A stretch of DNA of 64,000 nucleotides from an uncultured Muribaculaceae bacterium (GTDB taxonomy: Bacteria; Pseudomonadota; Alphaproteobacteria; Rs-D84): positions 14,330 to 78,329 of the forward strand of contig CAYJKO010000002.1 of NCBI GenBank assembly GCA_964371145.1, given 5' to 3'. Under the pieces are notes generated by a model that saw nothing but the letters and a program-made list of their open reading frames with translations, had not been told where the DNA came from and ran no database searches. Made by a program: the position numbers and the translations under genes. Numbering within the stretch: the first letter of the stretch is position 1; every line of letters starts with the position of its first letter. Shown piece after piece: positions 1 to 64,000 of this stretch.

Positions 1-19
1 TATAATAATAGGATTTAAC

Positions 20-316
20 ATGGCATTTAGCAAGCAACAATTACAAAAATTTGCAAATCTTATCAGATTAGATTTGAATGATGAACAATTAGAACAAATG
101 AATCTGGATTCAATCGTTGGATGGTTGGATAAATTACAACAAATTAATACAGATGGAGTTACCCCGATGTTGACACCGGCCGACCACGAATTTCCAACAC
201 GTGAAGACGTTGTAACATCACCAAATATCCGCGAAAATTTATTGAAAAACGCACCAGACACGACCGGTAATGCACGTGGTTATTTCGCGGTCCCAAAAGT
301 AATTGACGAAGAATAA
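20..316 (+). CDS. gatC: Glu-tRNA(Gln)/Asp-tRNA(Asn) amidotransferase subunit C
   Basis: 98-aa ORF with an aggat RBS upstream. It is a small acidic protein sitting directly 5' of gatA, in the conserved gatC-gatA-gatB order. Confidence 0.75.
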   Translation: MAFSKQQLQKFANLIRLDLNDEQLEQMNLDSIVGWLDKLQQINTDGVTPMLTPADHEFPTREDVVTSPNIRENLLKNAPDTTGNARGYFAVPKVIDEE

Positions 317-327
317 GGCAGGATAAA

Positions 328-1794
328 ATGATAAATTTAACAATAACCCAGGCTTTGGAAAAATTGAAATCTGGTGAAATCACAGCTACCGAATTAACAA
401 ATGCGTATTTGGACAGAATAGAAGAATTAAATCCTGAATTAAATTGTTATATCACGGTTACGCGTGAACGCGCATTAAAAGACGCAGCAGAATCAGACGC
501 ACGTTATGCAGCCGGCAATCCACGCCCACTGGACGGGATTCCAATCGGCATGAAAGATTTGTTTGCAACCAATGGTATCCGTACGACGGCGGCATCCCGT
601 ATGTTGGAAAATTTTGTTCCAGAATATGAATCAACAATATCACAAAAATTCATAGACGCGGGCTCTGTATTGTTGGGAAAAACAAATTTGGATGAATTTG
701 CGATGGGAACTTTTTCCAAAACCAGTTTTTTTGGCGCGCCGATAAATCCATATCAAATGGATAAAAAATTAACAGCCGGTGGATCATCCGGTGGCGCAAC
801 GTCCGCGATTGCATCTGGTTTGGCTATGGCGGGAACCGGAACGGATACCGGTGGTTCTATTCGTTTCCCGGCCGCAATTACCGGATTGGTCGGAATGAAA
901 CCAACGTATGGATTGTGTTCCCGATTTGGATGTATTGCGTTTTCATCTTCTTTGGATACACCGGGGCCGATTGCTCGTACGGTTGATGATACTGCCCTGC
1001 TTTTGGCAACTATGGCGGGTTACGATGAAAAAGAATCTACATCTGCAAAATGCGATACGGATTTTTCTAAACCTTTGCAACCTATTTTGGGCGGCAATGA
1101 CAAAATTAAAATCGGTATCGTACGTGAATTTAATGATATAGAGATATCGGATGATATGAAAAAATTATTTGATTTGCGCATTAATCAATTAATCGACATG
1201 GGCGCTGAAATCGTGGACGTTTCTATTCCAAATATTTTGGACGCGTTGGCGGCATATTATATTATCGCCCCGGCCGAGGCATCTTCCAATTTGGCGCGTT
1301 ATGACGGCATGCGTTATGGTTTGCGCGTTGAAGGCGAAAATTTAATCGATACATACAAAAAAACTCGCTCGGCTGGATTTGGATCAGAAGTACAACGCCG
1401 TTTGATGATAGGTACAGCCGTTCTATCTTCTGAAAGTTACGAAGTATATTTTATGAAAGCTGCCCGCGTTCGCCGTTTAATCGCAGACGCATACGCCGCC
1501 GCATTCAAAGAATGTGATTTCATCATTTGTCCGTCTGGGGCTGGCACCGCACAACCTTTGGAAAAAGATTTATCGCCATTGGAATATTACGCATTGGATA
1601 TGTTTACAGTATCTATGAATTTGGCTGGGATCCCTGCGTGCAGCGTTCCGTGCGGATTGGCGACCAATGGATTGCCATTGGGTATGCAAATCGTTGGAAA
1701 TAAATTCGATGATTACCGCGTTATGCAAATGGCAAAACACATAGAAACTTTGGCAGATTTAGATAATCGCCCAACAACAATTATGGGAAAATAA
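328..1794 (+). CDS. gatA: Glu-tRNA(Gln) amidotransferase subunit A (amidase signature family)
   Basis: 488 aa. Carries the amidase-signature Gly/Ser-rich motif (TAGGSSGGATSAIASG) and a catalytic Ser-cisSer-Lys context. Start codon lies 12 nt after the gatC stop. Confidence 0.9.
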   Translation: MINLTITQALEKLKSGEITATELTNAYLDRIEELNPELNCYITVTRERALKDAAESDARYAAGNPRPLDGIPIGMKDLFATNGIRTTAASRMLENFVPEYESTISQKFIDAGSVLLGKTNLDEFAMGTFSKTSFFGAPINPYQMDKKLTAGGSSGGATSAIASGLAMAGTGTDTGGSIRFPAAITGLVGMKPTYGLCSRFGCIAFSSSLDTPGPIARTVDDTALLLATMAGYDEKESTSAKCDTDFSKPLQPILGGNDKIKIGIVREFNDIEISDDMKKLFDLRINQLIDMGAEIVDVSIPNILDALAAYYIIAPAEASSNLARYDGMRYGLRVEGENLIDTYKKTRSAGFGSEVQRRLMIGTAVLSSESYEVYFMKAARVRRLIADAYAAAFKECDFIICPSGAGTAQPLEKDLSPLEYYALDMFTVSMNLAGIPACSVPCGLATNGLPLGMQIVGNKFDDYRVMQMAKHIETLADLDNRPTTIMGK

Positions 1795-1797
1795 TAA

Positions 1798-3066
1798 ATG
1801 TTTGGATTGAAAAAGAAAAAGCCACAGATTACAGAATCCAAGGTGGAAAAAATATTAGAAGAATACATTGACGCAGCGCACAAAGAATTGGATGCGCCGG
1901 CGAACCCTGTATTAAACGAATATTACGAAAAAGATAAATCCAGATTTGGTTTTTGGGGGCTGGATGCCGCCAAATTGGTTAAAACGCCGGAAACTTTGTA
2001 TATTCCGGGCAGTTTTGATGCATATAAATTTACTGCCCTGGGTAATGAATTCAAATTTAAATCAGACGCATATAAAAAATCTATCGAAGAAACTGTATCC
2101 GCCGCAACCAAAATAGTAAACTGGACAAATGATTTAAATTTAAATGAATTATTTTTGAAAAATTCTGTATATTCTGCAAAACATCGTTGGCCATTTACTT
2201 GTAATATTAATTTCGAAGATATAAATACAGACCGCGATAAAATTTTTAAAGTCATAACCCATATGCATAATATCAATTCTGATGCCGCATTGGTAAAAGC
2301 CGGCGCAGGTATGGGATGGGTTGCGCGTAAAAAATTGGATTTAGACCCTCTATTTTATGCTTTTGGGTCAAAATTCTATCAAATCGGAAATAAAAAAACG
2401 GGCGCCACACAAACAATTGAACACAGTGGCAAAGCATTGTTTGAAGAGATTTTAAAAACGACCATAGAACACGATTCTAATTTGGAATTAATAAAATCGT
2501 ATCATATCGGTATGCCGATTACGAAAGAAATTCGTATATTTACAATTGATGGCGCGGTTCAGGCTTTTATACCATATTGGATCGAAGCCGCATTCAAAGG
2601 TCAGTCTGTATACGGCATGAAACCGGGAAAAGATTTCAAAACCGCATTTAAAGAAATAAATACATTTGATAAATCCGATTTGGATTATTTACGTTCCCAA
2701 ACAGAAATTTTGGCTCAATATCCAAAATTCCGTGATTCAAATTGGGCAATTGATTGGGTTACAACTCGTGATGGTGAATGGTATATGACCGATATGCAAA
2801 TTGCCGAATCGTCATACTTGTCTTATAAAGACGCTATTTTCGCAACGAAAGATTCGGAAAAAGAAATTTATAATTTAATGAATAATTGTTTGCAAAAAAT
2901 GAAGGCTCAAAAAGCGGCTATGTCTAAATTGGAACACGTTATGTTTGCAATGATGGGTTGTAAAATGACCATAGCAGGCCAGCTGGAACGTTCTGGATAC
3001 CCAACTCAACGAGAATTGTTGAAAATGGGAAAATTGTTATCAGGGGGGAATCAAAAAACAAAATAA
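1798..3066 (+). CDS. hypothetical protein with ATP-grasp-like C-terminal motifs, inserted between gatA and gatB
   Basis: 422-aa ORF that starts 4 nt after the gatA stop. The C-terminal segment IDWVTTRDGEWYMTDMQIAES resembles the ATP-grasp strand motif (D-f..dG.wy..E.N). Upstream, LVKAGAGMGWV and EIRIFTIDG are consistent with ATP-grasp nucleotide-binding strands. I recognise no housekeeping homolog. Confidence 0.5.
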   Translation: MFGLKKKKPQITESKVEKILEEYIDAAHKELDAPANPVLNEYYEKDKSRFGFWGLDAAKLVKTPETLYIPGSFDAYKFTALGNEFKFKSDAYKKSIEETVSAATKIVNWTNDLNLNELFLKNSVYSAKHRWPFTCNINFEDINTDRDKIFKVITHMHNINSDAALVKAGAGMGWVARKKLDLDPLFYAFGSKFYQIGNKKTGATQTIEHSGKALFEEILKTTIEHDSNLELIKSYHIGMPITKEIRIFTIDGAVQAFIPYWIEAAFKGQSVYGMKPGKDFKTAFKEINTFDKSDLDYLRSQTEILAQYPKFRDSNWAIDWVTTRDGEWYMTDMQIAESSYLSYKDAIFATKDSEKEIYNLMNNCLQKMKAQKAAMSKLEHVMFAMMGCKMTIAGQLERSGYPTQRELLKMGKLLSGGNQKTK

Positions 3067-3084
3067 AAATCCCCATACGGGGAT
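3061..3084 (-). terminator. hairpin (atcccc-atac-ggggat) with A/T run; terminator for the minus-strand tRNA-Phe and plausibly for the plus-strand ORF 1798..3066
   Basis: Perfect 6-bp GC-rich stem at 3069..3084 with a 4-nt loop. On the minus-strand transcript it is followed by tttttatttt. Confidence 0.5.
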
Positions 3085-3090
3085 TGAAAC

Positions 3091-3166
3091 TGGTGGCTAG
3101 GGACGGAATCGAACCGCCGACACAGGGATTTTCAGTCCCTTGCTCTACCAACTGAGCTACCTAGCC
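3091..3166 (-). tRNA. tRNA-Phe (anticodon GAA)
   Basis: Reverse complement gives GGCTAGG-TA-GCTCAGTTGGTAGAGC-A-AGGGA-CTGAAAA-TCCCT-GTGTC-GGCGGTTCGATTCCGTC-CCTAGCC-ACCA. This is 76 nt with a canonical cloverleaf, anticodon loop CTGAAAA (anticodon GAA), a T-loop TTCGATT and an encoded CCA. Confidence 0.9.
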
Positions 3167-3221
3167 GAAACGAAAGTAATAATAAGACAGATTAAATAAA
3201 AAATCAAGGGAAAAAGAAAAA

Positions 3222-4739
3222 ATGTTTACAATAAAAGGAAAAACAGGTGATTGGGAATTGGTAATTGGGTTAGAAACTCATATTGAAATCCTGTCAGAAT
3301 CTAAATTATTCAGCGGCGCAAGCGCGGATTATAACCCAAGCGTATCGCCAAATACCCAAGCTTCTTTCATCGATACCGCAATGCCGGGTATGTTACCTGT
3401 TTTAAATAAATATTGCGTAGAACAAGCAATCAAAATGGGACTGGGATTAAATGCTGAAATTTCCAAAGTCAGCAAATTTGCACGTAAACAATATTTCTAC
3501 CCTGACCTGCCACAAGGTTATCAGATTTCTCAACCCGCAGAAGAACCACCGGTTGTGGGGCGCGGATGGATTGAAATTATGGACGATAACGGCAACCCTA
3601 AAAAGATTAATATCGAACGCGCGCATTTGGAACAAGACGCAGGAAAATTAAAACACGATGCTCATCCGACTAAATCTTTTGCGGATTACAACAGAACGGG
3701 CGTCGCATTATTGGAAATCGTTACGTTTTTAGATATTAAAAATCCTGAAAACAATTCATATATATCATCCCCGATTGAAGCCGAAAATTATCTGCGTGAA
3801 ATTCGCGAAATTGCACGCGCACTGGGCGTATCACACGCGAACATGGAAGAAGGTTCAATGCGCGCGGACGTAAATGTGTCAGTTCGCCGCGCGGGTTCAA
3901 ATGAATTTGGAACCAGAACAGAAACAAAAAATATGGTATCTTTTAAATTTATTAAATCTGCAATTGAATATGAGGCCCGTCGTCAAATCGAAATTATCGA
4001 ATCGGGTGGCACAGTTTCACAGGACACAATGCGATACAATCAATCAACTGGAGAAACATCCGTTATGCGTTCCAAAGAAGACGCGTTAGATTACAGATAT
4101 TTCCCAGATCCGGATTTATTACCTTTAATCATCACGGACGAACAAATTGAAAACGTGCGTAAAAATATGCCTGAATTGCCATCTGCTACACGTAAAAGAT
4201 ATATTGAATCATTCGGATTATCTGAATATGATGCAGCGCGTCTGACAGAATCTGTTGCAATATCCAAATGGTACGAAACGTCTGTCGGCGGCGAAATCCG
4301 CCGTGCAAAACCGATTGCAAACTGGTTGATTTCCGAATTATTTGCACACCCTGAAAACTGGTCTGTGGACAATAAACCCGAACAAACAGAATTCAGAATT
4401 ATAACCCCGTCTGATTTGGCCGAATTGGTTGATATGATATCTGCAAATGATATCAACGGTAAGATGGCAAAAGACATATTTATCAAAATGTTGGATGGTG
4501 AAATTGGAACACCACGCGAAATTGCCGATAAATTTGGTTTAAAACAAATGTCAGATTCCGGCGCGATTGAGGCAGCCGTTGATGATATAATTGCAAACAA
4601 CGCATCCCAAGTAGAACAATATAAATCTGGCAAAGTCGGATTGATGGGATTCTTTGTAGGCCAAGTTATGAAAGCAACAGGTGGCGCGGCCAACCCTGGA
4701 ACGGTTAATGAATTATTAAAGAAAAAATTAGGAGAATAA
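3222..4739 (+). CDS. gatB: Glu-tRNA(Gln) amidotransferase subunit B
   Basis: 505 aa. N-terminal GatB catalytic region (ELVIGLETHIEI..) and C-terminal GatB/YqeY helical domain (..VGLMGFFVGQVMKATGGAANP..). Confidence 0.9.
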   Translation: MFTIKGKTGDWELVIGLETHIEILSESKLFSGASADYNPSVSPNTQASFIDTAMPGMLPVLNKYCVEQAIKMGLGLNAEISKVSKFARKQYFYPDLPQGYQISQPAEEPPVVGRGWIEIMDDNGNPKKINIERAHLEQDAGKLKHDAHPTKSFADYNRTGVALLEIVTFLDIKNPENNSYISSPIEAENYLREIREIARALGVSHANMEEGSMRADVNVSVRRAGSNEFGTRTETKNMVSFKFIKSAIEYEARRQIEIIESGGTVSQDTMRYNQSTGETSVMRSKEDALDYRYFPDPDLLPLIITDEQIENVRKNMPELPSATRKRYIESFGLSEYDAARLTESVAISKWYETSVGGEIRRAKPIANWLISELFAHPENWSVDNKPEQTEFRIITPSDLAELVDMISANDINGKMAKDIFIKMLDGEIGTPREIADKFGLKQMSDSGAIEAAVDDIIANNASQVEQYKSGKVGLMGFFVGQVMKATGGAANPGTVNELLKKKLGE

Positions 4740-4939
4740 AATGGCAAAAACAATCAAAATTATAAAAATGTTGAACTATAATATAATCACAGGTACAACA
4801 TACGGAACTGTTGAAATATCATTGAACGAAACAATTATCCAGAACACCCCAACTGCGCGCGCTTTTGAAATTGCAAAAACAAAATCAAACATTTTGAAAA
4901 AACGTAACAGAACTTTAAACATACGAAATAAATAAAATT

Positions 4940-6244
4940 ATGAAACAATTTTTTATACAAACTTTTGGTTGCCAAATGAACGTGTACGATTCAATTCGTA
5001 TTACGTCTATGTTAATTGACACGGGCTGGGCAAAATGCGACGTGGTCGAAGATGCCGATTTAATCATTTTAAACACCTGCTCTGTTCGCGAAAAAGCAAC
5101 GAACAAGGTTTTTTCCGCATTGGGACGAATTCGTCGTAAAAAAAAGCCTGACGCATTGTTTGGTATTGTCGGATGTGTTGCCCGCGAAGCCGGCGCAGAT
5201 GCTTTCCGACGTATCCCTGAATTGAATTTTGTTCTGGGACCACAAAGTTATCATAAATTGCCAACAATTTTGGAAAATCCAGATTCCAGATTATTAAATA
5301 TCGATCTGGGCGGATTGGAAAAATTTGACGAATTGCCACGGCAAAAAACATCCGACACGGTTGCATTTATTCCAATCCAAGAAGGATGCAATCACGTCTG
5401 TACGTATTGCATTGTGCCGTACACACGCGGGCGTGAATTATCACGACCATTCAATGATGTTATGGCAGATACAATGAATGCGATAAATAATGGCGCTATG
5501 GAAATATATTTTCTGGGTCAAAATGTCAACGGCTATAAATTCACAGATGAAAATGGAAAATTATTTACTTTGGCAGATTTAATAATCGAAACTGCAAAAC
5601 AAGAATCCGTTCATCGCATACGTTTTACGTCCAGTTATCCAACCGAAATGACAGACGAATTAATTGATTTATTCCGTACAGAACCAAAATTGATGCCTCT
5701 TGTTCATCTGCCAATCCAAAGCGGCAGCGCAGATGTTTTAAAAAGAATGAACAGACCATATTCATTAGAATTATATAAAGATATAATTGATAAATTACGT
5801 ATCGCAAATCCAAACATCAAAATTTCATCTGATTTTATAGTTGGTTTCCCCGGTGAAACCGACGCAGATTTTGAACAAACGATGGAAATTGTAAAATACG
5901 TTGGGTATGTAAATTCTTATTCTTTTAAATACAGCCCTCGTCCGCATACGGCAGCGGCATTGATGACAGATCAGATACCTGAAAAAATAAAAGCAGCTCG
6001 TTTGAAAATTTTGGATGATTATTTAAACGTTTTACAACGTGAATTTAATGAATCTTTTATCGACAAAATCATACCTGTTATGTTTGAAAGCATCGACCGT
6101 ACCGGTAATTATTTAATAACCAGAACGCCCCACGGCCAGCAATGCTTGATACCAAAGCCTGATTTCAAATTACCACCCGTTATAAATGTTAAAATAACAT
6201 CTGGGAACAAATCTACTTTACGCGGTGAAATTGTTATCGATTAA
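4940..6244 (+). CDS. miaB: tRNA-i6A37 methylthiotransferase (radical SAM MTTase)
   Basis: 434 aa. N-terminal MTTase domain (FIQTFGCQMN), radical-SAM CxxxCxxC (CTYCIVPYTRG), C-terminal TRAM domain. Confidence 0.85.
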   Translation: MKQFFIQTFGCQMNVYDSIRITSMLIDTGWAKCDVVEDADLIILNTCSVREKATNKVFSALGRIRRKKKPDALFGIVGCVAREAGADAFRRIPELNFVLGPQSYHKLPTILENPDSRLLNIDLGGLEKFDELPRQKTSDTVAFIPIQEGCNHVCTYCIVPYTRGRELSRPFNDVMADTMNAINNGAMEIYFLGQNVNGYKFTDENGKLFTLADLIIETAKQESVHRIRFTSSYPTEMTDELIDLFRTEPKLMPLVHLPIQSGSADVLKRMNRPYSLELYKDIIDKLRIANPNIKISSDFIVGFPGETDADFEQTMEIVKYVGYVNSYSFKYSPRPHTAAALMTDQIPEKIKAARLKILDDYLNVLQREFNESFIDKIIPVMFESIDRTGNYLITRTPHGQQCLIPKPDFKLPPVINVKITSGNKSTLRGEIVID

Positions 6245-7782
6245 AACACAGTGTTCGCACCGAAATTAAACCTGTGACCTATTTTGTTATGCGGCATATA
6301 ATCTGCCGCATACATAAAATTCACACCAAACTTATCCGCAACAGAAAAATAATTATGTTTGACACCAAAAGAATAAATATTATTGGTCTGTAAGATTAAA
6401 AACGATTCGTATTTATTTATCGCGCCACCGTATTGCTTTTCGTATTTTAAATTTATACCTGCCCTTGCATAAACATCTTGCTCATTATTATTTAAAATAC
6501 TATACCGATTAAAACCTGAACCTATAAATGGGTGCAAATCTACATTTCCCGACTTGAAAGAAACGAATCCAAAATCTCCAGACATATAAACAGAATCAGC
6601 CGCCACGTTTAAAATCAAATCACCTGAATTGAATACACCATCTGTTTCATATTTTGCATAATTATAACCGATTACACCATCAAACCAATTCGTATCATGC
6701 TTATAGCCTAAATGTAATGCGCCACCATAAATATCACCAACATAATCATTATATTCATCCGAATTTTTAAAGCTTCCAAAATGTCCCGATAATCCAATGC
6801 TGAAATTTCCGAAATTTAAAAACGATTTTGCGTTTAAAATATTCATATTTATATCATCTGACATTATATAATTTGCGTCCATTTCAAAATCGTCTTTTTC
6901 TTTATAATCTTTAAAACCCAAAACCATATTATTATTAAAAGTTTTCAACGGATTCAATAAATTTAAAGGATTAAACAATACTGATTTTGCCATAATTGAA
7001 TTCATTTCTGTTGTACAACTGGCGTTATCCATCGCATTTATAAAACCGGCATTAACATTTGATGTGCGCATAGAATTCAAAACAGAACCAGTCGTAACAC
7101 CCAAAACCTTTTTATAATCGGTTTCTCTGACGATATTCAAAACCAAATTTCCGTCCTGTACGACAGATTCCGCCGTATACAACGGATTTAAATTTAAAAC
7201 ATTAATATCTATATCCGCGCCAGACAATGAAACATTTTTAACAATAATTCCGTCTTTTTGTTCGTCCATATTTAATGTTAAATTTCCTTCGATAATTATA
7301 TTTTTCAGATCCAAAACAACATCCATAAAAAGACTGGTATCTTTTAATATTAATTTATCTGCATTTGTAACATTACCCATTATTTCAGATGTTTTAATAT
7401 TATTATTTCCCGTGACTTTAACAGAATAATTCAAATCATCATCAACTGAAATGCTTCCCAAAGATTCTTCAGAATCGATTATTTGTATTAAATTCGAATT
7501 TGTGTTGCCTGAAAATACAGACCCTATATTTCCATAATTATAAATATTTAAATCACAACCGTCACAAATATGAAAATCGGCGGACGTTATATTTGCAAAG
7601 TTCTTTATAGTAATAGAATTTTCAGAATATAAACTTTCCGCTGTAACAATTGAATTTTCTGCTATATCAATAGACCTGTCGAAGCCATATGAAACACCAA
7701 CGGCATATATAAAAGCATCTGCCGCATGCGCCAAAGTTGACGAAACAATTCCTATAAAAGCTATTATTAATTTGTTATCCAT
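6241..7782 (-). CDS. outer-membrane beta-barrel / autotransporter-like surface protein
   Basis: 513 aa. Signal peptide (..TLAHAADA), repetitive N/S/G-rich passenger region. C-terminal region has alternating aromatic/hydrophobic residues and ends ..GANTVF (C-terminal Phe), typical of OM beta-barrels. Confidence 0.5.
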   Translation of the reverse strand: MDNKLIIAFIGIVSSTLAHAADAFIYAVGVSYGFDRSIDIAENSIVTAESLYSENSITIKNFANITSADFHICDGCDLNIYNYGNIGSVFSGNTNSNLIQIIDSEESLGSISVDDDLNYSVKVTGNNNIKTSEIMGNVTNADKLILKDTSLFMDVVLDLKNIIIEGNLTLNMDEQKDGIIVKNVSLSGADIDINVLNLNPLYTAESVVQDGNLVLNIVRETDYKKVLGVTTGSVLNSMRTSNVNAGFINAMDNASCTTEMNSIMAKSVLFNPLNLLNPLKTFNNNMVLGFKDYKEKDDFEMDANYIMSDDINMNILNAKSFLNFGNFSIGLSGHFGSFKNSDEYNDYVGDIYGGALHLGYKHDTNWFDGVIGYNYAKYETDGVFNSGDLILNVAADSVYMSGDFGFVSFKSGNVDLHPFIGSGFNRYSILNNNEQDVYARAGINLKYEKQYGGAINKYESFLILQTNNIYSFGVKHNYFSVADKFGVNFMYAADYMPHNKIGHRFNFGANTVF

Positions 7783-7889
7783 AACGGATAAAATTATAAC
7801 TCACAGGATTTTATTCACAAGAAATAATTAATAAAAATTCCCGACATTTTTTGTCGGGAATCAAAAACAATAAAGACTGTTTATAAAAC

Positions 7890-8453
7890 CTACATTTTAC
7901 AAGGTTTAATCATACCCCATGCGGCTTTATATCCGTTATCGCGGGTAAATATGATTTTATTAAATGCGGTATCTTCTAATGTCATATCCTCAATCCATAA
8001 ATCTTTTGATAATACGCCATGACCATCTGACATAACGGTCGGTGTATCTGCATCAATATATTCTATCTTGCAATCTGATTTATTTGCAGTTTTACATTCA
8101 TATTCTGCGAATTGAATTTCATATGGCACACCAACTCTCATATCTTTTACGTGGAATTTAGCCATCACACCATTTTTTTCGTTGTGCATTTTAACTGTTC
8201 CTATTTCAACAGCTTTGCCGTGTCCGTTTTTAGAATATATCACAGCATGGGTACATTTTACGTCTTTCATATCCATATCTTTCATATCATGATGCATCAT
8301 TTTTTTATCATGCATATTTTGTTTTGCGTGCATTTCGTGTTTTTGATGATGTTCTGACGCGTGTTTTTTATCACCATGATGGCAAGCCGCCAAAACAAAC
8401 ATTGAAAATAAAACGGATGCGAACAATCCTGTGCGTTTAAATAAATTTTTCAT
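7890..8453 (-). CDS. secreted His/Met-rich putative metal-binding protein
   Basis: Start chosen at MKNLFKR.. (GGAG RBS 8 nt upstream), giving 187 aa. Signal peptide, then a His/Met/Asp/Lys-rich low-complexity stretch (HHGDKKHASEHHQKHEMHAKQNMHDKKMMHHDMKDMDMKD) and a Cys-containing globular C-terminus. Confidence 0.5.
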   Translation of the reverse strand: MKNLFKRTGLFASVLFSMFVLAACHHGDKKHASEHHQKHEMHAKQNMHDKKMMHHDMKDMDMKDVKCTHAVIYSKNGHGKAVEIGTVKMHNEKNGVMAKFHVKDMRVGVPYEIQFAEYECKTANKSDCKIEYIDADTPTVMSDGHGVLSKDLWIEDMTLEDTAFNKIIFTRDNGYKAAWGMIKPCKM

Positions 8454-8594
8454 AGATTTCTCCTTTTTTCTTATGAACAATATTATTATATCGCAAAAAA
8501 AGCCTGTTTTCGTTAAGTTATACTTCCTAAATCCCTTGTATAAATTCCTATGAACTGGTACAATGGCTTGAAAATAACAAAAGGACTTTTTAAT

Positions 8595-9503
8595 ATGTTG
8601 CTGGGGATATTGGCCGGTTTTGGAACAACGATTATACATTCTGTATCAAATATATTTGATGCATACATCGTTGAAAAATTTTTCAAAAAAGTTTCAACCG
8701 CTGTTTTCTTTAATGGCATTACTAATATTATCGCGATACCGATTATATTGATGTTCGGGATGCCACAGATGCTGACCGTTGAAGCTTTTGTTTTCATAGC
8801 TATTGCATCTTTAATAGAGGTTTTTTATCAATTTCCATATTATACCGCACTGAAAAAAACCGATACTTCCGTTGTAGTTGCAATGTTTTCATTGGGCAAA
8901 TTATCTATCCCGATTATGGCATATTTTATGTTGGGCGAACAATTGGCACCCATGCAATACTTTGGATTTTTTATCGTAATATTTGCAAATTTATTAATGA
9001 ACCTTACCATTTCAAAAGGCGGGAATAAGAAAAAGCTGTTATTAAATGCAGGATTTATATTAATGCTGATTGTATCCCTTGTCTGTTCTTTCCAGGCCAT
9101 CGTATCTAAAAAAGGATTAATCGAATCGGATTGGGTTACATTTATGTTTTGGTACACAATAATAACCAGCGGGCTTTCTTTTACATTATTGTTTCCATCA
9201 TCCAGCAGATCGGACATAAAAAAATCGACTCCCGTATTTTTCAAAAATTGGAAAACATTTTTTGGTATGGAACTGGCGAATCAAACGGCCGGCATGTTGT
9301 CAAAATATGCATTGATGGTTTTGCCTGTGATGATTTTAAAATCTTTAACATCGACCCAACCTATTTTCTGTTTGATATCAGGATACATTTTATATAAATT
9401 ATTTGGCGACAGATTCAAAGAAAATTTTGATAAAAAAAGCATTCGACGAAAATTGATATTTTTCGCAGTAATTATATTTGGCGTATATTTAACATTAGGA
9501 TAA
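8595..9503 (+). CDS. DMT-superfamily (EamA-like) membrane transporter, paralog 1
   Basis: 302 aa from ATG at 8595 (AAGGA RBS). About 10 predicted TM helices arranged as two half-repeats. Clearly paralogous to the adjacent 9511..10419 ORF. Confidence 0.5.
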   Translation: MLLGILAGFGTTIIHSVSNIFDAYIVEKFFKKVSTAVFFNGITNIIAIPIILMFGMPQMLTVEAFVFIAIASLIEVFYQFPYYTALKKTDTSVVVAMFSLGKLSIPIMAYFMLGEQLAPMQYFGFFIVIFANLLMNLTISKGGNKKKLLLNAGFILMLIVSLVCSFQAIVSKKGLIESDWVTFMFWYTIITSGLSFTLLFPSSSRSDIKKSTPVFFKNWKTFFGMELANQTAGMLSKYALMVLPVMILKSLTSTQPIFCLISGYILYKLFGDRFKENFDKKSIRRKLIFFAVIIFGVYLTLG

Positions 9504-9510
9504 AAAAATA

Positions 9511-10419
9511 ATGAATATTTTAGGAATGATTGCAAATTTTGGGAAAACAATGATATACGGGGTCGTCAATATATTCGATTCATATATTGTAGGGGACGTT
9601 TTCAAACGCAGCGCAACAACCGTATTTTATTACGGATTGACTAATTTAATTGCATTACCCGTTATATTAATGTTTGGCGCACCGTCTATTCCGACATGGC
9701 CTATTGCATTATTGATACTGGCATCATGTTTAATCGAAGTATTATATCAATTCCCATATTATCGATCATTAAAAGAAACCGACACATCTATTGTTATTGC
9801 GATGTTATCGTTTGGCCAAATATTGTTGCCTGTATTTGCTTATTTTATTCTGGGCGAACAAATCACAAATTTTCAATTAATCGGATTTTTCATAGTTATA
9901 TTATTCAGCATGATTTTAAATCTTGGGACCGAGGCTAAATCAAATAAAAAAATAAAATTAAATGCAGCTTTCTTTTTAATGTTTATCGTAGCATTTATAT
10001 TATCGTTTGAAGACGTGATATCTAAAAAAGCATTATTAGAAACCGGTTGGGTTACATTTATGTTTTGGTATGTATTATTAACCAGCTGTCTAAGCGCGGC
10101 TGTATATCTGTATCCAAAAAACAGAGCCGAGATAAAAAAATCATCCGTTGTCTTCAAAAAAAGATGGAAAACTTTTATTGGGATAGAAATTTTAAATCAA
10201 TCCGCCAACATGCTTTCCAGATATGCATTAGCAGTATTGCCAATCATTGCATACAGCGTAATTGACGGATTACAACCATTATTTGTTTTGATATTTGGGA
10301 TTATAATCAGCCGCCTGAAATTATTCAAAGTGCACGAAAAAATCGATTTTAAAAACATCGGAAAAAAAATCATCTGTTTTGGATTTATATTATTGGGTAT
10401 TTATTTAACTGTAATATAA
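9511..10419 (+). CDS. DMT-superfamily (EamA-like) membrane transporter, paralog 2
   Basis: 302 aa, same length and colinear similarity to the upstream ORF (e.g. VNIFDSYIVGDVFKRSATTVFYYGLTNLIALPVILMFG versus SNIFDAYIVEKFFKKVSTAVFFNGITNIIAIPIILMFG). Confidence 0.5.
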   Translation: MNILGMIANFGKTMIYGVVNIFDSYIVGDVFKRSATTVFYYGLTNLIALPVILMFGAPSIPTWPIALLILASCLIEVLYQFPYYRSLKETDTSIVIAMLSFGQILLPVFAYFILGEQITNFQLIGFFIVILFSMILNLGTEAKSNKKIKLNAAFFLMFIVAFILSFEDVISKKALLETGWVTFMFWYVLLTSCLSAAVYLYPKNRAEIKKSSVVFKKRWKTFIGIEILNQSANMLSRYALAVLPIIAYSVIDGLQPLFVLIFGIIISRLKLFKVHEKIDFKNIGKKIICFGFILLGIYLTVI

Positions 10420-10474
10420 GAAACAGTTACCCCTTGCAAATGCCGGTTGATTGAATATAATATATTTATATTTT

Positions 10475-10550
10475 GGATGCGTAGCTCAGTTGGTAGAGCA
10501 ACTGACTCTTAATCAGTGGGTCCAGAGTTCGAATCTCTGCGCGTCCACCA
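10475..10550 (+). tRNA. tRNA-Lys (anticodon CUU)
   Basis: GGATGCG-TA-GCTCAGTTGGTAGAGC-A-ACTGA-CTCTTAA-TCAGT-GGGTC-CAGAGTTCGAATCTCTG-CGCGTCC-ACCA. 76 nt, canonical cloverleaf, anticodon CTT, encoded CCA. Confidence 0.9.
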
Positions 10551-10551
10551 A

Positions 10552-10588
10552 AATAAACAACCGATCTTTATGATCGGTTTTTGTTTTG
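10552..10588 (+). terminator. rho-independent terminator-like hairpin after tRNA-Lys (copy 1 of a duplicated element)
   Basis: aaataaacAACCGATCtttatGATCGGTTtttgtttt: 8-bp stem, 5-nt loop, T-rich tail. Confidence 0.6.
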
Positions 10589-10725
10589 CCAGGACAAAGC
10601 AGATAAGAACGATAAGATTCCGAGCAAATAGTTATTGTTTTTTCGCAACGCGAATAAAATAATTACGATTGCGAAAGGGACCCGCGATTTTTAAATCGTG
10701 GGAATTACAATCTCGCAGCAATCAC

Positions 10726-10766
10726 AAAAATAAAACACCGGTCTTTATAATCGGGATTTGTTTTAA
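10726..10766 (+). repeat. degenerate second copy of the post-tRNA hairpin element
   Basis: aaaataaaacaCCGGtctttataatCGGGatttgtttt is colinear with 10547..10585 (aaaataaacaaccgatctttatgatcggtttttgtttt). It lies about 180 bp downstream, and the preceding bases (atcacaaaa) weakly echo the tRNA 3' end (tccaccaaa). Confidence 0.5.
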
Positions 10767-10772
10767 TTATCG

Positions 10773-10797
10773 TTGTATATACAGCCTGTATATACAA
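10773..10797. repeat. perfect 12-bp inverted repeat (TTGTATATACAG c CTGTATATACAA)
   Basis: Read directly from sequence. It lies 6 nt beyond the stop of the minus-strand M23 peptidase gene. Candidate operator or bidirectional terminator stem. Confidence 0.55.
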
Positions 10798-10802
10798 TCG
10801 TC

Positions 10803-12143
10803 CTATTTCTTCATATATGCTGTTGGGTTGTACGCCTTTGATCCTTTGCGGATTTCAAAATGTAATTGCGGCGCGTCCACTTTCCCGGTTTGACCAACCG
10901 TTCCTATTTGCTGCCCGACCTTTACCTTGGTACCGCGGCGCACAGACATTTTATCCATATGCGCATACACCGTCATCCAACCCCCAGAGTGCTGTATTAT
11001 GACCAAATTACCCATACCTTTGACCTCGTTACCTGCATATGCGACCGCTCCGTTTTCTGCCGCACGAACAGCCGTTCCTGATTTGGCAGATATATTTATA
11101 CCGTCATTAAACAGCCCGCCAGATTTTGCGCCATATCCGGACAATATTTTTCCGCGAACCGGCCACGAGAATTTAGACGATGAACGAGATGCCAATGTCG
11201 GAATTTTTTGCGCAGGATTTGATGATATTTTTTTCGGTTCTTCTTTTACCGCGACCGGTGTGGCCGGTGCTTTTACAGCCGGTGTTTTTACAGCCGCCGT
11301 TTCTGTTTTTTTAACAGTTGTAACTGTTGTCGTTTTTGTTTCCGGCTTTGCCGCAACAGTCTTTGTATCCGGTTTTGATTCCGACCCATATACGGATGCC
11401 GGTTTATCTGCAACCGTTATAACATTCGGATTATATTCGACCGGTTTGATATCAGGCACTTTTATTTTTTGACCAACAGACAAAGTAAAGGGGGCCGTCA
11501 ACTTATTTAAAACCGCCAAATCATTAACCGGCATTAGATAACGTCTGGACAAAGAATATAACGTATCACCCTTTGCCACAGAAATTTCTTTTAATGAAAC
11601 GGTCGGCGCCGACACTGTTTGCGGTGTTTTTGCAACATCAACATCCGTGCCCGTTAATTTCAATTTTTGACCAACCGATATTCCATATGGCGCGGATAAA
11701 TTATTTATTATTGCCAAAGCATCAACGGTCGTATCATATCGTTTTGACAAAGAATACAACGTGTCGCCTTTTTGCACAATAACGTATCCGCCGGTTTTTT
11801 TATACCCATCCCCGCCGTACATCGGAACAACCAGATAATCATCTGCAACAATAGTATCAGACGAACCATAAGTCGATTCTGGTGGCAAATAAGTATATTT
11901 ATCAGACGGTTTATAAACCAAAACCTCGTCTTCGCCCGACACATCAGGGGACGCATAGACCCCATAATCGACCGCGGCCGAATTATATATTTCGGGATTT
12001 GTTTCGGGATCCGCCAACAATGCAGGGTATCGTGTCATAATCAAATCTGCAACATTGTCCGGCACAGACGCCAATTTGGGCTGTAAATCACAGGCCAATA
12101 ACAACACCGCACAAATTAAAAATTTCAAAGCTTTATTAATCAT
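10803..12143 (-). CDS. nlpD: LysM-domain M23 peptidase lipoprotein (NlpD-like)
   Basis: Start at MINKALKFLICAVLLLAC (lipobox LLAC). Two LysM repeats (GDTLYSLSKRY.., GDTLYSLSRRY..), a Pro/Thr/Lys-rich linker, and a C-terminal M23 domain (GNLVIIQHSGGWMTVYAHM..GTVGQTG..HFEI). Confidence 0.8.
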   Translation of the reverse strand: MINKALKFLICAVLLLACDLQPKLASVPDNVADLIMTRYPALLADPETNPEIYNSAAVDYGVYASPDVSGEDEVLVYKPSDKYTYLPPESTYGSSDTIVADDYLVVPMYGGDGYKKTGGYVIVQKGDTLYSLSKRYDTTVDALAIINNLSAPYGISVGQKLKLTGTDVDVAKTPQTVSAPTVSLKEISVAKGDTLYSLSRRYLMPVNDLAVLNKLTAPFTLSVGQKIKVPDIKPVEYNPNVITVADKPASVYGSESKPDTKTVAAKPETKTTTVTTVKKTETAAVKTPAVKAPATPVAVKEEPKKISSNPAQKIPTLASRSSSKFSWPVRGKILSGYGAKSGGLFNDGINISAKSGTAVRAAENGAVAYAGNEVKGMGNLVIIQHSGGWMTVYAHMDKMSVRRGTKVKVGQQIGTVGQTGKVDAPQLHFEIRKGSKAYNPTAYMKK

Positions 12144-12201
12144 AAAATATATTATATCACAAAAAACGATCAAATAAAAGCAAGACCGGAACGCAAAAAA
12201 A

Positions 12202-12909
12202 TCAATCGTCCGACTTCATAAAAAACAAACTGGATTCGAACAAAAACCACATTGGCGCTGCCAACATAATTTGAGAAACGACATCTGGTGGCGTCAAAAC
12301 CGCAGAGCCAACAAATATAAAGACAACCGCATAACGTCTGGATTTTTTAGCAACCGATTTCGGCAATAACCCAACCCTGTTCAGCAAAATTAAAACCAAT
12401 GGCAATTGAAAAGCCAATCCGAAAATTTTCAATAATCCTATAGAAAAAGACAAATAATTTTTAACCGCAGGCAACACAACCGATGGCACAGGCGACGATT
12501 CGTTTAACGTTATAAAAAATTTAAAAACGACCGGAAACAAAACATAAAAAGCAAATGCCGCGCCAATCAAAAACAATACCGGTGACATAATTACAATTGG
12601 CACAACAAATCTTTTTTCATTTGATTTTAACCCCGGCGATACAAATGCCCACAAATGCCACAAGAAAAAAGGCAGAGACACACACAATGCAAATAAAGCG
12701 GACAATGAAAAATTTATCATCAACCCATCTGTTATCCCCGTATACAACAAATTACCATTCGCCCAAACATCTAATAATGGGGTCGTTAAAAAATCTTGTA
12801 AAAACGGTGCAACAAACCACCCCGCCCCGAACGAGACAACAAAAATCAGGACGCACCATAAAATACGTCTTTTTAATTCAGCAAAATGTTGCATCAATGT
12901 CATCTTCAT
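12202..12909 (-). CDS. tatC: twin-arginine translocase subunit TatC
   Basis: 235 aa, 6 TM helices. N-terminal MTLMQHFAELKRRIL and the overall TatC pattern. Confidence 0.85.
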   Translation of the reverse strand: MKMTLMQHFAELKRRILWCVLIFVVSFGAGWFVAPFLQDFLTTPLLDVWANGNLLYTGITDGLMINFSLSALFALCVSLPFFLWHLWAFVSPGLKSNEKRFVVPIVIMSPVLFLIGAAFAFYVLFPVVFKFFITLNESSPVPSVVLPAVKNYLSFSIGLLKIFGLAFQLPLVLILLNRVGLLPKSVAKKSRRYAVVFIFVGSAVLTPPDVVSQIMLAAPMWFLFESSLFFMKSDD

Positions 12910-13184
12910 TTTTTTGTCGCTTTTTTGGATTTTTTTGGAATCTTTGTTGAAAAACCGGACAAAATATCATCCGTTGTTTTTTTTACCAATTCATCAATTG
13001 GTTTTTCCATATCAATTTGTTCTTTTATATTTTCTGCGCTTTCTGTTATCTTCCATATAATCCCGCGTATACCCTTTACAAGACGCGCGATAAATTTAAT
13101 AACATCTGGCCACAATCGCGCCGGTATTATTAATACCGCAACCGTCAATATTATTAAAAATTCAGAAAAACTTATACCGAACAT
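12906..13184 (-). CDS. tatB: twin-arginine translocase subunit TatB (TatA/B family)
   Basis: 92 aa, starting MFGISFSEFLIILTVAVLIIPARLWPDVIKFIARLVKGIRG. N-terminal TM helix plus amphipathic helix. Overlaps the tatC start by 4 nt. A separate shorter tatA lies at 20203..20382. Confidence 0.7.
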   Translation of the reverse strand: MFGISFSEFLIILTVAVLIIPARLWPDVIKFIARLVKGIRGIIWKITESAENIKEQIDMEKPIDELVKKTTDDILSGFSTKIPKKSKKATKK

Positions 13185-13198
13185 TTTAACCCCAATTT

Positions 13199-13810
13199 TT
13201 ATTCATAAAACGAATCGCCGCCTGATGTTGAATTTGTTTTATGGCGCTCAATTTGAAAATAATCTTTTGCGAAATTTGTTTTCGTTTTTAAATTATCGAA
13301 TTCAACAAATGTTTCATTCCCCAAAGCATCGACGACTGTCCAAGAATGCAATTTAACAGGAGAATTTTCGAAATTAACAACCATGTGTCCCGCACCTTCG
13401 TTATTTTTCATATACATTTTTAAAGAAAAAATATCGTCTTTTGAAGATGTATCAGACACAACAATATCGCCGCCCGTTAATTTTATGTTTTCACGAACCA
13501 AAATTCCAGCCGGAGTCGCAGACACAGGAATTGTCGTAATTTGATCCAGACTTTTATCAAAGAAATATAAATCTGTACCGTCCGAAATTAATTGTATCGG
13601 ACTGTCTTCGTAATCCAATCTGACCTTTCCCGGGCGTAACATAGAAAATTCGCCATCTTCGGAACCTGCGAAACTGGTTTGTTCAAAATCCCCCGATAAT
13701 CCGGTTATAGAATTTAAATATTTTTCCGCACGTGATACAGCCGATGAATCAACAGAAGCCGATGCCATAAACGGCATCATTGCGATTAAAACACCCATTA
13801 TAAATTTCAT
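13199..13810 (-). CDS. lolA: outer-membrane lipoprotein carrier protein LolA
   Basis: 203 aa with a signal peptide. Colinear with E. coli LolA (GDFEQTS.., ..LISDGTDLYFFDKSLDQITT.., TPAGILVREN). Confidence 0.65.
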   Translation of the reverse strand: MKFIMGVLIAMMPFMASASVDSSAVSRAEKYLNSITGLSGDFEQTSFAGSEDGEFSMLRPGKVRLDYEDSPIQLISDGTDLYFFDKSLDQITTIPVSATPAGILVRENIKLTGGDIVVSDTSSKDDIFSLKMYMKNNEGAGHMVVNFENSPVKLHSWTVVDALGNETFVEFDNLKTKTNFAKDYFQIERHKTNSTSGGDSFYE

Positions 13811-13830
13811 TACATAAACCTTTTGTTTAA

Positions 13831-15582
13831 TTATATTGCCAAATCATCCAAAATGAATTGAGCAGATATACGTCCTTTGAATTCATTTTCTTTCAATTTT
13901 CCCAATAACTTTATTTTAGTGTTGATATTCGCATCGTCCAGCAAAAAATCTCCGATTTTTGTCCCAACCATATTAAACCCAACAAAATTCAATTGTCCGG
14001 TATTTGTGTTTACAACCCCGCGCAGATGGTTTCCCGTCCCCATTGTTCCAACCCATGATAATGTTCCACCATTTAAAACCAAAACAGGCTCTGGGTTACC
14101 CTGACCAAATGGTTCCAATTGAGACAATTTTTTTATAAAATTCATATTGGCGCCGCCTGCGTCCATTTCTACATCAACACATATTTCGACAGGTTTTTTT
14201 TCACCGCCCAATTGCTCTTTTACAGAATTTTCTAAAAATTCAATAAATTCATTTTCTTTGTCCGCCATCAAAGAAAACCCCGCAGCGGCCGCATGACCAC
14301 CGCCTTCGGTCAATATACCGCGCGCTGACGCTTCGTGTATTATTTTTCCCAAATCCACATCATCAATAGAACGCCCTGACCCGTTTATTTTGCCGTGTAC
14401 GCGGGATGCAACACAAATTGGCATATTGTATTTTTCTTTTAATCTTCCGGCGATTATTCCCATAATTCCACCGTGCCAATTATCACCAGATATAAATATA
14501 CTGAATTTATTTTCTTTTGCAATTTGTTCCGCACGTCTGTCGGCGGCCAACATTATCGCATTTTGAATATCAATTCTTTCTTGGTTCATTTTATGTAATT
14601 TTTCCGCCAATTCAGACGCGATTAACGGATTGTCGGTCAATAATAATTCTAATGACGGATTTGCAGAATCAATTCTGCCGGACGCATTCAATCGCGGTCC
14701 CAATGCAAAACCAACAGAATAAACAGATGGTTTTTTAACACCCGCAACATCCATTAAATTTGCCAATCCCAAATTTTGACGCAATCCCATAATTTTTAAT
14801 CCGGTATAAACAAAAGCGCGATTTAATTCAACCAAATTCATAGCATCACAAATCGTCCCCAGCGCAACCAAATCCAAATATTGCAAAAGATTTATGTTAT
14901 TTGCATTTTCTTTTAAAGATGAATTTTCATCGTTTTCTTTTAAATATCTGTTTAATGCAACAATGGTTAAAAACGCAACTCCGACGCCCGCCAGATAAGA
15001 TAATCCAGACGTATCATCCGCACGTTTTGGATTAACAACCGCATCCGCATTTGGTAAAACAATATCGGGACTGTGGTGATCTGTTACAACAACGGCAATA
15101 CCTTTTTCTTTTGCGTATTTGACTTCGTCCACCCCACCTATTCCGCAATCGACAGTTATTATTAACTTTACATCTTGGTCAGCCAAAGAATCTATGGCGT
15201 CATTATTTAAACCGTACCCCTCGCCGTCTCTGGTTGGCAAATGCCAAACCGTATCCGCACCCAATTCTTTTAAATATTTAATAAATATTGCAGTAGATGT
15301 AATTCCATCCACGTCATAATCACCGTACACGGCAATTTTTTGGCCAGAATAAATATATTTTGAAATTATTTTAACCGCGCGTTCCATATCTTGCATCAAA
15401 TACGGATCTGGCATATATTCTTTAACGGTTGGATTTAAAAATTTTTCTACATCAATTGTTTCGATTCCGCGCGCCTTGATTATGTTTATAATCAACGTGT
15501 CTAAATCTATGAATTCGTCATCTTTTAATACGTGCGTAACCCAGGATTTTCCCAGGATCGATTTTTCTACTATTCTTTTCAA
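13831..15582 (-). CDS. recJ: single-stranded-DNA-specific exonuclease RecJ
   Basis: 583 aa. DHH domain (IAVYGDYDVDGITS.., VVVTDHHSPD), DHHA1 domain (GGGHAAAAGF), C-terminal OB-fold region. Confidence 0.85.
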   Translation of the reverse strand: MKRIVEKSILGKSWVTHVLKDDEFIDLDTLIINIIKARGIETIDVEKFLNPTVKEYMPDPYLMQDMERAVKIISKYIYSGQKIAVYGDYDVDGITSTAIFIKYLKELGADTVWHLPTRDGEGYGLNNDAIDSLADQDVKLIITVDCGIGGVDEVKYAKEKGIAVVVTDHHSPDIVLPNADAVVNPKRADDTSGLSYLAGVGVAFLTIVALNRYLKENDENSSLKENANNINLLQYLDLVALGTICDAMNLVELNRAFVYTGLKIMGLRQNLGLANLMDVAGVKKPSVYSVGFALGPRLNASGRIDSANPSLELLLTDNPLIASELAEKLHKMNQERIDIQNAIMLAADRRAEQIAKENKFSIFISGDNWHGGIMGIIAGRLKEKYNMPICVASRVHGKINGSGRSIDDVDLGKIIHEASARGILTEGGGHAAAAGFSLMADKENEFIEFLENSVKEQLGGEKKPVEICVDVEMDAGGANMNFIKKLSQLEPFGQGNPEPVLVLNGGTLSWVGTMGTGNHLRGVVNTNTGQLNFVGFNMVGTKIGDFLLDDANINTKIKLLGKLKENEFKGRISAQFILDDLAI

Positions 15583-15627
15583 CTTAATATCTCTTTTTAT
15601 TATTAAGTATATTATAGCAATTTATTT

Positions 15628-17250
15628 TTAAAATAGCAAAGGAAGTATGTCATTTAAGATATGACCGGCGGTTGGCGCAGAATTCCAATAAGATGTTTTA
15701 TAATACCAATCTTCTTTTAAACCTTTTGGCTCGTCTAAAATAACCATAATTGTATATTTTGGTGCTTCAATTGGGAAAGCGGCAGTAAACACGGTTATAT
15801 TTCTTTTTTTATCAACTTTGCCATCTGTATATTTTTCGGCAGTCCCGGTTTTTCCGCCGATATTCATACCATTCATCTTGGCGGGTTTGCCCGAATGATT
15901 TTCAACGACGCGTTGTAATATTGTATTTAATTTTTTTGAAATATCTTTATCCAAAACATTTTCAACATCTATTTCGCCCAAGGCTCTTTTTTTCAAAGTC
16001 GGATACACATAAAAACCTGAATTTACCATAGAATTAAACCCAAGGAACAAATGCATGGGCGTTACAGAAATACCGTGCCCATATGATACAGTAGACTTTT
16101 CAACAGGTCCCCATTTATATGGCATTAACGGGCTTTCAGTTTTTCCGAATTCCAAATACAATGGTTTATCCATATTAATTCTAGATAAAAATTCTTGCTG
16201 GGTCCCATCCGGCAAATCTAAAGCTATTTGCGCACTTCCCGCGTTACAAGACATCGCCATAATTTCTTCAATGTTTAAATTTGGTCTGGGCGGTCTGAAA
16301 GACGGAACGTCATTTACATATTTAACAATACGGCCGCGGCTATTTTTAACAGGGAAAGGTTTTTCGATATAATATTCTTTATCTATTCCATTTTCTATGG
16401 CCATTGCAGTATTAAATAGTTTGAATACGGACCCCAATTCATAAACACCGCGAGTAATTTTCATCATTCTGTTTGACGCAGGATCCGCATTTAAATTTTC
16501 AGGATCAAAATCTGGCAAAGACACCATGGCCAAAATTTCACCTGTTCTGGAATCCATCAACATACCCATCGCACCAATTGCGCTGTATTTTTTTACAGCG
16601 TCAGACAATCTTTTGTAAAAAATACTTTGAATTCTTGCGTCCAGCGATAAAATTAGCGGATCCGTATTTTGCGTTAAATAAGAATTAAAAGCACGTTCTG
16701 CGCCTTCCAACCCACGATTTTCTTTTCCGACAAAACCAACTGCGTGCGAGAATATGCGCCCCGTCGGATAAACTCGTTTTTGCTTTTTTTCAACCTCTAT
16801 TCCCGGTATTTTAGCAGCGATAACAGCATCCAATTTTTTTTCATTTGCGTCAATTACAATACGTGTGTATCCAGATTTCGAATTAACGAATTTCAATGCG
16901 GATGAATAAGAATATTTATCCGGATATATTTCATGTAATAATTTTGCAACTTTTGATTTATCTTTTATTAATTTTGGTATTAAAACAATATCACCGGACA
17001 CCAAATTTTTTGCCAAAACTGTGCCATTTCTGTCAACGATATCGGCGCGATCGACAACCCATTGGCTGACAAATTCTGTATTTCTTGTAACATCTTTGCC
17101 TATAATCGCATATCGTAACATAACAAAAGAAAAGAATAAGAAAACGTAAAAGATCAAACGCAATATAGTTTTTAATCTGCGTTTTTCAAACGTTTCAGGA
17201 TTAGATATTTCAAATCCTTTTTTAAAAATGTCTTTTCCTATTTCATACAT
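15628..17250 (-). CDS. ftsI: peptidoglycan D,D-transpeptidase FtsI (PBP3)
   Basis: 540 aa, N-terminal TM anchor. Transpeptidase motifs SVFK (GSVFKLF), SCN (MSCNAGSAQ), KTGT (GKTGTAE). Immediately downstream of ftsL. Confidence 0.85.
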   Translation of the reverse strand: MYEIGKDIFKKGFEISNPETFEKRRLKTILRLIFYVFLFFSFVMLRYAIIGKDVTRNTEFVSQWVVDRADIVDRNGTVLAKNLVSGDIVLIPKLIKDKSKVAKLLHEIYPDKYSYSSALKFVNSKSGYTRIVIDANEKKLDAVIAAKIPGIEVEKKQKRVYPTGRIFSHAVGFVGKENRGLEGAERAFNSYLTQNTDPLILSLDARIQSIFYKRLSDAVKKYSAIGAMGMLMDSRTGEILAMVSLPDFDPENLNADPASNRMMKITRGVYELGSVFKLFNTAMAIENGIDKEYYIEKPFPVKNSRGRIVKYVNDVPSFRPPRPNLNIEEIMAMSCNAGSAQIALDLPDGTQQEFLSRINMDKPLYLEFGKTESPLMPYKWGPVEKSTVSYGHGISVTPMHLFLGFNSMVNSGFYVYPTLKKRALGEIDVENVLDKDISKKLNTILQRVVENHSGKPAKMNGMNIGGKTGTAEKYTDGKVDKKRNITVFTAAFPIEAPKYTIMVILDEPKGLKEDWYYKTSYWNSAPTAGHILNDILPLLF

Positions 17251-17251
17251 A

Positions 17252-17530
17252 TTATTTCTTCGTTTTTAAATCTTTTATAGATACGGCTTTATCAAATCCA
17301 ACAAATTCAGCATTCGGTTGCACATCATTCAATAATTCATCCAAATTATCTATTTCAGCAAATTCAGCCTCTGCTGCTGCAATGTTTTGTTGTGTTTTTT
17401 TAAGATTTTGACCTGCCGCATATAATTTGTCATTCTGACGTCTGTTAAAATGCCCCAACATAACGGAAACCACCACAAACAATATCAATAAAAACACACC
17501 CCAATTAAAAGCTTTATTTTCATCATTCAT
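17252..17530 (-). CDS. ftsL: cell division protein FtsL
   Basis: 92 aa, single TM helix followed by a coiled coil (..QNIAAAEAEFAEIDNLDEL..). Its stop lies 1 nt before the ftsI start. Confidence 0.55.
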   Translation of the reverse strand: MNDENKAFNWGVFLLILFVVVSVMLGHFNRRQNDKLYAAGQNLKKTQQNIAAAEAEFAEIDNLDELLNDVQPNAEFVGFDKAVSIKDLKTKK

Positions 17531-17571
17531 AAATTAACACCTATGTCTTTAAATATTTCATATATATATTA

Positions 17572-17934
17572 TCACAAATTTTTCAAAAAACTAATAACAG
17601 AATTAATTCCATTAACACGTCCTGCGCCGATATTTAAATCCAGACTGTTAAATTCAGACAAAATATCTATTTCTTTTATTTCATCAATGGATTTATTTTC
17701 TATAATATTTAATATTATTGCAATCAAACCACGCACCATTTCCGAATCAGCAAATGCATAAAATCTATTTTCAAAATTACAAATTTTAACCAATGAAGCG
17801 CACCCTTTTATTTCTGTACACGTGGCGTTTTCTGGTATTTTATTTAAACTTTTACCCAAATCGATTACAAATTCTAACTTTAAAACGGGATCATCTAAAT
17901 TCATCAACAAATTTTTTAACGTATTCCAATCCAT
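17572..17934 (-). CDS. sufE: cysteine desulfuration protein SufE
   Basis: Start taken at the internal MDWNTLKNLL.. (121 aa). SufE motif around the conserved Cys (TCTEIKGCASLVKI) and ..FYAFADSEMVRGLIAIIL. Confidence 0.65.
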   Translation of the reverse strand: MDWNTLKNLLMNLDDPVLKLEFVIDLGKSLNKIPENATCTEIKGCASLVKICNFENRFYAFADSEMVRGLIAIILNIIENKSIDEIKEIDILSEFNSLDLNIGAGRVNGINSVISFLKNL

Positions 17935-17948
17935 AATAAATCCTTTTT

Positions 17949-18254
17949 TTACCAACCCTGCTCTGTTAAATCTAACTCTAATCTGGCTGTTTCCGACATC
18001 CTGGACAAATCCCAGGCGGGATCCCAAACCAAATTTATTGAAACATCCAACACTCCGTCTACGGCCGAAACTGCCGATTTGGTCATTTCCAACAATTCTT
18101 CCATCATAGGGCACGTCGGGGTTGTAAACGTCATATTTAATGCAACTTTACCATCTTTTATATCTATATCATAGATCAAACCCAAATCCCAAATATTTAC
18201 AGGAATTTCTGGATCATACACAGTCTTTAACGCGTTTATAATATTGTCTTTCAT
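17949..18254 (-). CDS. sufT: Fe-S cluster assembly protein SufT (DUF59/MIP18 family)
   Basis: 101 aa. ALKTVYDPEIPVNIWDLGLIYDI.. and the TPTCPM motif typical of DUF59. Overlaps the sufS stop by 4 nt. Confidence 0.7.
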   Translation of the reverse strand: MKDNIINALKTVYDPEIPVNIWDLGLIYDIDIKDGKVALNMTFTTPTCPMMEELLEMTKSAVSAVDGVLDVSINLVWDPAWDLSRMSETARLELDLTEQGW

Positions 18255-19351
18255 TTTAAAATCGCCTTTATTGCATTTATAACAGAATCAGCATCTTCGC
18301 GTGAATTCCACCAACCAGGAGATATTCTGACGCCGCCCGAATACCCCATTTTGTTGAACGCCCAAGACGCACAACAATTACCAACACGTACACAAATATT
18401 ATAAGCCGACATAAAAGCACCAAAATCCAAATAATGCATATCATCTATTACAAAAGTAATAAAACAAGAATTTTCATCTGTTAAAAATTTAATTCTTTTT
18501 ATTTCTGACAATTGATCATAAATATATTTTGTGAGAATTGCAACATCCTTCCATTTATCCATATTGTCTATAACGGATGACAGCCCAGATATTTGAACCA
18601 AAGGCAATGTTCCGGCTTCAAATTTATTTGCGCCCATTGCAAAATCAATATTGCTCAAAACATTTGTAACCATTCCGCCACCAAAATTATCGGGCATCCA
18701 AACATCTAAATCTTTTACGTACATTATTCCCAAACCGGTATCTCCGCCCATTTTATGAACTGAAAAAACCAAAAAATCGCAATCCCAATCATTCACATCA
18801 ATTTTACTGTGCACGACGTATTGCGCCGCATCCACAATAACAACAGCATTTGGATTTATTTGTTTTACGCGATTAATCAATTCTTTAATATTTTGTTTTT
18901 TACCCAAAACATTCGACATAGCGGTTAAAACAAAAACATCAATTTTTGATATATTGTCTAATACAATATTATAATCAGAATCTAAATCCACAACTTGCAA
19001 ATCACACAAATTATTATCGTGTGAGATTTGCCAAGGCAATCTTGCACTGTGATGATCTAAATCCGATACGGCAACGTTTGGTTTTTTTATTTTATTTAAT
19101 ACCATTCGCATTATTTGATTGGTTGCCGCCGTTGTTCCAGATGTAAAAACTATATTATCATTTTTTGCGCCAATAAAATCCGCGATTTTTTCTCTGGCAT
19201 TATTTACCATATTATCAACAAAAACAGAGTTCGCACAAACACCCCGGCCGTGGTTTGCATAATGGTTTTTTATAAAATCCATTTGGGCATCCAGCCCGCT
19301 TTTAAATTTCAATGCAGATGCCGCAGCATCCATATATATGATTTTGTTCAT
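18251..19351 (-). CDS. sufS: cysteine desulfurase (class V aminotransferase, SufS/CsdA-like)
   Basis: 366 aa. PLP-lysine motif SVHKMGGDTGLG, active-site Cys loop RVGNCCASWAF, aminotransferase class V fold. Somewhat short for a canonical SufS. Confidence 0.75.
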   Translation of the reverse strand: MNKIIYMDAAASALKFKSGLDAQMDFIKNHYANHGRGVCANSVFVDNMVNNAREKIADFIGAKNDNIVFTSGTTAATNQIMRMVLNKIKKPNVAVSDLDHHSARLPWQISHDNNLCDLQVVDLDSDYNIVLDNISKIDVFVLTAMSNVLGKKQNIKELINRVKQINPNAVVIVDAAQYVVHSKIDVNDWDCDFLVFSVHKMGGDTGLGIMYVKDLDVWMPDNFGGGMVTNVLSNIDFAMGANKFEAGTLPLVQISGLSSVIDNMDKWKDVAILTKYIYDQLSEIKRIKFLTDENSCFITFVIDDMHYLDFGAFMSAYNICVRVGNCCASWAFNKMGYSGGVRISPGWWNSREDADSVINAIKAILK

Positions 19352-19423
19352 CTTGTTATTTTTCCTTGATTTATATAATGATTATACTAAACTTTTATAA
19401 AATATCAACCAAGGAGAATAGAT

Positions 19424-19741
19424 ATGAGTTTAAAACATTTAAATGATGAAACTTTTGCAGACGCAATAACATCTGGTATAACTCTGGTGGATTTTTGGGC
19501 AGATTGGTGTGGACCATGTAAAATGTTCGGACCTATATTTGAAGAAGCCGCAAATAAAAATTCAGACATCAATTTTGCAAAATTTGAATTGGATGAAAAA
19601 AATCGTCGAACAGCCGCACAATACGGTATTCGCAGCATACCAAGTGTATTGGCATTTAAAGACGGAAAATTAATAGAAGTCAGAACCGGCGTTATGGACA
19701 TTGACACTATTTCTGATTGGATAAAAGATTTAAAAGGATAG
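19424..19741 (+). CDS. trxA: thioredoxin
   Basis: 105 aa with the WCGPC active site. Confidence 0.9.
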   Translation: MSLKHLNDETFADAITSGITLVDFWADWCGPCKMFGPIFEEAANKNSDINFAKFELDEKNRRTAAQYGIRSIPSVLAFKDGKLIEVRTGVMDIDTISDWIKDLKG

Positions 19742-19747
19742 ATTGTT

Positions 19748-20176
19748 ATGGTAAAAACAGACTATAAAACATTAGAATTGTCTCCGAAATATATTCCTAA
19801 AAAAACAGAAGAATATATGTGCAAAGAACAAAAGGCTTATTTTTATCAATTATTAAGCCAACAAAAATTGGACCTGGAAAATCAAACTGATCCGGCGTTA
19901 AATTCTGTTCGTTTGGCAGAAAAATTGGATAACGCGGGTGTTGGTGACGATTCGGACAAATCAAATTTGGAACAAGAAATGATTAAAGATTTGAAAATTT
20001 CCAGCCGTAACAACAATTTATTAAACAAAATTAATATTGCATTGGATCGTTTGGAAAAAGGCACATTTGGTTTAAGCGTTTTATCCGGCGAAGAAATTGG
20101 AATCAAAAGAATGTTGGCGCGTCCATTGGCAACTTTGACAATCGAAGAACAAGAAGAACGCGAAAGCAACGAATAA
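19748..20176 (+). CDS. dksA: DksA-family RNA-polymerase-binding factor, Cys-less variant
   Basis: 142 aa, colinear with E. coli DksA (EEYMCKEQKAYFYQLL vs EEYMNEAQLAHFRRIL; GTFGLSVLSGEEIGIKRMLARPLATLTIEE vs [28 protein letters not shown]). All four Zn-finger Cys positions are non-Cys. The coiled-coil tip acidic pair (DDSD) is present. Confidence 0.7.
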   Translation: MVKTDYKTLELSPKYIPKKTEEYMCKEQKAYFYQLLSQQKLDLENQTDPALNSVRLAEKLDNAGVGDDSDKSNLEQEMIKDLKISSRNNNLLNKINIALDRLEKGTFGLSVLSGEEIGIKRMLARPLATLTIEEQEERESNE

Positions 20177-20179
20177 AAA

Positions 20180-20217
20180 AAACGGGCAAAAATGCCCGTT
20201 TCTTATTTTTTCTTTTT
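20180..20217. terminator. bidirectional rho-independent terminator between convergent dksA (+) and tatA (-)
   Basis: AACGGGCAaaaaTGCCCGTT: 8-bp stem, 4-nt loop. Flanked by an A-run on the 5' side and a T-run on the 3' side. Confidence 0.75.
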
Positions 20218-20382
20218 AGGTGATTTGCCGGTTTTTTTTACCGGTTTTTTGTCATCCATTTCTTTTTTGAATATATTGATACCGTTTGCAATATTTTTCA
20301 TTAATCCCGGTATTTTATTATGTCCGAATAAAACGATAACCAACACCAATACTAATAATATTTCTAACCATCCAAATCTCAT
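20203..20382 (-). CDS. tatA: twin-arginine translocase subunit TatA/E (59 aa, below the ORF-track size cutoff)
   Basis: Manual minus-strand translation gives MRFGWLEILLVLVLVIVLFGHNKIPGLMKNIANGINIFKKEMDDKKPVKTGKSPKKKKK. This is the TatA hallmark of an N-terminal TM helix, then FG-hinge, then amphipathic helix (..GINIFKKEM). GGAG RBS 8 nt upstream. Confidence 0.7.
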   Translation of the reverse strand: MRFGWLEILLVLVLVIVLFGHNKIPGLMKNIANGINIFKKEMDDKKPVKKTGKSPKKKK

Positions 20383-20392
20383 AATTTATCTC

Positions 20393-21172
20393 CTATTTTG
20401 TTGGGTAACATTCCATACCATCTGATCTTGCATTAGAGCAGAAATTTTTAGCATCTGAAAATGTTTTAAATCCAACGCGTAATCTGTATGTTGTTTTGCC
20501 ATCTTTTAATTTTGATGGGACAACGATAAAGCTTTTGTCCGACAACAAGCTTTTATGTTTTGTTTTCAAAGTTTTTTCACCAGCATTTGCCAATTTTTGT
20601 GTGGAATAAGACCCCAATTGTCCGAACCAAGTAAACCCTGTTGTTTTCGCCACAGTTTTTGCGACCGGCTTAGACACAGGTTTCGCAGGTGTCACAGTTT
20701 TCGTTGTAACCGGACGAGGTGCGGGTTTTGCAACCGATTTTACAACAGCGGGTTTCGCGACCGGCTTTGCCACAGGTTTTGCAACAGGCGCCGCTACAAC
20801 TTTTTCTGTGAATACAACGGCTGGTCTGTCCGCTATTTCACGAACAGTTACACCATTTTCATCAACAGAAACTTTGTTTACAGATTCGGATAAATTAATA
20901 TCTCCCCCCTGCTGACCATCAACAGACACAACAACAGGTTCGTCTAAATCCACTTCAATAGAAGAACTTTTATCGCCGCCCATAAAACTGATAATTGTTA
21001 TCAACGCGATAACCAACACAACCGTTGCACCACCGAAAATCATTAAACTCCAAGGCTTTTTAGGTTGCGGATTATTTATAAAAAGATTTGATTCTGCAAA
21101 ACCTTCTATTTCGACATCTTCGTCCAAATTCAGCATATCTAAATTTTCATTTATTTTATTTTCTTCGTTCAT
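20393..21172 (-). CDS. SPOR-domain cell-division protein (FtsN/DedD-like)
   Basis: 259 aa. Cytoplasmic N-terminus, one TM helix, Pro/Ala/Lys/Val repeat linker (VAKPVAKPVAKPAVV..). C-terminal SPOR-like domain (FTWFGQLGSYSTQKLANAG.. YRLRVGFKTFSDAKNFCSNARSDGMECY) with two Cys. Confidence 0.6.
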   Translation of the reverse strand: MNEENKINENLDMLNLDEDVEIEGFAESNLFINNPQPKKPWSLMIFGGATVVLVIALITIISFMGGDKSSSIEVDLDEPVVVSVDGQQGGDINLSESVNKVSVDENGVTVREIADRPAVVFTEKVVAAPVAKPVAKPVAKPAVVKSVAKPAPRPVTTKTVTPAKPVSKPVAKTVAKTTGFTWFGQLGSYSTQKLANAGEKTLKTKHKSLLSDKSFIVVPSKLKDGKTTYRLRVGFKTFSDAKNFCSNARSDGMECYPTK

Positions 21173-21248
21173 AATTTTCTCCGTGTCAAAGTTTATATAT
21201 ATATTATAACATATAAAGCCGCAATAATCAAAGCGGCTTTATATATTT

Positions 21249-21389
21249 TTATTTTGGCATCTGTCCAAATGTTTTAGGAACAATTAATTTTTTATTTTGT
21301 TCCACAATCGGTTCAGATTCACATTTTTGGCAAGCCCCCACAGACACAGCCAAAACACACAAAGTTAAAACTGTTAATATTTTTTTCAT
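21249..21389 (-). CDS. small secreted/lipoprotein-like peptide (46 aa)
   Basis: Manual translation gives MKKILTVLTLCVLAVSVGACQKCESEPIVEQNKKLIVPKTFGQMPK. Signal peptide with a lipobox-like VGAC. GGAG RBS upstream. Sits 17 nt downstream of the thrS stop, and a hairpin (aaagccgc..gcggcttt) follows it. Confidence 0.4.
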   Translation of the reverse strand: MKKILTVLTLCVLAVSVGACQKCESEPIVEQNKKLIVPKTFGQMPK

Positions 21390-21405
21390 ATCCATCTCCC
21401 TTTTT

Positions 21406-23148
21406 TTATTCCAATGGTAATTTGATTTCTTTTGCGATAAATGTCACAAAATCATTCAATTCCATAACATCTTGTTTGTCCGATCCCAAACGTCTGATGG
21501 TTACAGATTTATCCATTTGTTCTTTTTCACCCACAACCAAGATAATCGGTGTTTTTGACAAAGACAATTCGCGTATTTTATAATTTACTTTTTCATCACG
21601 CATATCTGCCCTTGTTGAAACTCCGGCTGATTTCAAAGATTTTACAACATCCATTGCGTAATCTTTATACTTTATCGACACAGGTACAACCACGACCGGT
21701 TCAGGCGACAACCACAACGGCAAATGTCCGCCTGTTGATTCCAATAACACGCCCATAAATCTTTCGATACTGCCCAACATTGCGCGATGCAACATAATTG
21801 GTCTGTGATTTTGTCCGTCTTCGCCAACGTAAGACAAATTAAATCTTTCTGGCAAATTCATATCCAATTGTACAGTTCCGCATTGCCAAACGCGCCCGAT
21901 TGAATCTTTCAAATAACAATCAATTTTTGGCCCATAAAATGCGGCATCTCCCGGTTCAATTTGAAAATCTAAATCATTTTTTTCCAGCGCATTTTGCAAA
22001 GCGCCTTCGGCTTTGTCCCAGATTTCGTCTGACCCGATACGGAATTCAGATTCTTTACGTGTCGCCAATTTCATATGAACATTATCAAATCCGAATTTAG
22101 AATAAATATCTTTGATAAATTTCAATACTTTTACAACCTCGCCTTCTAATTGATCTGGTGTGCAGAAAATATGAGCATCATCTTGAGTAAATTCACGTAC
22201 TCGCATTAATCCTGACAATCCGCCTGCGGCTTCATATCTGTTAACTTTTCCGAATTCTGCCACATACATCGGCAATTCTTTATAAGAAGTTATTCCATGA
22301 CCGAAAACCAACATACCGCCCGGACAAGACATAGGTTTAATACAAAAAGTTTTACCATCTTGTGTTGTGCCTGAATAATTATGTTCACCATATTTTGCCC
22401 AATGCCCGGATGTTTCCCATAAAACTTTGTCCATAACGGCCGGAGTTGATATTTCTGTATAACCCGCCATTTCTTGACGAACGCGAACAAATTCAATTAA
22501 TTTACGATAAATTTTATAACCTTTGTCGTGCCAAAAAACAGACCCCGGTGCATATTCTGGTTCAAAATGGAATAAATCCATGTCGCGTCCCAATTTTCTG
22601 TTATCACGTGCGGCGGCTTCTTCCAACATTTTTAAATGTTGATCTAATTCTTCTTTTGTTAAAAAAGCATCAACATAAATTCTTTGCAACATTTTATTGT
22701 TTGAATCTCCGCGCCAATAAGCACCCGCAACCGATTTAATTTTAAACGAATCGCGTGGTAATTCTTTAGACGAATCAACATGTGGTCCGCGACATAAATC
22801 TGTAAAATCACGGAAACTGTATATAGACAGAGCTTCACCATTTTCGTCATATTCGTTTAACCACTCCATTTTATATGGTTGGTTTGCAAATATTTCTTTT
22901 GCATCCGCTGCCGACACTTCTTTTCTGATGAATTTTCCATCTGATTTAATAAGGCTGCGCATTTCTTTTTCTATTAAATCGAAATCCGCATCTGAAAATC
23001 TGTATTCAGAATCAAAATCATAATAAAAACCGTTTTCTATATTTGGACCACCGCCAAATTTTACGTCTGGGTGTAATTTCTGAACGGCTGCCGCCATAAC
23101 ATGCGCCAGACTGTGTCTAATTATTTCTATTTCATATTTATTTGACAT
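21406..23148 (-). CDS. thrS: threonyl-tRNA synthetase (no N-terminal TGS domain)
   Basis: 580 aa. Begins in the editing domain (IRHSLAHVMAAAV.. GGGPNIENGFYYDFD), followed by the class II catalytic core (..GAYWRGDSNNKMLQRIY..) and an anticodon-binding domain. Confidence 0.9.
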   Translation of the reverse strand: MSNKYEIEIIRHSLAHVMAAAVQKLHPDVKFGGGPNIENGFYYDFDSEYRFSDADFDLIEKEMRSLIKSDGKFIRKEVSAADAKEIFANQPYKMEWLNEYDENGEALSIYSFRDFTDLCRGPHVDSSKELPRDSFKIKSVAGAYWRGDSNNKMLQRIYVDAFLTKEELDQHLKMLEEAAARDNRKLGRDMDLFHFEPEYAPGSVFWHDKGYKIYRKLIEFVRVRQEMAGYTEISTPAVMDKVLWETSGHWAKYGEHNYSGTTQDGKTFCIKPMSCPGGMLVFGHGITSYKELPMYVAEFGKVNRYEAAGGLSGLMRVREFTQDDAHIFCTPDQLEGEVVKVLKFIKDIYSKFGFDNVHMKLATRKESEFRIGSDEIWDKAEGALQNALEKNDLDFQIEPGDAAFYGPKIDCYLKDSIGRVWQCGTVQLDMNLPERFNLSYVGEDGQNHRPIMLHRAMLGSIERFMGVLLESTGGHLPLWLSPEPVVVVPVSIKYKDYAMDVVKSLKSAGVSTRADMRDEKVNYKIRELSLSKTPIILVVGEKEQMDKSVTIRRLGSDKQDVMELNDFVTFIAKEIKLPLE

Positions 23149-23329
23149 TATTTCTTTCCTTTAAAAAATACTGTATTAATTTTATAAATTTATTTTATAT
23201 ATATTTCGCAAAAAAAGCGAACAAAAAGTTCTATACCCCCCAAGGGGTCGTTACAGTCGTGTTAAAGATAAAAGACATTTTTTTCATAACAATTATATTA
23301 TAGTTAAATAATCGTTAAAAATCAAGCCT

Positions 23330-24079
23330 TTACCCCACATACAAAACCGAACCGAATAAAACCGCGAAAAAGAAACATACCGATCCGCCGATTACGAACA
23401 AATGCCAAACCGCGTGAGAAAATTTCAATTTACGCCATAAATAAAACAAAACACCGATTGTATAAGATAATGCGCCCGCCAAAATAAACCACAATCCAAC
23501 GGGGTGAACCGTTTTAATCATAACAGGCAAAACAAAAATCAAAGCCCAACCCATAATTAAATATAATGCGACCATCCATTTCGGTTGATGTTTTGGACTG
23601 CGAATTTTCATATACGCGCCAAATATTGCAATTGCCCACAATATTCCAAACAAAGTCCAACCGACAATCCCGCGCATATTTACCAAACAAAACGGGGTAT
23701 ATGTTCCGGCAATCAAAGCATAAATTGCAACACTGTCCCATACTTCGAAAAAGCTTTCTGATTTTTCGCCTATCATTGCATGACACATTGTGCTGCCGAA
23801 ATATAATGTAAACATTGTTGTTCCAAATATAGCGGTAGATACAACCGCCCACGGATCACCTTTGATAACGGCATATGCAACCAACAAAGTCAATCCCGCA
23901 ATTGCCAAACCGATTCCAATACCGTGGGTTATTATATTTAAAACTTCTTCGCCCTTTGTCGCGGGTCTTTCCCATCTGAATAAACCGGTCTTTTGCAAGA
24001 TTTTTAACAATCCGTTTGCTCGATTATCGGATTTAATATTTTTTAATTTTTGTTTTTTAATTTTTTTCACAGTCGTCAT
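23330..24079 (-). CDS. hemolysin III family (PAQR/YqfA) membrane protein
   Basis: Seven TM helices with conserved His-containing motifs (..HGIGIG.., ..HAVWHLFVIGGS..). Start taken at MTTVKKIKK, avoiding overlap with gltX. Confidence 0.65.
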   Translation of the reverse strand: MTTVKKIKKQKLKNIKSDNRANGLLKILQKTGLFRWERPATKGEEVLNIITHGIGIGLAIAGLTLLVAYAVIKGDPWAVVSTAIFGTTMFTLYFGSTMCHAMIGEKSESFFEVWDSVAIYALIAGTYTPFCLVNMRGIVGWTLFGILWAIAIFGAYMKIRSPKHQPKWMVALYLIMGWALIFVLPVMIKTVHPVGLWFILAGALSYTIGVLFYLWRKLKFSHAVWHLFVIGGSVCFFFAVLFGSVLYVG

Positions 24080-24080
24080 T

Positions 24081-25685
24081 TTATATCGCCTTTTTAATTC
24101 TGGATTCAACCCTGTCTTTTCCCATAACGCACATCACAGAATATAAATCTGGCGCATTTGTACGACCTGTTAAGGCGACCCGTAAATTCATAGCAACGTC
24201 ACCTGATTTCATATCCATATCAGTTGCGATTGCGACAATTTTTTGCCACCACGTGTCTTTATCATCGGTATCATTATATGTATTTAAAAATGCTTTTAAA
24301 CAGTCCCCATTAAATTCATATTCAGAATTTGAAACAAATAAATCGTCCCAGAAATAAGAAATTTCATCCATTGTTTGTTTCATGCAAATAAAATCTTTAC
24401 GGATACGTTTTGGATTGTCACGTTCGATTGCCAATATATTTTTTAAATATTCGTCACACCCAACAATTCTTTGTTTCCATTCATTTCCATAATTTTGAAT
24501 CCAATTTTTTGCGGCTCCGAATAAATCGCCGATAGACATAGATGCGATATATTCTTTTGCCCACCAATCTAATTTTTGCATATTAAACAAAGCCGGACTG
24601 GTCGGAATTTTTTTAATTTTTAATGGAAAATTCCAAATATCTGTATCTGGTTTTTTTAATTTTTCTTCTTCAAATCCACTGCATACAATATTATACAAAT
24701 AATTTAATACAGCCGTGCGTGGATATCCAGATTCCAAATAAAAAGCAACGTTTGCTTCTGGATCAGTTCTTTTAGATAATTTACGTGAATTACCGGTATT
24801 TTCATCCAATTTATTAATTGTTGCAACGTGAATATAATCGGGCGCCACCCATTCCATCATGCGAAATAATTGCAAATGCAAATTCAAAGACGGCAACCAT
24901 TCTTCGCCACGTTGAACCAGATTGGTTCTCATATAATGATCGTCCACCAAATGCGCAAAATGATATGTTGGCAAACCATCATTTGATTTAATCAAAACGA
25001 TATCTTCGTTATTTTCTGGCAAAGCCAATCGGCCGCGTGTTTTATCATTGAAAAATATTTTATTATCCGGATTTCCAACGGAATATAATCTGACGCTTGG
25101 GATTTCACCGGCGTTTAATCTTTCAGTGATTTCAGATTCTTCGATATTTCTGTATTTTGCAAATTCACCATAAATACCGGTCATTTGACCAGATAATTTT
25201 TGCCCCGCGCGAATTTCTTCCATTTCAGAAGACGTTAAAAAGCAAGGATACGCCAAACCACGTTCCAACAAATCGGCGGCAACACTGTGATAAATATCGC
25301 GGCGTTCGGATTGAACATATGGTCCATATGCGCCCTGTTCATCTCCATTCAAATTCATACCCTCATCCGGATTTAACTCAAAATAATCGGCAGATTTTAA
25401 AATCAAATCAACTGCGCCATCTACTTCGCGTTTGGTGTCTGTATCTTCAATACGCAACATAAACACACCATTTGATTGAGAAGCCAATTTTTTCGCAATC
25501 AACATTTGATACAAAGTCCCCAAATGCATTAATCCCGTTGGGCTGGGTGCGACACGTGTTACATATGCACCATCTTCTAAATTGCGCGGCGGATACATCT
25601 TTTCCATATCATCCAAAGTCCATTTTGGCTTTGTGCCTAAAATTCTTTCTATTAAATTGCGTGAAATACCTGGTCTCATTTTCAT
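24081..25685 (-). CDS. gltX: glutamyl-tRNA synthetase (class I; longer than typical)
   Basis: 534 aa. HIGH-region RVAPSPTGLMHLGTLYQMLIA and KMSKS-like KLSKR. The C-terminal anticodon-binding region is extended relative to the ~470-aa norm. Confidence 0.8.
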   Translation of the reverse strand: MKMRPGISRNLIERILGTKPKWTLDDMEKMYPPRNLEDGAYVTRVAPSPTGLMHLGTLYQMLIAKKLASQSNGVFMLRIEDTDTKREVDGAVDLILKSADYFELNPDEGMNLNGDEQGAYGPYVQSERRDIYHSVAADLLERGLAYPCFLTSSEMEEIRAGQKLSGQMTGIYGEFAKYRNIEESEITERLNAGEIPSVRLYSVGNPDNKIFFNDKTRGRLALPENNEDIVLIKSNDGLPTYHFAHLVDDHYMRTNLVQRGEEWLPSLNLHLQLFRMMEWVAPDYIHVATINKLDENTGNSRKLSKRTDPEANVAFYLESGYPRTAVLNYLYNIVCSGFEEEKLKKPDTDIWNFPLKIKKIPTSPALFNMQKLDWWAKEYIASMSIGDLFGAAKNWIQNYGNEWKQRIVGCDEYLKNILAIERDNPKRIRKDFICMKQTMDEISYFWDDLFVSNSEYEFNGDCLKAFLNTYNDTDDKDTWWQKIVAIATDMDMKSGDVAMNLRVALTGRTNAPDLYSVMCVMGKDRVESRIKKAI

Positions 25686-25721
25686 AAATTCCTTGTTTTT
25701 ATCAAAAATAATTTTATACTA

Positions 25722-26369
25722 GTGTTTATGAAAATGCAAGAAATAAGAACTTTTGGTCGCGTTCACGGCAAAAAAATATCGAACCGACAACAATATCTGG
25801 TCGACAATGTTTTACCAGACGTTTTACCAAACGTAAATTGTGAAAACAATATTTTGGAAATCGGTTTTGGAAACGGAGAACATTTACGCGAAATATCAAT
25901 TGAATTTCCGAATAATACAGTTATTGGTGCAGAACCTTTTATGAATGGTGTTGCGTCTCTTTTGTCTTCTATATCAAACGAACAAAATGAAATATTGGAC
26001 GACCATAAAAACATTCGCATATGGGCGGATGACGTTCGTAAAATTTTAAATCCTGAAAATAATGAATTCATAGATATCAAATTTTCAAAGATTTTTGTCC
26101 TGCATCCCGATCCTTGGCCAAAGGCTCGTCACGAAAAACGCCGCTTGTTAAATTCTGAATTTTTGAAATTATTATCATCTCGTCTGATGACAGATGGCGA
26201 AATTATAATTGGAACAGATCATTGGGGTTATTACGATTGGGTAATAGAACAATTACAAAAAACCGATTTGAAAATTAAATCTGACAAAATGGACATTATC
26301 CAAACCAGATACCAACAGAAAAACAAAGCAAAAACAGAAAATCCGAAATATTTGATTTTATCTAAATAA
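25722..26369 (+). CDS. trmB: tRNA (guanine46-N7)-methyltransferase
   Basis: 215 aa. SAM-binding LEIGFGNGEHL and the TrmB motif VLHPDPWPKARHEKRRL. Confidence 0.8.
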   Translation: MFMKMQEIRTFGRVHGKKISNRQQYLVDNVLPDVLPNVNCENNILEIGFGNGEHLREISIEFPNNTVIGAEPFMNGVASLLSSISNEQNEILDDHKNIRIWADDVRKILNPENNEFIDIKFSKIFVLHPDPWPKARHEKRRLLNSEFLKLLSSRLMTDGEIIIGTDHWGYYDWVIEQLQKTDLKIKSDKMDIIQTRYQQKNKAKTENPKYLILSK

Positions 26370-26393
26370 CAATATATTTGTGTACGGCAGATT

Positions 26394-27047
26394 TTATGGT
26401 TTTAAAACAAATCTGACTTTGTTTGAAATGTCGGGATTATTTTTATTAATCAACCACCAAACATTTCTGACGCGCGGCGCATCATTACCAACATTAAAAT
26501 GAATTTCTTTAAAATCATTTGGATTTAATGCGTTCAACAAAGTATATATACGTCCCGCAAATATAGCCTTTTTATTATGCAAACTTTCAAAGCAAATAAA
26601 ATCTGGGTTTAACACCCCTATTTTTTCCAACAAAGATTCTTTCAAAGCCATAATATCATATTCATCCATTTTTATACACAACCCAAATTCTTTGTTTTTA
26701 AAAATATCGTCTTTAATTGGCAAAATCCCAGATATAAAATTATCTAAATTTTTTGCATCAACATTAAATCGAACCGAGTCCGCACCATTTTTAAAACAAG
26801 TTATAACATCGCCCAAAACAAAGCTGATATCTGAATCATAATCAAAACAAACCATAATTTTGGTCGAAGATTTTTCTAACCAAGCCCATAAAGATTCCAC
26901 AAATTCAGGTTTTGATATTATATATTTAATATTATTTTCATTTGCAATCGCAGACAGCCGCATTAAATCCAAGGCTTCTGTATAATACACAGAATCCCAT
27001 ACAATTAAATCTTTTATTTCGGTTAAAATATCATTTTTTTCAATCAT
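26394..27047 (-). CDS. hypothetical protein (weak DeoC-like TIM-barrel resemblance)
   Basis: 217-aa ORF with no signal peptide. It shows only weak pattern similarity to class I aldolase-like segments (..NIKYIISKPEFV..). Divergently oriented from the 27.1 kb locus. Confidence 0.4.
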   Translation of the reverse strand: MIEKNDILTEIKDLIVWDSVYYTEALDLMRLSAIANENNIKYIISKPEFVESLWAWLEKSSTKIMVCFDYDSDISFVLGDVITCFKNGADSVRFNVDAKNLDNFISGILPIKDDIFKNKEFGLCIKMDEYDIMALKESLLEKIGVLNPDFICFESLHNKKAIFAGRIYTLLNALNPNDFKEIHFNVGNDAPRVRNVWWLINKNNPDISNKVRFVLKP

Positions 27048-27103
27048 TTCCTTTTTACTTTATCATATTTATGATAAAATTAAAAGAAAGAAGGAAAAAA
27101 AAT

Positions 27104-27907
27104 ATGCATAAATTATTATTAGGAATTTTATGGTTGTCGTCTACATCTTTAATCGGCAGCGCATTATTAAATTATAAATATTCATTTAATGTATTCGAAA
27201 TCGATCATTGGGTTTATTTGGGTCAAATACAGGCTCAAAATGCAAACGACATTTCAAATGGTTTTTATATAACGCTAATTTCCATCACGATTATTATTTT
27301 GTTTGGCTTATATATAATATTACACCACAAACATAAATTACAATCCGCGCCTAAACAAATTATTTTGCCATTACCGCAAACTTATTCAAAAGAAACCGAA
27401 CAAACAAACAATATAATTCAAATGGAACGCCCACCCAGATTAAACACATCGCCCGGCATGATCCATCAAAGAACCCAACCAATTATGAATGTGTCACCAA
27501 AAAACATAGCTGGCGAAATGACAGATATTTTTAAATCTAATAATTATACGGTTAAAACGTCTCCTAAAATTGGGCAATCCCGCCCTGATTTATTTGCAAT
27601 CGGGTCTAATGAAACTTTATGGATAGGTTTAAATAACGCAACCAATGACACAATGGCCGCAATGAAAAATGTTTTAAATGAAATATTTACAGAAGTTTTA
27701 GAAGATATAGAAATCGACATAAAATTATTTAACGTTAATTCAAACGTGTCTAACCCAGACAATGATTTTTTATATTTTTCTAACATAGATAATTTAAAAA
27801 ATTATTTAACACCAAACAAAAGTGTTGATTCGGACATAGAAAAAGATTTTGAAACATTAATAGATCATTTGATTAAATATTTAAATAATACGAACACCGG
27901 GGCATAA
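27104..27907 (+). CDS. membrane-anchored hypothetical protein; possible N-terminal component of a toxin locus
   Basis: Start at MHKLLLGILWLSSTSL.. (AAGGAA RBS). N-terminal hydrophobic segment plus a second TM (GFYITLISITIIILFGLYIIL). The C-terminal about 150 aa contain a RPDLFAIGSNETLWIG segment reminiscent of PD-(D/E)xK nuclease-fold cores (D..E, Lys not obvious). Its stop lies 1 nt before the next ATG. Confidence 0.45.
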   Translation: MHKLLLGILWLSSTSLIGSALLNYKYSFNVFEIDHWVYLGQIQAQNANDISNGFYITLISITIIILFGLYIILHHKHKLQSAPKQIILPLPQTYSKETEQTNNIIQMERPPRLNTSPGMIHQRTQPIMNVSPKNIAGEMTDIFKSNNYTVKTSPKIGQSRPDLFAIGSNETLWIGLNNATNDTMAAMKNVLNEIFTEVLEDIEIDIKLFNVNSNVSNPDNDFLYFSNIDNLKNYLTPNKSVDSDIEKDFETLIDHLIKYLNNTNTGA

Positions 27908-27908
27908 A

Positions 27909-28412
27909 ATGATAAGCAAACATTTGGCGACTAAAAAATTAGACGAATATTTATTGACCGGGTTACCGATTCGCGAATTCAATGTCAAACCATGTTCAGT
28001 TGAAAAAGATTGGTTTGCAAAATACATTCGTGTCCGACAAGAATTCATAGAATCTTTGGCAGACAACATGGAAGATTTAATATTTTTTAATTTCCCCCAA
28101 GATGTTTTTATGGATTTATTAATGGGCTCAAAAATTCCTGAAAACATTTCTATTCGTCTGCGCGTACCTCTTGTTTGGGGCGGAAAATTAGAAATAGACA
28201 ATATGTTTTTATGCAGAACTTTTAATGATTCTCATAATATGGATAAATTTATTATTTCACAAAGCGCTTTTCAAACGGTATGGTTACCGGACCCTGCAAA
28301 AAAAGTTTATATGTCCACAAATATAGGTGGCGCAGGAGATGGCGGAAATTCCGCCGAAGACAGAATGACTCAAATCGCGATGCAACAAGCCGCTTCAAAG
28401 GGAAGGATTTAA
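27909..28412 (+). CDS. candidate HNH/EndoVII-fold toxin domain protein (variant core)
   Basis: 167 aa. The segment RLRVPLVWGGKLEIDNMFLCRTFNDSHNMDK aligns position-by-position with the HNH core pattern ([28 protein letters not shown]: GG, acidic residue, N-L, LC, N). The canonical first His position is Arg/Val here. Translationally coupled to the ORFs on both sides. Confidence 0.4.
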   Translation: MISKHLATKKLDEYLLTGLPIREFNVKPCSVEKDWFAKYIRVRQEFIESLADNMEDLIFFNFPQDVFMDLLMGSKIPENISIRLRVPLVWGGKLEIDNMFLCRTFNDSHNMDKFIISQSAFQTVWLPDPAKKVYMSTNIGGAGDGGNSAEDRMTQIAMQQAASKGRI

Positions 28413-28415
28413 AAA

Positions 28416-28853
28416 ATGAACGGGAAAGAATTTTCAGACTTTATCAAATCAAACAATGTAAAAATAATACCGCCTTTTGAAGATCGCGAATTAATTTTAA
28501 CAAACGCCGGTCTGCAAAAAATGAGAGCCGCGATATTACCGAATGATTTAATTGAATTGTATAAAAAAGTCGGTGGTTTTAATTTAAACGGTGCATACGT
28601 TTTTGGACCGAAAGAATTTTTACGACAAAATACATCCGCCGTACCGTCTATTATGGAAATCAACAAACAATTGACCGATTTTCAATGTATGCGAGGAAAA
28701 ACCGTATTCGCCAGAAATGATTTATTTTGGTTTGCATTTGATGTGAACGGTGAATTTTTTATGTTAGATAATTTAACATTAAAACCATTAAAAAAATACG
28801 ATAATTTATTTAATGCAATATGCGACTGTTTAACCGTGGGAAGATTAAAATGA
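28416..28853 (+). CDS. SUKH-1 (SMI1/KNR4-like) immunity-protein candidate
   Basis: 145 aa. Carries FED..L...AILPNDLIELYKKVGGFNLNG (the LP.dY..fl...nGg signature) and the C-terminal FWFAFDVNGEFFMLD (f.iA.D..G..f.lD), as in SUKH-1 immunity proteins. Sits directly after the nuclease-like ORF. Confidence 0.5.
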   Translation: MNGKEFSDFIKSNNVKIIPPFEDRELILTNAGLQKMRAAILPNDLIELYKKVGGFNLNGAYVFGPKEFLRQNTSAVPSIMEINKQLTDFQCMRGKTVFARNDLFWFAFDVNGEFFMLDNLTLKPLKKYDNLFNAICDCLTVGRLK

Positions 28854-29062
28854 AAAAATTATCCGTAGTATTAAATGGACACCAAACAAGCATTTCATTA
28901 GAAGAAATTTTTATTGAAACATTAAAAAATATCGCAAAAAAAGAAAACACATCTATTGCGTCCATTATAAACAAAATAGATTCCGCACGCACGGGCAATT
29001 CTAATTTATCATCTGAAATCCGCATATGGATTATGAATTATTTATTACACAACAAAAATTGA
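28850..29062 (+). CDS. ribbon-helix-helix domain protein (COG4321-like)
   Basis: Start at MKKLSVVLNGHQTSISLEEIFIETLKNIAKKENTSIASIINKID.. (70 aa). Matches the alphaproteobacterial small RHH family pattern (S..L.GH.TS..LE..F...L...A...g.S...li..iD). Overlaps the previous stop by 4 nt (ATGA). Confidence 0.5.
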   Translation: MKKLSVVLNGHQTSISLEEIFIETLKNIAKKENTSIASIINKIDSARTGNSNLSSEIRIWIMNYLLHNKN

Positions 29063-29077
29063 TGTATCCGGCAAAAT

Positions 29078-31030
29078 TCAAGACTTATAAGATTTTCGCA
29101 CACAATAAAATACATATATCAATATTGATGAAAATGCAAATATAATTAACATCATTAAATCACGTCCAATTGAACGATATATTGTATTGTGCCCCTGACC
29201 TATTTCACCATCTAAAACGCCAATTGCTCCAATTGGCAATTGCGCCATTATTTCACCATTTGATGACACAAATGCGCTGATGCCGGAAAAATTAGCACGC
29301 ACAATCGGTAATCCTGATTCTATTGCATATCTGCGCACCATATCCAAATGTTGAAAACTTCCCTGGGTTTTACCAAACCAAATATCATTTGTAATGTTTA
29401 TTATAACTTGCGGTGTTTTGTTTGAATTTTTCGGGATTAACGAATCGGTAAAAACAATTTCATAACATATAGCGGGTGCAAAGTTGAATGATATATCATC
29501 ATCTAACTTTAATTCTATTATCTCTGGGCCAACTCCGCTGGATAATTGACCAGGTGTTGGAATTATATCGCCAAAGGGTCTGTATTCGCCGAATGGAACC
29601 AAATGTGATTTATTATATATTTTTTCTATATGCCCGTTTTTATCCGCAACAATCATAGAATTATATAAATGTCCATTTTTGTAACTGGTTGCACCCGTTA
29701 TTATTGTTGTATTTAATATTTTTGCCATGGGCAAATAATCATCTGTTACAACATATGGATATGTTGTTTCTGGAAAAACAATTAAATCAAATTTTTTATC
29801 ATCCGAATTTGACATAGATATTAATTTTTGAACATTACGTTCGCTTGATTGTCTTAAATGTTGCGGCAAATGACTTTCTTTGTCTTCGGCAGAAAAAGAC
29901 GGTTGCACTATTCTGACAGATATTTTTTCTTCGGGTGATGCGGTGTTTGATTTTTCAATATTTGCGTGCCCCACAAAAACGCCTATGACAATTAAAGATA
30001 AAAATATCACAAATGTTATTTTATTTTGTCTGTTACGTTTCATAATTAAATCTACCACACTTGCAATTAAACCAATTAAAACAAAAGACAAACCCAATGC
30101 GCCCCACATCGACATAGAATTAGATAACAATGGGCACGGCAAAGAAATATTTGCAAATGGATTCCATGGGAAACCTGTCAACAACCATTCGCGTAACCAT
30201 AAAACAAATGTCCAAAAAAATGCGAATAAAATTGATGAACCCGGTAAAAAACGCCGTGCACGCGCCATCAATACAAATGGAGTTGAAAAAATTATACCCC
30301 CGAAAAAAGCAATACCAATTAATGATGGAATTGTCCATATTGCAAATTGAGCCGCCAATTCGGGAATTACATATATTGAATTCAACATCCACCAAAACAT
30401 AGACAAAGCATATATGGATGCAAATGGCATAATTTTTACGAATGATTTATAAACAGAATTTTTATCATCATCTTTAACGGTTAAATAATACGCCCCACCT
30501 ATTCCAATTAAAGATAAAAACCACATATTATATGGCGCAAATCCAAGAGATGCAAATCCACCGCATACGGCTAAAATTAAGATACGCATCCAATCTTTGT
30601 TTTTTTCTTTATATGGATTTTTTATGTTTAATTTCTTTAATATTTTAATCTCTGCTGTCTCCATTTTGTTTGCATCTTTATCGTCCAAATGGTCAAAGCC
30701 CAATAAATGCAAAGCGCCATGTACAATTAAATGAATGGTGTGATTTTCTATCGTTTTATTTTGTTCTGCGGCTTCACGAATAACCGTATCAATTGATATA
30801 TATACATCACCCAACAATTCATCATCGCCCATTTCAAAAGACAAAACATTTGTCGGTTTATCAAATCCCCGATATTTTTTATTTAATTTTCGAATCTCGG
30901 CATCATTTGTAAAAACTATTGATAGTTCAGCATTTTTATTATGCGCGATATCTATTTTTGATATAATTTTATCTGTATCAATATTATATTCATTCCATCT
31001 TTTATCGGTAATATCTATATACGCTTTCAT
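29078..31030 (-). CDS. ybeY-lnt: fusion protein: rRNA maturation RNase YbeY (N-terminal) and apolipoprotein N-acyltransferase Lnt (C-terminal)
   Basis: 650-aa continuous ORF. Residues about 1-140 are YbeY (ELSIVFTNDAEIRKLNKKYRGFDKPTNVLSF.. HTIHLIVHGALHLLGFDHLDD, the H3xH5xH zinc motif). The rest is Lnt: multi-TM N-domain, then a CN-hydrolase domain (..LIVFPETTYP.., ..NKSHLVPFGEYRP.., ..CYEIVF..). Confidence 0.75.
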   Translation of the reverse strand: MKAYIDITDKRWNEYNIDTDKIISKIDIAHNKNAELSIVFTNDAEIRKLNKKYRGFDKPTNVLSFEMGDDELLGDVYISIDTVIREAAEQNKTIENHTIHLIVHGALHLLGFDHLDDKDANKMETAEIKILKKLNIKNPYKEKNKDWMRILILAVCGGFASLGFAPYNMWFLSLIGIGGAYYLTVKDDDKNSVYKSFVKIMPFASIYALSMFWWMLNSIYVIPELAAQFAIWTIPSLIGIAFFGGIIFSTPFVLMARARRFLPGSSILFAFFWTFVLWLREWLLTGFPWNPFANISLPCPLLSNSMSMWGALGLSFVLIGLIASVVDLIMKRNRQNKITFVIFLSLIVIGVFVGHANIEKSNTASPEEKISVRIVQPSFSAEDKESHLPQHLRQSSERNVQKLISMSNSDDKKFDLIVFPETTYPYVVTDDYLPMAKILNTTIITGATSYKNGHLYNSMIVADKNGHIEKIYNKSHLVPFGEYRPFGDIIPTPGQLSSGVGPEIIELKLDDDISFNFAPAICYEIVFTDSLIPKNSNKTPQVIINITNDIWFGKTQGSFQHLDMVRRYAIESGLPIVRANFSGISAFVSSNGEIMAQLPIGAIGVLDGEIGQGHNTIYRSIGRDLMMLIIFAFSSILIYVFYCVRKSYKS

Positions 31031-31031
31031 A

Positions 31032-32636
31032 TTATTTTTCTTTTAATTTTTGTTTTAAATTGTCTAATTTTTTATCAAAACTTTTTTTATTCTTTTTTGA
31101 AATTTTAAAGTTTTGTTTGGCTGCATTTAATTCTTTTTCGGCCGCAACATATTCTTCTTTATCCATTAAATATTTCGCTTTTTTTAAACGCAGTTCTGCG
31201 GCGGAAAAATACAATTCTGCTTTTTCTTCATCTTCGAATTCTGCGCCAGACAAATTAAATAAAGCGCGTCTTATTTCTATCATTGCTGAATCCAATTTAT
31301 TTTCTTTGACTGCGCCAAAGAAATTTGTAGCATTATCGATTTTATTATCAATCAAATCTAAAACGGAATCTTTTTTTATTTTGTTAATTTGAGATTTTGA
31401 AACATAAAAGTCTGATGGCACTGATTGATTTTCCAAACACGATATCATATATTCCCACCCCGGAATAGTTTTTTGATTTAATCTTTCACGCAAAGTCATA
31501 TCTGATTTATGTTGACGTCCCGACATCATCTTTTCGATAAATTCTTTACTGAAATCAAATTCATCATTTTTTATAACCTCGCGATAATTTATTGCAAAAA
31601 AACCATCTATATATGCATCTAAAAATTGTTTTGAATTAATTTGTCCTGTTGCCAATGCGGCGCATACCCAACGTTTATTAATTGTACCAGGATATTTGCT
31701 TTTGGCACCTGCCCCATACATAAAGGAATTTGCTTTTTGTTCATCAGACTTATTTCCGTTAAATCCATTTTTGCAAATAGATTTTAAATGACCCGGCAAT
31801 TGATATCCCGCTATGCATAAAGCCAGATAATCATTAATTGAAATGGGATCGGACAAATTATTTTTTAACAATCTGAACAAACTGGCCTTATCTGTTTGCC
31901 CCATTGACGTATATGTCGTAGATGTACAATAATCAAATCCCAATTTTTTACCAATGGTATCATTTACATTTATATTCGGTAAAGATTGGCCGGGACGTCC
32001 ATTTTTTCTAGAAATTTGTCTTTCGAAATTTATTTCATTATTTTTATCCACAGGCCAAAAATATGTAACACCCGGACCATATGTATAAACATTTTCTGCC
32101 CGATTTACTTTTGGTGTTTTATAATATGTTTCGGCGTACAAAATCGCAGGATACAAAACATCAAACAAAGCGGCACATTGCCCCAGAAAATCTTCTGAAT
32201 TTGGATCCAATATTTTTTCATTAAAATCTATATTTCCTTTTTCTGTTTTCTTTACCTCGGTTTTAATCTGCGAAGCCATATCCTTGGCAGAATCCGCCGT
32301 ATAGAAGCCTGCGAACATTAATAACGGAATAGAATAATACAAAATATGAGCAGATAAATTCGGATGTTTTTTGGCAAAATATTTTAATCCAACGGATTTG
32401 TCCATATCGGGGTTTGTTTTTGAAAATACATCCTCTAATTTTCTTAAAATTTTATTATCAACCGCCAATAAACGGGTCGCCCAAAACATAAATTGAGTTA
32501 TTCCTGCGACACCCATTGCCGATTTTTTTATAACTTCTCCGCCAATATTTTTAGCCTTTAACTTACCGACATTTTTTCTGAAATTTCTTGCCAAGTTTTC
32601 CGGTTTTTTTACATTTTTTGTAAATTTATCTGACAT
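31032..32636 (-). CDS. hypothetical protein with C-terminal coiled-coil
   Basis: 534 aa with no recognisable catalytic motifs. A short N-terminal hydrophobic segment. C-terminal charged coiled-coil/TPR-like stretch (..EEKAELYFSAAELRLKKAKYLMDKEEYVAAEKELNAAKQNFK..). Its stop lies 1 nt from the ybeY-lnt start. Confidence 0.45.
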   Translation of the reverse strand: MSDKFTKNVKKPENLARNFRKNVGKLKAKNIGGEVIKKSAMGVAGITQFMFWATRLLAVDNKILRKLEDVFSKTNPDMDKSVGLKYFAKKHPNLSAHILYYSIPLLMFAGFYTADSAKDMASQIKTEVKKTEKGNIDFNEKILDPNSEDFLGQCAALFDVLYPAILYAETYYKTPKVNRAENVYTYGPGVTYFWPVDKNNEINFERQISRKNGRPGQSLPNINVNDTIGKKLGFDYCTSTTYTSMGQTDKASLFRLLKNNLSDPISINDYLALCIAGYQLPGHLKSICKNGFNGNKSDEQKANSFMYGAGAKSKYPGTINKRWVCAALATGQINSKQFLDAYIDGFFAINYREVIKNDEFDFSKEFIEKMMSGRQHKSDMTLRERLNQKTIPGWEYMISCLENQSVPSDFYVSKSQINKIKKDSVLDLIDNKIDNATNFFGAVKENKLDSAMIEIRRALFNLSGAEFEDEEKAELYFSAAELRLKKAKYLMDKEEYVAAEKELNAAKQNFKISKKNKKSFDKKLDNLKQKLKEK

Positions 32637-32718
32637 ATTTTTTCGCTTTGTTTTTTCTATTATTATATTATGATGTAATTATATCATAAATATAACAAAA
32701 GTAAAATACGAACAAAAT

Positions 32719-33981
32719 ATGACCAGACCATTAGCAGATCTTATGAGACCCACAACTATTGACCAAGTATTGGGACAACATTTAATATTGGGTGAAACCG
32801 GCATAATCAGTCGCATGGTTGAAAATGACAATCTTTCTAATTTGGTTTTATGGGGGCCGCCGGGATGCGGGAAAACGACCATCGCGCGCGCATTGGCGAA
32901 TTCTGTGGATATGGATTTTGTTCCGATGTCTGCCGTATTTTCCGGCACAGCCGACATTAAAAAAGCTATGGAGGCGGCAAAATTAAATAAAAATTTGGGT
33001 CGTAATACTTTATTATTTATTGACGAAATTCATCGTTTTAATAAAACCCAACAAGATACCCTGCTTCCTTATTTAGAAGACGGAACGGTTGTATTTGTTG
33101 GCGCAACTACCGAAAACCCCAGCTTTAATTTAAATAACGCATTGTTATCCAGATGTCATGTTTGCGTGTTACAACCTCTGTCTGCGGCAGATTTAATGGA
33201 ATTGATTGATCGCGCAGAAAAATACATTGGAAAAACACTGCCATTAAATCCGGATTCAAAAATTCATTTGGCGAATATGGCAAATGGGGATGCGCGGTTT
33301 TTATTAAATACAATTGAATATTTATCGGGTGCTGGATTTAAAAAAAATTTATCCCCCGATGATTTAGATAACGCAATACAAAAACGCAGTCCACTGTCCG
33401 ATAAAGATGGGGACGAACATTATAATTTGATTTCAGCTGTACACAAATCATTACGTTCCAGTGATACAGATGCTGCATTATATTGGGTTGCACGTATGAT
33501 GATATCGGGACAAGATCCGATGTATATATTTCGACGTCTAACCCGATTTGCAATCGAAGACATTGGTCTGGCCGATCCGAATGCTGCGACCGTTGCAATA
33601 AACGCATGGCAAATATACGAAAGATTGGGCAGCCCAGAGGGGGATTTGGCACTGACTCAATTGGTTATTTATCTGGGAACGGCACCCAAAAGCATTGGAA
33701 ATTATCGCGCGAAAAATTCCGCCTATGCGGCGGCGCGCGCGACAGATAACCTGATGCCACCAAAAAACATTTTGAACGCCCCAACAAAAATGATGCGAGA
33801 TATGGGATATAACGAAGGTTACATTTATGACCCCGATACTGCGGACGGATTTTCCGGACAAAATTGTTTTCCAACCGAAATGGGACGTCAAAAATATTAT
33901 GAACCTGTTATGCGCGGATTTGAACGAGAAATAAAAAAACGTCTGGATTATTGGGACGAATTGCGTAAAAAGAAATCATAA
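32719..33981 (+). CDS. rarA: replication-associated recombination protein A (AAA+ ATPase RarA/MgsA)
   Basis: 420 aa. Walker A (GPPGCGKTT), Walker B (LLFIDEIHRFNK), MgsA C-terminal helical domain. Confidence 0.85.
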   Translation: MTRPLADLMRPTTIDQVLGQHLILGETGIISRMVENDNLSNLVLWGPPGCGKTTIARALANSVDMDFVPMSAVFSGTADIKKAMEAAKLNKNLGRNTLLFIDEIHRFNKTQQDTLLPYLEDGTVVFVGATTENPSFNLNNALLSRCHVCVLQPLSAADLMELIDRAEKYIGKTLPLNPDSKIHLANMANGDARFLLNTIEYLSGAGFKKNLSPDDLDNAIQKRSPLSDKDGDEHYNLISAVHKSLRSSDTDAALYWVARMMISGQDPMYIFRRLTRFAIEDIGLADPNAATVAINAWQIYERLGSPEGDLALTQLVIYLGTAPKSIGNYRAKNSAYAAARATDNLMPPKNILNAPTKMMRDMGYNEGYIYDPDTADGFSGQNCFPTEMGRQKYYEPVMRGFEREIKKRLDYWDELRKKKS

Positions 33982-33982
33982 A

Positions 33983-34010
33983 AAAATCCCCAACTGGGGA
34001 TTTTTTTTAT
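33983..34010. terminator. bidirectional terminator between convergent rarA (+) and OMP gene (-)
   Basis: AATCCCCaactGGGGATT hairpin followed by an 8-T run. An A-run precedes it on the other strand. Confidence 0.75.
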
Positions 34011-34751
34011 TTAAAACAATACATTAATTTTTCCGCCGATGAAATTTTCATCTTTTTCAAAATTATAATCAATGTATCCAAAATATTGTGTTCTTCCGAA
34101 ACGTGCACCCAATTTTGCGAATACAGATTGTTCGTCGAACAATGAACTGGTTGATTTACGGATATTAAATCCAAATCCACCCGTCCACGTATTTGTTATT
34201 CTGAAATATGCCTCTGGTGTGATATCAATAAAAGACATTCCGTTAATTTCATCAAACAACCAACTGGATTTACCGGTAATCGCCAAAGTCATATAAGACC
34301 AATTATATCCCCCGCGAACCCCAACCGTGTAAATTGTACCATCAAATGCCGGGCTAAACATATTTTCAGCAGACAAGAAATCCATACCAAATAAAATGTC
34401 ATATGTCATTTTATCGCCCGCATCAGACATTCTGTATGTTCCGTTTAATGAAAAACTGGAAAAACCATCATCATACCCATTGAAATCTTCTTCGTATATA
34501 AAACCCAACCCCAATGACAATCGATCAAATACGTTATATGATAAAGATTGTTCCAATTTCAACAAACCTTCATTATTAAAACCTAAATCTGTTTTTGACA
34601 ATAAATCCTTTTTTTTACCAAAGAATAATGGATCGCCCGTATCCAAACCAGAATTTAATAAATCAGCTCGGGGTGTTGCCGCATTTGCCGCACAAACAAA
34701 CATCATTGCAAAAATTGGTGCAATTAAAAATTTCACAAAATTATTTTTCAT
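34011..34751 (-). CDS. outer-membrane beta-barrel protein (small, OmpW/Opa-like)
   Basis: 246 aa. Signal peptide (..FVCAANA), alternating hydrophobic/aromatic beta-strand pattern, C-terminal ..KINVLF. Confidence 0.55.
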   Translation of the reverse strand: MKNNFVKFLIAPIFAMMFVCAANAATPRADLLNSGLDTGDPLFFGKKKDLLSKTDLGFNNEGLLKLEQSLSYNVFDRLSLGLGFIYEEDFNGYDDGFSSFSLNGTYRMSDAGDKMTYDILFGMDFLSAENMFSPAFDGTIYTVGVRGGYNWSYMTLAITGKSSWLFDEINGMSFIDITPEAYFRITNTWTGGFGFNIRKSTSSLFDEQSVFAKLGARFGRTQYFGYIDYNFEKDENFIGGKINVLF

Positions 34752-34770
34752 ATTTTATATTTCCCTTTTA

Positions 34771-35919
34771 TTAAAATGTTAAGACGCCCTGCAACCCAAA
34801 TGACATTTCGGAATTGTTATCAATTGTAGTTGTTCCGATTTGTGTATAAGTATTTAAACCAGCAGATGGTTCATACCAATAAAATTCTAATTCCATATCA
34901 TCTGCTGTGTTATAAAATTGTCCTTTTCCATAAAATGATAATGCAAATCTATCTGTTGGTTGCCATCCGATTGCGGCGCGGAAATTACCTTGTGAACTCC
35001 AATCATAATCACCCAAAACGGCTTCTACATTCAAAGTCCAATCTTGATTCAATTGTGTAAACACACCCAACCCTGCTTCTAAAAACACAGATGTTTGGTC
35101 GCCTCTTTTATATGCGATAAAGAAACCTTTTCCATCTTCTTCGAATCCATTTCCGTAATTATCGCCATCAAAAGTAACGGCCGTTGCGCGCGCCAATCCG
35201 TAAATTGTATGGTTTTCAATTTTGTAACCGGCCTTTGCGTCGAATGTAAAGAAATCACCTAAATCTGTATATCTTTGATAATATCCAGAAACTGTTCCAA
35301 CCCATTCATAATTATCAACAAATTGCCACAAGGCGCCGATGCCGTATGATGCCAATTTTGTATCTGACATGCTGTCGTCTGGTTCTGTTGCCCAATCCAT
35401 AGTATATTCAGCCGCATCTAATTTCGCGCTTAACATCAAAGCAAAATTGTCTGTTATACCATAGCTTAAATCTTCTTTGATATAAAAGGTTGAAGAATCC
35501 CACGTTGCTTCTAAACCATCAAAACCCGGGATTGTTGGCGTATTTAACACCAAATCATAACCAGAATTTACATAAGAAATATCTGTAACAGATCCAAATT
35601 CACCTTTTTTAGGTTGAAAAAATGGGCTTAACAAATAAACTTCGTGGTTATCATTATTTCCATATTTTGGTTTTTCCAAATTTAATCTTGGGCTTTCAGG
35701 TTTTTCATATCTTGTATACAGTTCAGTGTTTTTATTATTTTCACCAGTGTAATATAAATTAGCCTTTGGTCTTTGATAGCTTGTATATTTAACCTTTGAT
35801 ACGGTTACAGTTGTAGAAACGTCACCGCTGCTTTTTGTGTATGTTGTTGTATTTGCAACCGCCGGCATTAAACCAATTGCGGTTAACAAAATAACGGATA
35901 AAGACACTTTATTTTTCAT
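34771..35919 (-). CDS. outer-membrane beta-barrel protein (porin/MOMP-like)
   Basis: 382 aa. Signal peptide (..MPAVANTT), Tyr/Gly/Asp-rich amphipathic strands, C-terminal ..LQGVLTF (terminal Phe). Confidence 0.55.
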   Translation of the reverse strand: MKNKVSLSVILLTAIGLMPAVANTTTYTKSSGDVSTTVTVSKVKYTSYQRPKANLYYTGENNKNTELYTRYEKPESPRLNLEKPKYGNNDNHEVYLLSPFFQPKKGEFGSVTDISYVNSGYDLVLNTPTIPGFDGLEATWDSSTFYIKEDLSYGITDNFALMLSAKLDAAEYTMDWATEPDDSMSDTKLASYGIGALWQFVDNYEWVGTVSGYYQRYTDLGDFFTFDAKAGYKIENHTIYGLARATAVTFDGDNYGNGFEEDGKGFFIAYKRGDQTSVFLEAGLGVFTQLNQDWTLNVEAVLGDYDWSSQGNFRAAIGWQPTDRFALSFYGKGQFYNTADDMELEFYWYEPSAGLNTYTQIGTTTIDNNSEMSFGLQGVLTF

Positions 35920-35991
35920 AGTTTACCTCTTTTTATAAATATTATATCACAAACCTTGACAAAAGTCGCACTTTTTTTTGTTTTGTGATAA

Positions 35992-38208
35992 TTACAGTAT
36001 TTGTCTTTTGTTGTTTCCATCTGGTGGGCTGATGATTCCATCTGCCTCCATTTTTTCTATCAAAGTCGCGGCTTTGTTGTACCCGATTTCCAATCTTCTT
36101 TGCAAATAAGAAATGGTCGGTTTTTTGTCTCGTAATACAATTGTTTTTGCCTGTTCGTACAAATCCGCATTTTTTGCATCCTTGCCGCCTGCGCCTGGCA
36201 TAATATCGGCCACCGCGCCACCGAAAGATTCTTCATCAGATACATCGACCGTGTATTCTGGTTCGCCCTGGTCTTTCAAGAATTTTGCAACACGATTAAT
36301 TTCTTTATTTACAATTAATGCCCCGTGGATACGAACCGGAGCTTTGCCAGCTTCGGAAAATAACATATCCCCACAAGACAACAGATTTTCCGCGCCCTTT
36401 TGACCCAACGTTGTCATACTGTCGATATTTGAACGCGCCTGGAAAGAAATACGTGTTGGGAAATTAGATTTAATAACACCCGTAATAACATCCGCACTTG
36501 GGCGTTGTGTCGCCATAACCAAATGAATTCCGGCCGCACGTGCTTTTTGCGCCAATCTTTGAACGCATAATTCAACGTCTTTGCGTGCAACGGTCATCAA
36601 ATCTGCAACCTCGTCTATGATTATCACCAAATACGGCATATCTGATAAATCAATATTTTTTGTTTCAAATTCTAATTCACCGGTTTCAGGATTTGTACCG
36701 ACCGCAACCTGTTCTGTTACAGGTTTTCCGGATTTTCTCAAAGCACGAACTTCGTCATTATATCCTTCGATATTTTGAACACCCAATTTTTTTAATTTTT
36801 TATATCTTTCTTCCATTTCGCGCACAGACCATTTCAAAGCATTAACCGCCGTAGTACCGTCTGTCAAAATCGGTGTCGCCAAATGTGGTATTTTTTCCCA
36901 CAATGTAAAATCTACACCTTTTGGATCAACGATAACCAATTTACATTGTTCTGGGGTAAATTTATATAAAATCGACATAATAATAGATTGAACAAATACG
37001 GATTTACCGGACCCTGTTCGTCCCGCGATCATCAAATGCGGCATTTTTGCAAGATCAAAATACATCGGTGTTCCACCAATATTAACCCCCAATGCCAAAG
37101 GAATTCCAAATTTAGAATTCAAAAATTCAGGCGTTGTGATTAAATTTTGGAAACGCAAATCTTGACGCGTTATATTTACCATTTCAATACCGATATAATT
37201 GGTACGTGGGATAACCGCCATACGAATTTTATCTGATGCCATTGCCAACATCATATCATCAACGGTTTCTGTAACCTTTGAAATTCTGATACCCTGTTCT
37301 GGTTTAAATTCGTACAACGTTACAATCGGTCCCGGCTGGATCCCGTGTACTTTACCGTATACATTGAAATTTTGGAAATTAGTTTCCATTGCAACGGCCT
37401 GCATTTTATGTTCGGAAGTTACAGATGTTTTTGAAAAAACAGATTTTTCTAAAAATTCAGGTGGAGGCAATTGAAAGAATGGTTCGTCTATAACAATTTC
37501 TTTTACGACCGGCTTTTTTACAGTTGCGCGTGATGTTTGTTTTTTTCTTTTGGTTTTTGTTGGTGCAACATCGGATCCCATATCTTCATCATCTATATAA
37601 GAAAAATCCAAACTGGCCGGTTTTGTCATATGAAAAACAGATAACACCCAATGAATAAAAGATCCCAATTTTTTTACAATATATTTTACATCACCGAACG
37701 TTATATTTAAAATTTTGCCAGCCATCATAAAGAACAATCCAGATAACAATATTCCAAAAACAATAATCGTGGATCCCATTAAAGATTTAAAATCATTAGC
37801 AATAATCGCCCCCAACAATCCGCCGAATGAATTATCGGTACTGATAAACCCAAAAGCCGTGACGCCTATGAAAAAAGTTGTTAAAAAAGACAACAAGATA
37901 TATTGATTTGATTTTTCTGTTTCTTTTTTCATTAACATAAAATAACCCACACGCCCAACACAAGCAAATAAAAACATAGCAGGAATAAAACCGAATGAAT
38001 ATTTACAAAAATCTATTATATGCCCCATTAAATTTTGTTCACCGAAATTGCTGGCGATTCCGATGCTGTTTAAATTTGGATTATAAAAAAACAATGCAAT
38101 TAATAATAAAATCCCGGACAATGAAATAACCCCGCCCAACAATCGTTTGGCAAAGTTTTTAAGGCTGGCACCCAAGCCTTGTGGTAAAAAATCAGAATGT
38201 GTCGACAT
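35992..38208 (-). CDS. ftsK: DNA translocase FtsK
   Basis: 738 aa. N-terminal 4-5 TM domain, linker, RecA-like motor (GRTGSGKSV Walker A, ..LVIIIDEVADLM..) and a C-terminal gamma winged-helix domain. Confidence 0.9.
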   Translation of the reverse strand: MSTHSDFLPQGLGASLKNFAKRLLGGVISLSGILLLIALFFYNPNLNSIGIASNFGEQNLMGHIIDFCKYSFGFIPAMFLFACVGRVGYFMLMKKETEKSNQYILLSFLTTFFIGVTAFGFISTDNSFGGLLGAIIANDFKSLMGSTIIVFGILLSGLFFMMAGKILNITFGDVKYIVKKLGSFIHWVLSVFHMTKPASLDFSYIDDEDMGSDVAPTKTKRKKQTSRATVKKPVVKEIVIDEPFFQLPPPEFLEKSVFSKTSVTSEHKMQAVAMETNFQNFNVYGKVHGIQPGPIVTLYEFKPEQGIRISKVTETVDDMMLAMASDKIRMAVIPRTNYIGIEMVNITRQDLRFQNLITTPEFLNSKFGIPLALGVNIGGTPMYFDLAKMPHLMIAGRTGSGKSVFVQSIIMSILYKFTPEQCKLVIVDPKGVDFTLWEKIPHLATPILTDGTTAVNALKWSVREMEERYKKLKKLGVQNIEGYNDEVRALRKSGKPVTEQVAVGTNPETGELEFETKNIDLSDMPYLVIIIDEVADLMTVARKDVELCVQRLAQKARAAGIHLVMATQRPSADVITGVIKSNFPTRISFQARSNIDSMTTLGQKGAENLLSCGDMLFSEAGKAPVRIHGALIVNKEINRVAKFLKDQGEPEYTVDVSDEESFGGAVADIMPGAGGKDAKNADLYEQAKTIVLRDKKPTISYLQRRLEIGYNKAATLIEKMEADGIISPPDGNNKRQIL

Positions 38209-38244
38209 AATATGTATTATATCATAAAATCTTTATAAAAAAAA

Positions 38245-38904
38245 TTATCTTTTGCAAAAAAAGCTTTTAACCAAATCCGCGATAACCAACCCCAAAAATG
38301 CACCCAATAAAACGTCACTTGGGAAATGATAACCGGACAAAACACGTGATAGACCGATAAAAATTGCAACGGTCCACGTATATGGCTTTAATTTTGGATA
38401 CAGCATTCCAATCATAACCAACCCTGCAAAAGATACGATTGCATGACCCGACGGCATAGAATGAAACCCCCAAGAATTAACAAAAGGATTATATCCCGTC
38501 TGTCCCAATGCTTCGAAAAAAACCGGTCTTTGGCGACCTATTCCAAATTTCAAAACATACCCGATTAAAGACGCCATAAACACAGATATAAAAACCAAAG
38601 CGCCTTTATTTTTTGATATATGTTTTTTCAAATTTTTATATTTTAAATTCGATAATAAAGATTTTTTTGATTTCATTAACATCTTTATAAAACCCGCCCC
38701 TGCCCAAATTGCAGTGACAAATAACCAAACCTTTGGATCGAAAATATGTTCCAAAACATTCCATGATTCTAAATCGAAATTATAAGAATGAGATATAAAA
38801 AAAACATCAAACCAAGACATACAAAAAACAATTAAGACGGCCGTTATCAACGCACCCACCAACAACCATTTCCATTTTATAGAATTATCTTTTTTTAAAA
38901 ACAT
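38245..38904 (-). CDS. PAP2-family membrane phosphatase (PgpB/undecaprenyl-diphosphatase-like)
   Basis: 219 aa, 6 TM helices. PAP2 motifs KxxxxxxRP (..GIGRQRPVF), PSGH (MPSGHAIVSFAG) and SRxxxxxHxxxD (SRVLSGYHFPSDV). Confidence 0.7.
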   Translation of the reverse strand: MFLKKDNSIKWKWLLVGALITAVLIVFCMSWFDVFFISHSYNFDLESWNVLEHIFDPKVWLFVTAIWAGAGFIKMLMKSKKSLLSNLKYKNLKKHISKNKGALVFISVFMASLIGYVLKFGIGRQRPVFFEALGQTGYNPFVNSWGFHSMPSGHAIVSFAGLVMIGMLYPKLKPYTWTVAIFIGLSRVLSGYHFPSDVLLGAFLGLVIADLVKSFFCKR

Positions 38905-38905
38905 A

Positions 38906-40408
38906 TTAATTATCCATTAATTTTTCATACAAAGACGTATTGCTTAAAACTTTAACAGACACAGCCATCGCGACCGCATCTTCTTCTGAACCGTCGACGA
39001 TAACGGGACATCCTTGTCTGATTTTATTAACGTCGATTTCGGTGATTTTATTAAAATCAGTTATATTAAAATCATCATTTACAACGTTCAAGAAAAAAGC
39101 ACCTTGTTGTTCTGAATTTCTGATATTTGATAAACAAACCAATGGATATACTCCGCGCCCATCGATTGTGTTCCCATTACCCGTTTTAACAATTTTATTT
39201 AATAATTCCAACATTCCGCCATTTTTTAAATCTATTAATGTTGCGATACGTGCATTACCCGCGGTCGGCGTTCCAATTAATAAACCACGATTATTTTCAT
39301 ATAGCGCGGCAGCCAAAGCCTCGGCTGTACCTTTTGTTGTATTTGAAACCAACACAACCATATTTGCATTTGTTCTTTTATCTGCGCCTGGTAAAACTTC
39401 TGTTTCTGCTTTGGCGGCCTCGACTATTCTTAAAACTGGCACTTGTCCCAAAAACAATCCCGCCATTTTTGCCATGGCAGTTTCAGAATTCCCAGACGAT
39501 GCGCGCAAATCCAATATGATACCAGAAACATTATCACCATACATATCAATTGCATCCGTTACAATAGATACCGCATCATCGGTTAAATTATGGACAATTA
39601 TTTCCAATAAATCATTTTGACCATTTGTTGAATTTCGATATACAACATCTGCGTCTGACAAAACAATTGTTGCGCGACGCAATACAACATCTTTGTTACC
39701 AGACGGTGTTAATAATTTTAATTTCAAAGTACCTGAATTAAATCCAGAAAAAGAATTTTCCATATCAAAAATTCTTTGCCCGTTCACGGTTGTGATTAAA
39801 TCATTTTCTTTTATTCCCGACAAGTCCGCGGGCGAGTCTTTATAAACCCCCGTCACGCGGAAATTTCCGCGTTCATCGATGGCGCCATCTAAACCGACGC
39901 TGGTTAAAATTCTGCCATCTTCTTCTATTTGCGCACGTTTAGAATAAACATATTTACCATTTTCATCCAATCCGCGAATTAATGCATCGACCGCGATTTG
40001 ATAAGTTTGGCTTTGTGATTGTTGCGCAAATTCTGGAATTTGTTCTTTTAATTTTACGATTAACGCAGTTGTAATTTCTGCAAATTGTTCCCAATCTTTG
40101 GGTTGTGGTGTTGGATAATTTGCGATAATTTCGTCATCCCAAACCAAAACAATGCGATTTTCGGTTGCGGCAATATGAGCCGATTGATGAATTTTTTCCA
40201 AATTTTCAATTGCTATATTTGGTGTTTTCCCACCCCAGCTGACACCGTCCAATTTTTGATAAATATCGGTAAAGTTTTCAATAGATTCATTTATATTGAA
40301 TCCCATCAGAACACTGTCTTCTGCTTCAAAAATTTGAAAAGAATAAGAGGATGACAAACCCAAAAACATAGCCAGAAACATCGTTCCAAAACATTTAATT
40401 ATTTTCAT
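38906..40408 (-). CDS. ctpA: C-terminal processing (tail-specific) peptidase, S41 family, with PDZ domain
   Basis: 500 aa with a signal peptide. PDZ region (..VTGVYKDSPADLSGIKENDLITTVNG..). S41 catalytic region (ILDLRASSGNSE.., ..VLVSNTTKGTAEALAAAL.., ..TPTAGNARI). Confidence 0.8.
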   Translation of the reverse strand: MKIIKCFGTMFLAMFLGLSSSYSFQIFEAEDSVLMGFNINESIENFTDIYQKLDGVSWGGKTPNIAIENLEKIHQSAHIAATENRIVLVWDDEIIANYPTPQPKDWEQFAEITTALIVKLKEQIPEFAQQSQSQTYQIAVDALIRGLDENGKYVYSKRAQIEEDGRILTSVGLDGAIDERGNFRVTGVYKDSPADLSGIKENDLITTVNGQRIFDMENSFSGFNSGTLKLKLLTPSGNKDVVLRRATIVLSDADVVYRNSTNGQNDLLEIIVHNLTDDAVSIVTDAIDMYGDNVSGIILDLRASSGNSETAMAKMAGLFLGQVPVLRIVEAAKAETEVLPGADKRTNANMVVLVSNTTKGTAEALAAALYENNRGLLIGTPTAGNARIATLIDLKNGGMLELLNKIVKTGNGNTIDGRGVYPLVCLSNIRNSEQQGAFFLNVVNDDFNITDFNKITEIDVNKIRQGCPVIVDGSEEDAVAMAVSVKVLSNTSLYEKLMDN

Positions 40409-40439
40409 TTTTCATCCTCTCTTGTTTTTTTATTTTATA

Positions 40440-41306
40440 TTATTTTACATCCGATTCACGTAAATTGAAATGATACAAAATAACATTAGATATATAAATA
40501 CTGGTCATTGTTCCCATCACAACAGCAAAAGTCATAGCAATTGCAAAATCTTGTAACATTGTGCCACCAAAGAAATATAATCCGATTAATGCAACAATTG
40601 TTGAAACAGACGTCATAATTGTACGACGGAACATTTCATTCACAGACAAATCAATCAAATCTGTCATAGGCATTTTATGGTATTTTTTTATATTTTCTTC
40701 AATTCTGTCGTAATTCACAACTTTGTCATTAATAGAATATCCAACCCCCATTAATAACACGGCAATGGACGCTTGGTTAAATTCTAATCCCATAAGAGAA
40801 AAGAATCCGAACATCAAAACAAAGTCCAAAATCAAAGACACGAATGAACCAACCGCATATCCACCTTTATAACGAATCCAAATATAAACAGCCATCAATA
40901 TAAAAGACATCAATACGGCGAAAATTCCACCACGTACCAATTCGGACCCAATTTTTGGACCTACGATTTGCACTTGTTCATATTTTACTTTTTCGCCCAA
41001 GATTTGTTTTATTTCGGCAACTTTCACATTTTGTTGTTCATCCGTTGAATTTTTTGGCAACCCAACGCGTATTAAAACAGAATTTCCATCAACTGCTTGT
41101 AATTCAGGCGAGAATTGTTTTAAATCGACACGCATTTTATCAATGGTATATGTATCAATTTGCGGTTTAACTTCCATAGAAATACCACCGATAAAATCAA
41201 TACCGAAATTCAAGCCGCGCGTCAACAGCGACACAACCGACAATATAACCAAAATACTGGAAACCCAATAAGACAGTTTGCGAAATTTCATAAATTTAAG
41301 TTTCAT
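40440..41306 (-). CDS. secF: protein translocase subunit SecF
   Basis: 288 aa, typical SecF topology and motifs (..LNFGIDFIGGISMEV..). Confidence 0.85.
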   Translation of the reverse strand: MKLKFMKFRKLSYWVSSILVILSVVSLLTRGLNFGIDFIGGISMEVKPQIDTYTIDKMRVDLKQFSPELQAVDGNSVLIRVGLPKNSTDEQQNVKVAEIKQILGEKVKYEQVQIVGPKIGSELVRGGIFAVLMSFILMAVYIWIRYKGGYAVGSFVSLILDFVLMFGFFSLMGLEFNQASIAVLLMGVGYSINDKVVNYDRIEENIKKYHKMPMTDLIDLSVNEMFRRTIMTSVSTIVALIGLYFFGGTMLQDFAIAMTFAVVMGTMTSIYISNVILYHFNLRESDVK

Positions 41307-41324
41307 ATTTTTATCTCCTGACTT

Positions 41325-42875
41325 TTAATTAAAACCGACTGTTTTATTTTTGTTTTTCATATACCAATCGATAATAACTTTTGACAAACACAAACATGTG
41401 AACAAAGTCGTAATTACACCAATAGATAAAGTTACAGCAAATCCACGGATTGGTCCTGCTCCGAATTGGAACAAAATCAAAGAACAAATTAAATTTGTTA
41501 AATTTCCGTCTAATACCGCTTTCATAGATTTATTGAATCCCACATCAACTGCGCGTGCGGTTGGAACACCTGCACGGATTTCATCACGGATTCTTTCATA
41601 CGGCAAGATATTAGCGTCCACCGCCATACCCAAAGTCAAAACAATACCTGCAATACCTGGCAATGTTAATGTTGCGCCCAGAAAAGCTGATACACCGATA
41701 ATCATTAATAAATTAACAACCAAAACGACATTTGCAAACAATCCAAATCTGCGATAGAAAATCATCATGAAAGCCATAACGAAAATCAATCCTAAAATCG
41801 CACCGATTTTACCGGCTGCAATAGCGTCCGCACCCAATCCCGCACCAACGGTTCTTTCTTCTATCACAGACAATGGCGCAGGCAAAGCGCCTGAACGCAA
41901 CAACACGGCTAAATCTTTTGCAGATTCCAAAGTAAACCCACCAGATATTTGACCACGGCCACCTGGAATCGGTTCATTGATTCTTGGCGCAGATAAAACT
42001 TTGCCGTCCAAAACAATTGCGAAACGTTCATTCACGTGTTTTGTTGTTAATCTTGAAAATTGACGTGCGCCTGTTGTATCAAAAACAGTTGTCACAACCG
42101 GCATATTATTTTGATCAAAGTCAGCTTGGGAATCTTTCAAAGATTCGCCCGACACTTCTACTCTGTCGTACACAGCAACAGTTTGCATTGGCGAATCTGT
42201 ATAAGGCAAAAATTTTGTGCCGGCCGGTGCATTACCCGTCATTAATTGTTCTTGTGTAATATTTTCATTCACAAGATGAAAAGACATTTTTGCAGTTTGA
42301 CCGATTAAATCTTTGATTTTTTCAGGATTGTCGACACCCGGCAATTGAATTAAAATATATTTTCCGCCCTGTGATTGAATGGACGGATCTTTTGTTCCCA
42401 ACGCATCAATACGACTGCGAACGATTTCAATACTGCGGTTTAATGCGTCTGCCGTCATTATTTCTTTTTGTTTATCTGAATATGACAATGTTACAACGCT
42501 GCCGTTTGAATCTATATCAACGCCTTCGCCTAATTCTGAACGCAAACGTCCCATAGCGTCCGTAACTTCATCTGAATTACGAACAGTGAAAGATACGCGT
42601 CCTTCTGTTTCGGATAACCCTGAAAAACGAATTACGCCTTTTTCACGATTAACCAAAGCCGTTCTAACTGAATCATATAATTGAACACCTTTTTCTTCAA
42701 TCATAGCGTCTGCATCAACTTCTAATAATAATTGAGCCCCGCCCTTTAAATCCAACCCCAAAGGCACTGGTTCTATCCAACTTGGTAAATATTGGGATGA
42801 AGAAGAAATCAATGTTGGCAAAGACAACACAATACCAAACAAAGCAACTGAAATAATAACAAGCTTTTTAAACAT
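41325..42875 (-). CDS. secD: protein translocase subunit SecD
   Basis: 516 aa (..GLDLKGGAQLLLEVD..), large periplasmic domain, C-terminal 6 TM. Confidence 0.85.
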   Translation of the reverse strand: MFKKLVIISVALFGIVLSLPTLISSSSQYLPSWIEPVPLGLDLKGGAQLLLEVDADAMIEEKGVQLYDSVRTALVNREKGVIRFSGLSETEGRVSFTVRNSDEVTDAMGRLRSELGEGVDIDSNGSVVTLSYSDKQKEIMTADALNRSIEIVRSRIDALGTKDPSIQSQGGKYILIQLPGVDNPEKIKDLIGQTAKMSFHLVNENITQEQLMTGNAPAGTKFLPYTDSPMQTVAVYDRVEVSGESLKDSQADFDQNNMPVVTTVFDTTGARQFSRLTTKHVNERFAIVLDGKVLSAPRINEPIPGGRGQISGGFTLESAKDLAVLLRSGALPAPLSVIEERTVGAGLGADAIAAGKIGAILGLIFVMAFMMIFYRRFGLFANVVLVVNLLMIIGVSAFLGATLTLPGIAGIVLTLGMAVDANILPYERIRDEIRAGVPTARAVDVGFNKSMKAVLDGNLTNLICSLILFQFGAGPIRGFAVTLSIGVITTLFTCLCLSKVIIDWYMKNKNKTVGFN

Positions 42876-42888
42876 AACTTTTCGCCTT

Positions 42889-43185
42889 TTAATTTAAACC
42901 TGCAACTGCATTTTTATTAACTTCGATAACGACGCCTTTTGATATTTCGATTTCAAAAGAATTTTCTTTTACAGATTTGATAGTACCATAAATACCTGCG
43001 GCCATTACACGGCTGCCGACTTTTAAAGAATCTATCATTTTTTTGTATTCTGTCATACGTTTTTTATTTGGTCGTATCATAAAGAAATATACAATTGCCA
43101 ACATAACGCCAACGAATATCATATTTTCTAAAAAAGCACCCTGTTGCATTGTGTTTGCGGCTGCATTTGCTGTTTCTGGATTCAT
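42889..43185 (-). CDS. yajC: preprotein translocase subunit YajC
   Basis: 98 aa, single TM then ..IRPNKKRMTEYKKMIDSLKVGSRVMAAGIYGTIKSV... In the conserved position upstream of secD. Confidence 0.8.
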   Translation of the reverse strand: MNPETANAAANTMQQGAFLENMIFVGVMLAIVYFFMIRPNKKRMTEYKKMIDSLKVGSRVMAAGIYGTIKSVKENSFEIEISKGVVIEVNKNAVAGLN

Positions 43186-43269
43186 CTTTTATCTCCTGTA
43201 TTTGTTATACAAAAAAGAATAGTAAAAAAAACCTGGTCTGTAAAGAAAAAAGATTGAATTTGGATGGGG

Positions 43270-44991
43270 TTAAATACGTTCAAACATATTGTCTAAATCA
43301 CACATTGGAATAATTTTATAAACGGGGCGCCCATGATTACATTGTCCGGCGCGTTCCATATTTTCAACTCGGCGCAACAAAGCATCCATTTGATTCATAT
43401 CCAACTTTTGCCCAGAACGTACGGAATGATGGCATGCATAATTTGCCAATTTTAAATGTAATTTTTCTTGCAACGCAGAAGAATGGCCGTATACGGCAAC
43501 TTCTTCTGCAATCATATGCATTAATTTATCCCAATCTAAATCCCAATCTGCGGGTTTTTCAAATACAGCCAAAGCAGACTCTCCGAATCTATCAACCAAT
43601 ACTCCGCATGACTTTAATTCGTTTGCTATTTCCATAACTGCATCCAATTTTTCGGCGCGCATATTTATAACAATTGGCGTCAAAAGCGGTTGGATTTTTA
43701 TAGTTTTGTTACGCAAAGATTCGTACACTATTCTTTCGTGCGCCGCGTGTTGGTCGACAATAATTAAACCCGCGTTATTTTGTGCCAAAATATATTTATT
43801 TCCATATTGCCCGATGACGTAACCCAATGGATAATCTTGTGATTGCACGATCGGTTTTTCTGGCGCATCTTGGACAAAAGAATTTGGAACATCGAACTTT
43901 CTTTCAAACAAAGCATCCATTGTGACAGAATCCGAATTATTTGAATTAAACACAAAATTATTCGGCGCTAATTCTTTAACAGGAATTCTATTTACAAAAT
44001 CATTGTTAATTGTCTGATTCAAAGGCACGGCCAGCGCATCACGCAAAACACGTATAATGAAACCACGAACGCGTGACGGTTCTAAAAAATGCACATCTGT
44101 TTTTGCGGGCGACACATTAACGTCGACCTCGGCTTGCGGGACCGTTAAATATAATGCGCATATTGGAAATTCACGCGCGCTCATAACATCCATGTATGCC
44201 GCACGCAATGCCCCCACCAAAACTTTGTCTTTTGCAACGCGTCCATTTACAAATAAATATTGATCAACAGAAGACGCGCGACGCATAGTCGGTTTTGAAA
44301 TATATCCCGACAAAGACAAGGCACCGGACGAATTTGATATGTTTGAAATTTCTATTAAATTGTCACGTACATCCGTCCCCACAACAGATATAATTCTGTC
44401 ATATAAACTTTGATCTTTTTCAAAGCGCCATTTATTATTTAAAACAAATCCGACATCTCCGCGCGACATAGCCAATTTTTTTACCACATCCACAATTGCC
44501 ATCATTTCTGCCCGGTCTGAACGCAGGAATTTAAGGCGCGCAGGCGTTTTCGCAAATAAATTACGCACCTTTATTCTGGTGCCGCTGTTCCAAGCCGACG
44601 GTTTAATTTCACCGGACGCGCAATCTAAACTCCAACCATTTGGATCTGCGCCGTTATATGTGTCTATTGTCATATCGGACACAGATGCAATTGACGGTAA
44701 TGCTTCGCCGCGGAATCCCATAAAATTAATATTTAACAAATCGTCTGTCGGTAATTTAGATGTTGCGTGTCGGGTAACAGATTTCTTTAAATCTGAAGCA
44801 TTCATTCCCGCACCATTATCTATGATACTGATTTCTGTGCGACCGCCATCTATTACATCTATGACAATTTGAGTTGCGCCCGCATCCAATGAATTTTCCA
44901 CCAATTCCTTAACAACGCTGGCGGGTCTTTCGACTACTTCGCCTGCTGCTATTTGATTTATAAGGTTATCGGGAAGAATTCGTATAGCCAT
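43270..44991 (-). CDS. mutL: DNA mismatch repair protein MutL
   Basis: 573 aa. GHKL ATPase N-terminus (INQIAAGEVVERPASVVKELVENSLDAGA..), C-terminal dimerisation domain. Confidence 0.9.
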   Translation of the reverse strand: MAIRILPDNLINQIAAGEVVERPASVVKELVENSLDAGATQIVIDVIDGGRTEISIIDNGAGMNASDLKKSVTRHATSKLPTDDLLNINFMGFRGEALPSIASVSDMTIDTYNGADPNGWSLDCASGEIKPSAWNSGTRIKVRNLFAKTPARLKFLRSDRAEMMAIVDVVKKLAMSRGDVGFVLNNKWRFEKDQSLYDRIISVVGTDVRDNLIEISNISNSSGALSLSGYISKPTMRRASSVDQYLFVNGRVAKDKVLVGALRAAYMDVMSAREFPICALYLTVPQAEVDVNVSPAKTDVHFLEPSRVRGFIIRVLRDALAVPLNQTINNDFVNRIPVKELAPNNFVFNSNNSDSVTMDALFERKFDVPNSFVQDAPEKPIVQSQDYPLGYVIGQYGNKYILAQNNAGLIIVDQHAAHERIVYESLRNKTIKIQPLLTPIVINMRAEKLDAVMEIANELKSCGVLVDRFGESALAVFEKPADWDLDWDKLMHMIAEEVAVYGHSSALQEKLHLKLANYACHHSVRSGQKLDMNQMDALLRRVENMERAGQCNHGRPVYKIIPMCDLDNMFERI

Positions 44992-44994
44992 AAT

Positions 44995-45465
44995 TTAATC
45001 TTTAAACTTTACTTCTAATATTTCATATTCGCGTGAACCGGACGGCAAATTAACAGTGCAATAATCCCCAACACATTTACCAATCATAGCGCGCCCAACG
45101 GGTGACGTACATGCAATCACGGTTTTCCCATCCGATTCTATATCTGACAATATTCTGCATTCTAATTTGTTGCCATCATCATCTTCTGCAACAACGCGAG
45201 CGCCGAACACAACGCGATCACCGGTTAAAGAATCCGTATCAATTACATTTGCGTTTTTTACAACTTCTTCTAAAAATTTAATTCTTTTATCGATCGACAC
45301 CTGTTTTTCTTTTGCGGCACTGTAATCAGCATTTTCAGACAAATCCCCCAAAGAACGCGCCCATTGCACGACTTTTAAAATATCTGGTCTGTCAATTTCT
45401 TTTAATTGTTTTAATTCTTTCAACACAGCATCGAATCCGTGTCTGGATATAGGTTTTTTATCCAT
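44995..45465 (-). CDS. greA: transcription elongation factor GreA
   Basis: 156 aa, coiled-coil N-terminus plus FKBP-like C-terminal domain. Its stop lies 3 nt from the mutL start. Confidence 0.85.
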   Translation of the reverse strand: MDKKPISRHGFDAVLKELKQLKEIDRPDILKVVQWARSLGDLSENADYSAAKEKQVSIDKRIKFLEEVVKNANVIDTDSLTGDRVVFGARVVAEDDDGNKLECRILSDIESDGKTVIACTSPVGRAMIGKCVGDYCTVNLPSGSREYEILEVKFKD

Positions 45466-45545
45466 TTTTATTCCTTTTATCTTTTTTTAATAGTATTCAT
45501 TTTAATTTTGCAATTGTCAAATGAACAATATATAATTAAGAAATT

Positions 45546-46604
45546 ATGTTTAAAACAAAAATATTAACAAGATTTTTAATAACCAGATTTCTATCAGGCG
45601 TCGCAACCGTCATGCTGACGATATGTGGTATCATATTCACAATTACGTTCGTTGAAAGAATTCAACATAATCCGACTATGTTATCTGCGATTATGGATTC
45701 TTGGGTACGTTTATTAGAATATGTCCCACTGTTTTTACCATTGGCAATATTTATGGGAACTTTGTTTACATCATACCGTCTGACAAAATCTACCGAAAGC
45801 ATCATAATTTCCAGCGGAGGCCTGTCCCCTTTTCAATCGGCGCGCCCATTTTTAATCGCAGCCGCATTAATCGGCGTGTTTACAACAACAATTGTTAACC
45901 CGTACACCATCGGTGCATCTAATAAAATTATTACGGCAGACAATTTAAAATTGATTGATAAAAAAATCTGGATTCGCGAATCGGGCACAGAAACATCTAT
46001 TACATTGTCCGCAGAAGATGTTTTGGTAAAAGACGATTCAATTATATTTGAAAATTCTATTTTATTTAAACAAGACAAACAGACCGGCAAAATAGAAAGA
46101 ATAGAATCCGAATATGTCAATTTATCAAAAGACGGATTATCATCACAAAATGCTAAAATATTTGATTCAGACGGTTTGAAAAAAACTGGTTCTTGGTCGA
46201 CTAATACATTATTGAATCACAAAACTGTTTTGGACAGATACATACAACCAGATCAAATTTCTTTTTGGGAATTACCAAAATTTATATCAAAAATGTCTGC
46301 CGTTGGGATTCCGACTCGCGCACACTTAATACAATATTGGACGTTATTGTTTTTGCCATTAACATTAATAGCCATGACTTTTCTTGGGGTTGCTTTTTCC
46401 CAAACTAAACAACGACGCAATTACAGTTTTGGATTAAAATTTGGATCGGGTGTTATTGTGTGTTTTGGTTTATATTTTATTATAAATTTATTTAACGCAT
46501 TGGGTGCAACGGGTGCGTTGCCGGCATTATTGGCGGTAATTGCTCCACCTTTGATTATAATAGCCATAGCCGGCGTATCGATAATCACAATGGACAACAT
46601 TTAA
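45546..46604 (+). CDS. LPS export ABC permease LptF/LptG (YjgP/YjgQ family)
   Basis: 352 aa. 3 TM, then a periplasmic beta-jellyroll, then 3 TM. N-terminal ..LTRFLITRFLSGVATVML.. is typical of the family. Confidence 0.75.
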   Translation: MFKTKILTRFLITRFLSGVATVMLTICGIIFTITFVERIQHNPTMLSAIMDSWVRLLEYVPLFLPLAIFMGTLFTSYRLTKSTESIIISSGGLSPFQSARPFLIAAALIGVFTTTIVNPYTIGASNKIITADNLKLIDKKIWIRESGTETSITLSAEDVLVKDDSIIFENSILFKQDKQTGKIERIESEYVNLSKDGLSSQNAKIFDSDGLKKTGSWSTNTLLNHKTVLDRYIQPDQISFWELPKFISKMSAVGIPTRAHLIQYWTLLFLPLTLIAMTFLGVAFSQTKQRRNYSFGLKFGSGVIVCFGLYFIINLFNALGATGALPALLAVIAPPLIIIAIAGVSIITMDNI

Positions 46605-46621
46605 TAAAAAAGGAAACAGAT

Positions 46622-46753
46622 ATGCCAATACATAAAAAGAAAAAATTAAATTCTAAAAAAATCATATTTTATGCAATTGCTGCTTTGATTATAATATTGA
46701 TGTTTATTACATTTCCAGCCAGCCAAACCATTGTTGAAACTCAATTAATATAA
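46622..46753 (+). CDS. possible small membrane protein (43 aa)
   Basis: MPIHKKKKLNSKKIIFYAIAALIIILMFITFPASQTIVETQLII: basic N-terminus plus one TM helix. Its stop codon overlaps the xerD ATG by 1 nt. No strong RBS. Confidence 0.25.
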   Translation: MPIHKKKKLNSKKIIFYAIAALIIILMFITFPASQTIVETQLI

Positions 46754-47616
46754 TGAATTATATAAACATATATCTTGAATCATTGTCGGCAGAAAAAGGC
46801 CGCAGCCTGAAAACGCTGGAAAGTTATAACAGCGATTTATCGCACGCATCAGATATGCTGGGTGATTTAACACAAATTAACGACAAACAATTACAAGATT
46901 ATATATCATCTCTTCCGATTAACGCATCGTCCGCTGCACGCAAAGCCAGCGCATTAAGAGGATTTTATAAATTTTTAATGATGGAAAAAATCATTCAAAA
47001 AAATCCTGCAAAATCGTTGGAAATTCCAAAACGCCAAAAATCTTTACCGAAATTTTTATCGTTCGACGAAATTGAATTATTAATATCATCGGCCGGGGAC
47101 ATAAAAAATTCCTTGCGACTGCGCGCCATGATAGAATTATTATATGCATCCGGACTGCGAGTTTCTGAATTATGTTCGTTACCGAAATCCGGTGTATTGG
47201 GTGATAAATTATTAATCCGAGGCAAAGGCGCAAAAGAAAGATTAATCCCTATGCATGATGCTGCACAAATTGCATTGGCAAAATGGTTGGATACGATGGG
47301 CGATAAAAAAAATACATCTAAATTTGTATTTCCTTCTAATTCTAAATCCGGATATATTACGCGCGACGGTTTTTTCAAAATATTAAAAAAATGTGCGATT
47401 TTGGCCGGCATAAACCCAGACCGCGTCAGTCCCCACGTATTACGCCATTCATTTGCATCACACTTGCTGGCGGGTGGCGCAAATTTACGCAGCATACAAA
47501 CAATGCTGGGGCACGAAGACATTTCTACAACACAAATTTACACACACGTATTGCCTGAAAAATTACAAGAAACAGTGCAAGAACATCACCCATTATCCAA
47601 AGGTATAACAAAATGA
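46753..47616 (+). CDS. xerD: site-specific tyrosine recombinase XerC/XerD family
   Basis: 287 aa. Catalytic region with R..H..R/H..Y (..RHSFASHLLAGGANLRSIQTMLGHEDISTTQIYTHV..). Confidence 0.8.
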   Translation: MNYINIYLESLSAEKGRSLKTLESYNSDLSHASDMLGDLTQINDKQLQDYISSLPINASSAARKASALRGFYKFLMMEKIIQKNPAKSLEIPKRQKSLPKFLSFDEIELLISSAGDIKNSLRLRAMIELLYASGLRVSELCSLPKSGVLGDKLLIRGKGAKERLIPMHDAAQIALAKWLDTMGDKKNTSKFVFPSNSKSGYITRDGFFKILKKCAILAGINPDRVSPHVLRHSFASHLLAGGANLRSIQTMLGHEDISTTQIYTHVLPEKLQETVQEHHPLSKGITK

Positions 47617-48122
47617 TAAAAAGATGCGATAAGCCGGGTTGCGGCAAAGCCGGTGTTTGCCGCGCGCCAAAAAACCGCGATTTAAAAGAATATTGGAATT
47701 TCTGCAAAGAGCACGCAGAAGAATATAATAAAAATTGGAATTATTATTCAAATATGTCTGAGTCCGACATTGAATCAGACTGGGAAAAACGCACATTTGG
47801 CTCTGAATTAAAAGATGCAGACAAGGCTAAAAAAGACAGCACAGATTATGCAAAATTCATAAATGATTTTTTATCAGGCCGCGAAACATATGACCATGCG
47901 GTATCAAAACCGGTTGCACCATCGACCATCATATCTGCCCTGTCTGTTTTTGAATTGGGCATAAATTCGTCATGGCGTGAAATATCTGCAAAATATAGAA
48001 TGCTGGCTAAAAAATATCACCCCGACACAAATGCGGACAAACCGGATGCGGCCGAAAAATTTACAAAAATTTCCACCGCATATAAAACATTGGAAGAATA
48101 TTACAAAAAAAAGAAGGCTTAA
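47613..48122 (+). CDS. J-domain (DnaJ-like) protein with N-terminal Cys cluster
   Basis: 169 aa. N-terminal CDKPGCGKAGVCRAP...CKEH (4 Cys plus His) and a C-terminal J-domain with the HPD motif (AKKYHPDTNADKPDAAEKF). Start overlaps the xerD stop (ATGA). Confidence 0.65.
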   Translation: MIKRCDKPGCGKAGVCRAPKNRDLKEYWNFCKEHAEEYNKNWNYYSNMSESDIESDWEKRTFGSELKDADKAKKDSTDYAKFINDFLSGRETYDHAVSKPVAPSTIISALSVFELGINSSWREISAKYRMLAKKYHPDTNADKPDAAEKFTKISTAYKTLEEYYKKKKA

Positions 48123-48142
48123 AAAAGCCTTCTTTTTTATTT
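48104..48142. terminator. bidirectional terminator between convergent J-domain gene (+) and trxB (-)
   Basis: AAGAAGGCTtaaaaaAGCCTTCTT hairpin (9-bp stem), with an A-run 5' and TTTTTTATTTT 3'. Confidence 0.8.
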
Positions 48143-49036
48143 TGAATTCAAATATGCGATTGCATCCATACCGGCGCTGCACCCTGCACCAACGGCTGTT
48201 GCTATTTGCATTTTCAAATCAGATTGAACGTCACCCGCAACGAACATACCGGTCGGCAATTCATTTTGGTTCAAACGGCCCATTTTATCACGTTTAACGG
48301 TTTCAGATAAATAATCTGTATTTGCTTCGTGACCGATTGCGATAAACAAACCGTGGCAAACAATTTCTTCGCCAGACGTTGTTGTTGCAATTAATTCGCC
48401 ATCTGTTGACCCATCTTTTTCTTTCAAAGATTTTAATTCAGTATTGAATACACATTCGATTTTTTCATTTTCGTGTACGCGATCAACCATAACTTGTTCC
48501 GCGCGAGAAAAATCTTCTTTGCGATAAACAATTTTTACAGATTTTGCAACGTCCGCCAAATATAACGCATCATTCAAAGCAGAATTTCCACCACCAATTA
48601 CCAATACATCTTTATCTGTGTAAAAGAATCCATCACATGTCGCACAATAAGAAACGCCACGACCGAATAATTCTTTTGCGCCTTCTATTTCTAACTTACG
48701 TGGGGATGCGCCCGTTGATAAAATAACAGATTTACCGGTATATTGTGTGCCATTTGCGCCTGTTACAACGAATCCTGTGTCGCTGTCGCCTGAAATAGAT
48801 ACAGCCGGAGTCATAACAACTTCTGTTCCAAATGTTTCGGCCTGAGCTTTCATAAATTCAGACAATTCCAAACCGCTGCCTTTCCAACCTGGATAATTTT
48901 CCAAAACGGCGATACCGGCTGTTTGACCACCCAATTTATCACCACCCAAAATTAAAGTCTTTTTGCCTGCACGCGCCGTATACAAAGCGGCAGTCAAACC
49001 CGCAGGTCCAGACCCCAAAATAATAATATCATACAT
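48137..49036 (-). CDS. trxB: thioredoxin reductase
   Basis: 299 aa. FAD-binding GSGPAG, redox-active CATC (SYCATCDGFF), NADPH-binding GGGNSA. Confidence 0.9.
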   Translation of the reverse strand: MYDIIILGSGPAGLTAALYTARAGKKTLILGGDKLGGQTAGIAVLENYPGWKGSGLELSEFMKAQAETFGTEVVMTPAVSISGDSDTGFVVTGANGTQYTGKSVILSTGASPRKLEIEGAKELFGRGVSYCATCDGFFYTDKDVLVIGGGNSALNDALYLADVAKSVKIVYRKEDFSRAEQVMVDRVHENEKIECVFNTELKSLKEKDGSTDGELIATTTSGEEIVCHGLFIAIGHEANTDYLSETVKRDKMGRLNQNELPTGMFVAGDVQSDLKMQIATAVGAGCSAGMDAIAYLNSK

Positions 49037-49223
49037 AATTTTTCTCCGTTTATTATTACTATTATATATATGTTTATATTGAACAAAAACAAGACTAACA
49101 CATAAAAAACAAAATACAAAGATATATTTTTTTTAAAAATATTGATTTTCCAAGGTTTTTTTTCAGATTAAAAATGTTCATAAATAAACGCCTATAAAAA
49201 GTCAAGCATATAAATTAAAAAAA

Positions 49224-49252
49224 TTGAAAAAAATGTGTTTTTATTATATAAT
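49224..49252 (+). promoter_or_regulatory. sigma70-like promoter for nrdJ-pduO (TTGAAA -17 bp- TATAAT)
   Basis: TTGAAA at 49224..49229, TATAAT at 49247..49252, exact 17-bp spacer. Located 89 nt upstream of the RNR start. Confidence 0.5.
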
Positions 49253-49254
49253 AA

Positions 49255-49302
49255 TTACTATATATTGTGTTTAATCAACAAAATTAACACTATTAGTAGT
49301 GT
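49255..49302 (+). promoter_or_regulatory. two tandem NrdR-box-like 16-bp palindromes
   Basis: Box A at 49255..49270 is TTACTATATATTGTGT. Box B at 49287..49302 is ACACTATTAGTAGTGT. The recalled NrdR consensus is acaCwAtATaTwGtgt. The box centres are 32 bp apart, immediately downstream of the -10 element. Confidence 0.55.
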
Positions 49303-49340
49303 TTTTTATAAAATTACTTTTAAAAACAAAGGGCGTAAAA

Positions 49341-51206
49341 ATGAACGAATCATTAAAACTTTTATCAGATTTAACATACTATATGAAATATTCTAAATAT
49401 ACGCCCCAGATGAAAAGACGTGAAACTTGGGCAGAAACCATTTTACGTAACAAAGAAATGCATTTGAAAAAATTCCCACAGGTTGCAGACATCATAGAAA
49501 AAGCATACGAATTGGTTTTACAGAAAAAAATTTTGCCTTCTATGCGCTCTATGCAATTTGGTGGCGCAGGTATAGAACAAAATAATGCACGTATGTATAA
49601 TTGTTCGGCCATAGGCATAGATTCTATCGAATCATTTCGCGATTTATTTTATTTATTATTATGTGGCACAGGTGTTGGTTTTTCTGTGCGTCACAACTTT
49701 GTTGAAAAATTACCAGAATTTGTAAAACAAACTGGGCACACTGAAATATTCAAAGCACCCGATTCTATCGAAGGCTGGGCAGATTGCGTATACGCCCTGT
49801 TCCGCGGTTATTTTGTAACGGGAAATAAAATCGAATTTGATTTATCCGCGATTCGTCCAAAAGGTTCATTAATAAAATCCAGCATGTGCGCAGCGCCAGG
49901 TCCAGAACCTTTAAAATTGTCTTTGGATAATTTAACAAAAATGTTGGATAAAAAATTAGAAATTGGCGCAACAAAATTAACATCTATTGATTGTTATGAT
50001 ATATGTTGTTTTATATCAGAAGCCGTTCTTGCCGGCGGAGTCCGCCGTAGCGCGATGATTTGTTTATTCGACAAAGACGATGAATTAATGTTACATGCAA
50101 AAGAAGGCAACTGGTGGGAAGAAAACCCTCAACGCGGTTTGGCAAACAATTCTGTTCAATTCGATCGCGATAATACTTCGCGTGAAGATTTCGACAAAAT
50201 ATTTACACAATGTCAAAATTCAGGTTGCGGTGAACCGGGCATCGTTTGGACAAACACAAATGATTGGTTGGTAAATCCATGTTGTGAAATATCTATGCCA
50301 TCAAAAGGATTTTGTAATTTAACATCTGTAAATTTGGGCTCTATCGAATCACAATCTGATTTCGAAGAACGTTGTTTTTACGCATCCGTATTGGGAACAT
50401 TACAAGCCTCATATACAAACTTTAAATACATCGATGACAAATGGAAAGAAAACGCAGATGATATGTCTTTAATCGGAGTATCATTAACCGGTATCGCATC
50501 CCATCCAAATTTAAAAGAATTGGATTTCAAATCTGCGGTTGAATCTGTAAAAGCTGCGAACGATGAAATATCAACAAAAATCGGAATTAAAACCGCCGAC
50601 AGATTAACGACCGTTAAACCAGATGGCACCGGTTCTCTTGTATTGGGTACATCCAGCGGCATACACCCATGGCATGCAAAACATTATATTCGTCGTCTGC
50701 GTATAAATAAATTGGAACCATTGTATACATATATGGTTGAAAATTTCCCTCAATTGGTAGAAGATGAACAAATGAATCCGGATAAAAACGCGGTTATTTC
50801 TATGGTTATTCGCGCACCAGAAGGCGCCGTTACACGACGCAACGAAACGGCAACAGATTTCTTGGAACGCGTAAAATACATATTTGAAAATTGGGTGGTC
50901 CCAGGACACAGATCTGGCGACAATTACAATAACGTATCTTGCACATGTAACATTAAAAATCATGAATGGGACGACGTACGCAATTGGATGTGGGATAATC
51001 GCGACAGCTATACCGGAATATCTTTATTACCATATTCAGACGCCAGCTATATCCAAGCACCATTCGAAGACACGAACGAAGAAGCATACAAAGAATTTTT
51101 GAAAATTGTTCCAGAATTACATTTGGAAAATATTGAAGAAGAAAAAAACTTTGTAAACTTTGGACAAGAAGCGGCCTGTGCGGGCGGTGCTTGTGAATTG
51201 ATATAA
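49341..51206 (+). CDS. nrdJ: ribonucleotide reductase, class II-like monomeric (RTPR-type, adenosylcobalamin-dependent)
   Basis: Start at MNESLK.. (AAGGG RBS), 621 aa. No ATP-cone. Active-site motif NPCCEISMPSKGFCNLTSVNL (N-x-C-x-E thiyl-radical loop plus the CNL cysteine). C-terminal redox pair CAGGAC (C-x4-C). Followed directly by a cobalamin adenosyltransferase gene. Confidence 0.6.
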   Translation: MNESLKLLSDLTYYMKYSKYTPQMKRRETWAETILRNKEMHLKKFPQVADIIEKAYELVLQKKILPSMRSMQFGGAGIEQNNARMYNCSAIGIDSIESFRDLFYLLLCGTGVGFSVRHNFVEKLPEFVKQTGHTEIFKAPDSIEGWADCVYALFRGYFVTGNKIEFDLSAIRPKGSLIKSSMCAAPGPEPLKLSLDNLTKMLDKKLEIGATKLTSIDCYDICCFISEAVLAGGVRRSAMICLFDKDDELMLHAKEGNWWEENPQRGLANNSVQFDRDNTSREDFDKIFTQCQNSGCGEPGIVWTNTNDWLVNPCCEISMPSKGFCNLTSVNLGSIESQSDFEERCFYASVLGTLQASYTNFKYIDDKWKENADDMSLIGVSLTGIASHPNLKELDFKSAVESVKAANDEISTKIGIKTADRLTTVKPDGTGSLVLGTSSGIHPWHAKHYIRRLRINKLEPLYTYMVENFPQLVEDEQMNPDKNAVISMVIRAPEGAVTRRNETATDFLERVKYIFENWVVPGHRSGDNYNNVSCTCNIKNHEWDDVRNWMWDNRDSYTGISLLPYSDASYIQAPFEDTNEEAYKEFLKIVPELHLENIEEEKNFVNFGQEAACAGGACELI

Positions 51207-51231
51207 TTAATTATTAAAAGGAAGGTTTGTT

Positions 51232-51750
51232 ATGGCAAGAATTACAACAAAAAATGGTGACAGTGGGATGACTCAATTAAATCCCACAACAATCGCCAGC
51301 AAATCACACCCTGTTATAAAAATACAAGGTGATTTGGATGAATTGTCTTGCGCATTGGGAATGTGCGGAGACAGATTCGACGATGTGCAAACTTTCCTTT
51401 CCGAAGTTATGGGATATTTTTATTACAAATCATCCGACGACAGAAAAGTTATGGAACAAATTCAAAATATGGAAGAATATATAACAACGCATAATAATTC
51501 TATTCCTCCGTTTTTTGTAAATCCGCGCGGGGCTATATCTCTTGCACGCGCCATAGCCCGCCGCGTAGAACGAAATATTGTTGAATTTTACGAGACGGAC
51601 AGAAAATTATCAGACGACGAAAAATACGGAATGAATATGTCATCCGTTATTCAATATATTAATCGATTAAGCGATTATTTATTCGTTCGCAGCTTTGAAC
51701 GTGAAATCGCACAACCCGAATTATTCAAAGACGAAATGGCAACTGGTTAA
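51232..51750 (+). CDS. pduO: ATP:cob(I)alamin adenosyltransferase, PduO-type
   Basis: 172 aa. ITTKNGDSGMTQL......IKIQGDLDELSCALG matches the PduO-type N-terminal motif (T..GD.G.T.L.....v.k....v.a.G..DELns.iG). Confidence 0.7.
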   Translation: MARITTKNGDSGMTQLNPTTIASKSHPVIKIQGDLDELSCALGMCGDRFDDVQTFLSEVMGYFYYKSSDDRKVMEQIQNMEEYITTHNNSIPPFFVNPRGAISLARAIARRVERNIVEFYETDRKLSDDEKYGMNMSSVIQYINRLSDYLFVRSFEREIAQPELFKDEMATG

Positions 51751-51763
51751 ATATAATTATATA

Positions 51764-51792
51764 AAAATGCCGACATTGGCATTTTTTATTTG
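51764..51792 (+). terminator. rho-independent terminator after pduO
   Basis: AATGCCgacattGGCATT hairpin followed by TTTTTATTT. Confidence 0.65.
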
Positions 51793-51847
51793 CGAATTGT
51801 GTCAAGTGACCATATAATTAAACCGATATATAAAAAAAGGTTAAATT

Positions 51848-53128
51848 ATGTTGGATATGAAATTTATTCGCGAAAATCCGGAATTGGTCAAAAATGCATG
51901 CCGCGTCAAAGGATTCGCAGATTACACAGATGAAATTTTAAAAATGGACGAGCAAGTTCGCGCATTGAAAACCAGCACTCAATCGCAAACTGCCGAAAAA
52001 AATAAAATTACTCAACAAATTCCAACGGCAGAAGACAAAGCACCTTTGATTGCAAAATCACGTGAAATATCCGAACAGATTGCAAATGATTTAAAACAAT
52101 TGGAAGAATTGGAAATCAAATTAAATGATTTAATGCATCGTGTACCACAAATTCCAAATGAAAATTCTCCAATTGGACCAGATGATAATTCTAATGTTGA
52201 AATATTTAAATCGGGCAACGTTCCAAATTTTGATTTTGAACCACGCGCCCATTGGGATATTTTGGATATGAATGGTTGGTGGATGCCAGAATCTATTTCT
52301 AAAATTTGCGGAACACGCACATATGCTCTTGTAGGGGACGCCGCAGAATTGGAATTAGCCGTTCAAAATTACGTAATTGATAAAATCCGCGGAAAAGGTT
52401 TTACATTAATCAACTGTCCGGCAATCACAAAACCGGCCAGCGTTTTTAACGCGGGACATTTTTTGGGATCTGATTTATCCGTTATGGATAATGACGTATT
52501 TATGTTAACAGACACCGACAGATGTTTGGCGGGGACAAGTGAAATTATTTTAAATTCATTATTTGCGGGTGACATTTTAACAGAAAATGAATTACCGAAA
52601 AAATTTATGGGACTGTCCCAATGTTTTCGTAAAGAGGCCGGCGCCGCCGGACGCGACACCCGCGGATTAACCCGTGTTCATCAATTTAACAAAGTCGAAC
52701 AATTCATATTTTGTGAACCAAATAAATCAAATGAGATGTTTGATGAATTGGCACAAAATTTATGCGAAGTTATGGAAGATTTAGAATTACCATATCGCGT
52801 ATTGGATATATCAACGGGGGATATGGGATTTAATAAAATTAAACAAAAAGATATTGAAGCATGGATACCGTCTGATAATAAATATCTGGAATTGGGCAGT
52901 TGCAGCGCAATCGGCGAATTCCAAGCCCGCAGAACAAATACCAGATATCGTGAAAATAAAACGGGGGACGTTAAATTTGTTGCGACATTAAATAATACAG
53001 CCATTGCCTTGCCTCGCGCATTGGGTCCGATTTTGGAAAATCATCAAAACGCAGATGGTTCAATTAATATTCCGAAAAAATTGCAACCGTTTATGGGCGG
53101 CAAAACAAAAATTGGTGGCACCAAATAA
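51848..53128 (+). CDS. serS: seryl-tRNA synthetase
   Basis: 426 aa. N-terminal coiled-coil arm and the class II core. Confidence 0.9.
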   Translation: MLDMKFIRENPELVKNACRVKGFADYTDEILKMDEQVRALKTSTQSQTAEKNKITQQIPTAEDKAPLIAKSREISEQIANDLKQLEELEIKLNDLMHRVPQIPNENSPIGPDDNSNVEIFKSGNVPNFDFEPRAHWDILDMNGWWMPESISKICGTRTYALVGDAAELELAVQNYVIDKIRGKGFTLINCPAITKPASVFNAGHFLGSDLSVMDNDVFMLTDTDRCLAGTSEIILNSLFAGDILTENELPKKFMGLSQCFRKEAGAAGRDTRGLTRVHQFNKVEQFIFCEPNKSNEMFDELAQNLCEVMEDLELPYRVLDISTGDMGFNKIKQKDIEAWIPSDNKYLELGSCSAIGEFQARRTNTRYRENKTGDVKFVATLNNTAIALPRALGPILENHQNADGSINIPKKLQPFMGGKTKIGGTK

Positions 53129-53143
53129 TTTCAACAACATATC

Positions 53144-53175
53144 AAAAAACCGGTCAAATGACCGGTTTTTTATTT
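53144..53175. terminator. bidirectional terminator between convergent serS (+) and hypothetical gene (-)
   Basis: AACCGGTCAaaTGACCGGTT hairpin, A-run before it, TTTTTTATTTTATTTT after it. Confidence 0.8.
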
Positions 53176-53610
53176 TATTTTTACACCAAATGAATTTAAA
53201 GATTTAAATTCCAAATACATTTGTTTAAATGAATTTGAATTCATAATTTCCCATCTTTTTGCGAATTCCAACAATTTGGATTTTCCAATTGCGTCAAAAC
53301 GATTATTACTTTTATCTGTATAATATTTTTCGCTTAAAAAATGTAAAAATTGTTTTACGAACACATATCTGTGATTTCCATATTTTGTAACCAGCCCCGC
53401 TCCGTTTAAAACCATATTATTTTTTAGGCGATAATGATAATGTACAGAAAAAGGCAATGTTCCTATGATTTCATCTAATTTATTAACTTCGTTCAATATT
53501 GATATTTTATCCGATTTTTTTGGTTCCGCATCCATCTCTGCCATCATAATGTCTTTGGCAGAATTCAAAATTTGTTTTATAGTTGCGTTATAATCTATAT
53601 TTTTTTTCAT
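53170..53610 (-). CDS. hypothetical protein (orphan, 146 aa)
   Basis: ORF bounded by terminators. Lys/Asn-rich with no recognisable motifs. Confidence 0.4.
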   Translation of the reverse strand: MKKNIDYNATIKQILNSAKDIMMAEMDAEPKKSDKISILNEVNKLDEIIGTLPFSVHYHYRLKNNMVLNGAGLVTKYGNHRYVFVKQFLHFLSEKYYTDKSNNRFDAIGKSKLLEFAKRWEIMNSNSFKQMYLEFKSLNSFGVKIK

Positions 53611-53741
53611 AATTTAACCTTTGCATATTTGTCATACATTTTAAATATATCAATTTTTTTCGTATTTTCAATGAAATTTGTTGAATTTCAGATTATATGG
53701 TATACTCTTATAACCAGAAATTAAATCAAAAGGTATATTTT

Positions 53742-55577
53742 ATGAAAATTCGTAATATTGCAATTATTGCGCACGTGGACCATGGTAAAACGACTTTGGT
53801 TGACAATATGTTGAAACAAGCCGGTACATTCCGTGAAAACGAACGCGTAGACGAACGCGTAATGGACAGCGGGGATATCGAACGCGAACGCGGGATTACA
53901 ATTTCTGCGAAACCGACATCTATTCAATGGGGTGAATATAAAATTAATATCGTAGACACGCCGGGCCACGCGGATTTTGGCGGAGAAGTAGAACGTATTT
54001 TGTCTATGGTTGACGGGGTTGTGTTATTGGTGGATTCTGCCGAAGGTCCAATGCCTCAAACTAAATTCGTATTATCCAAAGCTTTGAAATTGGGTTTGCA
54101 TCCGATTGTATGTATTAATAAAATCGATCGTGGAGACCAACGCGCAGAAGAAGTTTTGGGCGAAACTTTTGATTTATTTGATAAATTGGGCGCGACAGAT
54201 TCTCAATTGGACTTCCCACATTTATATGCGGTTGGACGTGATGGTTGGGCTGTTCGCGATTTAAAAGATGAACGCGTTGATTTAAAACCTTTGTTTCAAT
54301 TAATTTTGGATCATGTACCTGCCCCTGATTGTGGTGGCACCAGATGTCATTTGGACGCGCCGTTTAAAATGTTGGCAACAACATTAGAAGCAGATCCATA
54401 TGTGGGACGTATTTTAACCGGTAAAATTGAATCCGGAACAGCACGCGTTGGTCAACCTGTTCGCGCCTTGAATATGAAAGGCGACGTTATAGAACAAGCA
54501 AAAATTACAAAAATTATTGAATACCGCGGTTTGGAAAAAGTATCAAAAGATACAGCGTCCGCGGGCGACATTGTTATCATAGCCGGATTTTCAAAAGCAA
54601 CTGTGGCAGACACATTGTGTGATTTATCTGTGTCCGAACCAATTCCGGCGATTCCAATTGACCCACCAACATTGACTATGACTTTCTTTGTGAACACATC
54701 TCCTTTGGCGGGACGCAGTGGTGGAAAAAAATTAACATCTCGTATGATTGGCGACAGATTATTTAAAGAAGCCGAAACAAACATCGCGTTAAAAGTTTCA
54801 CAAAGTGCAAACAACGAAGCGTTCGAAGTGTCCGGTCGTGGTGAATTGCAATTGGGTATTTTAATTGAAACTATGCGCCGCGAAGGATTTGAATTGTCAG
54901 TTTCCCGTCCGCGCGTTGTTATGAAACAAGATGAAAATGGAAATATGTTGGAACCAATCGAAGACGTTATCATTGACGTAGACGATGAATTCTCTGGTGT
55001 GGTTATCGAAAAAATGACTCGTCGTAAAGCAACTATTACCGAAATGAAACCATCCGGCGTTGGCAAAACCAGAATTGTATTTTCAGCGCCTTCTCGTGGA
55101 TTAATCGGTTATTTATCAGAATTCAGAACTGATACTCGTGGGACCGGCATTATGAACAGAACATTTGCAGATTACGAAGAATATCGCGGACCGGTTACTC
55201 AATATCGTCCGGGTGTTTTGGTATCTATGGAAAATGGCGCAGCTGCAACATTTGCATTGAATAATTTAGAAGCACGTGGAACTTTGTTCATCGGTCCTCA
55301 AACTCAGGTTTATTCTGGAATGATTATCGGCGAACACAGCAAAGAAAATGATTTAGAAGTCAATCCGATAAAAGGAAAAGAATTAACAAATATGAGATCG
55401 GCCGGTGCGGACGAAAAAATGTTTTTATCCCCTCCTCGTAAAATGACTTTGGAAGATGCTTTGTCTTATATCCAAGACGACGAATTGGTAGAAGTAACAC
55501 CAGACACAATTCGCCTTCGTAAAAGAGAATTAGACAGTGGCGCCAGAAAAAAAGCAAAAAGAGCGGCCAATGATTAA
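53742..55577 (+). CDS. typA: ribosome-associated translational GTPase TypA/BipA
   Basis: Start at [19 protein letters not shown] (G1), then [14 protein letters not shown] (G3), NKIDR (G4). EF-G-like domain order and a C-terminal BipA-specific domain. Confidence 0.9.
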
Positions 55578-56409
55578 ACGACTGTTTATATTTGCAGGAT
55601 ATAATTCTTCAAACACTATAAACAGCGCGTTGACGTATTACGTCAAAAAATTATCCGAAATCGGAGATGTTATTGTTCATATGGATTGTGACATTTCCGA
55701 TTCGGAATTAAATAAAATTTCACCATTTACTATTTTTTCATCTGCCACCCGACATCAAGAATATGATTTCGGCAGCTATAAACGTGGTTACATATATGCA
55801 CGTGATAATGAATTATTGCAAAATTATGATTACATATATTTTGTAAATGATTCTGTATTTGGACCCTTGTCGGATTTAGAAAGTTTATTAAAAAATTACG
55901 AAAACACCGGTAAAAATGCTTATGGAATGGTGTATCGAACACATAAAAAAAATCCACATCTGCAATCTTGGTTTTTGGGCATGGATAAAAAAACATTTTT
56001 ATCTGATGAATTTGATAAATTTATATGCAATGTCAAACGTGAAAAAAACAAATACATAATTTGCGACAAATACGAATCAGGTTTTACCAGATTGTTAATA
56101 AAAAATAATTTTTCTTTTTATTATTCTTTTATCGCACACGGTCATGATATTTATAACAAACCAAAAAAAATGTTTAAAATGGGTATGCCCTTTTTCAAAA
56201 CAATAATTGCGAACAGATATAACGGAATGTTTGGTGCGCAGATAAATTATATTTTATCCCATATAAATTCAGATATAAAAAATATCATAATAAAATCTAT
56301 TGATGAAAATTACGGTAATGGTTATGCAAAAAAATTCTTAACAAAAAACCCATTTAAAACATTTACGCGTTTTTTAAAATATAATATAAACAAAGGATTA
56401 AAAAAATGA
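55570..56409 (+). CDS. putative polysaccharide-biosynthesis glycosyltransferase (RgpF-like?)
   Basis: 279 aa from [12 protein letters not shown]... Asn/Lys/Tyr-rich. Family assignment is tentative. First gene of a 4-gene glycosyltransferase cluster, and it overlaps the typA stop. Confidence 0.4.
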   Translation: MIKRLFIFAGYNSSNTINSALTYYVKKLSEIGDVIVHMDCDISDSELNKISPFTIFSSATRHQEYDFGSYKRGYIYARDNELLQNYDYIYFVNDSVFGPLSDLESLLKNYENTGKNAYGMVYRTHKKNPHLQSWFLGMDKKTFLSDEFDKFICNVKREKNKYIICDKYESGFTRLLIKNNFSFYYSFIAHGHDIYNKPKKMFKMGMPFFKTIIANRYNGMFGAQINYILSHINSDIKNIIIKSIDENYGNGYAKKFLTKNPFKTFTRFLKYNINKGLKK

Positions 56410-57236
56410 CAAAAAAAATTGCCGTTATCACGATGGCTTATAATGATGAATTTTTCTTGAACCGTTGGATTAAATATTATGGCCAATTATTTGGCGAAGA
56501 AAATTTATTTATTCTACAAGATGGGTTGGACCAAAAAACACCAAAATTGGTGGGCAATTCAAATGTTTTTAAAATCGAAAAAAAGACCGGTTTATCACGC
56601 GCGCGCGCAGACAAATACAGAATTAATTTAATATCAGATGTGGCATCTGATTTATTTGAAAAAGATTATGATTTAATTATCGGATGCGACGTAGATGAAT
56701 TTTTAATTGTAGATCCAAAAAAAAATAAAACCCTGCCCCAATATTTATCCGAATTAAAAATTAAAACTTGTGTATCTGGTTTGGGATTGGATGTTGGAAT
56801 GGATTTAAATTCAGAATACACATTGGATGCAGATAAACCATTTTTAGAACAAAGAAAATTTGCCCTGTTATCCACACGATATACAAAACCCGTTGTTTTA
56901 TCAAAACCCGCACGTTGGGGTTCTGGATTTCATTGTGTTAAAAAACATAATTTTCATATTGATAAAAATTTATATTTGCTGCATTTTGGATCTGTTGATT
57001 ACGATATGATTAAAAACAAAGTCGGCGACAGAAATCCAGATTGGAAAAAACATCTATCTCGTCGAGCCGACACCATTATGCAAATTACAAAAAATCCAAA
57101 AAGAAATTTCTCGTTAACATTGGCGCGAATTTTGCAATCTGTTTTTCGCCCTATTTATGCTTGGAACAAACCGGGCATGTTGGGATTGAAAAAAATCACA
57201 ACATTGCCAGAACGTTTCAAACAAACAAATGTTTAA
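56406..57236 (+). CDS. putative glycosyltransferase (GT2-like fold, DxD motif)
   Basis: 276 aa. ..IAVITMAYNDEFFLNRWIKYY.. and an acidic DxD-type motif (IGCDVDEF). Overlaps the upstream ORF by 4 nt. Confidence 0.5.
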   Translation: MTKKIAVITMAYNDEFFLNRWIKYYGQLFGEENLFILQDGLDQKTPKLVGNSNVFKIEKKTGLSRARADKYRINLISDVASDLFEKDYDLIIGCDVDEFLIVDPKKNKTLPQYLSELKIKTCVSGLGLDVGMDLNSEYTLDADKPFLEQRKFALLSTRYTKPVVLSKPARWGSGFHCVKKHNFHIDKNLYLLHFGSVDYDMIKNKVGDRNPDWKKHLSRRADTIMQITKNPKRNFSLTLARILQSVFRPIYAWNKPGMLGLKKITTLPERFKQTNV

Positions 57237-57240
57237 AAAA

Positions 57241-57271
57241 AACCGGCTTTTGCCGGTATTTTTTTATTTTA
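57241..57271. terminator. bidirectional terminator between convergent glycosyltransferase genes
   Basis: AACCGGCttttGCCGGT hairpin followed by ATTTTTTTATTTT, with an A-run before it. Confidence 0.75.
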
Positions 57272-58268
57272 TAAATTCCAAAATTTTATTTTTCAATTTT
57301 TTATTTTTTGGCTCACAAGGATTTTCCAAAACCCCTATTTCAGCAATTGATGAAAATAATTTTTTAGCTTCTATGATATCCAATTCATCTTTTAATTTAG
57401 AAACTTTGCCAAACCCATAATGTAAAAAAGGCCACATAAATTTAGATTGCCAAACATTCATTTCGGATTTTTTTGCCTGCATTTTATAAACATCAAAAAT
57501 ATATTTAATCCCATATATTAAATTATCAATTTTTCGTAAAACTTTGCTGGATGCCATAATAGAATTTATTTGCGGAATGTAATAATACAAAGGCAAATTA
57601 ATAATTGTAGTTTTCGGATGACGCAACCAAAGCAGCGGCCACCATGCCGCATCTTCCATTATGATGCCGGGCGTAAATGGAATGTCCGATATTAATTCGC
57701 GGCGATATAAATTTTGCCATACATAACAATGTCTGATTTCAAATTTTTGTTTGCTGCCCCGCTCTGTCACAACAGAAAAAATATCGTTCGTTGTATACGA
57801 TTCTATTTTTGATAAATCATATTTTTTATTTAAATTTTTTGGACGAGTATTATTTCCATTAATGCCGAAAAATTCTTTAATTAAAATTTTCGTGCGCAGC
57901 CCTGTATTTTTTTTAAAAGACACGATATCAGAATTATTTTGCACCGCCAAATTATATGCAATTTCCAAAGTTTGAAAATGGATATAATCATCAGAATCTA
58001 AAAAATAAATATATTCGCCATTCGCATTTTTTGTCCCTGTATTTCTGGCAGATGACAGTCCACCATTTTTTTGAGTTATAACTTTTATTCTGGAATCTTT
58101 TGCAGCATATTCATTTAAAATATCAATTGAATTATCCGGACTGCCATCATTGACTGCTATTATTTCGAAATCTGTCAAAGTTTGATTTTGCAAACAATCC
58201 AGGCATCTGCGCAAATATTTTTCTACATTATATACCGGCAAAATTACAGAGATTTTTGGAACAGCCAT
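57264..58268 (-). CDS. family 2 glycosyltransferase
   Basis: 334 aa. The classic GT2 N-terminus ISVILPVYNVEKYLRRCLDCLQNQTLTDFEIIAVNDGSPDNS and the DSDD motif (YFLDSDDY). Confidence 0.85.
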   Translation of the reverse strand: MAVPKISVILPVYNVEKYLRRCLDCLQNQTLTDFEIIAVNDGSPDNSIDILNEYAAKDSRIKVITQKNGGLSSARNTGTKNANGEYIYFLDSDDYIHFQTLEIAYNLAVQNNSDIVSFKKNTGLRTKILIKEFFGINGNNTRPKNLNKKYDLSKIESYTTNDIFSVVTERGSKQKFEIRHCYVWQNLYRRELISDIPFTPGIIMEDAAWWPLLWLRHPKTTIINLPLYYYIPQINSIMASSKVLRKIDNLIYGIKYIFDVYKMQAKKSEMNVWQSKFMWPFLHYGFGKVSKLKDELDIIEAKKLFSSIAEIGVLENPCEPKNKKLKNKILEFIK

Positions 58269-58269
58269 A

Positions 58270-59190
58270 TTATTTTTTTCCTTTGTACATTTTGTTAATC
58301 ATAACATCTGCAAAACTGTTTGGAATAATTTTTTCACCACGCAGATAAGTTAATTTTTGAAAAAAAGAATCTTTTGTTAATTCATCAAATTTTTTTTGAT
58401 TGAATTGTTTTTGTCTGACGGTCCACCATACACTGTGTGTCGGTTCTTGATAAACATGTTTCATTTTTTCGAAATGCAATTTACATTTGTCATCATTTTC
58501 AACCATAACACGAAACAAAACCTGGTGCATAAAATAATCGAAAGCATTTGGTTCTTTTGACCAATATGCATGTATCATTGCACGCCATGCATTTAATAAA
58601 TACGAACCACGTTTCGAACGAATAAAACAATTTTGCACAAAGCTGTATTTATCACCGATTTTATCACCAACCAAATACATAAAAAAATCTTGTGATTCAA
58701 TCCAATCTTGGATTTCATGGGACGCAAACCCGGTTGAATCCAACCAAAATCCACCATAATTATATAATAATTCAACACGACAAATGTCGGCAAAATGAGC
58801 ATTTTTTATTTGCCCACGTTTACGTTTTTTCATAATAACATCTGGTAATTTTATGTAATCAAATAATGTATTTTCATCCAGAACAATTAATTCTTGTTTA
58901 CAATTTTTTCGCACACTGTTGTAACAAGCGCGAACTAAATCCGGAGCATTGTTTTCCCCCTGTAACCAGATAGTCCAAATTTTTTCAGATGTATTATTTT
59001 TATTCGGTTTTGAATCTGGCAAATTTTTAACAGCATACAAATATCTTTTCAAATATTTTGTAATATATTTTGCGGCAACATCATTTCTGATTTTTTTTCT
59101 TGTCGCTCTATCGCGCCAAAACCAATTTGAAATGTGTGCTTTAAAAATTATTGCGGTCAAATAATAATTTCTTGCCAGATTCATAAACAA
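58270..59190 (-). CDS. glycosyltransferase with DXD sugar-binding region (Gly_transf_sug/OCH1-like)
   Basis: 306 aa. ..KIWTIWLQGENNAP.. and ..AHFADICRVELLYNYGGFWLDST.. match the DXD sugar-binding glycosyltransferase family pattern. Its stop lies 1 nt from the next gene's start. Confidence 0.6.
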   Translation of the reverse strand: MFMNLARNYYLTAIIFKAHISNWFWRDRATRKKIRNDVAAKYITKYLKRYLYAVKNLPDSKPNKNNTSEKIWTIWLQGENNAPDLVRACYNSVRKNCKQELIVLDENTLFDYIKLPDVIMKKRKRGQIKNAHFADICRVELLYNYGGFWLDSTGFASHEIQDWIESQDFFMYLVGDKIGDKYSFVQNCFIRSKRGSYLLNAWRAMIHAYWSKEPNAFDYFMHQVLFRVMVENDDKCKLHFEKMKHVYQEPTHSVWWTVRQKQFNQKKFDELTKDSFFQKLTYLRGEKIIPNSFADVMINKMYKGKK

Positions 59191-59196
59191 CCTTTT

Positions 59197-60270
59197 TTAT
59201 TCTGCATCTTCTTGCGATGTCACAGGTTCCGGACCTGTCATCATTTCTTCTGCGATTCCAGATGATTTTGCCATAATTTTATCTAATAATTCTGCTTGTT
59301 CGGTTGGGTGATCTTTCAACCATTGGCGTGCATTTGCTTCGCCCTGTCCCATACGAGTTGAATTATAAGAATAGAAACTTCCCGCTTTTTCGATAAAATC
59401 GTATTTAACACCCATATCTAAAATTTCACTGATACGGGATACACCTTCGCCATACATAATTTTGAAATCAACTGTACGGAATGGTGGCGCGACTTTATTT
59501 TTAACAACTTTTACTCTTGTTTCGTTTCCGACAATATTTTCTTTATCTTTGATTTGACCTGTGCGACGAATATCCAGACGGACAGATGCGTAAAATTTCA
59601 AAGCATTTCCACCGGACGTTGTTTCAGGAGATCCAAACATAACACCGATTTTATGACGGATTTGATTGATAAAGATTAATAACGTGTTGCTGCGAGAAAC
59701 AGAACCTGCCAATTTTTTCAAAGATTGAGACATCAAACGAGCAGTTGTACCCATAAATGTATCACCGATATTTCCTTCTAATTCTGCTTTTGGCACCAAT
59801 GCTGCAACAGAATCGACAACGATAACATCGACCGCGCCAGATTTAATTAAAGTGTCCGCGATTTCCAAAGCCTGTTCGCCGGAATCGGGTTGAGATATAA
59901 TTAAATTTGAAACATTCACACCCAATTTATTTGCGTATGATGGATCCAAAGCATTTTCAGCGTCGATATACGCACATGTTCCGCCCATCTTTTGGCTTTC
60001 TGCAACCGCATGCAAAGCAAGCGTTGTTTTACCAGAACTTTCCGGTCCATAAATTTCAACGATACGACCCTTTGGATAACCGCCTATTCCCAATGCGATA
60101 TCCAACCCAAGTGAACCCGATGAGATTGCTTCGATATTTTGAACAGAGCCATCACCCATTGTCATAATTGCATCTTTTCCGAATTGTTTTTGAATTTGCG
60201 CCAACGCAGATTCCAAAGCCGGATTTTTAGATGAAGATGCGGCAGCTTTTATAGTTTCTTTTTTTGCCAT
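59197..60270 (-). CDS. recA: recombinase RecA
   Basis: 357 aa. Walker [10 protein letters not shown], and the L1/L2 loops are conserved. Confidence 0.95.
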
Positions 60271-60335
60271 TTTTTATCCTTTCTTTTTCTTATATCTATC
60301 ATACAAATGACAGGATTTTTTTGCAACAACAAAAA

Positions 60336-61529
60336 CTATTTTTTAAAGTTATATATGTACAAAGAAACCAAACATGCAAACACCGCAAACAACCATACGA
60401 AATATGTATCGCGGAACAAAAATATTATACCTGCACACATTAATGGCGCTATGAATTTGGACAAAGTATTTGCGGTTGTATATATACCCAAAAATTTTGG
60501 TCTCTCGGACTTTTTAACCGCATCAAAGAAACTTAAATCTCTAACCGGTGCCATAATCGCGGCTGAAACTTGCCATAAAATAAATATTATCGGCAACATG
60601 AAATTTGATGCGAACACCGCCCATAACGCAAACAATCCAAATGTTATCAATCCAAAATTCATCAAAGCCCGTTTTCCAAAACGTCTGATTAATGTTACAA
60701 CAAACATATTGGAAAAGATATATGGCAAAACACCAATAGATAAAACAATACCCAATTGCGTCGGGGAAAATCCACGTTCTACCATAACGATTGGAACATA
60801 TAATGCGCGGATTGACACCAATATAAAATAACAAATGCTGTTGATATATGACATTCTTAATTTATGCTTCGAAAAGAAAACCTTGATAGAACGCATCAAT
60901 GATTTAAAATTTCGTTTTGCATTTGGCGTCATCTTTTTTTTGTCCGCCTGCACTATTCTGAAATATCTGAAATCCATCCAACAAATTAAATAGCAGATAC
61001 CCGCAATAACAAATCCCAAACGATAATTATCCCCAAATCTTTCTGCAATATACATCGCCAACATAGGGCCGGCAAAAATACCAATATTTGCCCACACATT
61101 AAATCTGGATCTTAATTCTGTTATACCGGTTTTTTTGGTTGAAAAATCCGACATGAACAAAGGCGTTAAAACACCGGTAAAAACCGCCGCCAACCCCGTC
61201 ATATAATCCAGCGCAATAAACGTTCCAACTTTTATCGACAACCCCATCATACAAAAACCGATACCAGCAACCAAAAGCGAGAAATGAAACACTTGTGATT
61301 TTGTAAAATATTTTAAAACCTCGTTCGGTATCAAAGACACCAATAAACAGAAAAAAGAATATAACGCGACATAAATACTAACCAATGCGCTGTTACCATT
61401 TAACAATTCTAATAATACCAAAGAATAAGACGCCCCATACACACCCGCGGCCAACCCCATAAAAATACCCATATTCGCAAACGAATAACCATTAATAGTT
61501 TTTTTTACAGACAAATATTTTTCGTGCAT
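60336..61529 (-). CDS. MFS-type membrane transporter
   Basis: Start taken at MHEKYLSV.. (398 aa). About 12 TM helices with MFS-like loop motifs (..MDFRYFRIVQADKKK.. between the halves, ..LIRRFGKRALM..). Confidence 0.55.
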   Translation of the reverse strand: MHEKYLSVKKTINGYSFANMGIFMGLAAGVYGASYSLVLLELLNGNSALVSIYVALYSFFCLLVSLIPNEVLKYFTKSQVFHFSLLVAGIGFCMMGLSIKVGTFIALDYMTGLAAVFTGVLTPLFMSDFSTKKTGITELRSRFNVWANIGIFAGPMLAMYIAERFGDNYRLGFVIAGICYLICWMDFRYFRIVQADKKKMTPNAKRNFKSLMRSIKVFFSKHKLRMSYINSICYFILVSIRALYVPIVMVERGFSPTQLGIVLSIGVLPYIFSNMFVVTLIRRFGKRALMNFGLITFGLFALWAVFASNFMLPIIFILWQVSAAIMAPVRDLSFFDAVKKSERPKFLGIYTTANTLSKFIAPLMCAGIIFLFRDTYFVWLFAVFACLVSLYIYNFKK

Positions 61530-61575
61530 TCCAATCTCTTTTTTTATACGACATATATTGTACCACAAAAACCAT

Positions 61576-61616
61576 AAAAAAAATACTGCAAATTGCAGTA
61601 TTTTTTTATTTTTTGA
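61576..61616. terminator. hairpin terminator downstream of secB (-)
   Basis: ATACTGCAAaTTGCAGTAT perfect palindrome, A-run 5' and a long T-run 3'. Confidence 0.7.
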
Positions 61617-61623
61617 AAAAACA

Positions 61624-62064
61624 TTATGCGTTTGCTGCTGCATATTTTTCTTCATATTTTTTTTCGAAATCAACCGGTTGCATAGCAAATGGAGGAAATC
61701 CAGATTCAGCCGTCAAACGTGTAACCAATGCGCGAATAGATGGGAACAATAAATTTGGAACATCTATTAACAAAATGCGTTTTTTTGCATCTTCGTCCAT
61801 TTCTGCATCATCAATTTGAACCAATCCGGAATATGTTGTTTCAATCATAAAGATAGTTTTTTCATCTTCTGTTAATTTTGAATGAACTTTCAAAATCAAA
61901 TCTACCATATACAAGTTGTTTTCACCTGCTTTCATCAATTTAATTTCAACGGGCATATCTATTTTTGCTTGACCGTTGCCTTGTTTTACCAATAATTCAG
62001 GTACATTTGGGCTTTCAAATGATATATCTTTTAAAAATTGAACAGCCAGATTAAATTTTGCCAT
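61624..62064 (-). CDS. secB: protein-export chaperone SecB
   Basis: 146 aa, MAKFNLAVQFLKDISFESPNVPE.., acidic C-terminus. Confidence 0.85.
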   Translation of the reverse strand: MAKFNLAVQFLKDISFESPNVPELLVKQGNGQAKIDMPVEIKLMKAGENNLYMVDLILKVHSKLTEDEKTIFMIETTYSGLVQIDDAEMDEDAKKRILLIDVPNLLFPSIRALVTRLTAESGFPPFAMQPVDFEKKYEEKYAAANA

Positions 62065-62141
62065 AATAATACTCCTTTTTTTATAAAGCTATTTATGATA
62101 ATATAACACTATTGGTTAAAATTACAAGTGGGTATATAAAA

Positions 62142-63257
62142 ATGAATCAAAAAAAATTATTAAACTCTTTAAAAGCGCCTGTTTTATTGATGGCAGGATT
62201 ATTTATTTTGGCAACTTTGCCGTCTTGCGACCTGTCTCCGTCCAGCAGAAAAGTCCCGGGTTCCAAAATGCCGTCTTCTAATTTCACAAAAGTATCCTAC
62301 TCTGCTCTGCCGGGTTGGGAAGATGATGACGTTCGCTATGCATTACAAGCTTTCCGTAACAGCTGTCGTGCAAAAATTCAATATGTTGGCGAATTAAATC
62401 CGAACCCTGAATTATTCAAAGAAAAATGCGAAACATTGCCAAGTCCGGATGCGTCCACGTCCACAGTTCGCGCATGGTTTGAATCTCATTTCCAACCGTA
62501 CCAAATTTATAATGACAACGGAACAGATACGGGATTATTCACCGGATATTATTCACCGACTATAAAGGGATGCAGAACAAAAACAGCGCATTGTGATACC
62601 CCATTGATGAGCGCGCCAACAGATGGTCGCGAATATAAAGGTGTTGAAAAAGAAACAATCGTTAAAAATAAAATTGGTAACGTATTATATTGGGCGAATA
62701 TCGTAGATGTTCAAGATATACAAATCCAAGGCAGCGGTTTGGTTGAATTAGAAAACGGCGAACGTGTTAAATTAAATTTCGGCGGCACAAATGATATGAC
62801 ATTTAAATCTGTTGCCCAATATTTAAAAGACCGCAACATTAAACCTGAGGGCGGGTATTCGGCAGAAGCCCTGTGGTCACATTTACGCGCACGCCCAGAA
62901 TTGGCATATGACGCAATTAATTCAAACCCAAGATATGTATATTTTACAAAAGCATCTTCCCATGACGTTATTGGAAAAATCGGAACACCTCTATCTAAAA
63001 TCCGCAGCATCGCAATGGATGACGAATTATATACAATTGGATTGCCTGTATACATTGATACGAAATTATCAAACGGACAAAAATTCCAAAGATTGATGAT
63101 TGCCCAAGATACCGGCAGCGCGATAACAGGATGGATTCGTGCAGATATCTTTTTCGGATCAGGAACCGACGCATATCAATATGCCCAAGGCCAACATCAA
63201 CAAGGCAGAATGTTTATATTGATGCCAAAAGAATACACATATGTCCAACCCGATTAA
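62142..63257 (+). CDS. mltA: membrane-bound lytic murein transglycosylase A (lipoprotein)
   Basis: Start at MNQKKLL.. with lipobox LPSC. MltA-specific domain and a C-terminal 3D domain (..GWIRADIFFGSGTDAYQYAQGQHQQGRMFILMPK). Confidence 0.8.
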   Translation: MNQKKLLNSLKAPVLLMAGLFILATLPSCDLSPSSRKVPGSKMPSSNFTKVSYSALPGWEDDDVRYALQAFRNSCRAKIQYVGELNPNPELFKEKCETLPSPDASTSTVRAWFESHFQPYQIYNDNGTDTGLFTGYYSPTIKGCRTKTAHCDTPLMSAPTDGREYKGVEKETIVKNKIGNVLYWANIVDVQDIQIQGSGLVELENGERVKLNFGGTNDMTFKSVAQYLKDRNIKPEGGYSAEALWSHLRARPELAYDAINSNPRYVYFTKASSHDVIGKIGTPLSKIRSIAMDDELYTIGLPVYIDTKLSNGQKFQRLMIAQDTGSAITGWIRADIFFGSGTDAYQYAQGQHQQGRMFILMPKEYTYVQPD

Positions 63258-63573
63258 TAATAAATTTTTAAAACGTTTCAGCCGTCCCAGAACATTTGCA
63301 TCATCTCTTGGTAATTTGATGCAAATTATGGGAGTGGCCGCCAGCGATTCTGACCTGCTGAATCGATGGGATAAAATCATGGGATCGGACATTGCAAACA
63401 TTGCTGAATTAAATGGTATTAAATCCAACAAAGAAAAAAAATTTATAATCACAATTCGTGCCAAATCACCGGCTTTTTCATTACAATTATCATATCAAAA
63501 AACCGAAATTATTGATAAAATTAATAAATATTTCGGATATGACGCAGTATCAAAAATTATTATAAAAAAATAA
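63241..63573 (+). CDS. DUF721/DciA-like protein
   Basis: 110 aa. ..LLNRWDKIMGSDIANIAELNGIKSNKEKKFIITIRAKSPAFSLQLSYQKTEIIDKINKYFGYDAVSKIII matches the DUF721 pattern (W..ivG..la.h..p..l..g.L.v.v.s.awa.eL......i...in..lg...v..i.f). The annotated start overlaps the mltA 3' end. Confidence 0.5.
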   Translation: MSNPINNKFLKRFSRPRTFASSLGNLMQIMGVAASDSDLLNRWDKIMGSDIANIAELNGIKSNKEKKFIITIRAKSPAFSLQLSYQKTEIIDKINKYFGYDAVSKIIIKK

Positions 63574-63682
63574 TTTAATTTTCTTTTTTTCCGTAATAAG
63601 AAATCAATGCTTTTGCATAATCTTGCAGACCAGATATATATTGAAATATAATAAAATTTTTCATATTAACATTCCTTTATTT

Positions 63683-63976
63683 TTAAATTAATTTTCTTAA
63701 AGAATGTCTGGACCAATATGTTGCCAATGCCGGAATCAAAAACAAAACAATTCCTGCGATATTCCAAACTGTTATCCAATTCGCCCAATCATTGTGTAAT
63801 GTAACCACAGACAATTGAAACATATTTGCAACCATATTCATAAAATCATCAGAAAAACCCAACGCCCAAAAAATTATAACCAAAGAAATATTTAAAACCC
63901 AAGAATAAAACAAAAATATCTGACGGCTTTTTAAATCAGAATCAAATTGTCTGGCCTGTTCTAAATCTGTTTTCAT
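63683..63976 (-). CDS. hypothetical small membrane protein
   Basis: 97 aa with two predicted TM helices. No recognisable family. Confidence 0.4.
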   Translation of the reverse strand: MKTDLEQARQFDSDLKSRQIFLFYSWVLNISLVIIFWALGFSDDFMNMVANMFQLSVVTLHNDWANWITVWNIAGIVLFLIPALATYWSRHSLRKLI

Positions 63977-64000
63977 AATAATTCTCCCAATACATTTTAT

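Follow-up and report, generated by a model that had tools for sequence, protein, structure and literature searches.

A conserved nrdJ–pduO operon in a gut alphaproteobacterium probably couples an RTPR-type class II ribonucleotide reductase to activation of its cofactor

What does a two-gene locus on the chromosome of a gut alphaproteobacterium contribute to deoxyribonucleotide synthesis, how might it be controlled, and does it belong to the host or to a phage? The window (the whole 64-kb stretch of DNA analyzed) carries two neighboring genes on the plus strand: nrdJ (49341..51206), encoding a 621-residue protein that profile, residue and fold matches identify as an NrdJm/RTPR-type monomeric class II ribonucleotide reductase (RNR), and pduO (51232..51750), encoding a PduO-type ATP:cob(I)alamin adenosyltransferase of 172 residues. 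Both open reading frames lie where the original prediction had placed them. Very probably, nrdJ–pduO is a chromosomal housekeeping operon of a reduced-genome gut alphaproteobacterium, pairing an adenosylcobalamin (AdoCbl)-dependent NrdJm with the PduO that activates its cofactor.

The ATG that starts nrdJ is preceded by AAAGGG. An in-frame GTG at 49299 was considered as an alternative start and rejected, as it overlaps the second palindrome described below and has no ribosome-binding site there. Against it also speak the homologues, whose alignment begins at MNESLK and covers 100% of the length, and the AAAGGG before the ATG.

Among NCBIfam profiles, TIGR02505 (RTPR) is the top match of the RNR with 243.2 bits, followed by TIGR02504 with 55 and NrdE_NrdA with 22. 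The score is under the TIGR02505 equivalog cutoff of 340.05 bits, which is an annotation threshold and no biological feature; we therefore file the protein under the NrdJm subclass and not as a TIGR02505 equivalog. The same shortfall is probably why NCBI names the RNR 'hypothetical protein' in related metagenome-assembled genomes (MAGs), where the PduO partner is named correctly. The sole above-threshold Pfam match is the generic RNR barrel, and the matches at E ≤ 0.01 include no ATP-cone family. PF21995, the dimer-mimicking insertion domain with the specificity site, matches residues 127–198 at 23.0 bits, under its 27-bit cutoff, and a precomputed match to it is recorded for many relatives. 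The match to phrog_367 reaches 404 bits, above the score for the bacterial TIGR02505.

In a single-sequence search of the PDB, the only match is the RTPR of L. leichmannii (1L1L; E = 7e-30), the prototype monomeric class II enzyme. When the family profile of alignment A1 (16 sequences, with members 51–80% identical to the window RNR) is used, 1L1L is found at E = 3.5e-59 and the dimeric Thermotoga maritima NrdJ at E = 5e-8; nothing beyond these two, and no class I RNR, is matched at E ≤ 0.001.

All the catalytic residues of RTPR, namely five cysteines and the equivalents of N406 and E410, are found in the window protein. The translation places the NPCCE loop at residues 312–316, the cysteine of the CNL motif at C325 and the C-terminal C-x4-C at C613-AGGA-C618. 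In the mapping by the A1 profile, N312, C314 and E316 correspond to RTPR N406, C408 and E410, C325 to C419, C88 to C119, and the C613/C618 pair to C731/C736. C88, N312, P313, C314, E316, C325, C613 and C618 are invariant in A1, whereas C315, the second cysteine of NPCCE and the equivalent of RTPR G409, varies.

An AF2 model of the RNR (pLDDT 84.5, pTM 0.88) has 1L1L as its top Foldseek match (E = 2.3e-33, TM 0.74). T. maritima NrdJ comes next with a TM of 0.52, and the TM to class I RNRs is about 0.5. RTPR is thus the closest known enzyme in sequence, profile and fold, and it shares the five cysteines, the Asn and Glu, the aligned C-terminal C-x4-C and the lack of an ATP-cone. Nevertheless, there are differences. 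RTPR is longer (739 residues), identity in the structural alignment is 22%, its loop reads NPCGE, with Gly in place of Cys after the thiyl cysteine, and the window RNR sits in a subfamily dominated by viral contigs. The barrel fold is also shared with the AdoCbl-dependent T. maritima NrdJ (1XJE/3O0O), the second-best PDB match, but this similarity is far weaker and that enzyme is a dimer that reduces NDPs. By gene identity, catalytic residues and fold, the window protein is a new member of the NrdJm/RTPR type. Its B12 dependence, its use of NTPs and its monomeric state are likely by analogy with RTPR and the NrdJm of Thermus phage P74-26 (PMC6459318).

The product of pduO is the short form of the adenosyltransferase, without the C-terminal DUF336 domain. 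PF01923 (Cob_adeno_trans) scores 96.1 bits on it, well over its cutoff of 24, and covers profile positions 1–166 of 171; TIGR00636 scores 76.7 bits, under the cutoff of 108.45. There are 34 PDB sequence matches, with PduO-type adenosyltransferases on top (the 3CI1 family, 1WVT, 2IDX and others). The protein has an N-terminal ATP-binding motif (T6-K-N-G-D-S-G-M-T14) and an Arg-rich helix (A105-R106-x3-R110-R111-x-E113-R114). F95 is the Phe in F-x-x-P-x-G, the residue responsible for displacing the lower ligand, and we take it to be the equivalent of L. reuteri F112. The Phe motif was read from a gapped alignment to 1WVT together with alignment A2, a MAFFT alignment that takes in canonical PduOs; a gapless phmmer alignment to 3GAI mis-registers it. 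A2 shows that TKNGDSGMT, D36, F95, the Arg-rich helix and NRLSDYLF are kept, with T6, G9, G12, D36, F95, R110 and E113 invariant and D10, R106 and R114 nearly so. The PduOs linked to an RNR are a short and divergent branch whose identity to PduOs beyond the group is 37% at most; in A2, about 5 residues following the P-x-G motif are missing from them, as is part of an earlier loop.

The original prediction had described a class II, RTPR-like enzyme without an ATP-cone, marked by the NPCCE loop, the CNL cysteine and the C-terminal C-x4-C, with a PduO-type adenosyltransferase encoded downstream. The profile, PDB and fold matches to RTPR, the Pfam search, the cysteines mapped onto RTPR and, for the downstream gene, the PF01923, TIGR00636 and PDB matches and conserved motifs agree with each of these points.

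The two genes are closely arranged. pduO begins 25 bp past the nrdJ stop codon and is preceded by a ribosome-binding site, AAAGGAAGG. Upstream of nrdJ, a predicted sigma-70-like promoter, TTGAAA-17-TATAAT (49224..49252, plus strand), agrees with the consensus at 11 of 12 positions and is the top promoter-like site within 48900–52000; it probably drives transcription of nrdJ–pduO. On the 3′ side of pduO lies a terminator-like hairpin (51763..51786, plus strand) with a 10-bp stem, a 4-nt loop and a closing U-run. It folds at −9.8 kcal/mol, with a z-score of −2.5 relative to shuffled sequences, and a consensus terminator scan made no call there. The following gene, serS, has a promoter-like site of its own at 51790–51818. 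Rfam elements, including the cobalamin riboswitch, were absent from the window at gathering scores and from 48900–51900 at E ≤ 1. The GC content of the nrdJ–pduO region resembles that of its surroundings.

Only 3 bp separate the end of the promoter from the first of two NrdR-box-like palindromes. Box 1, TTACTATATATTGTGT (49255..49270), has 2 mismatches to the NrdR consensus ACACWATATATWGTGT, and box 2, ACACTATTAGTAGTGT (49287..49302), has 3. Scanning the 64 kb with this consensus gives three matches with up to 3 mismatches, two of which are these boxes, 32 bp apart before nrdJ; by number alone this is unremarkable, with 1.46 matches expected and three or more reached in 15 of 100 shuffles. The highly conserved positions of NrdR boxes are C4, A6, A8, T9, T11 and G13, the published linker within a box pair is 15–16 bp, and other middle dinucleotides are tolerated (PMC13584703). 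Box 1 retains all six positions. Box 2 retains four (C4, A6, T11 and G13) and has TA rather than AT in the middle, and the linker between the boxes, 16 bp, is within the published range. All 31 clade loci have a variant of box 1, ATACTATATATTGTGT, ahead of nrdJ, often as the sole match in about 13 kb, and across these loci the full 16-mer is conserved far above the adjacent intergenic DNA. The second box in most clade loci is ACACTAyCTGTTGATT at +33 from box 1, giving a 17-bp linker. An NrdR-like box also stands at −35 in two Spirochaete loci whose RNR is related. A tblastn search for nrdR, using an E. coli NrdR query, found no match in the window or in loci L001–L085. NrdR would be the protein that binds both boxes, judging from their sequence and position.

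Divergent from nrdJ is trxB (48137..49036, minus strand), encoding a thioredoxin-disulfide reductase. TIGR01292 is its top match (292 bits over the full length, under the cutoff of 343), Pyr_redox_2 matches at 136 bits, and the CATC redox motif is present, in keeping with the low-molecular-weight TrxR architecture. The linkage is not universal: of the 31 clade loci, 23 have trxB inside the retrieved flanks and 16 have it directly divergent. A thioredoxin gene, trxA (19424..19741, plus strand), is unlinked, 30 kb from nrdJ; its product matches PF00085 at 83.7 bits, contains WCGPC and is 40% identical to E. coli TrxA. TrxA is the presumed electron donor to the C-terminal cysteines of the RNR, within a Trx/TrxB path; reduction of a phage NrdJm by Trx/TrxR has been demonstrated (PMC6459318).

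The remaining neighbors are mutL-greA-lptG-xerD-dnaJ-like-trxB on one side of the operon and serS-bipA on the other. This order is identical in a genome whose RNR is 68% identical and is conserved across genomes with RNRs at 66–83% identity. Pfam scans of 54 ORFs in the window returned housekeeping genes only, with no nrdR, nrdAB, nrdDG, btuB, btuCDF or cob genes, and B12 synthesis and uptake genes, including any cobalamin transporter, are absent from the 64 kb. It is reasonable to suppose that corrinoid is supplied from outside the cell.

The nrdJ–pduO pair is kept in all 30 related gut alphaproteobacterial MAG loci, among them a closed 716-kb chromosome, and it recurs beside related RNRs on further contigs, both cellular and phage-like. 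This strengthens the earlier view of a self-contained module, and it weakens the suggestion that the pair is unusual for a symbiont-type genome, as the operon is the rule throughout this gut lineage. Judging from the habitat, genome size and termite or gut origin of the relatives, the lineage may be the GTDB order Rs-D84 / Ca. Enterousia. That order is reported to be anaerobic and to have no respiration (PMC12306168); if the lineage does belong to it, a class Ia enzyme, being O2-dependent, would not be expected. Among the papers searched, none named both Enterousia and ribonucleotide reductase.

Outside the clade, the nearest relatives of the RNR are on two phage-like contigs, L088 (58% identical) and L087 (55%), which group with the clade in 100 of 100 neighbor-joining bootstraps. 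Viral contigs are rich in the wider subfamily, with relatives at about 50% identity encoded in at least 599 IMG/VR stretches. Some phage-like contigs with a related RNR carry their own PduO. At locus L169, stop and start codons of the two genes overlap. The pair is also found in large viral contigs, some labelled giant-virus MAGs. Pairing is no general feature of the phage subfamily, though, since none of 80 IMG/VR loci with RNRs about 50% identical had a PduO within ±8 kb. One phage-like PduO, the only one compared, had no family match in PHROGs v4.

These relatives raise the question of whether the RNR is phage cargo, carried by a prophage or a recent phage-derived insertion, rather than the housekeeping reductase of the host. 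Besides the phage-like sisters, their bootstrap grouping and the many IMG/VR relatives, the higher score with phrog_367 than with TIGR02505 and a tyrosine-recombinase gene 1.7 kb upstream would fit this. However, the recombinase is a syntenic XerD/C-type gene found in all relatives, and the flanks have housekeeping genes in conserved order and no phage structural or replication genes. Together with the unremarkable GC content and the conserved host-type operator upstream of nrdJ, this makes phage cargo very improbable, and a prophage was rejected on synteny and gene content. Synteny, GC content and operator also imply that any phage origin is older than the clade. As for the operator, the tandem palindromes could be the target of some different regulator or be plain promoter elements. 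The search for nrdR in the window and retrieved flanks was negative, box 2 is degenerate, most relatives have a 17-bp linker, the AT content of the region is extremely high, the window-wide motif count is not above chance, and the TATATAT inside box 1 could itself serve as a −10 element. Nonetheless, we consider this unlikely, because the critical non-AT positions C4 and G13 are retained in both boxes (PMC13584703), the box 1 16-mer is, across 31 loci, far better conserved than the intergenic DNA beside it, two of the three matches in the window sit 32 bp apart before an RNR gene, and the box also occurs at the two Spirochaete loci.

The proteins themselves invite two further doubts. The RNR might be a mis-assigned class I-like α subunit or another enzyme that does not use B12, with PduO serving a different B12 enzyme; the 'class II' RNR of cyanophage P60 was, as Harrison et al. 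reportedly argued in 2019, such a mis-assignment. The score under the RTPR equivalog cutoff, the generic barrel as the only Pfam match above threshold and the JGI label of many relatives, 'ribonucleoside-diphosphate reductase alpha chain', could be read this way. We regard it as extremely improbable, given that the family profile reaches RTPR at 3.5e-59 and no class I enzyme at E ≤ 0.001, that the C-x4-C tail and the C119 and C419 equivalents align specifically to RTPR, that the fold is much nearer to 1L1L than to class I RNRs (TM 0.74 versus about 0.5), and that the window contains no nrdB-like gene. In cells and phage-like contigs alike, the close and conserved linkage with PduO argues for the use of AdoCbl. 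That same linkage, with the overlapping codons of L169, could mean instead that PduO is mainly a cofactor-loading or repair chaperone, which re-adenosylates cob(II)alamin from abortive turnover and hands AdoCbl straight over, with activation of imported vitamin as a lesser role. Human MMAB, also PduO-type, delivers AdoCbl directly to the mutase it serves, and the RNR-linked PduOs are a distinct short branch with shortened loops. Yet all the catalytic adenosyltransferase motifs are kept, from which ordinary activity would be expected, and a physical NrdJ–PduO interaction is hypothetical; a mainly chaperone role thus appears improbable.

Comparison with known systems places the operon more precisely. 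The pairing itself is already known from L. delbrueckii, a B12 auxotroph in which a class II RNR is clustered with PduO as nrdJ-cbrS-cbrT-pduO, a cluster that, like the window pair, is read as a cofactor-plus-enzyme unit (PMC5997447). Unlike that cluster, the window operon has no ECF-CbrT transporter gene between or near nrdJ and pduO, but it has a putative NrdR-type operator and a divergent trxB, and no cobalamin riboswitch was found. The operator resembles NrdR sites such as that of Streptomyces nrdRJ (PMC13584703) in its two partially palindromic 16-bp boxes, in C4, A6, T11 and G13, in its position in the promoter of an RNR operon and in its 16-bp linker. It differs in that nrdR is not co-located, in the center of box 2 (TA in the window, CT in relatives) and in the 17-bp spacing of most relatives. 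The NrdJm of phage P74-26 is a monomeric B12-dependent NTP reductase that receives electrons from host thioredoxin and thioredoxin reductase (PMC6459318); it is likened to the window RNR by its description as phage-associated, monomeric and B12-dependent. It groups with Firmicutes sequences, and that paper describes no linked PduO.

Given the gene identities, catalytic residues, fold, operon layout and conservation of operator and pair observed here, the housekeeping-operon reading suggests how the system may work. Transcription would begin at the strong sigma-70-type promoter, and NrdR on the two boxes over the start site would probably repress it, standing in for the ATP-cone activity control of other RNRs. 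PduO would use ATP to adenosylate scavenged cob(I)alamin and may pass AdoCbl straight to NrdJ. Homolysis of its Co–C bond would then generate a thiyl radical at C314, with C88 and C325 supplying reducing equivalents and N312 and E316 assisting. The C613/C618 pair would re-reduce the active site and be reduced in turn via thioredoxin (19424–19741) and TrxB. Analogy with the two characterized NrdJm enzymes points to NTPs as the probable substrates. With NrdJ and PduO, the cell would need only a supply of corrinoid.

Some observations count against the housekeeping-operon reading. Both proteins score under their NCBI equivalog cutoffs, RTPR is 22% identical and PF21995 is sub-threshold. The window has no nrdR, cobalamin transporter or riboswitch, and box 2 has an off-consensus center. 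Finally, the trxB linkage is not clade-wide, and the box spacing of most relatives implies a 17-bp linker.

New here are the predicted strong sigma-70-like promoter abutting two NrdR-box-like palindromes upstream of nrdJ, the divergent trxB, the conservation of the pair in 30 of 30 loci and the finding that the nearest RNRs outside the clade are on phage-like contigs. Existing knowledge of the class II mechanism is unchanged. For annotation, an RNR named 'hypothetical protein' means that automated metabolic reconstructions could miss the only visible deoxyribonucleotide route. A broader scenario is possible, though doubtful: a phage-type NrdJm may be the sole RNR across an entire order of gut Alphaproteobacteria with reduced genomes and a need for partners, the mobile module of RNR plus dedicated mini-PduO having been acquired from phages, or being exchanged with them still, and later brought under the control of the host's NrdR. 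In that case DNA synthesis would depend wholly on corrinoids scavenged from microbes nearby, and the same module would give phages their own B12 activation inside infected cells. If this is indeed the sole RNR of the lineage, its ecology would entail strict dependence on external corrinoid, which suggests a supplement for culture. In evolutionary terms, the recurrence of the RNR–PduO pair in phage-like and large viral contigs suggests a transferable unit of enzyme plus cofactor activation.

The nrdJ gene (49341-51206, plus strand) opens with an ATG preceded by AAAGGG and encodes 621 residues in the ORF listing. An in-frame GTG at 49299 is unlikely to be the start, as the alignments of more than 50 homologues begin at MNESLK and cover 100% of the length. 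Based on sequence, profile, residue and fold evidence, the product is predicted to be a monomeric-type class II ribonucleotide reductase (RNR), or NrdJm. Its top NCBIfam model is TIGR02505 (adenosylcobalamin-dependent ribonucleoside-triphosphate reductase; 243 bits), with the dimeric NrdJ_Z at 55 bits and the class I NrdE_NrdA at 22 bits. The sole solved structure matched by sequence is the NrdJm prototype, RTPR from L. leichmannii (1L1L; E = 7e-30). When solved structures were searched with a profile of 16 family members, 1L1L matched at 3.5e-59 and the T. maritima dimeric NrdJ at 5e-8, with no class I chain at E ≤ 0.001. An AlphaFold2 model (mean pLDDT 84.5, pTM 0.88) again has 1L1L as its nearest fold (Foldseek E = 2.3e-33, TM 0.74), with TM staying near 0.5 for dimeric class II and class I alpha chains. 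The class II, RTPR-like identity put forward in the original prediction is thus upheld by family model, sequence, profile and fold.

The motifs on which that identity had been based are all present in the translation: the NPCCE thiyl-radical loop at residues 312-316, the CNL motif at 325-327 and the C-terminal C-x4-C as C613-AGGA-C618, three residues from the C terminus. Likewise, no ATP-cone occurs among the protein’s Pfam matches at E ≤ 0.01. In the profile alignment, C88, N312-P313-C314, E316, C325 and C613/C618 correspond to RTPR residues C119, N406-P407-C408, E410, C419 and C731/C736, and every one of these positions is invariant across the 16 members. The second cysteine of NPCCE stands where RTPR has G409 and is not invariant. 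Overall, the enzyme is shorter than RTPR (621 versus 739 residues) and shares 22% identity with it in the structural alignment.

The TIGR02505 score of nrdJ lies below the trusted cutoff of 340 bits, and the name ‘hypothetical protein’ that NCBI gives to the RNRs of related metagenome-assembled genomes (MAGs) fits this (P0005, P0010, P0014, P0022, P0024, P0025 and others). In the same MAGs, the product of the downstream gene is named ‘ATP:cob(I)alamin adenosyltransferase’ (P0284, P0286, P0289 and others). The mismatch is probably an annotation gap due to the TIGR02505 cutoff.

That downstream gene, pduO (51232-51750, plus strand; 172 residues in the ORF listing), was predicted to encode a PduO-type adenosyltransferase directly following the RNR, and its database matches and motifs agree. 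Its product scores 96 bits with Pfam Cob_adeno_trans (cutoff 24) and has 34 PDB sequence matches, foremost among them PduO-type adenosyltransferases; TIGR00636 (PduO_Nterm) scores 76.7 bits, under its cutoff. Alignment with canonical PduOs reveals that the functional motifs are kept, namely the N-terminal ATP motif TKNGDSGMT, D36, F95 (the phenylalanine of F-x-x-P-x-G) and the Arg-rich ARxxxRRxER helix. The protein carries no C-terminal DUF336 domain and sits in a short branch, with 52-73% identity within the clade of related genomes and at most 37% to other PduOs.

The two genes are separated by 25 bp from the nrdJ stop to the pduO start, a gap in which AAAGGAAGG lies. Past the end of pduO is a 10-bp hairpin with a terminal U-run (51763-51786; -9.8 kcal/mol, z = -2.5), and serS further downstream has a separate promoter-like site. 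Upstream of nrdJ, the region’s best sigma-70-like promoter site (TTGAAA-17-TATAAT, 11 of 12 positions; 49224-49252) is directly followed by two 16-bp palindromes matching the NrdR-box consensus, box 1 (TTACTATATATTGTGT; 49255-49270) and box 2 (ACACTATTAGTAGTGT; 49287-49302), with a 16-bp linker between them. In the published NrdR site, a linker of 15-16 bp separates two 16-bp boxes, in which C4, A6, A8, T9, T11 and G13 are conserved (PMC13584703). Box 1 retains all six of these positions; box 2 retains four, among them C4 and G13, which are critical. Only three NrdR-box matches with up to three mismatches occur in the 64 kb, and two of them are these boxes. Each of the 31 clade loci has box 1, as ATACTATATATTGTGT, upstream of its nrdJ, often as the sole match per 13-kb locus, and in most a second box, ACACTAyCTGTTGATT, lies at +33 from it. 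We read the tandem boxes as a putative NrdR operator that would overlap the transcription start. Pfam ORF scans of the 64-kb window found no nrdR, no second RNR and no gene for B12 synthesis or uptake, and no cobalamin riboswitch was found in the window or in the operon region. Among more distant relatives, two Spirochaete MAG loci (L040 and L042; RNR ~48% identical) have an NrdR-like box, ATACTATATATGGTGT, at -35 from the RNR start, and in two other Spirochaete loci (L037 and L048) a PduO gene is directly downstream of the RNR.

RTPR-type enzymes are re-reduced by thioredoxin via their C-terminal cysteines, as was shown for one phage NrdJm with the thioredoxin and thioredoxin reductase of its host (PMC6459318). 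Divergent from nrdJ is trxB (48137-49036), with a CATC motif and TIGR01292 as its top NCBIfam match (292 bits), and a thioredoxin gene with WCGPC lies at 19424-19741. Linkage of trxB to nrdJ is frequent, not fixed, across the clade: of 31 loci, 23 carry trxB inside the fetched flanks and 16 have it directly divergent. The remaining window genes are housekeeping ones: gatA/B, tatC, lolA, recJ, PBP2, sufSE, thrS, gltX, ftsK, secDF, mutL, greA, lptG, an xerD-like gene, serS, bipA and recA.

Several other ORFs in the window were noted for their domain content. A 169-residue protein (47613-48122, plus strand) has a C-terminal DnaJ (J) domain as its only domain and a Cys-rich N terminus; its start overlaps the xerD-like stop, and many clade genomes keep it in synteny upstream of trxB. 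Directly 3' of the thioredoxin gene, a 142-residue product (19748-20176, plus strand) matches the DksA N-terminal domain only, with no C-terminal zinc-finger cysteines visible in the translation. A single 650-residue ORF (29078-31030, minus strand) joins a YbeY endoribonuclease domain (residues 28-134) to LNT_N and CN_hydrolase, the domains of apolipoprotein N-acyltransferase, and may be a ybeY-lnt fusion or a pair of neighbouring genes joined by in-frame read-through. Nine ORFs of 167-534 residues lack a Pfam match at E ≤ 1e-5, a high share of unknown proteins for a housekeeping region (Pfam-less regions: 1798-3066, 6241-7782, 7890-8639, 26394-28412, 31032-32636 and 34011-35919); the Rs-D84 genome paper likewise describes many hypothetical membrane proteins (PMC12306168).

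The RNR family as a whole is large: at E ≤ 1e-3 it comprises 5,663 representative clusters. Many members (among P0121-P0269) are 900-1,600 residues long, and their match to the query is split into two or three stretches, with the break near residue 315, at the catalytic NPC|C site, an intein-like pattern; the window’s nrdJ has no such insertion. The phage family phrog_367 scores 404 bits against the nrdJ product, at least 599 stretches in IMG/VR encode proteins about 50% identical to it, and on Tara contigs the RNR gene lies among gp32, RecA, DnaB, PolA and DnaE genes. In a neighbour-joining tree (204 sequences, 593 columns; bootstrap on 74 taxa), the alphaproteobacterial clade is recovered in 100/100 replicates, alone and also together with the phage-like loci L087 and L088 and the relatives P0059-P0062; adding the cellular locus L086 gives 80/100.

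Pairing with PduO recurs in this neighbourhood. L086 (mlaE, def, grpE, clpP) has a PduO gene directly downstream (48% identical), and L088 (ThyA, NAD-ligase, GapR, TK) has its own at a distance of 1.4 kb downstream; it shares 31% identity with the window’s and matches no PHROGs v4 family at E ≤ 1e-5. L087 (lysozyme, 5'-3' exonuclease, many small ORFs) has none within ±6 kb. Among the other sister sequences, RNR and PduO stop and start codons overlap in an RNR-PduO-HD-TK locus (L169), and PduO is directly upstream of the RNR in a cellular-looking locus near ribosomal protein L25 (L170). None of 80 IMG/VR loci with a ~50%-identical RNR has PduO within 8 kb. In the other direction, a PduO query of IMG/VR gave 49 loci, and in at least 17 of them a class II-type RNR lies no more than 8 kb away; these 49 (L171-L219, e.g. 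L197:8001-10386, L218:4467-8570, L172-L188) include giant-virus MAG labels, and some PduO-encoding viral contigs span 100-400 kb. Because the pairing recurs in cellular and phage-like sister loci and in IMG/VR PduO loci, the RNR-PduO pair acts as a unit that can be transferred, within a sub-branch common to cells and phages.

The pair is of a known kind in all its aspects: earlier work describes the NrdJm subclass (1L1L; PMC6459318), a cluster of nrdJ with pduO in a B12 auxotroph (PMC5997447) and class II operons under NrdR operators (PMC13584703). What is new here is the putative operator boxes and the operon anatomy. Compared with known NrdJm enzymes, the RNR subfamily is divergent, has phage affinity and is unnamed by NCBI; the PduO differs from known ones in its short branch; and, unlike in the known cluster, neither a transporter nor a riboswitch is linked to the operon. 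The host also differs, being of a reduced-genome gut alphaproteobacterial lineage.

Within that lineage, the nrdJ product is 66-83% identical to the RNRs of about 31 MAGs that carry the label Alphaproteobacteria or Rickettsiales. Mouse and termite are among their sources, and one of the MAGs is a closed chromosome of 716,531 bp. The order mutL-greA-lptG-xerD-dnaJ-like-trxB-nrdJ-pduO-serS-bipA is identical between the window and a genome with 68% RNR identity. The lineage may be Rs-D84 (Ca. Enterousia), described as a reduced-genome, non-respiring gut order (PMC12306168), which these observations fit. Six clade records (L007, L013, L016 and L029-L031, including the closed chromosome OZ246409.1) are titled ‘uncultured Muribaculaceae bacterium’; they have a window-like gene order and proteins about 70-89% identical to the window’s, and the titles look like taxonomic mislabels. 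The original prediction regarded the pairing as unusual for a small AT-rich symbiont-type genome, a claim weakened by the clade: pduO follows nrdJ in 30 of the 30 loci that reach past the RNR stop, and the operon is therefore the norm in the lineage. In an anaerobic lineage, should this be one, an RNR that works independently of O2 would be expected, which further weakens the argument that the pairing is unusual.
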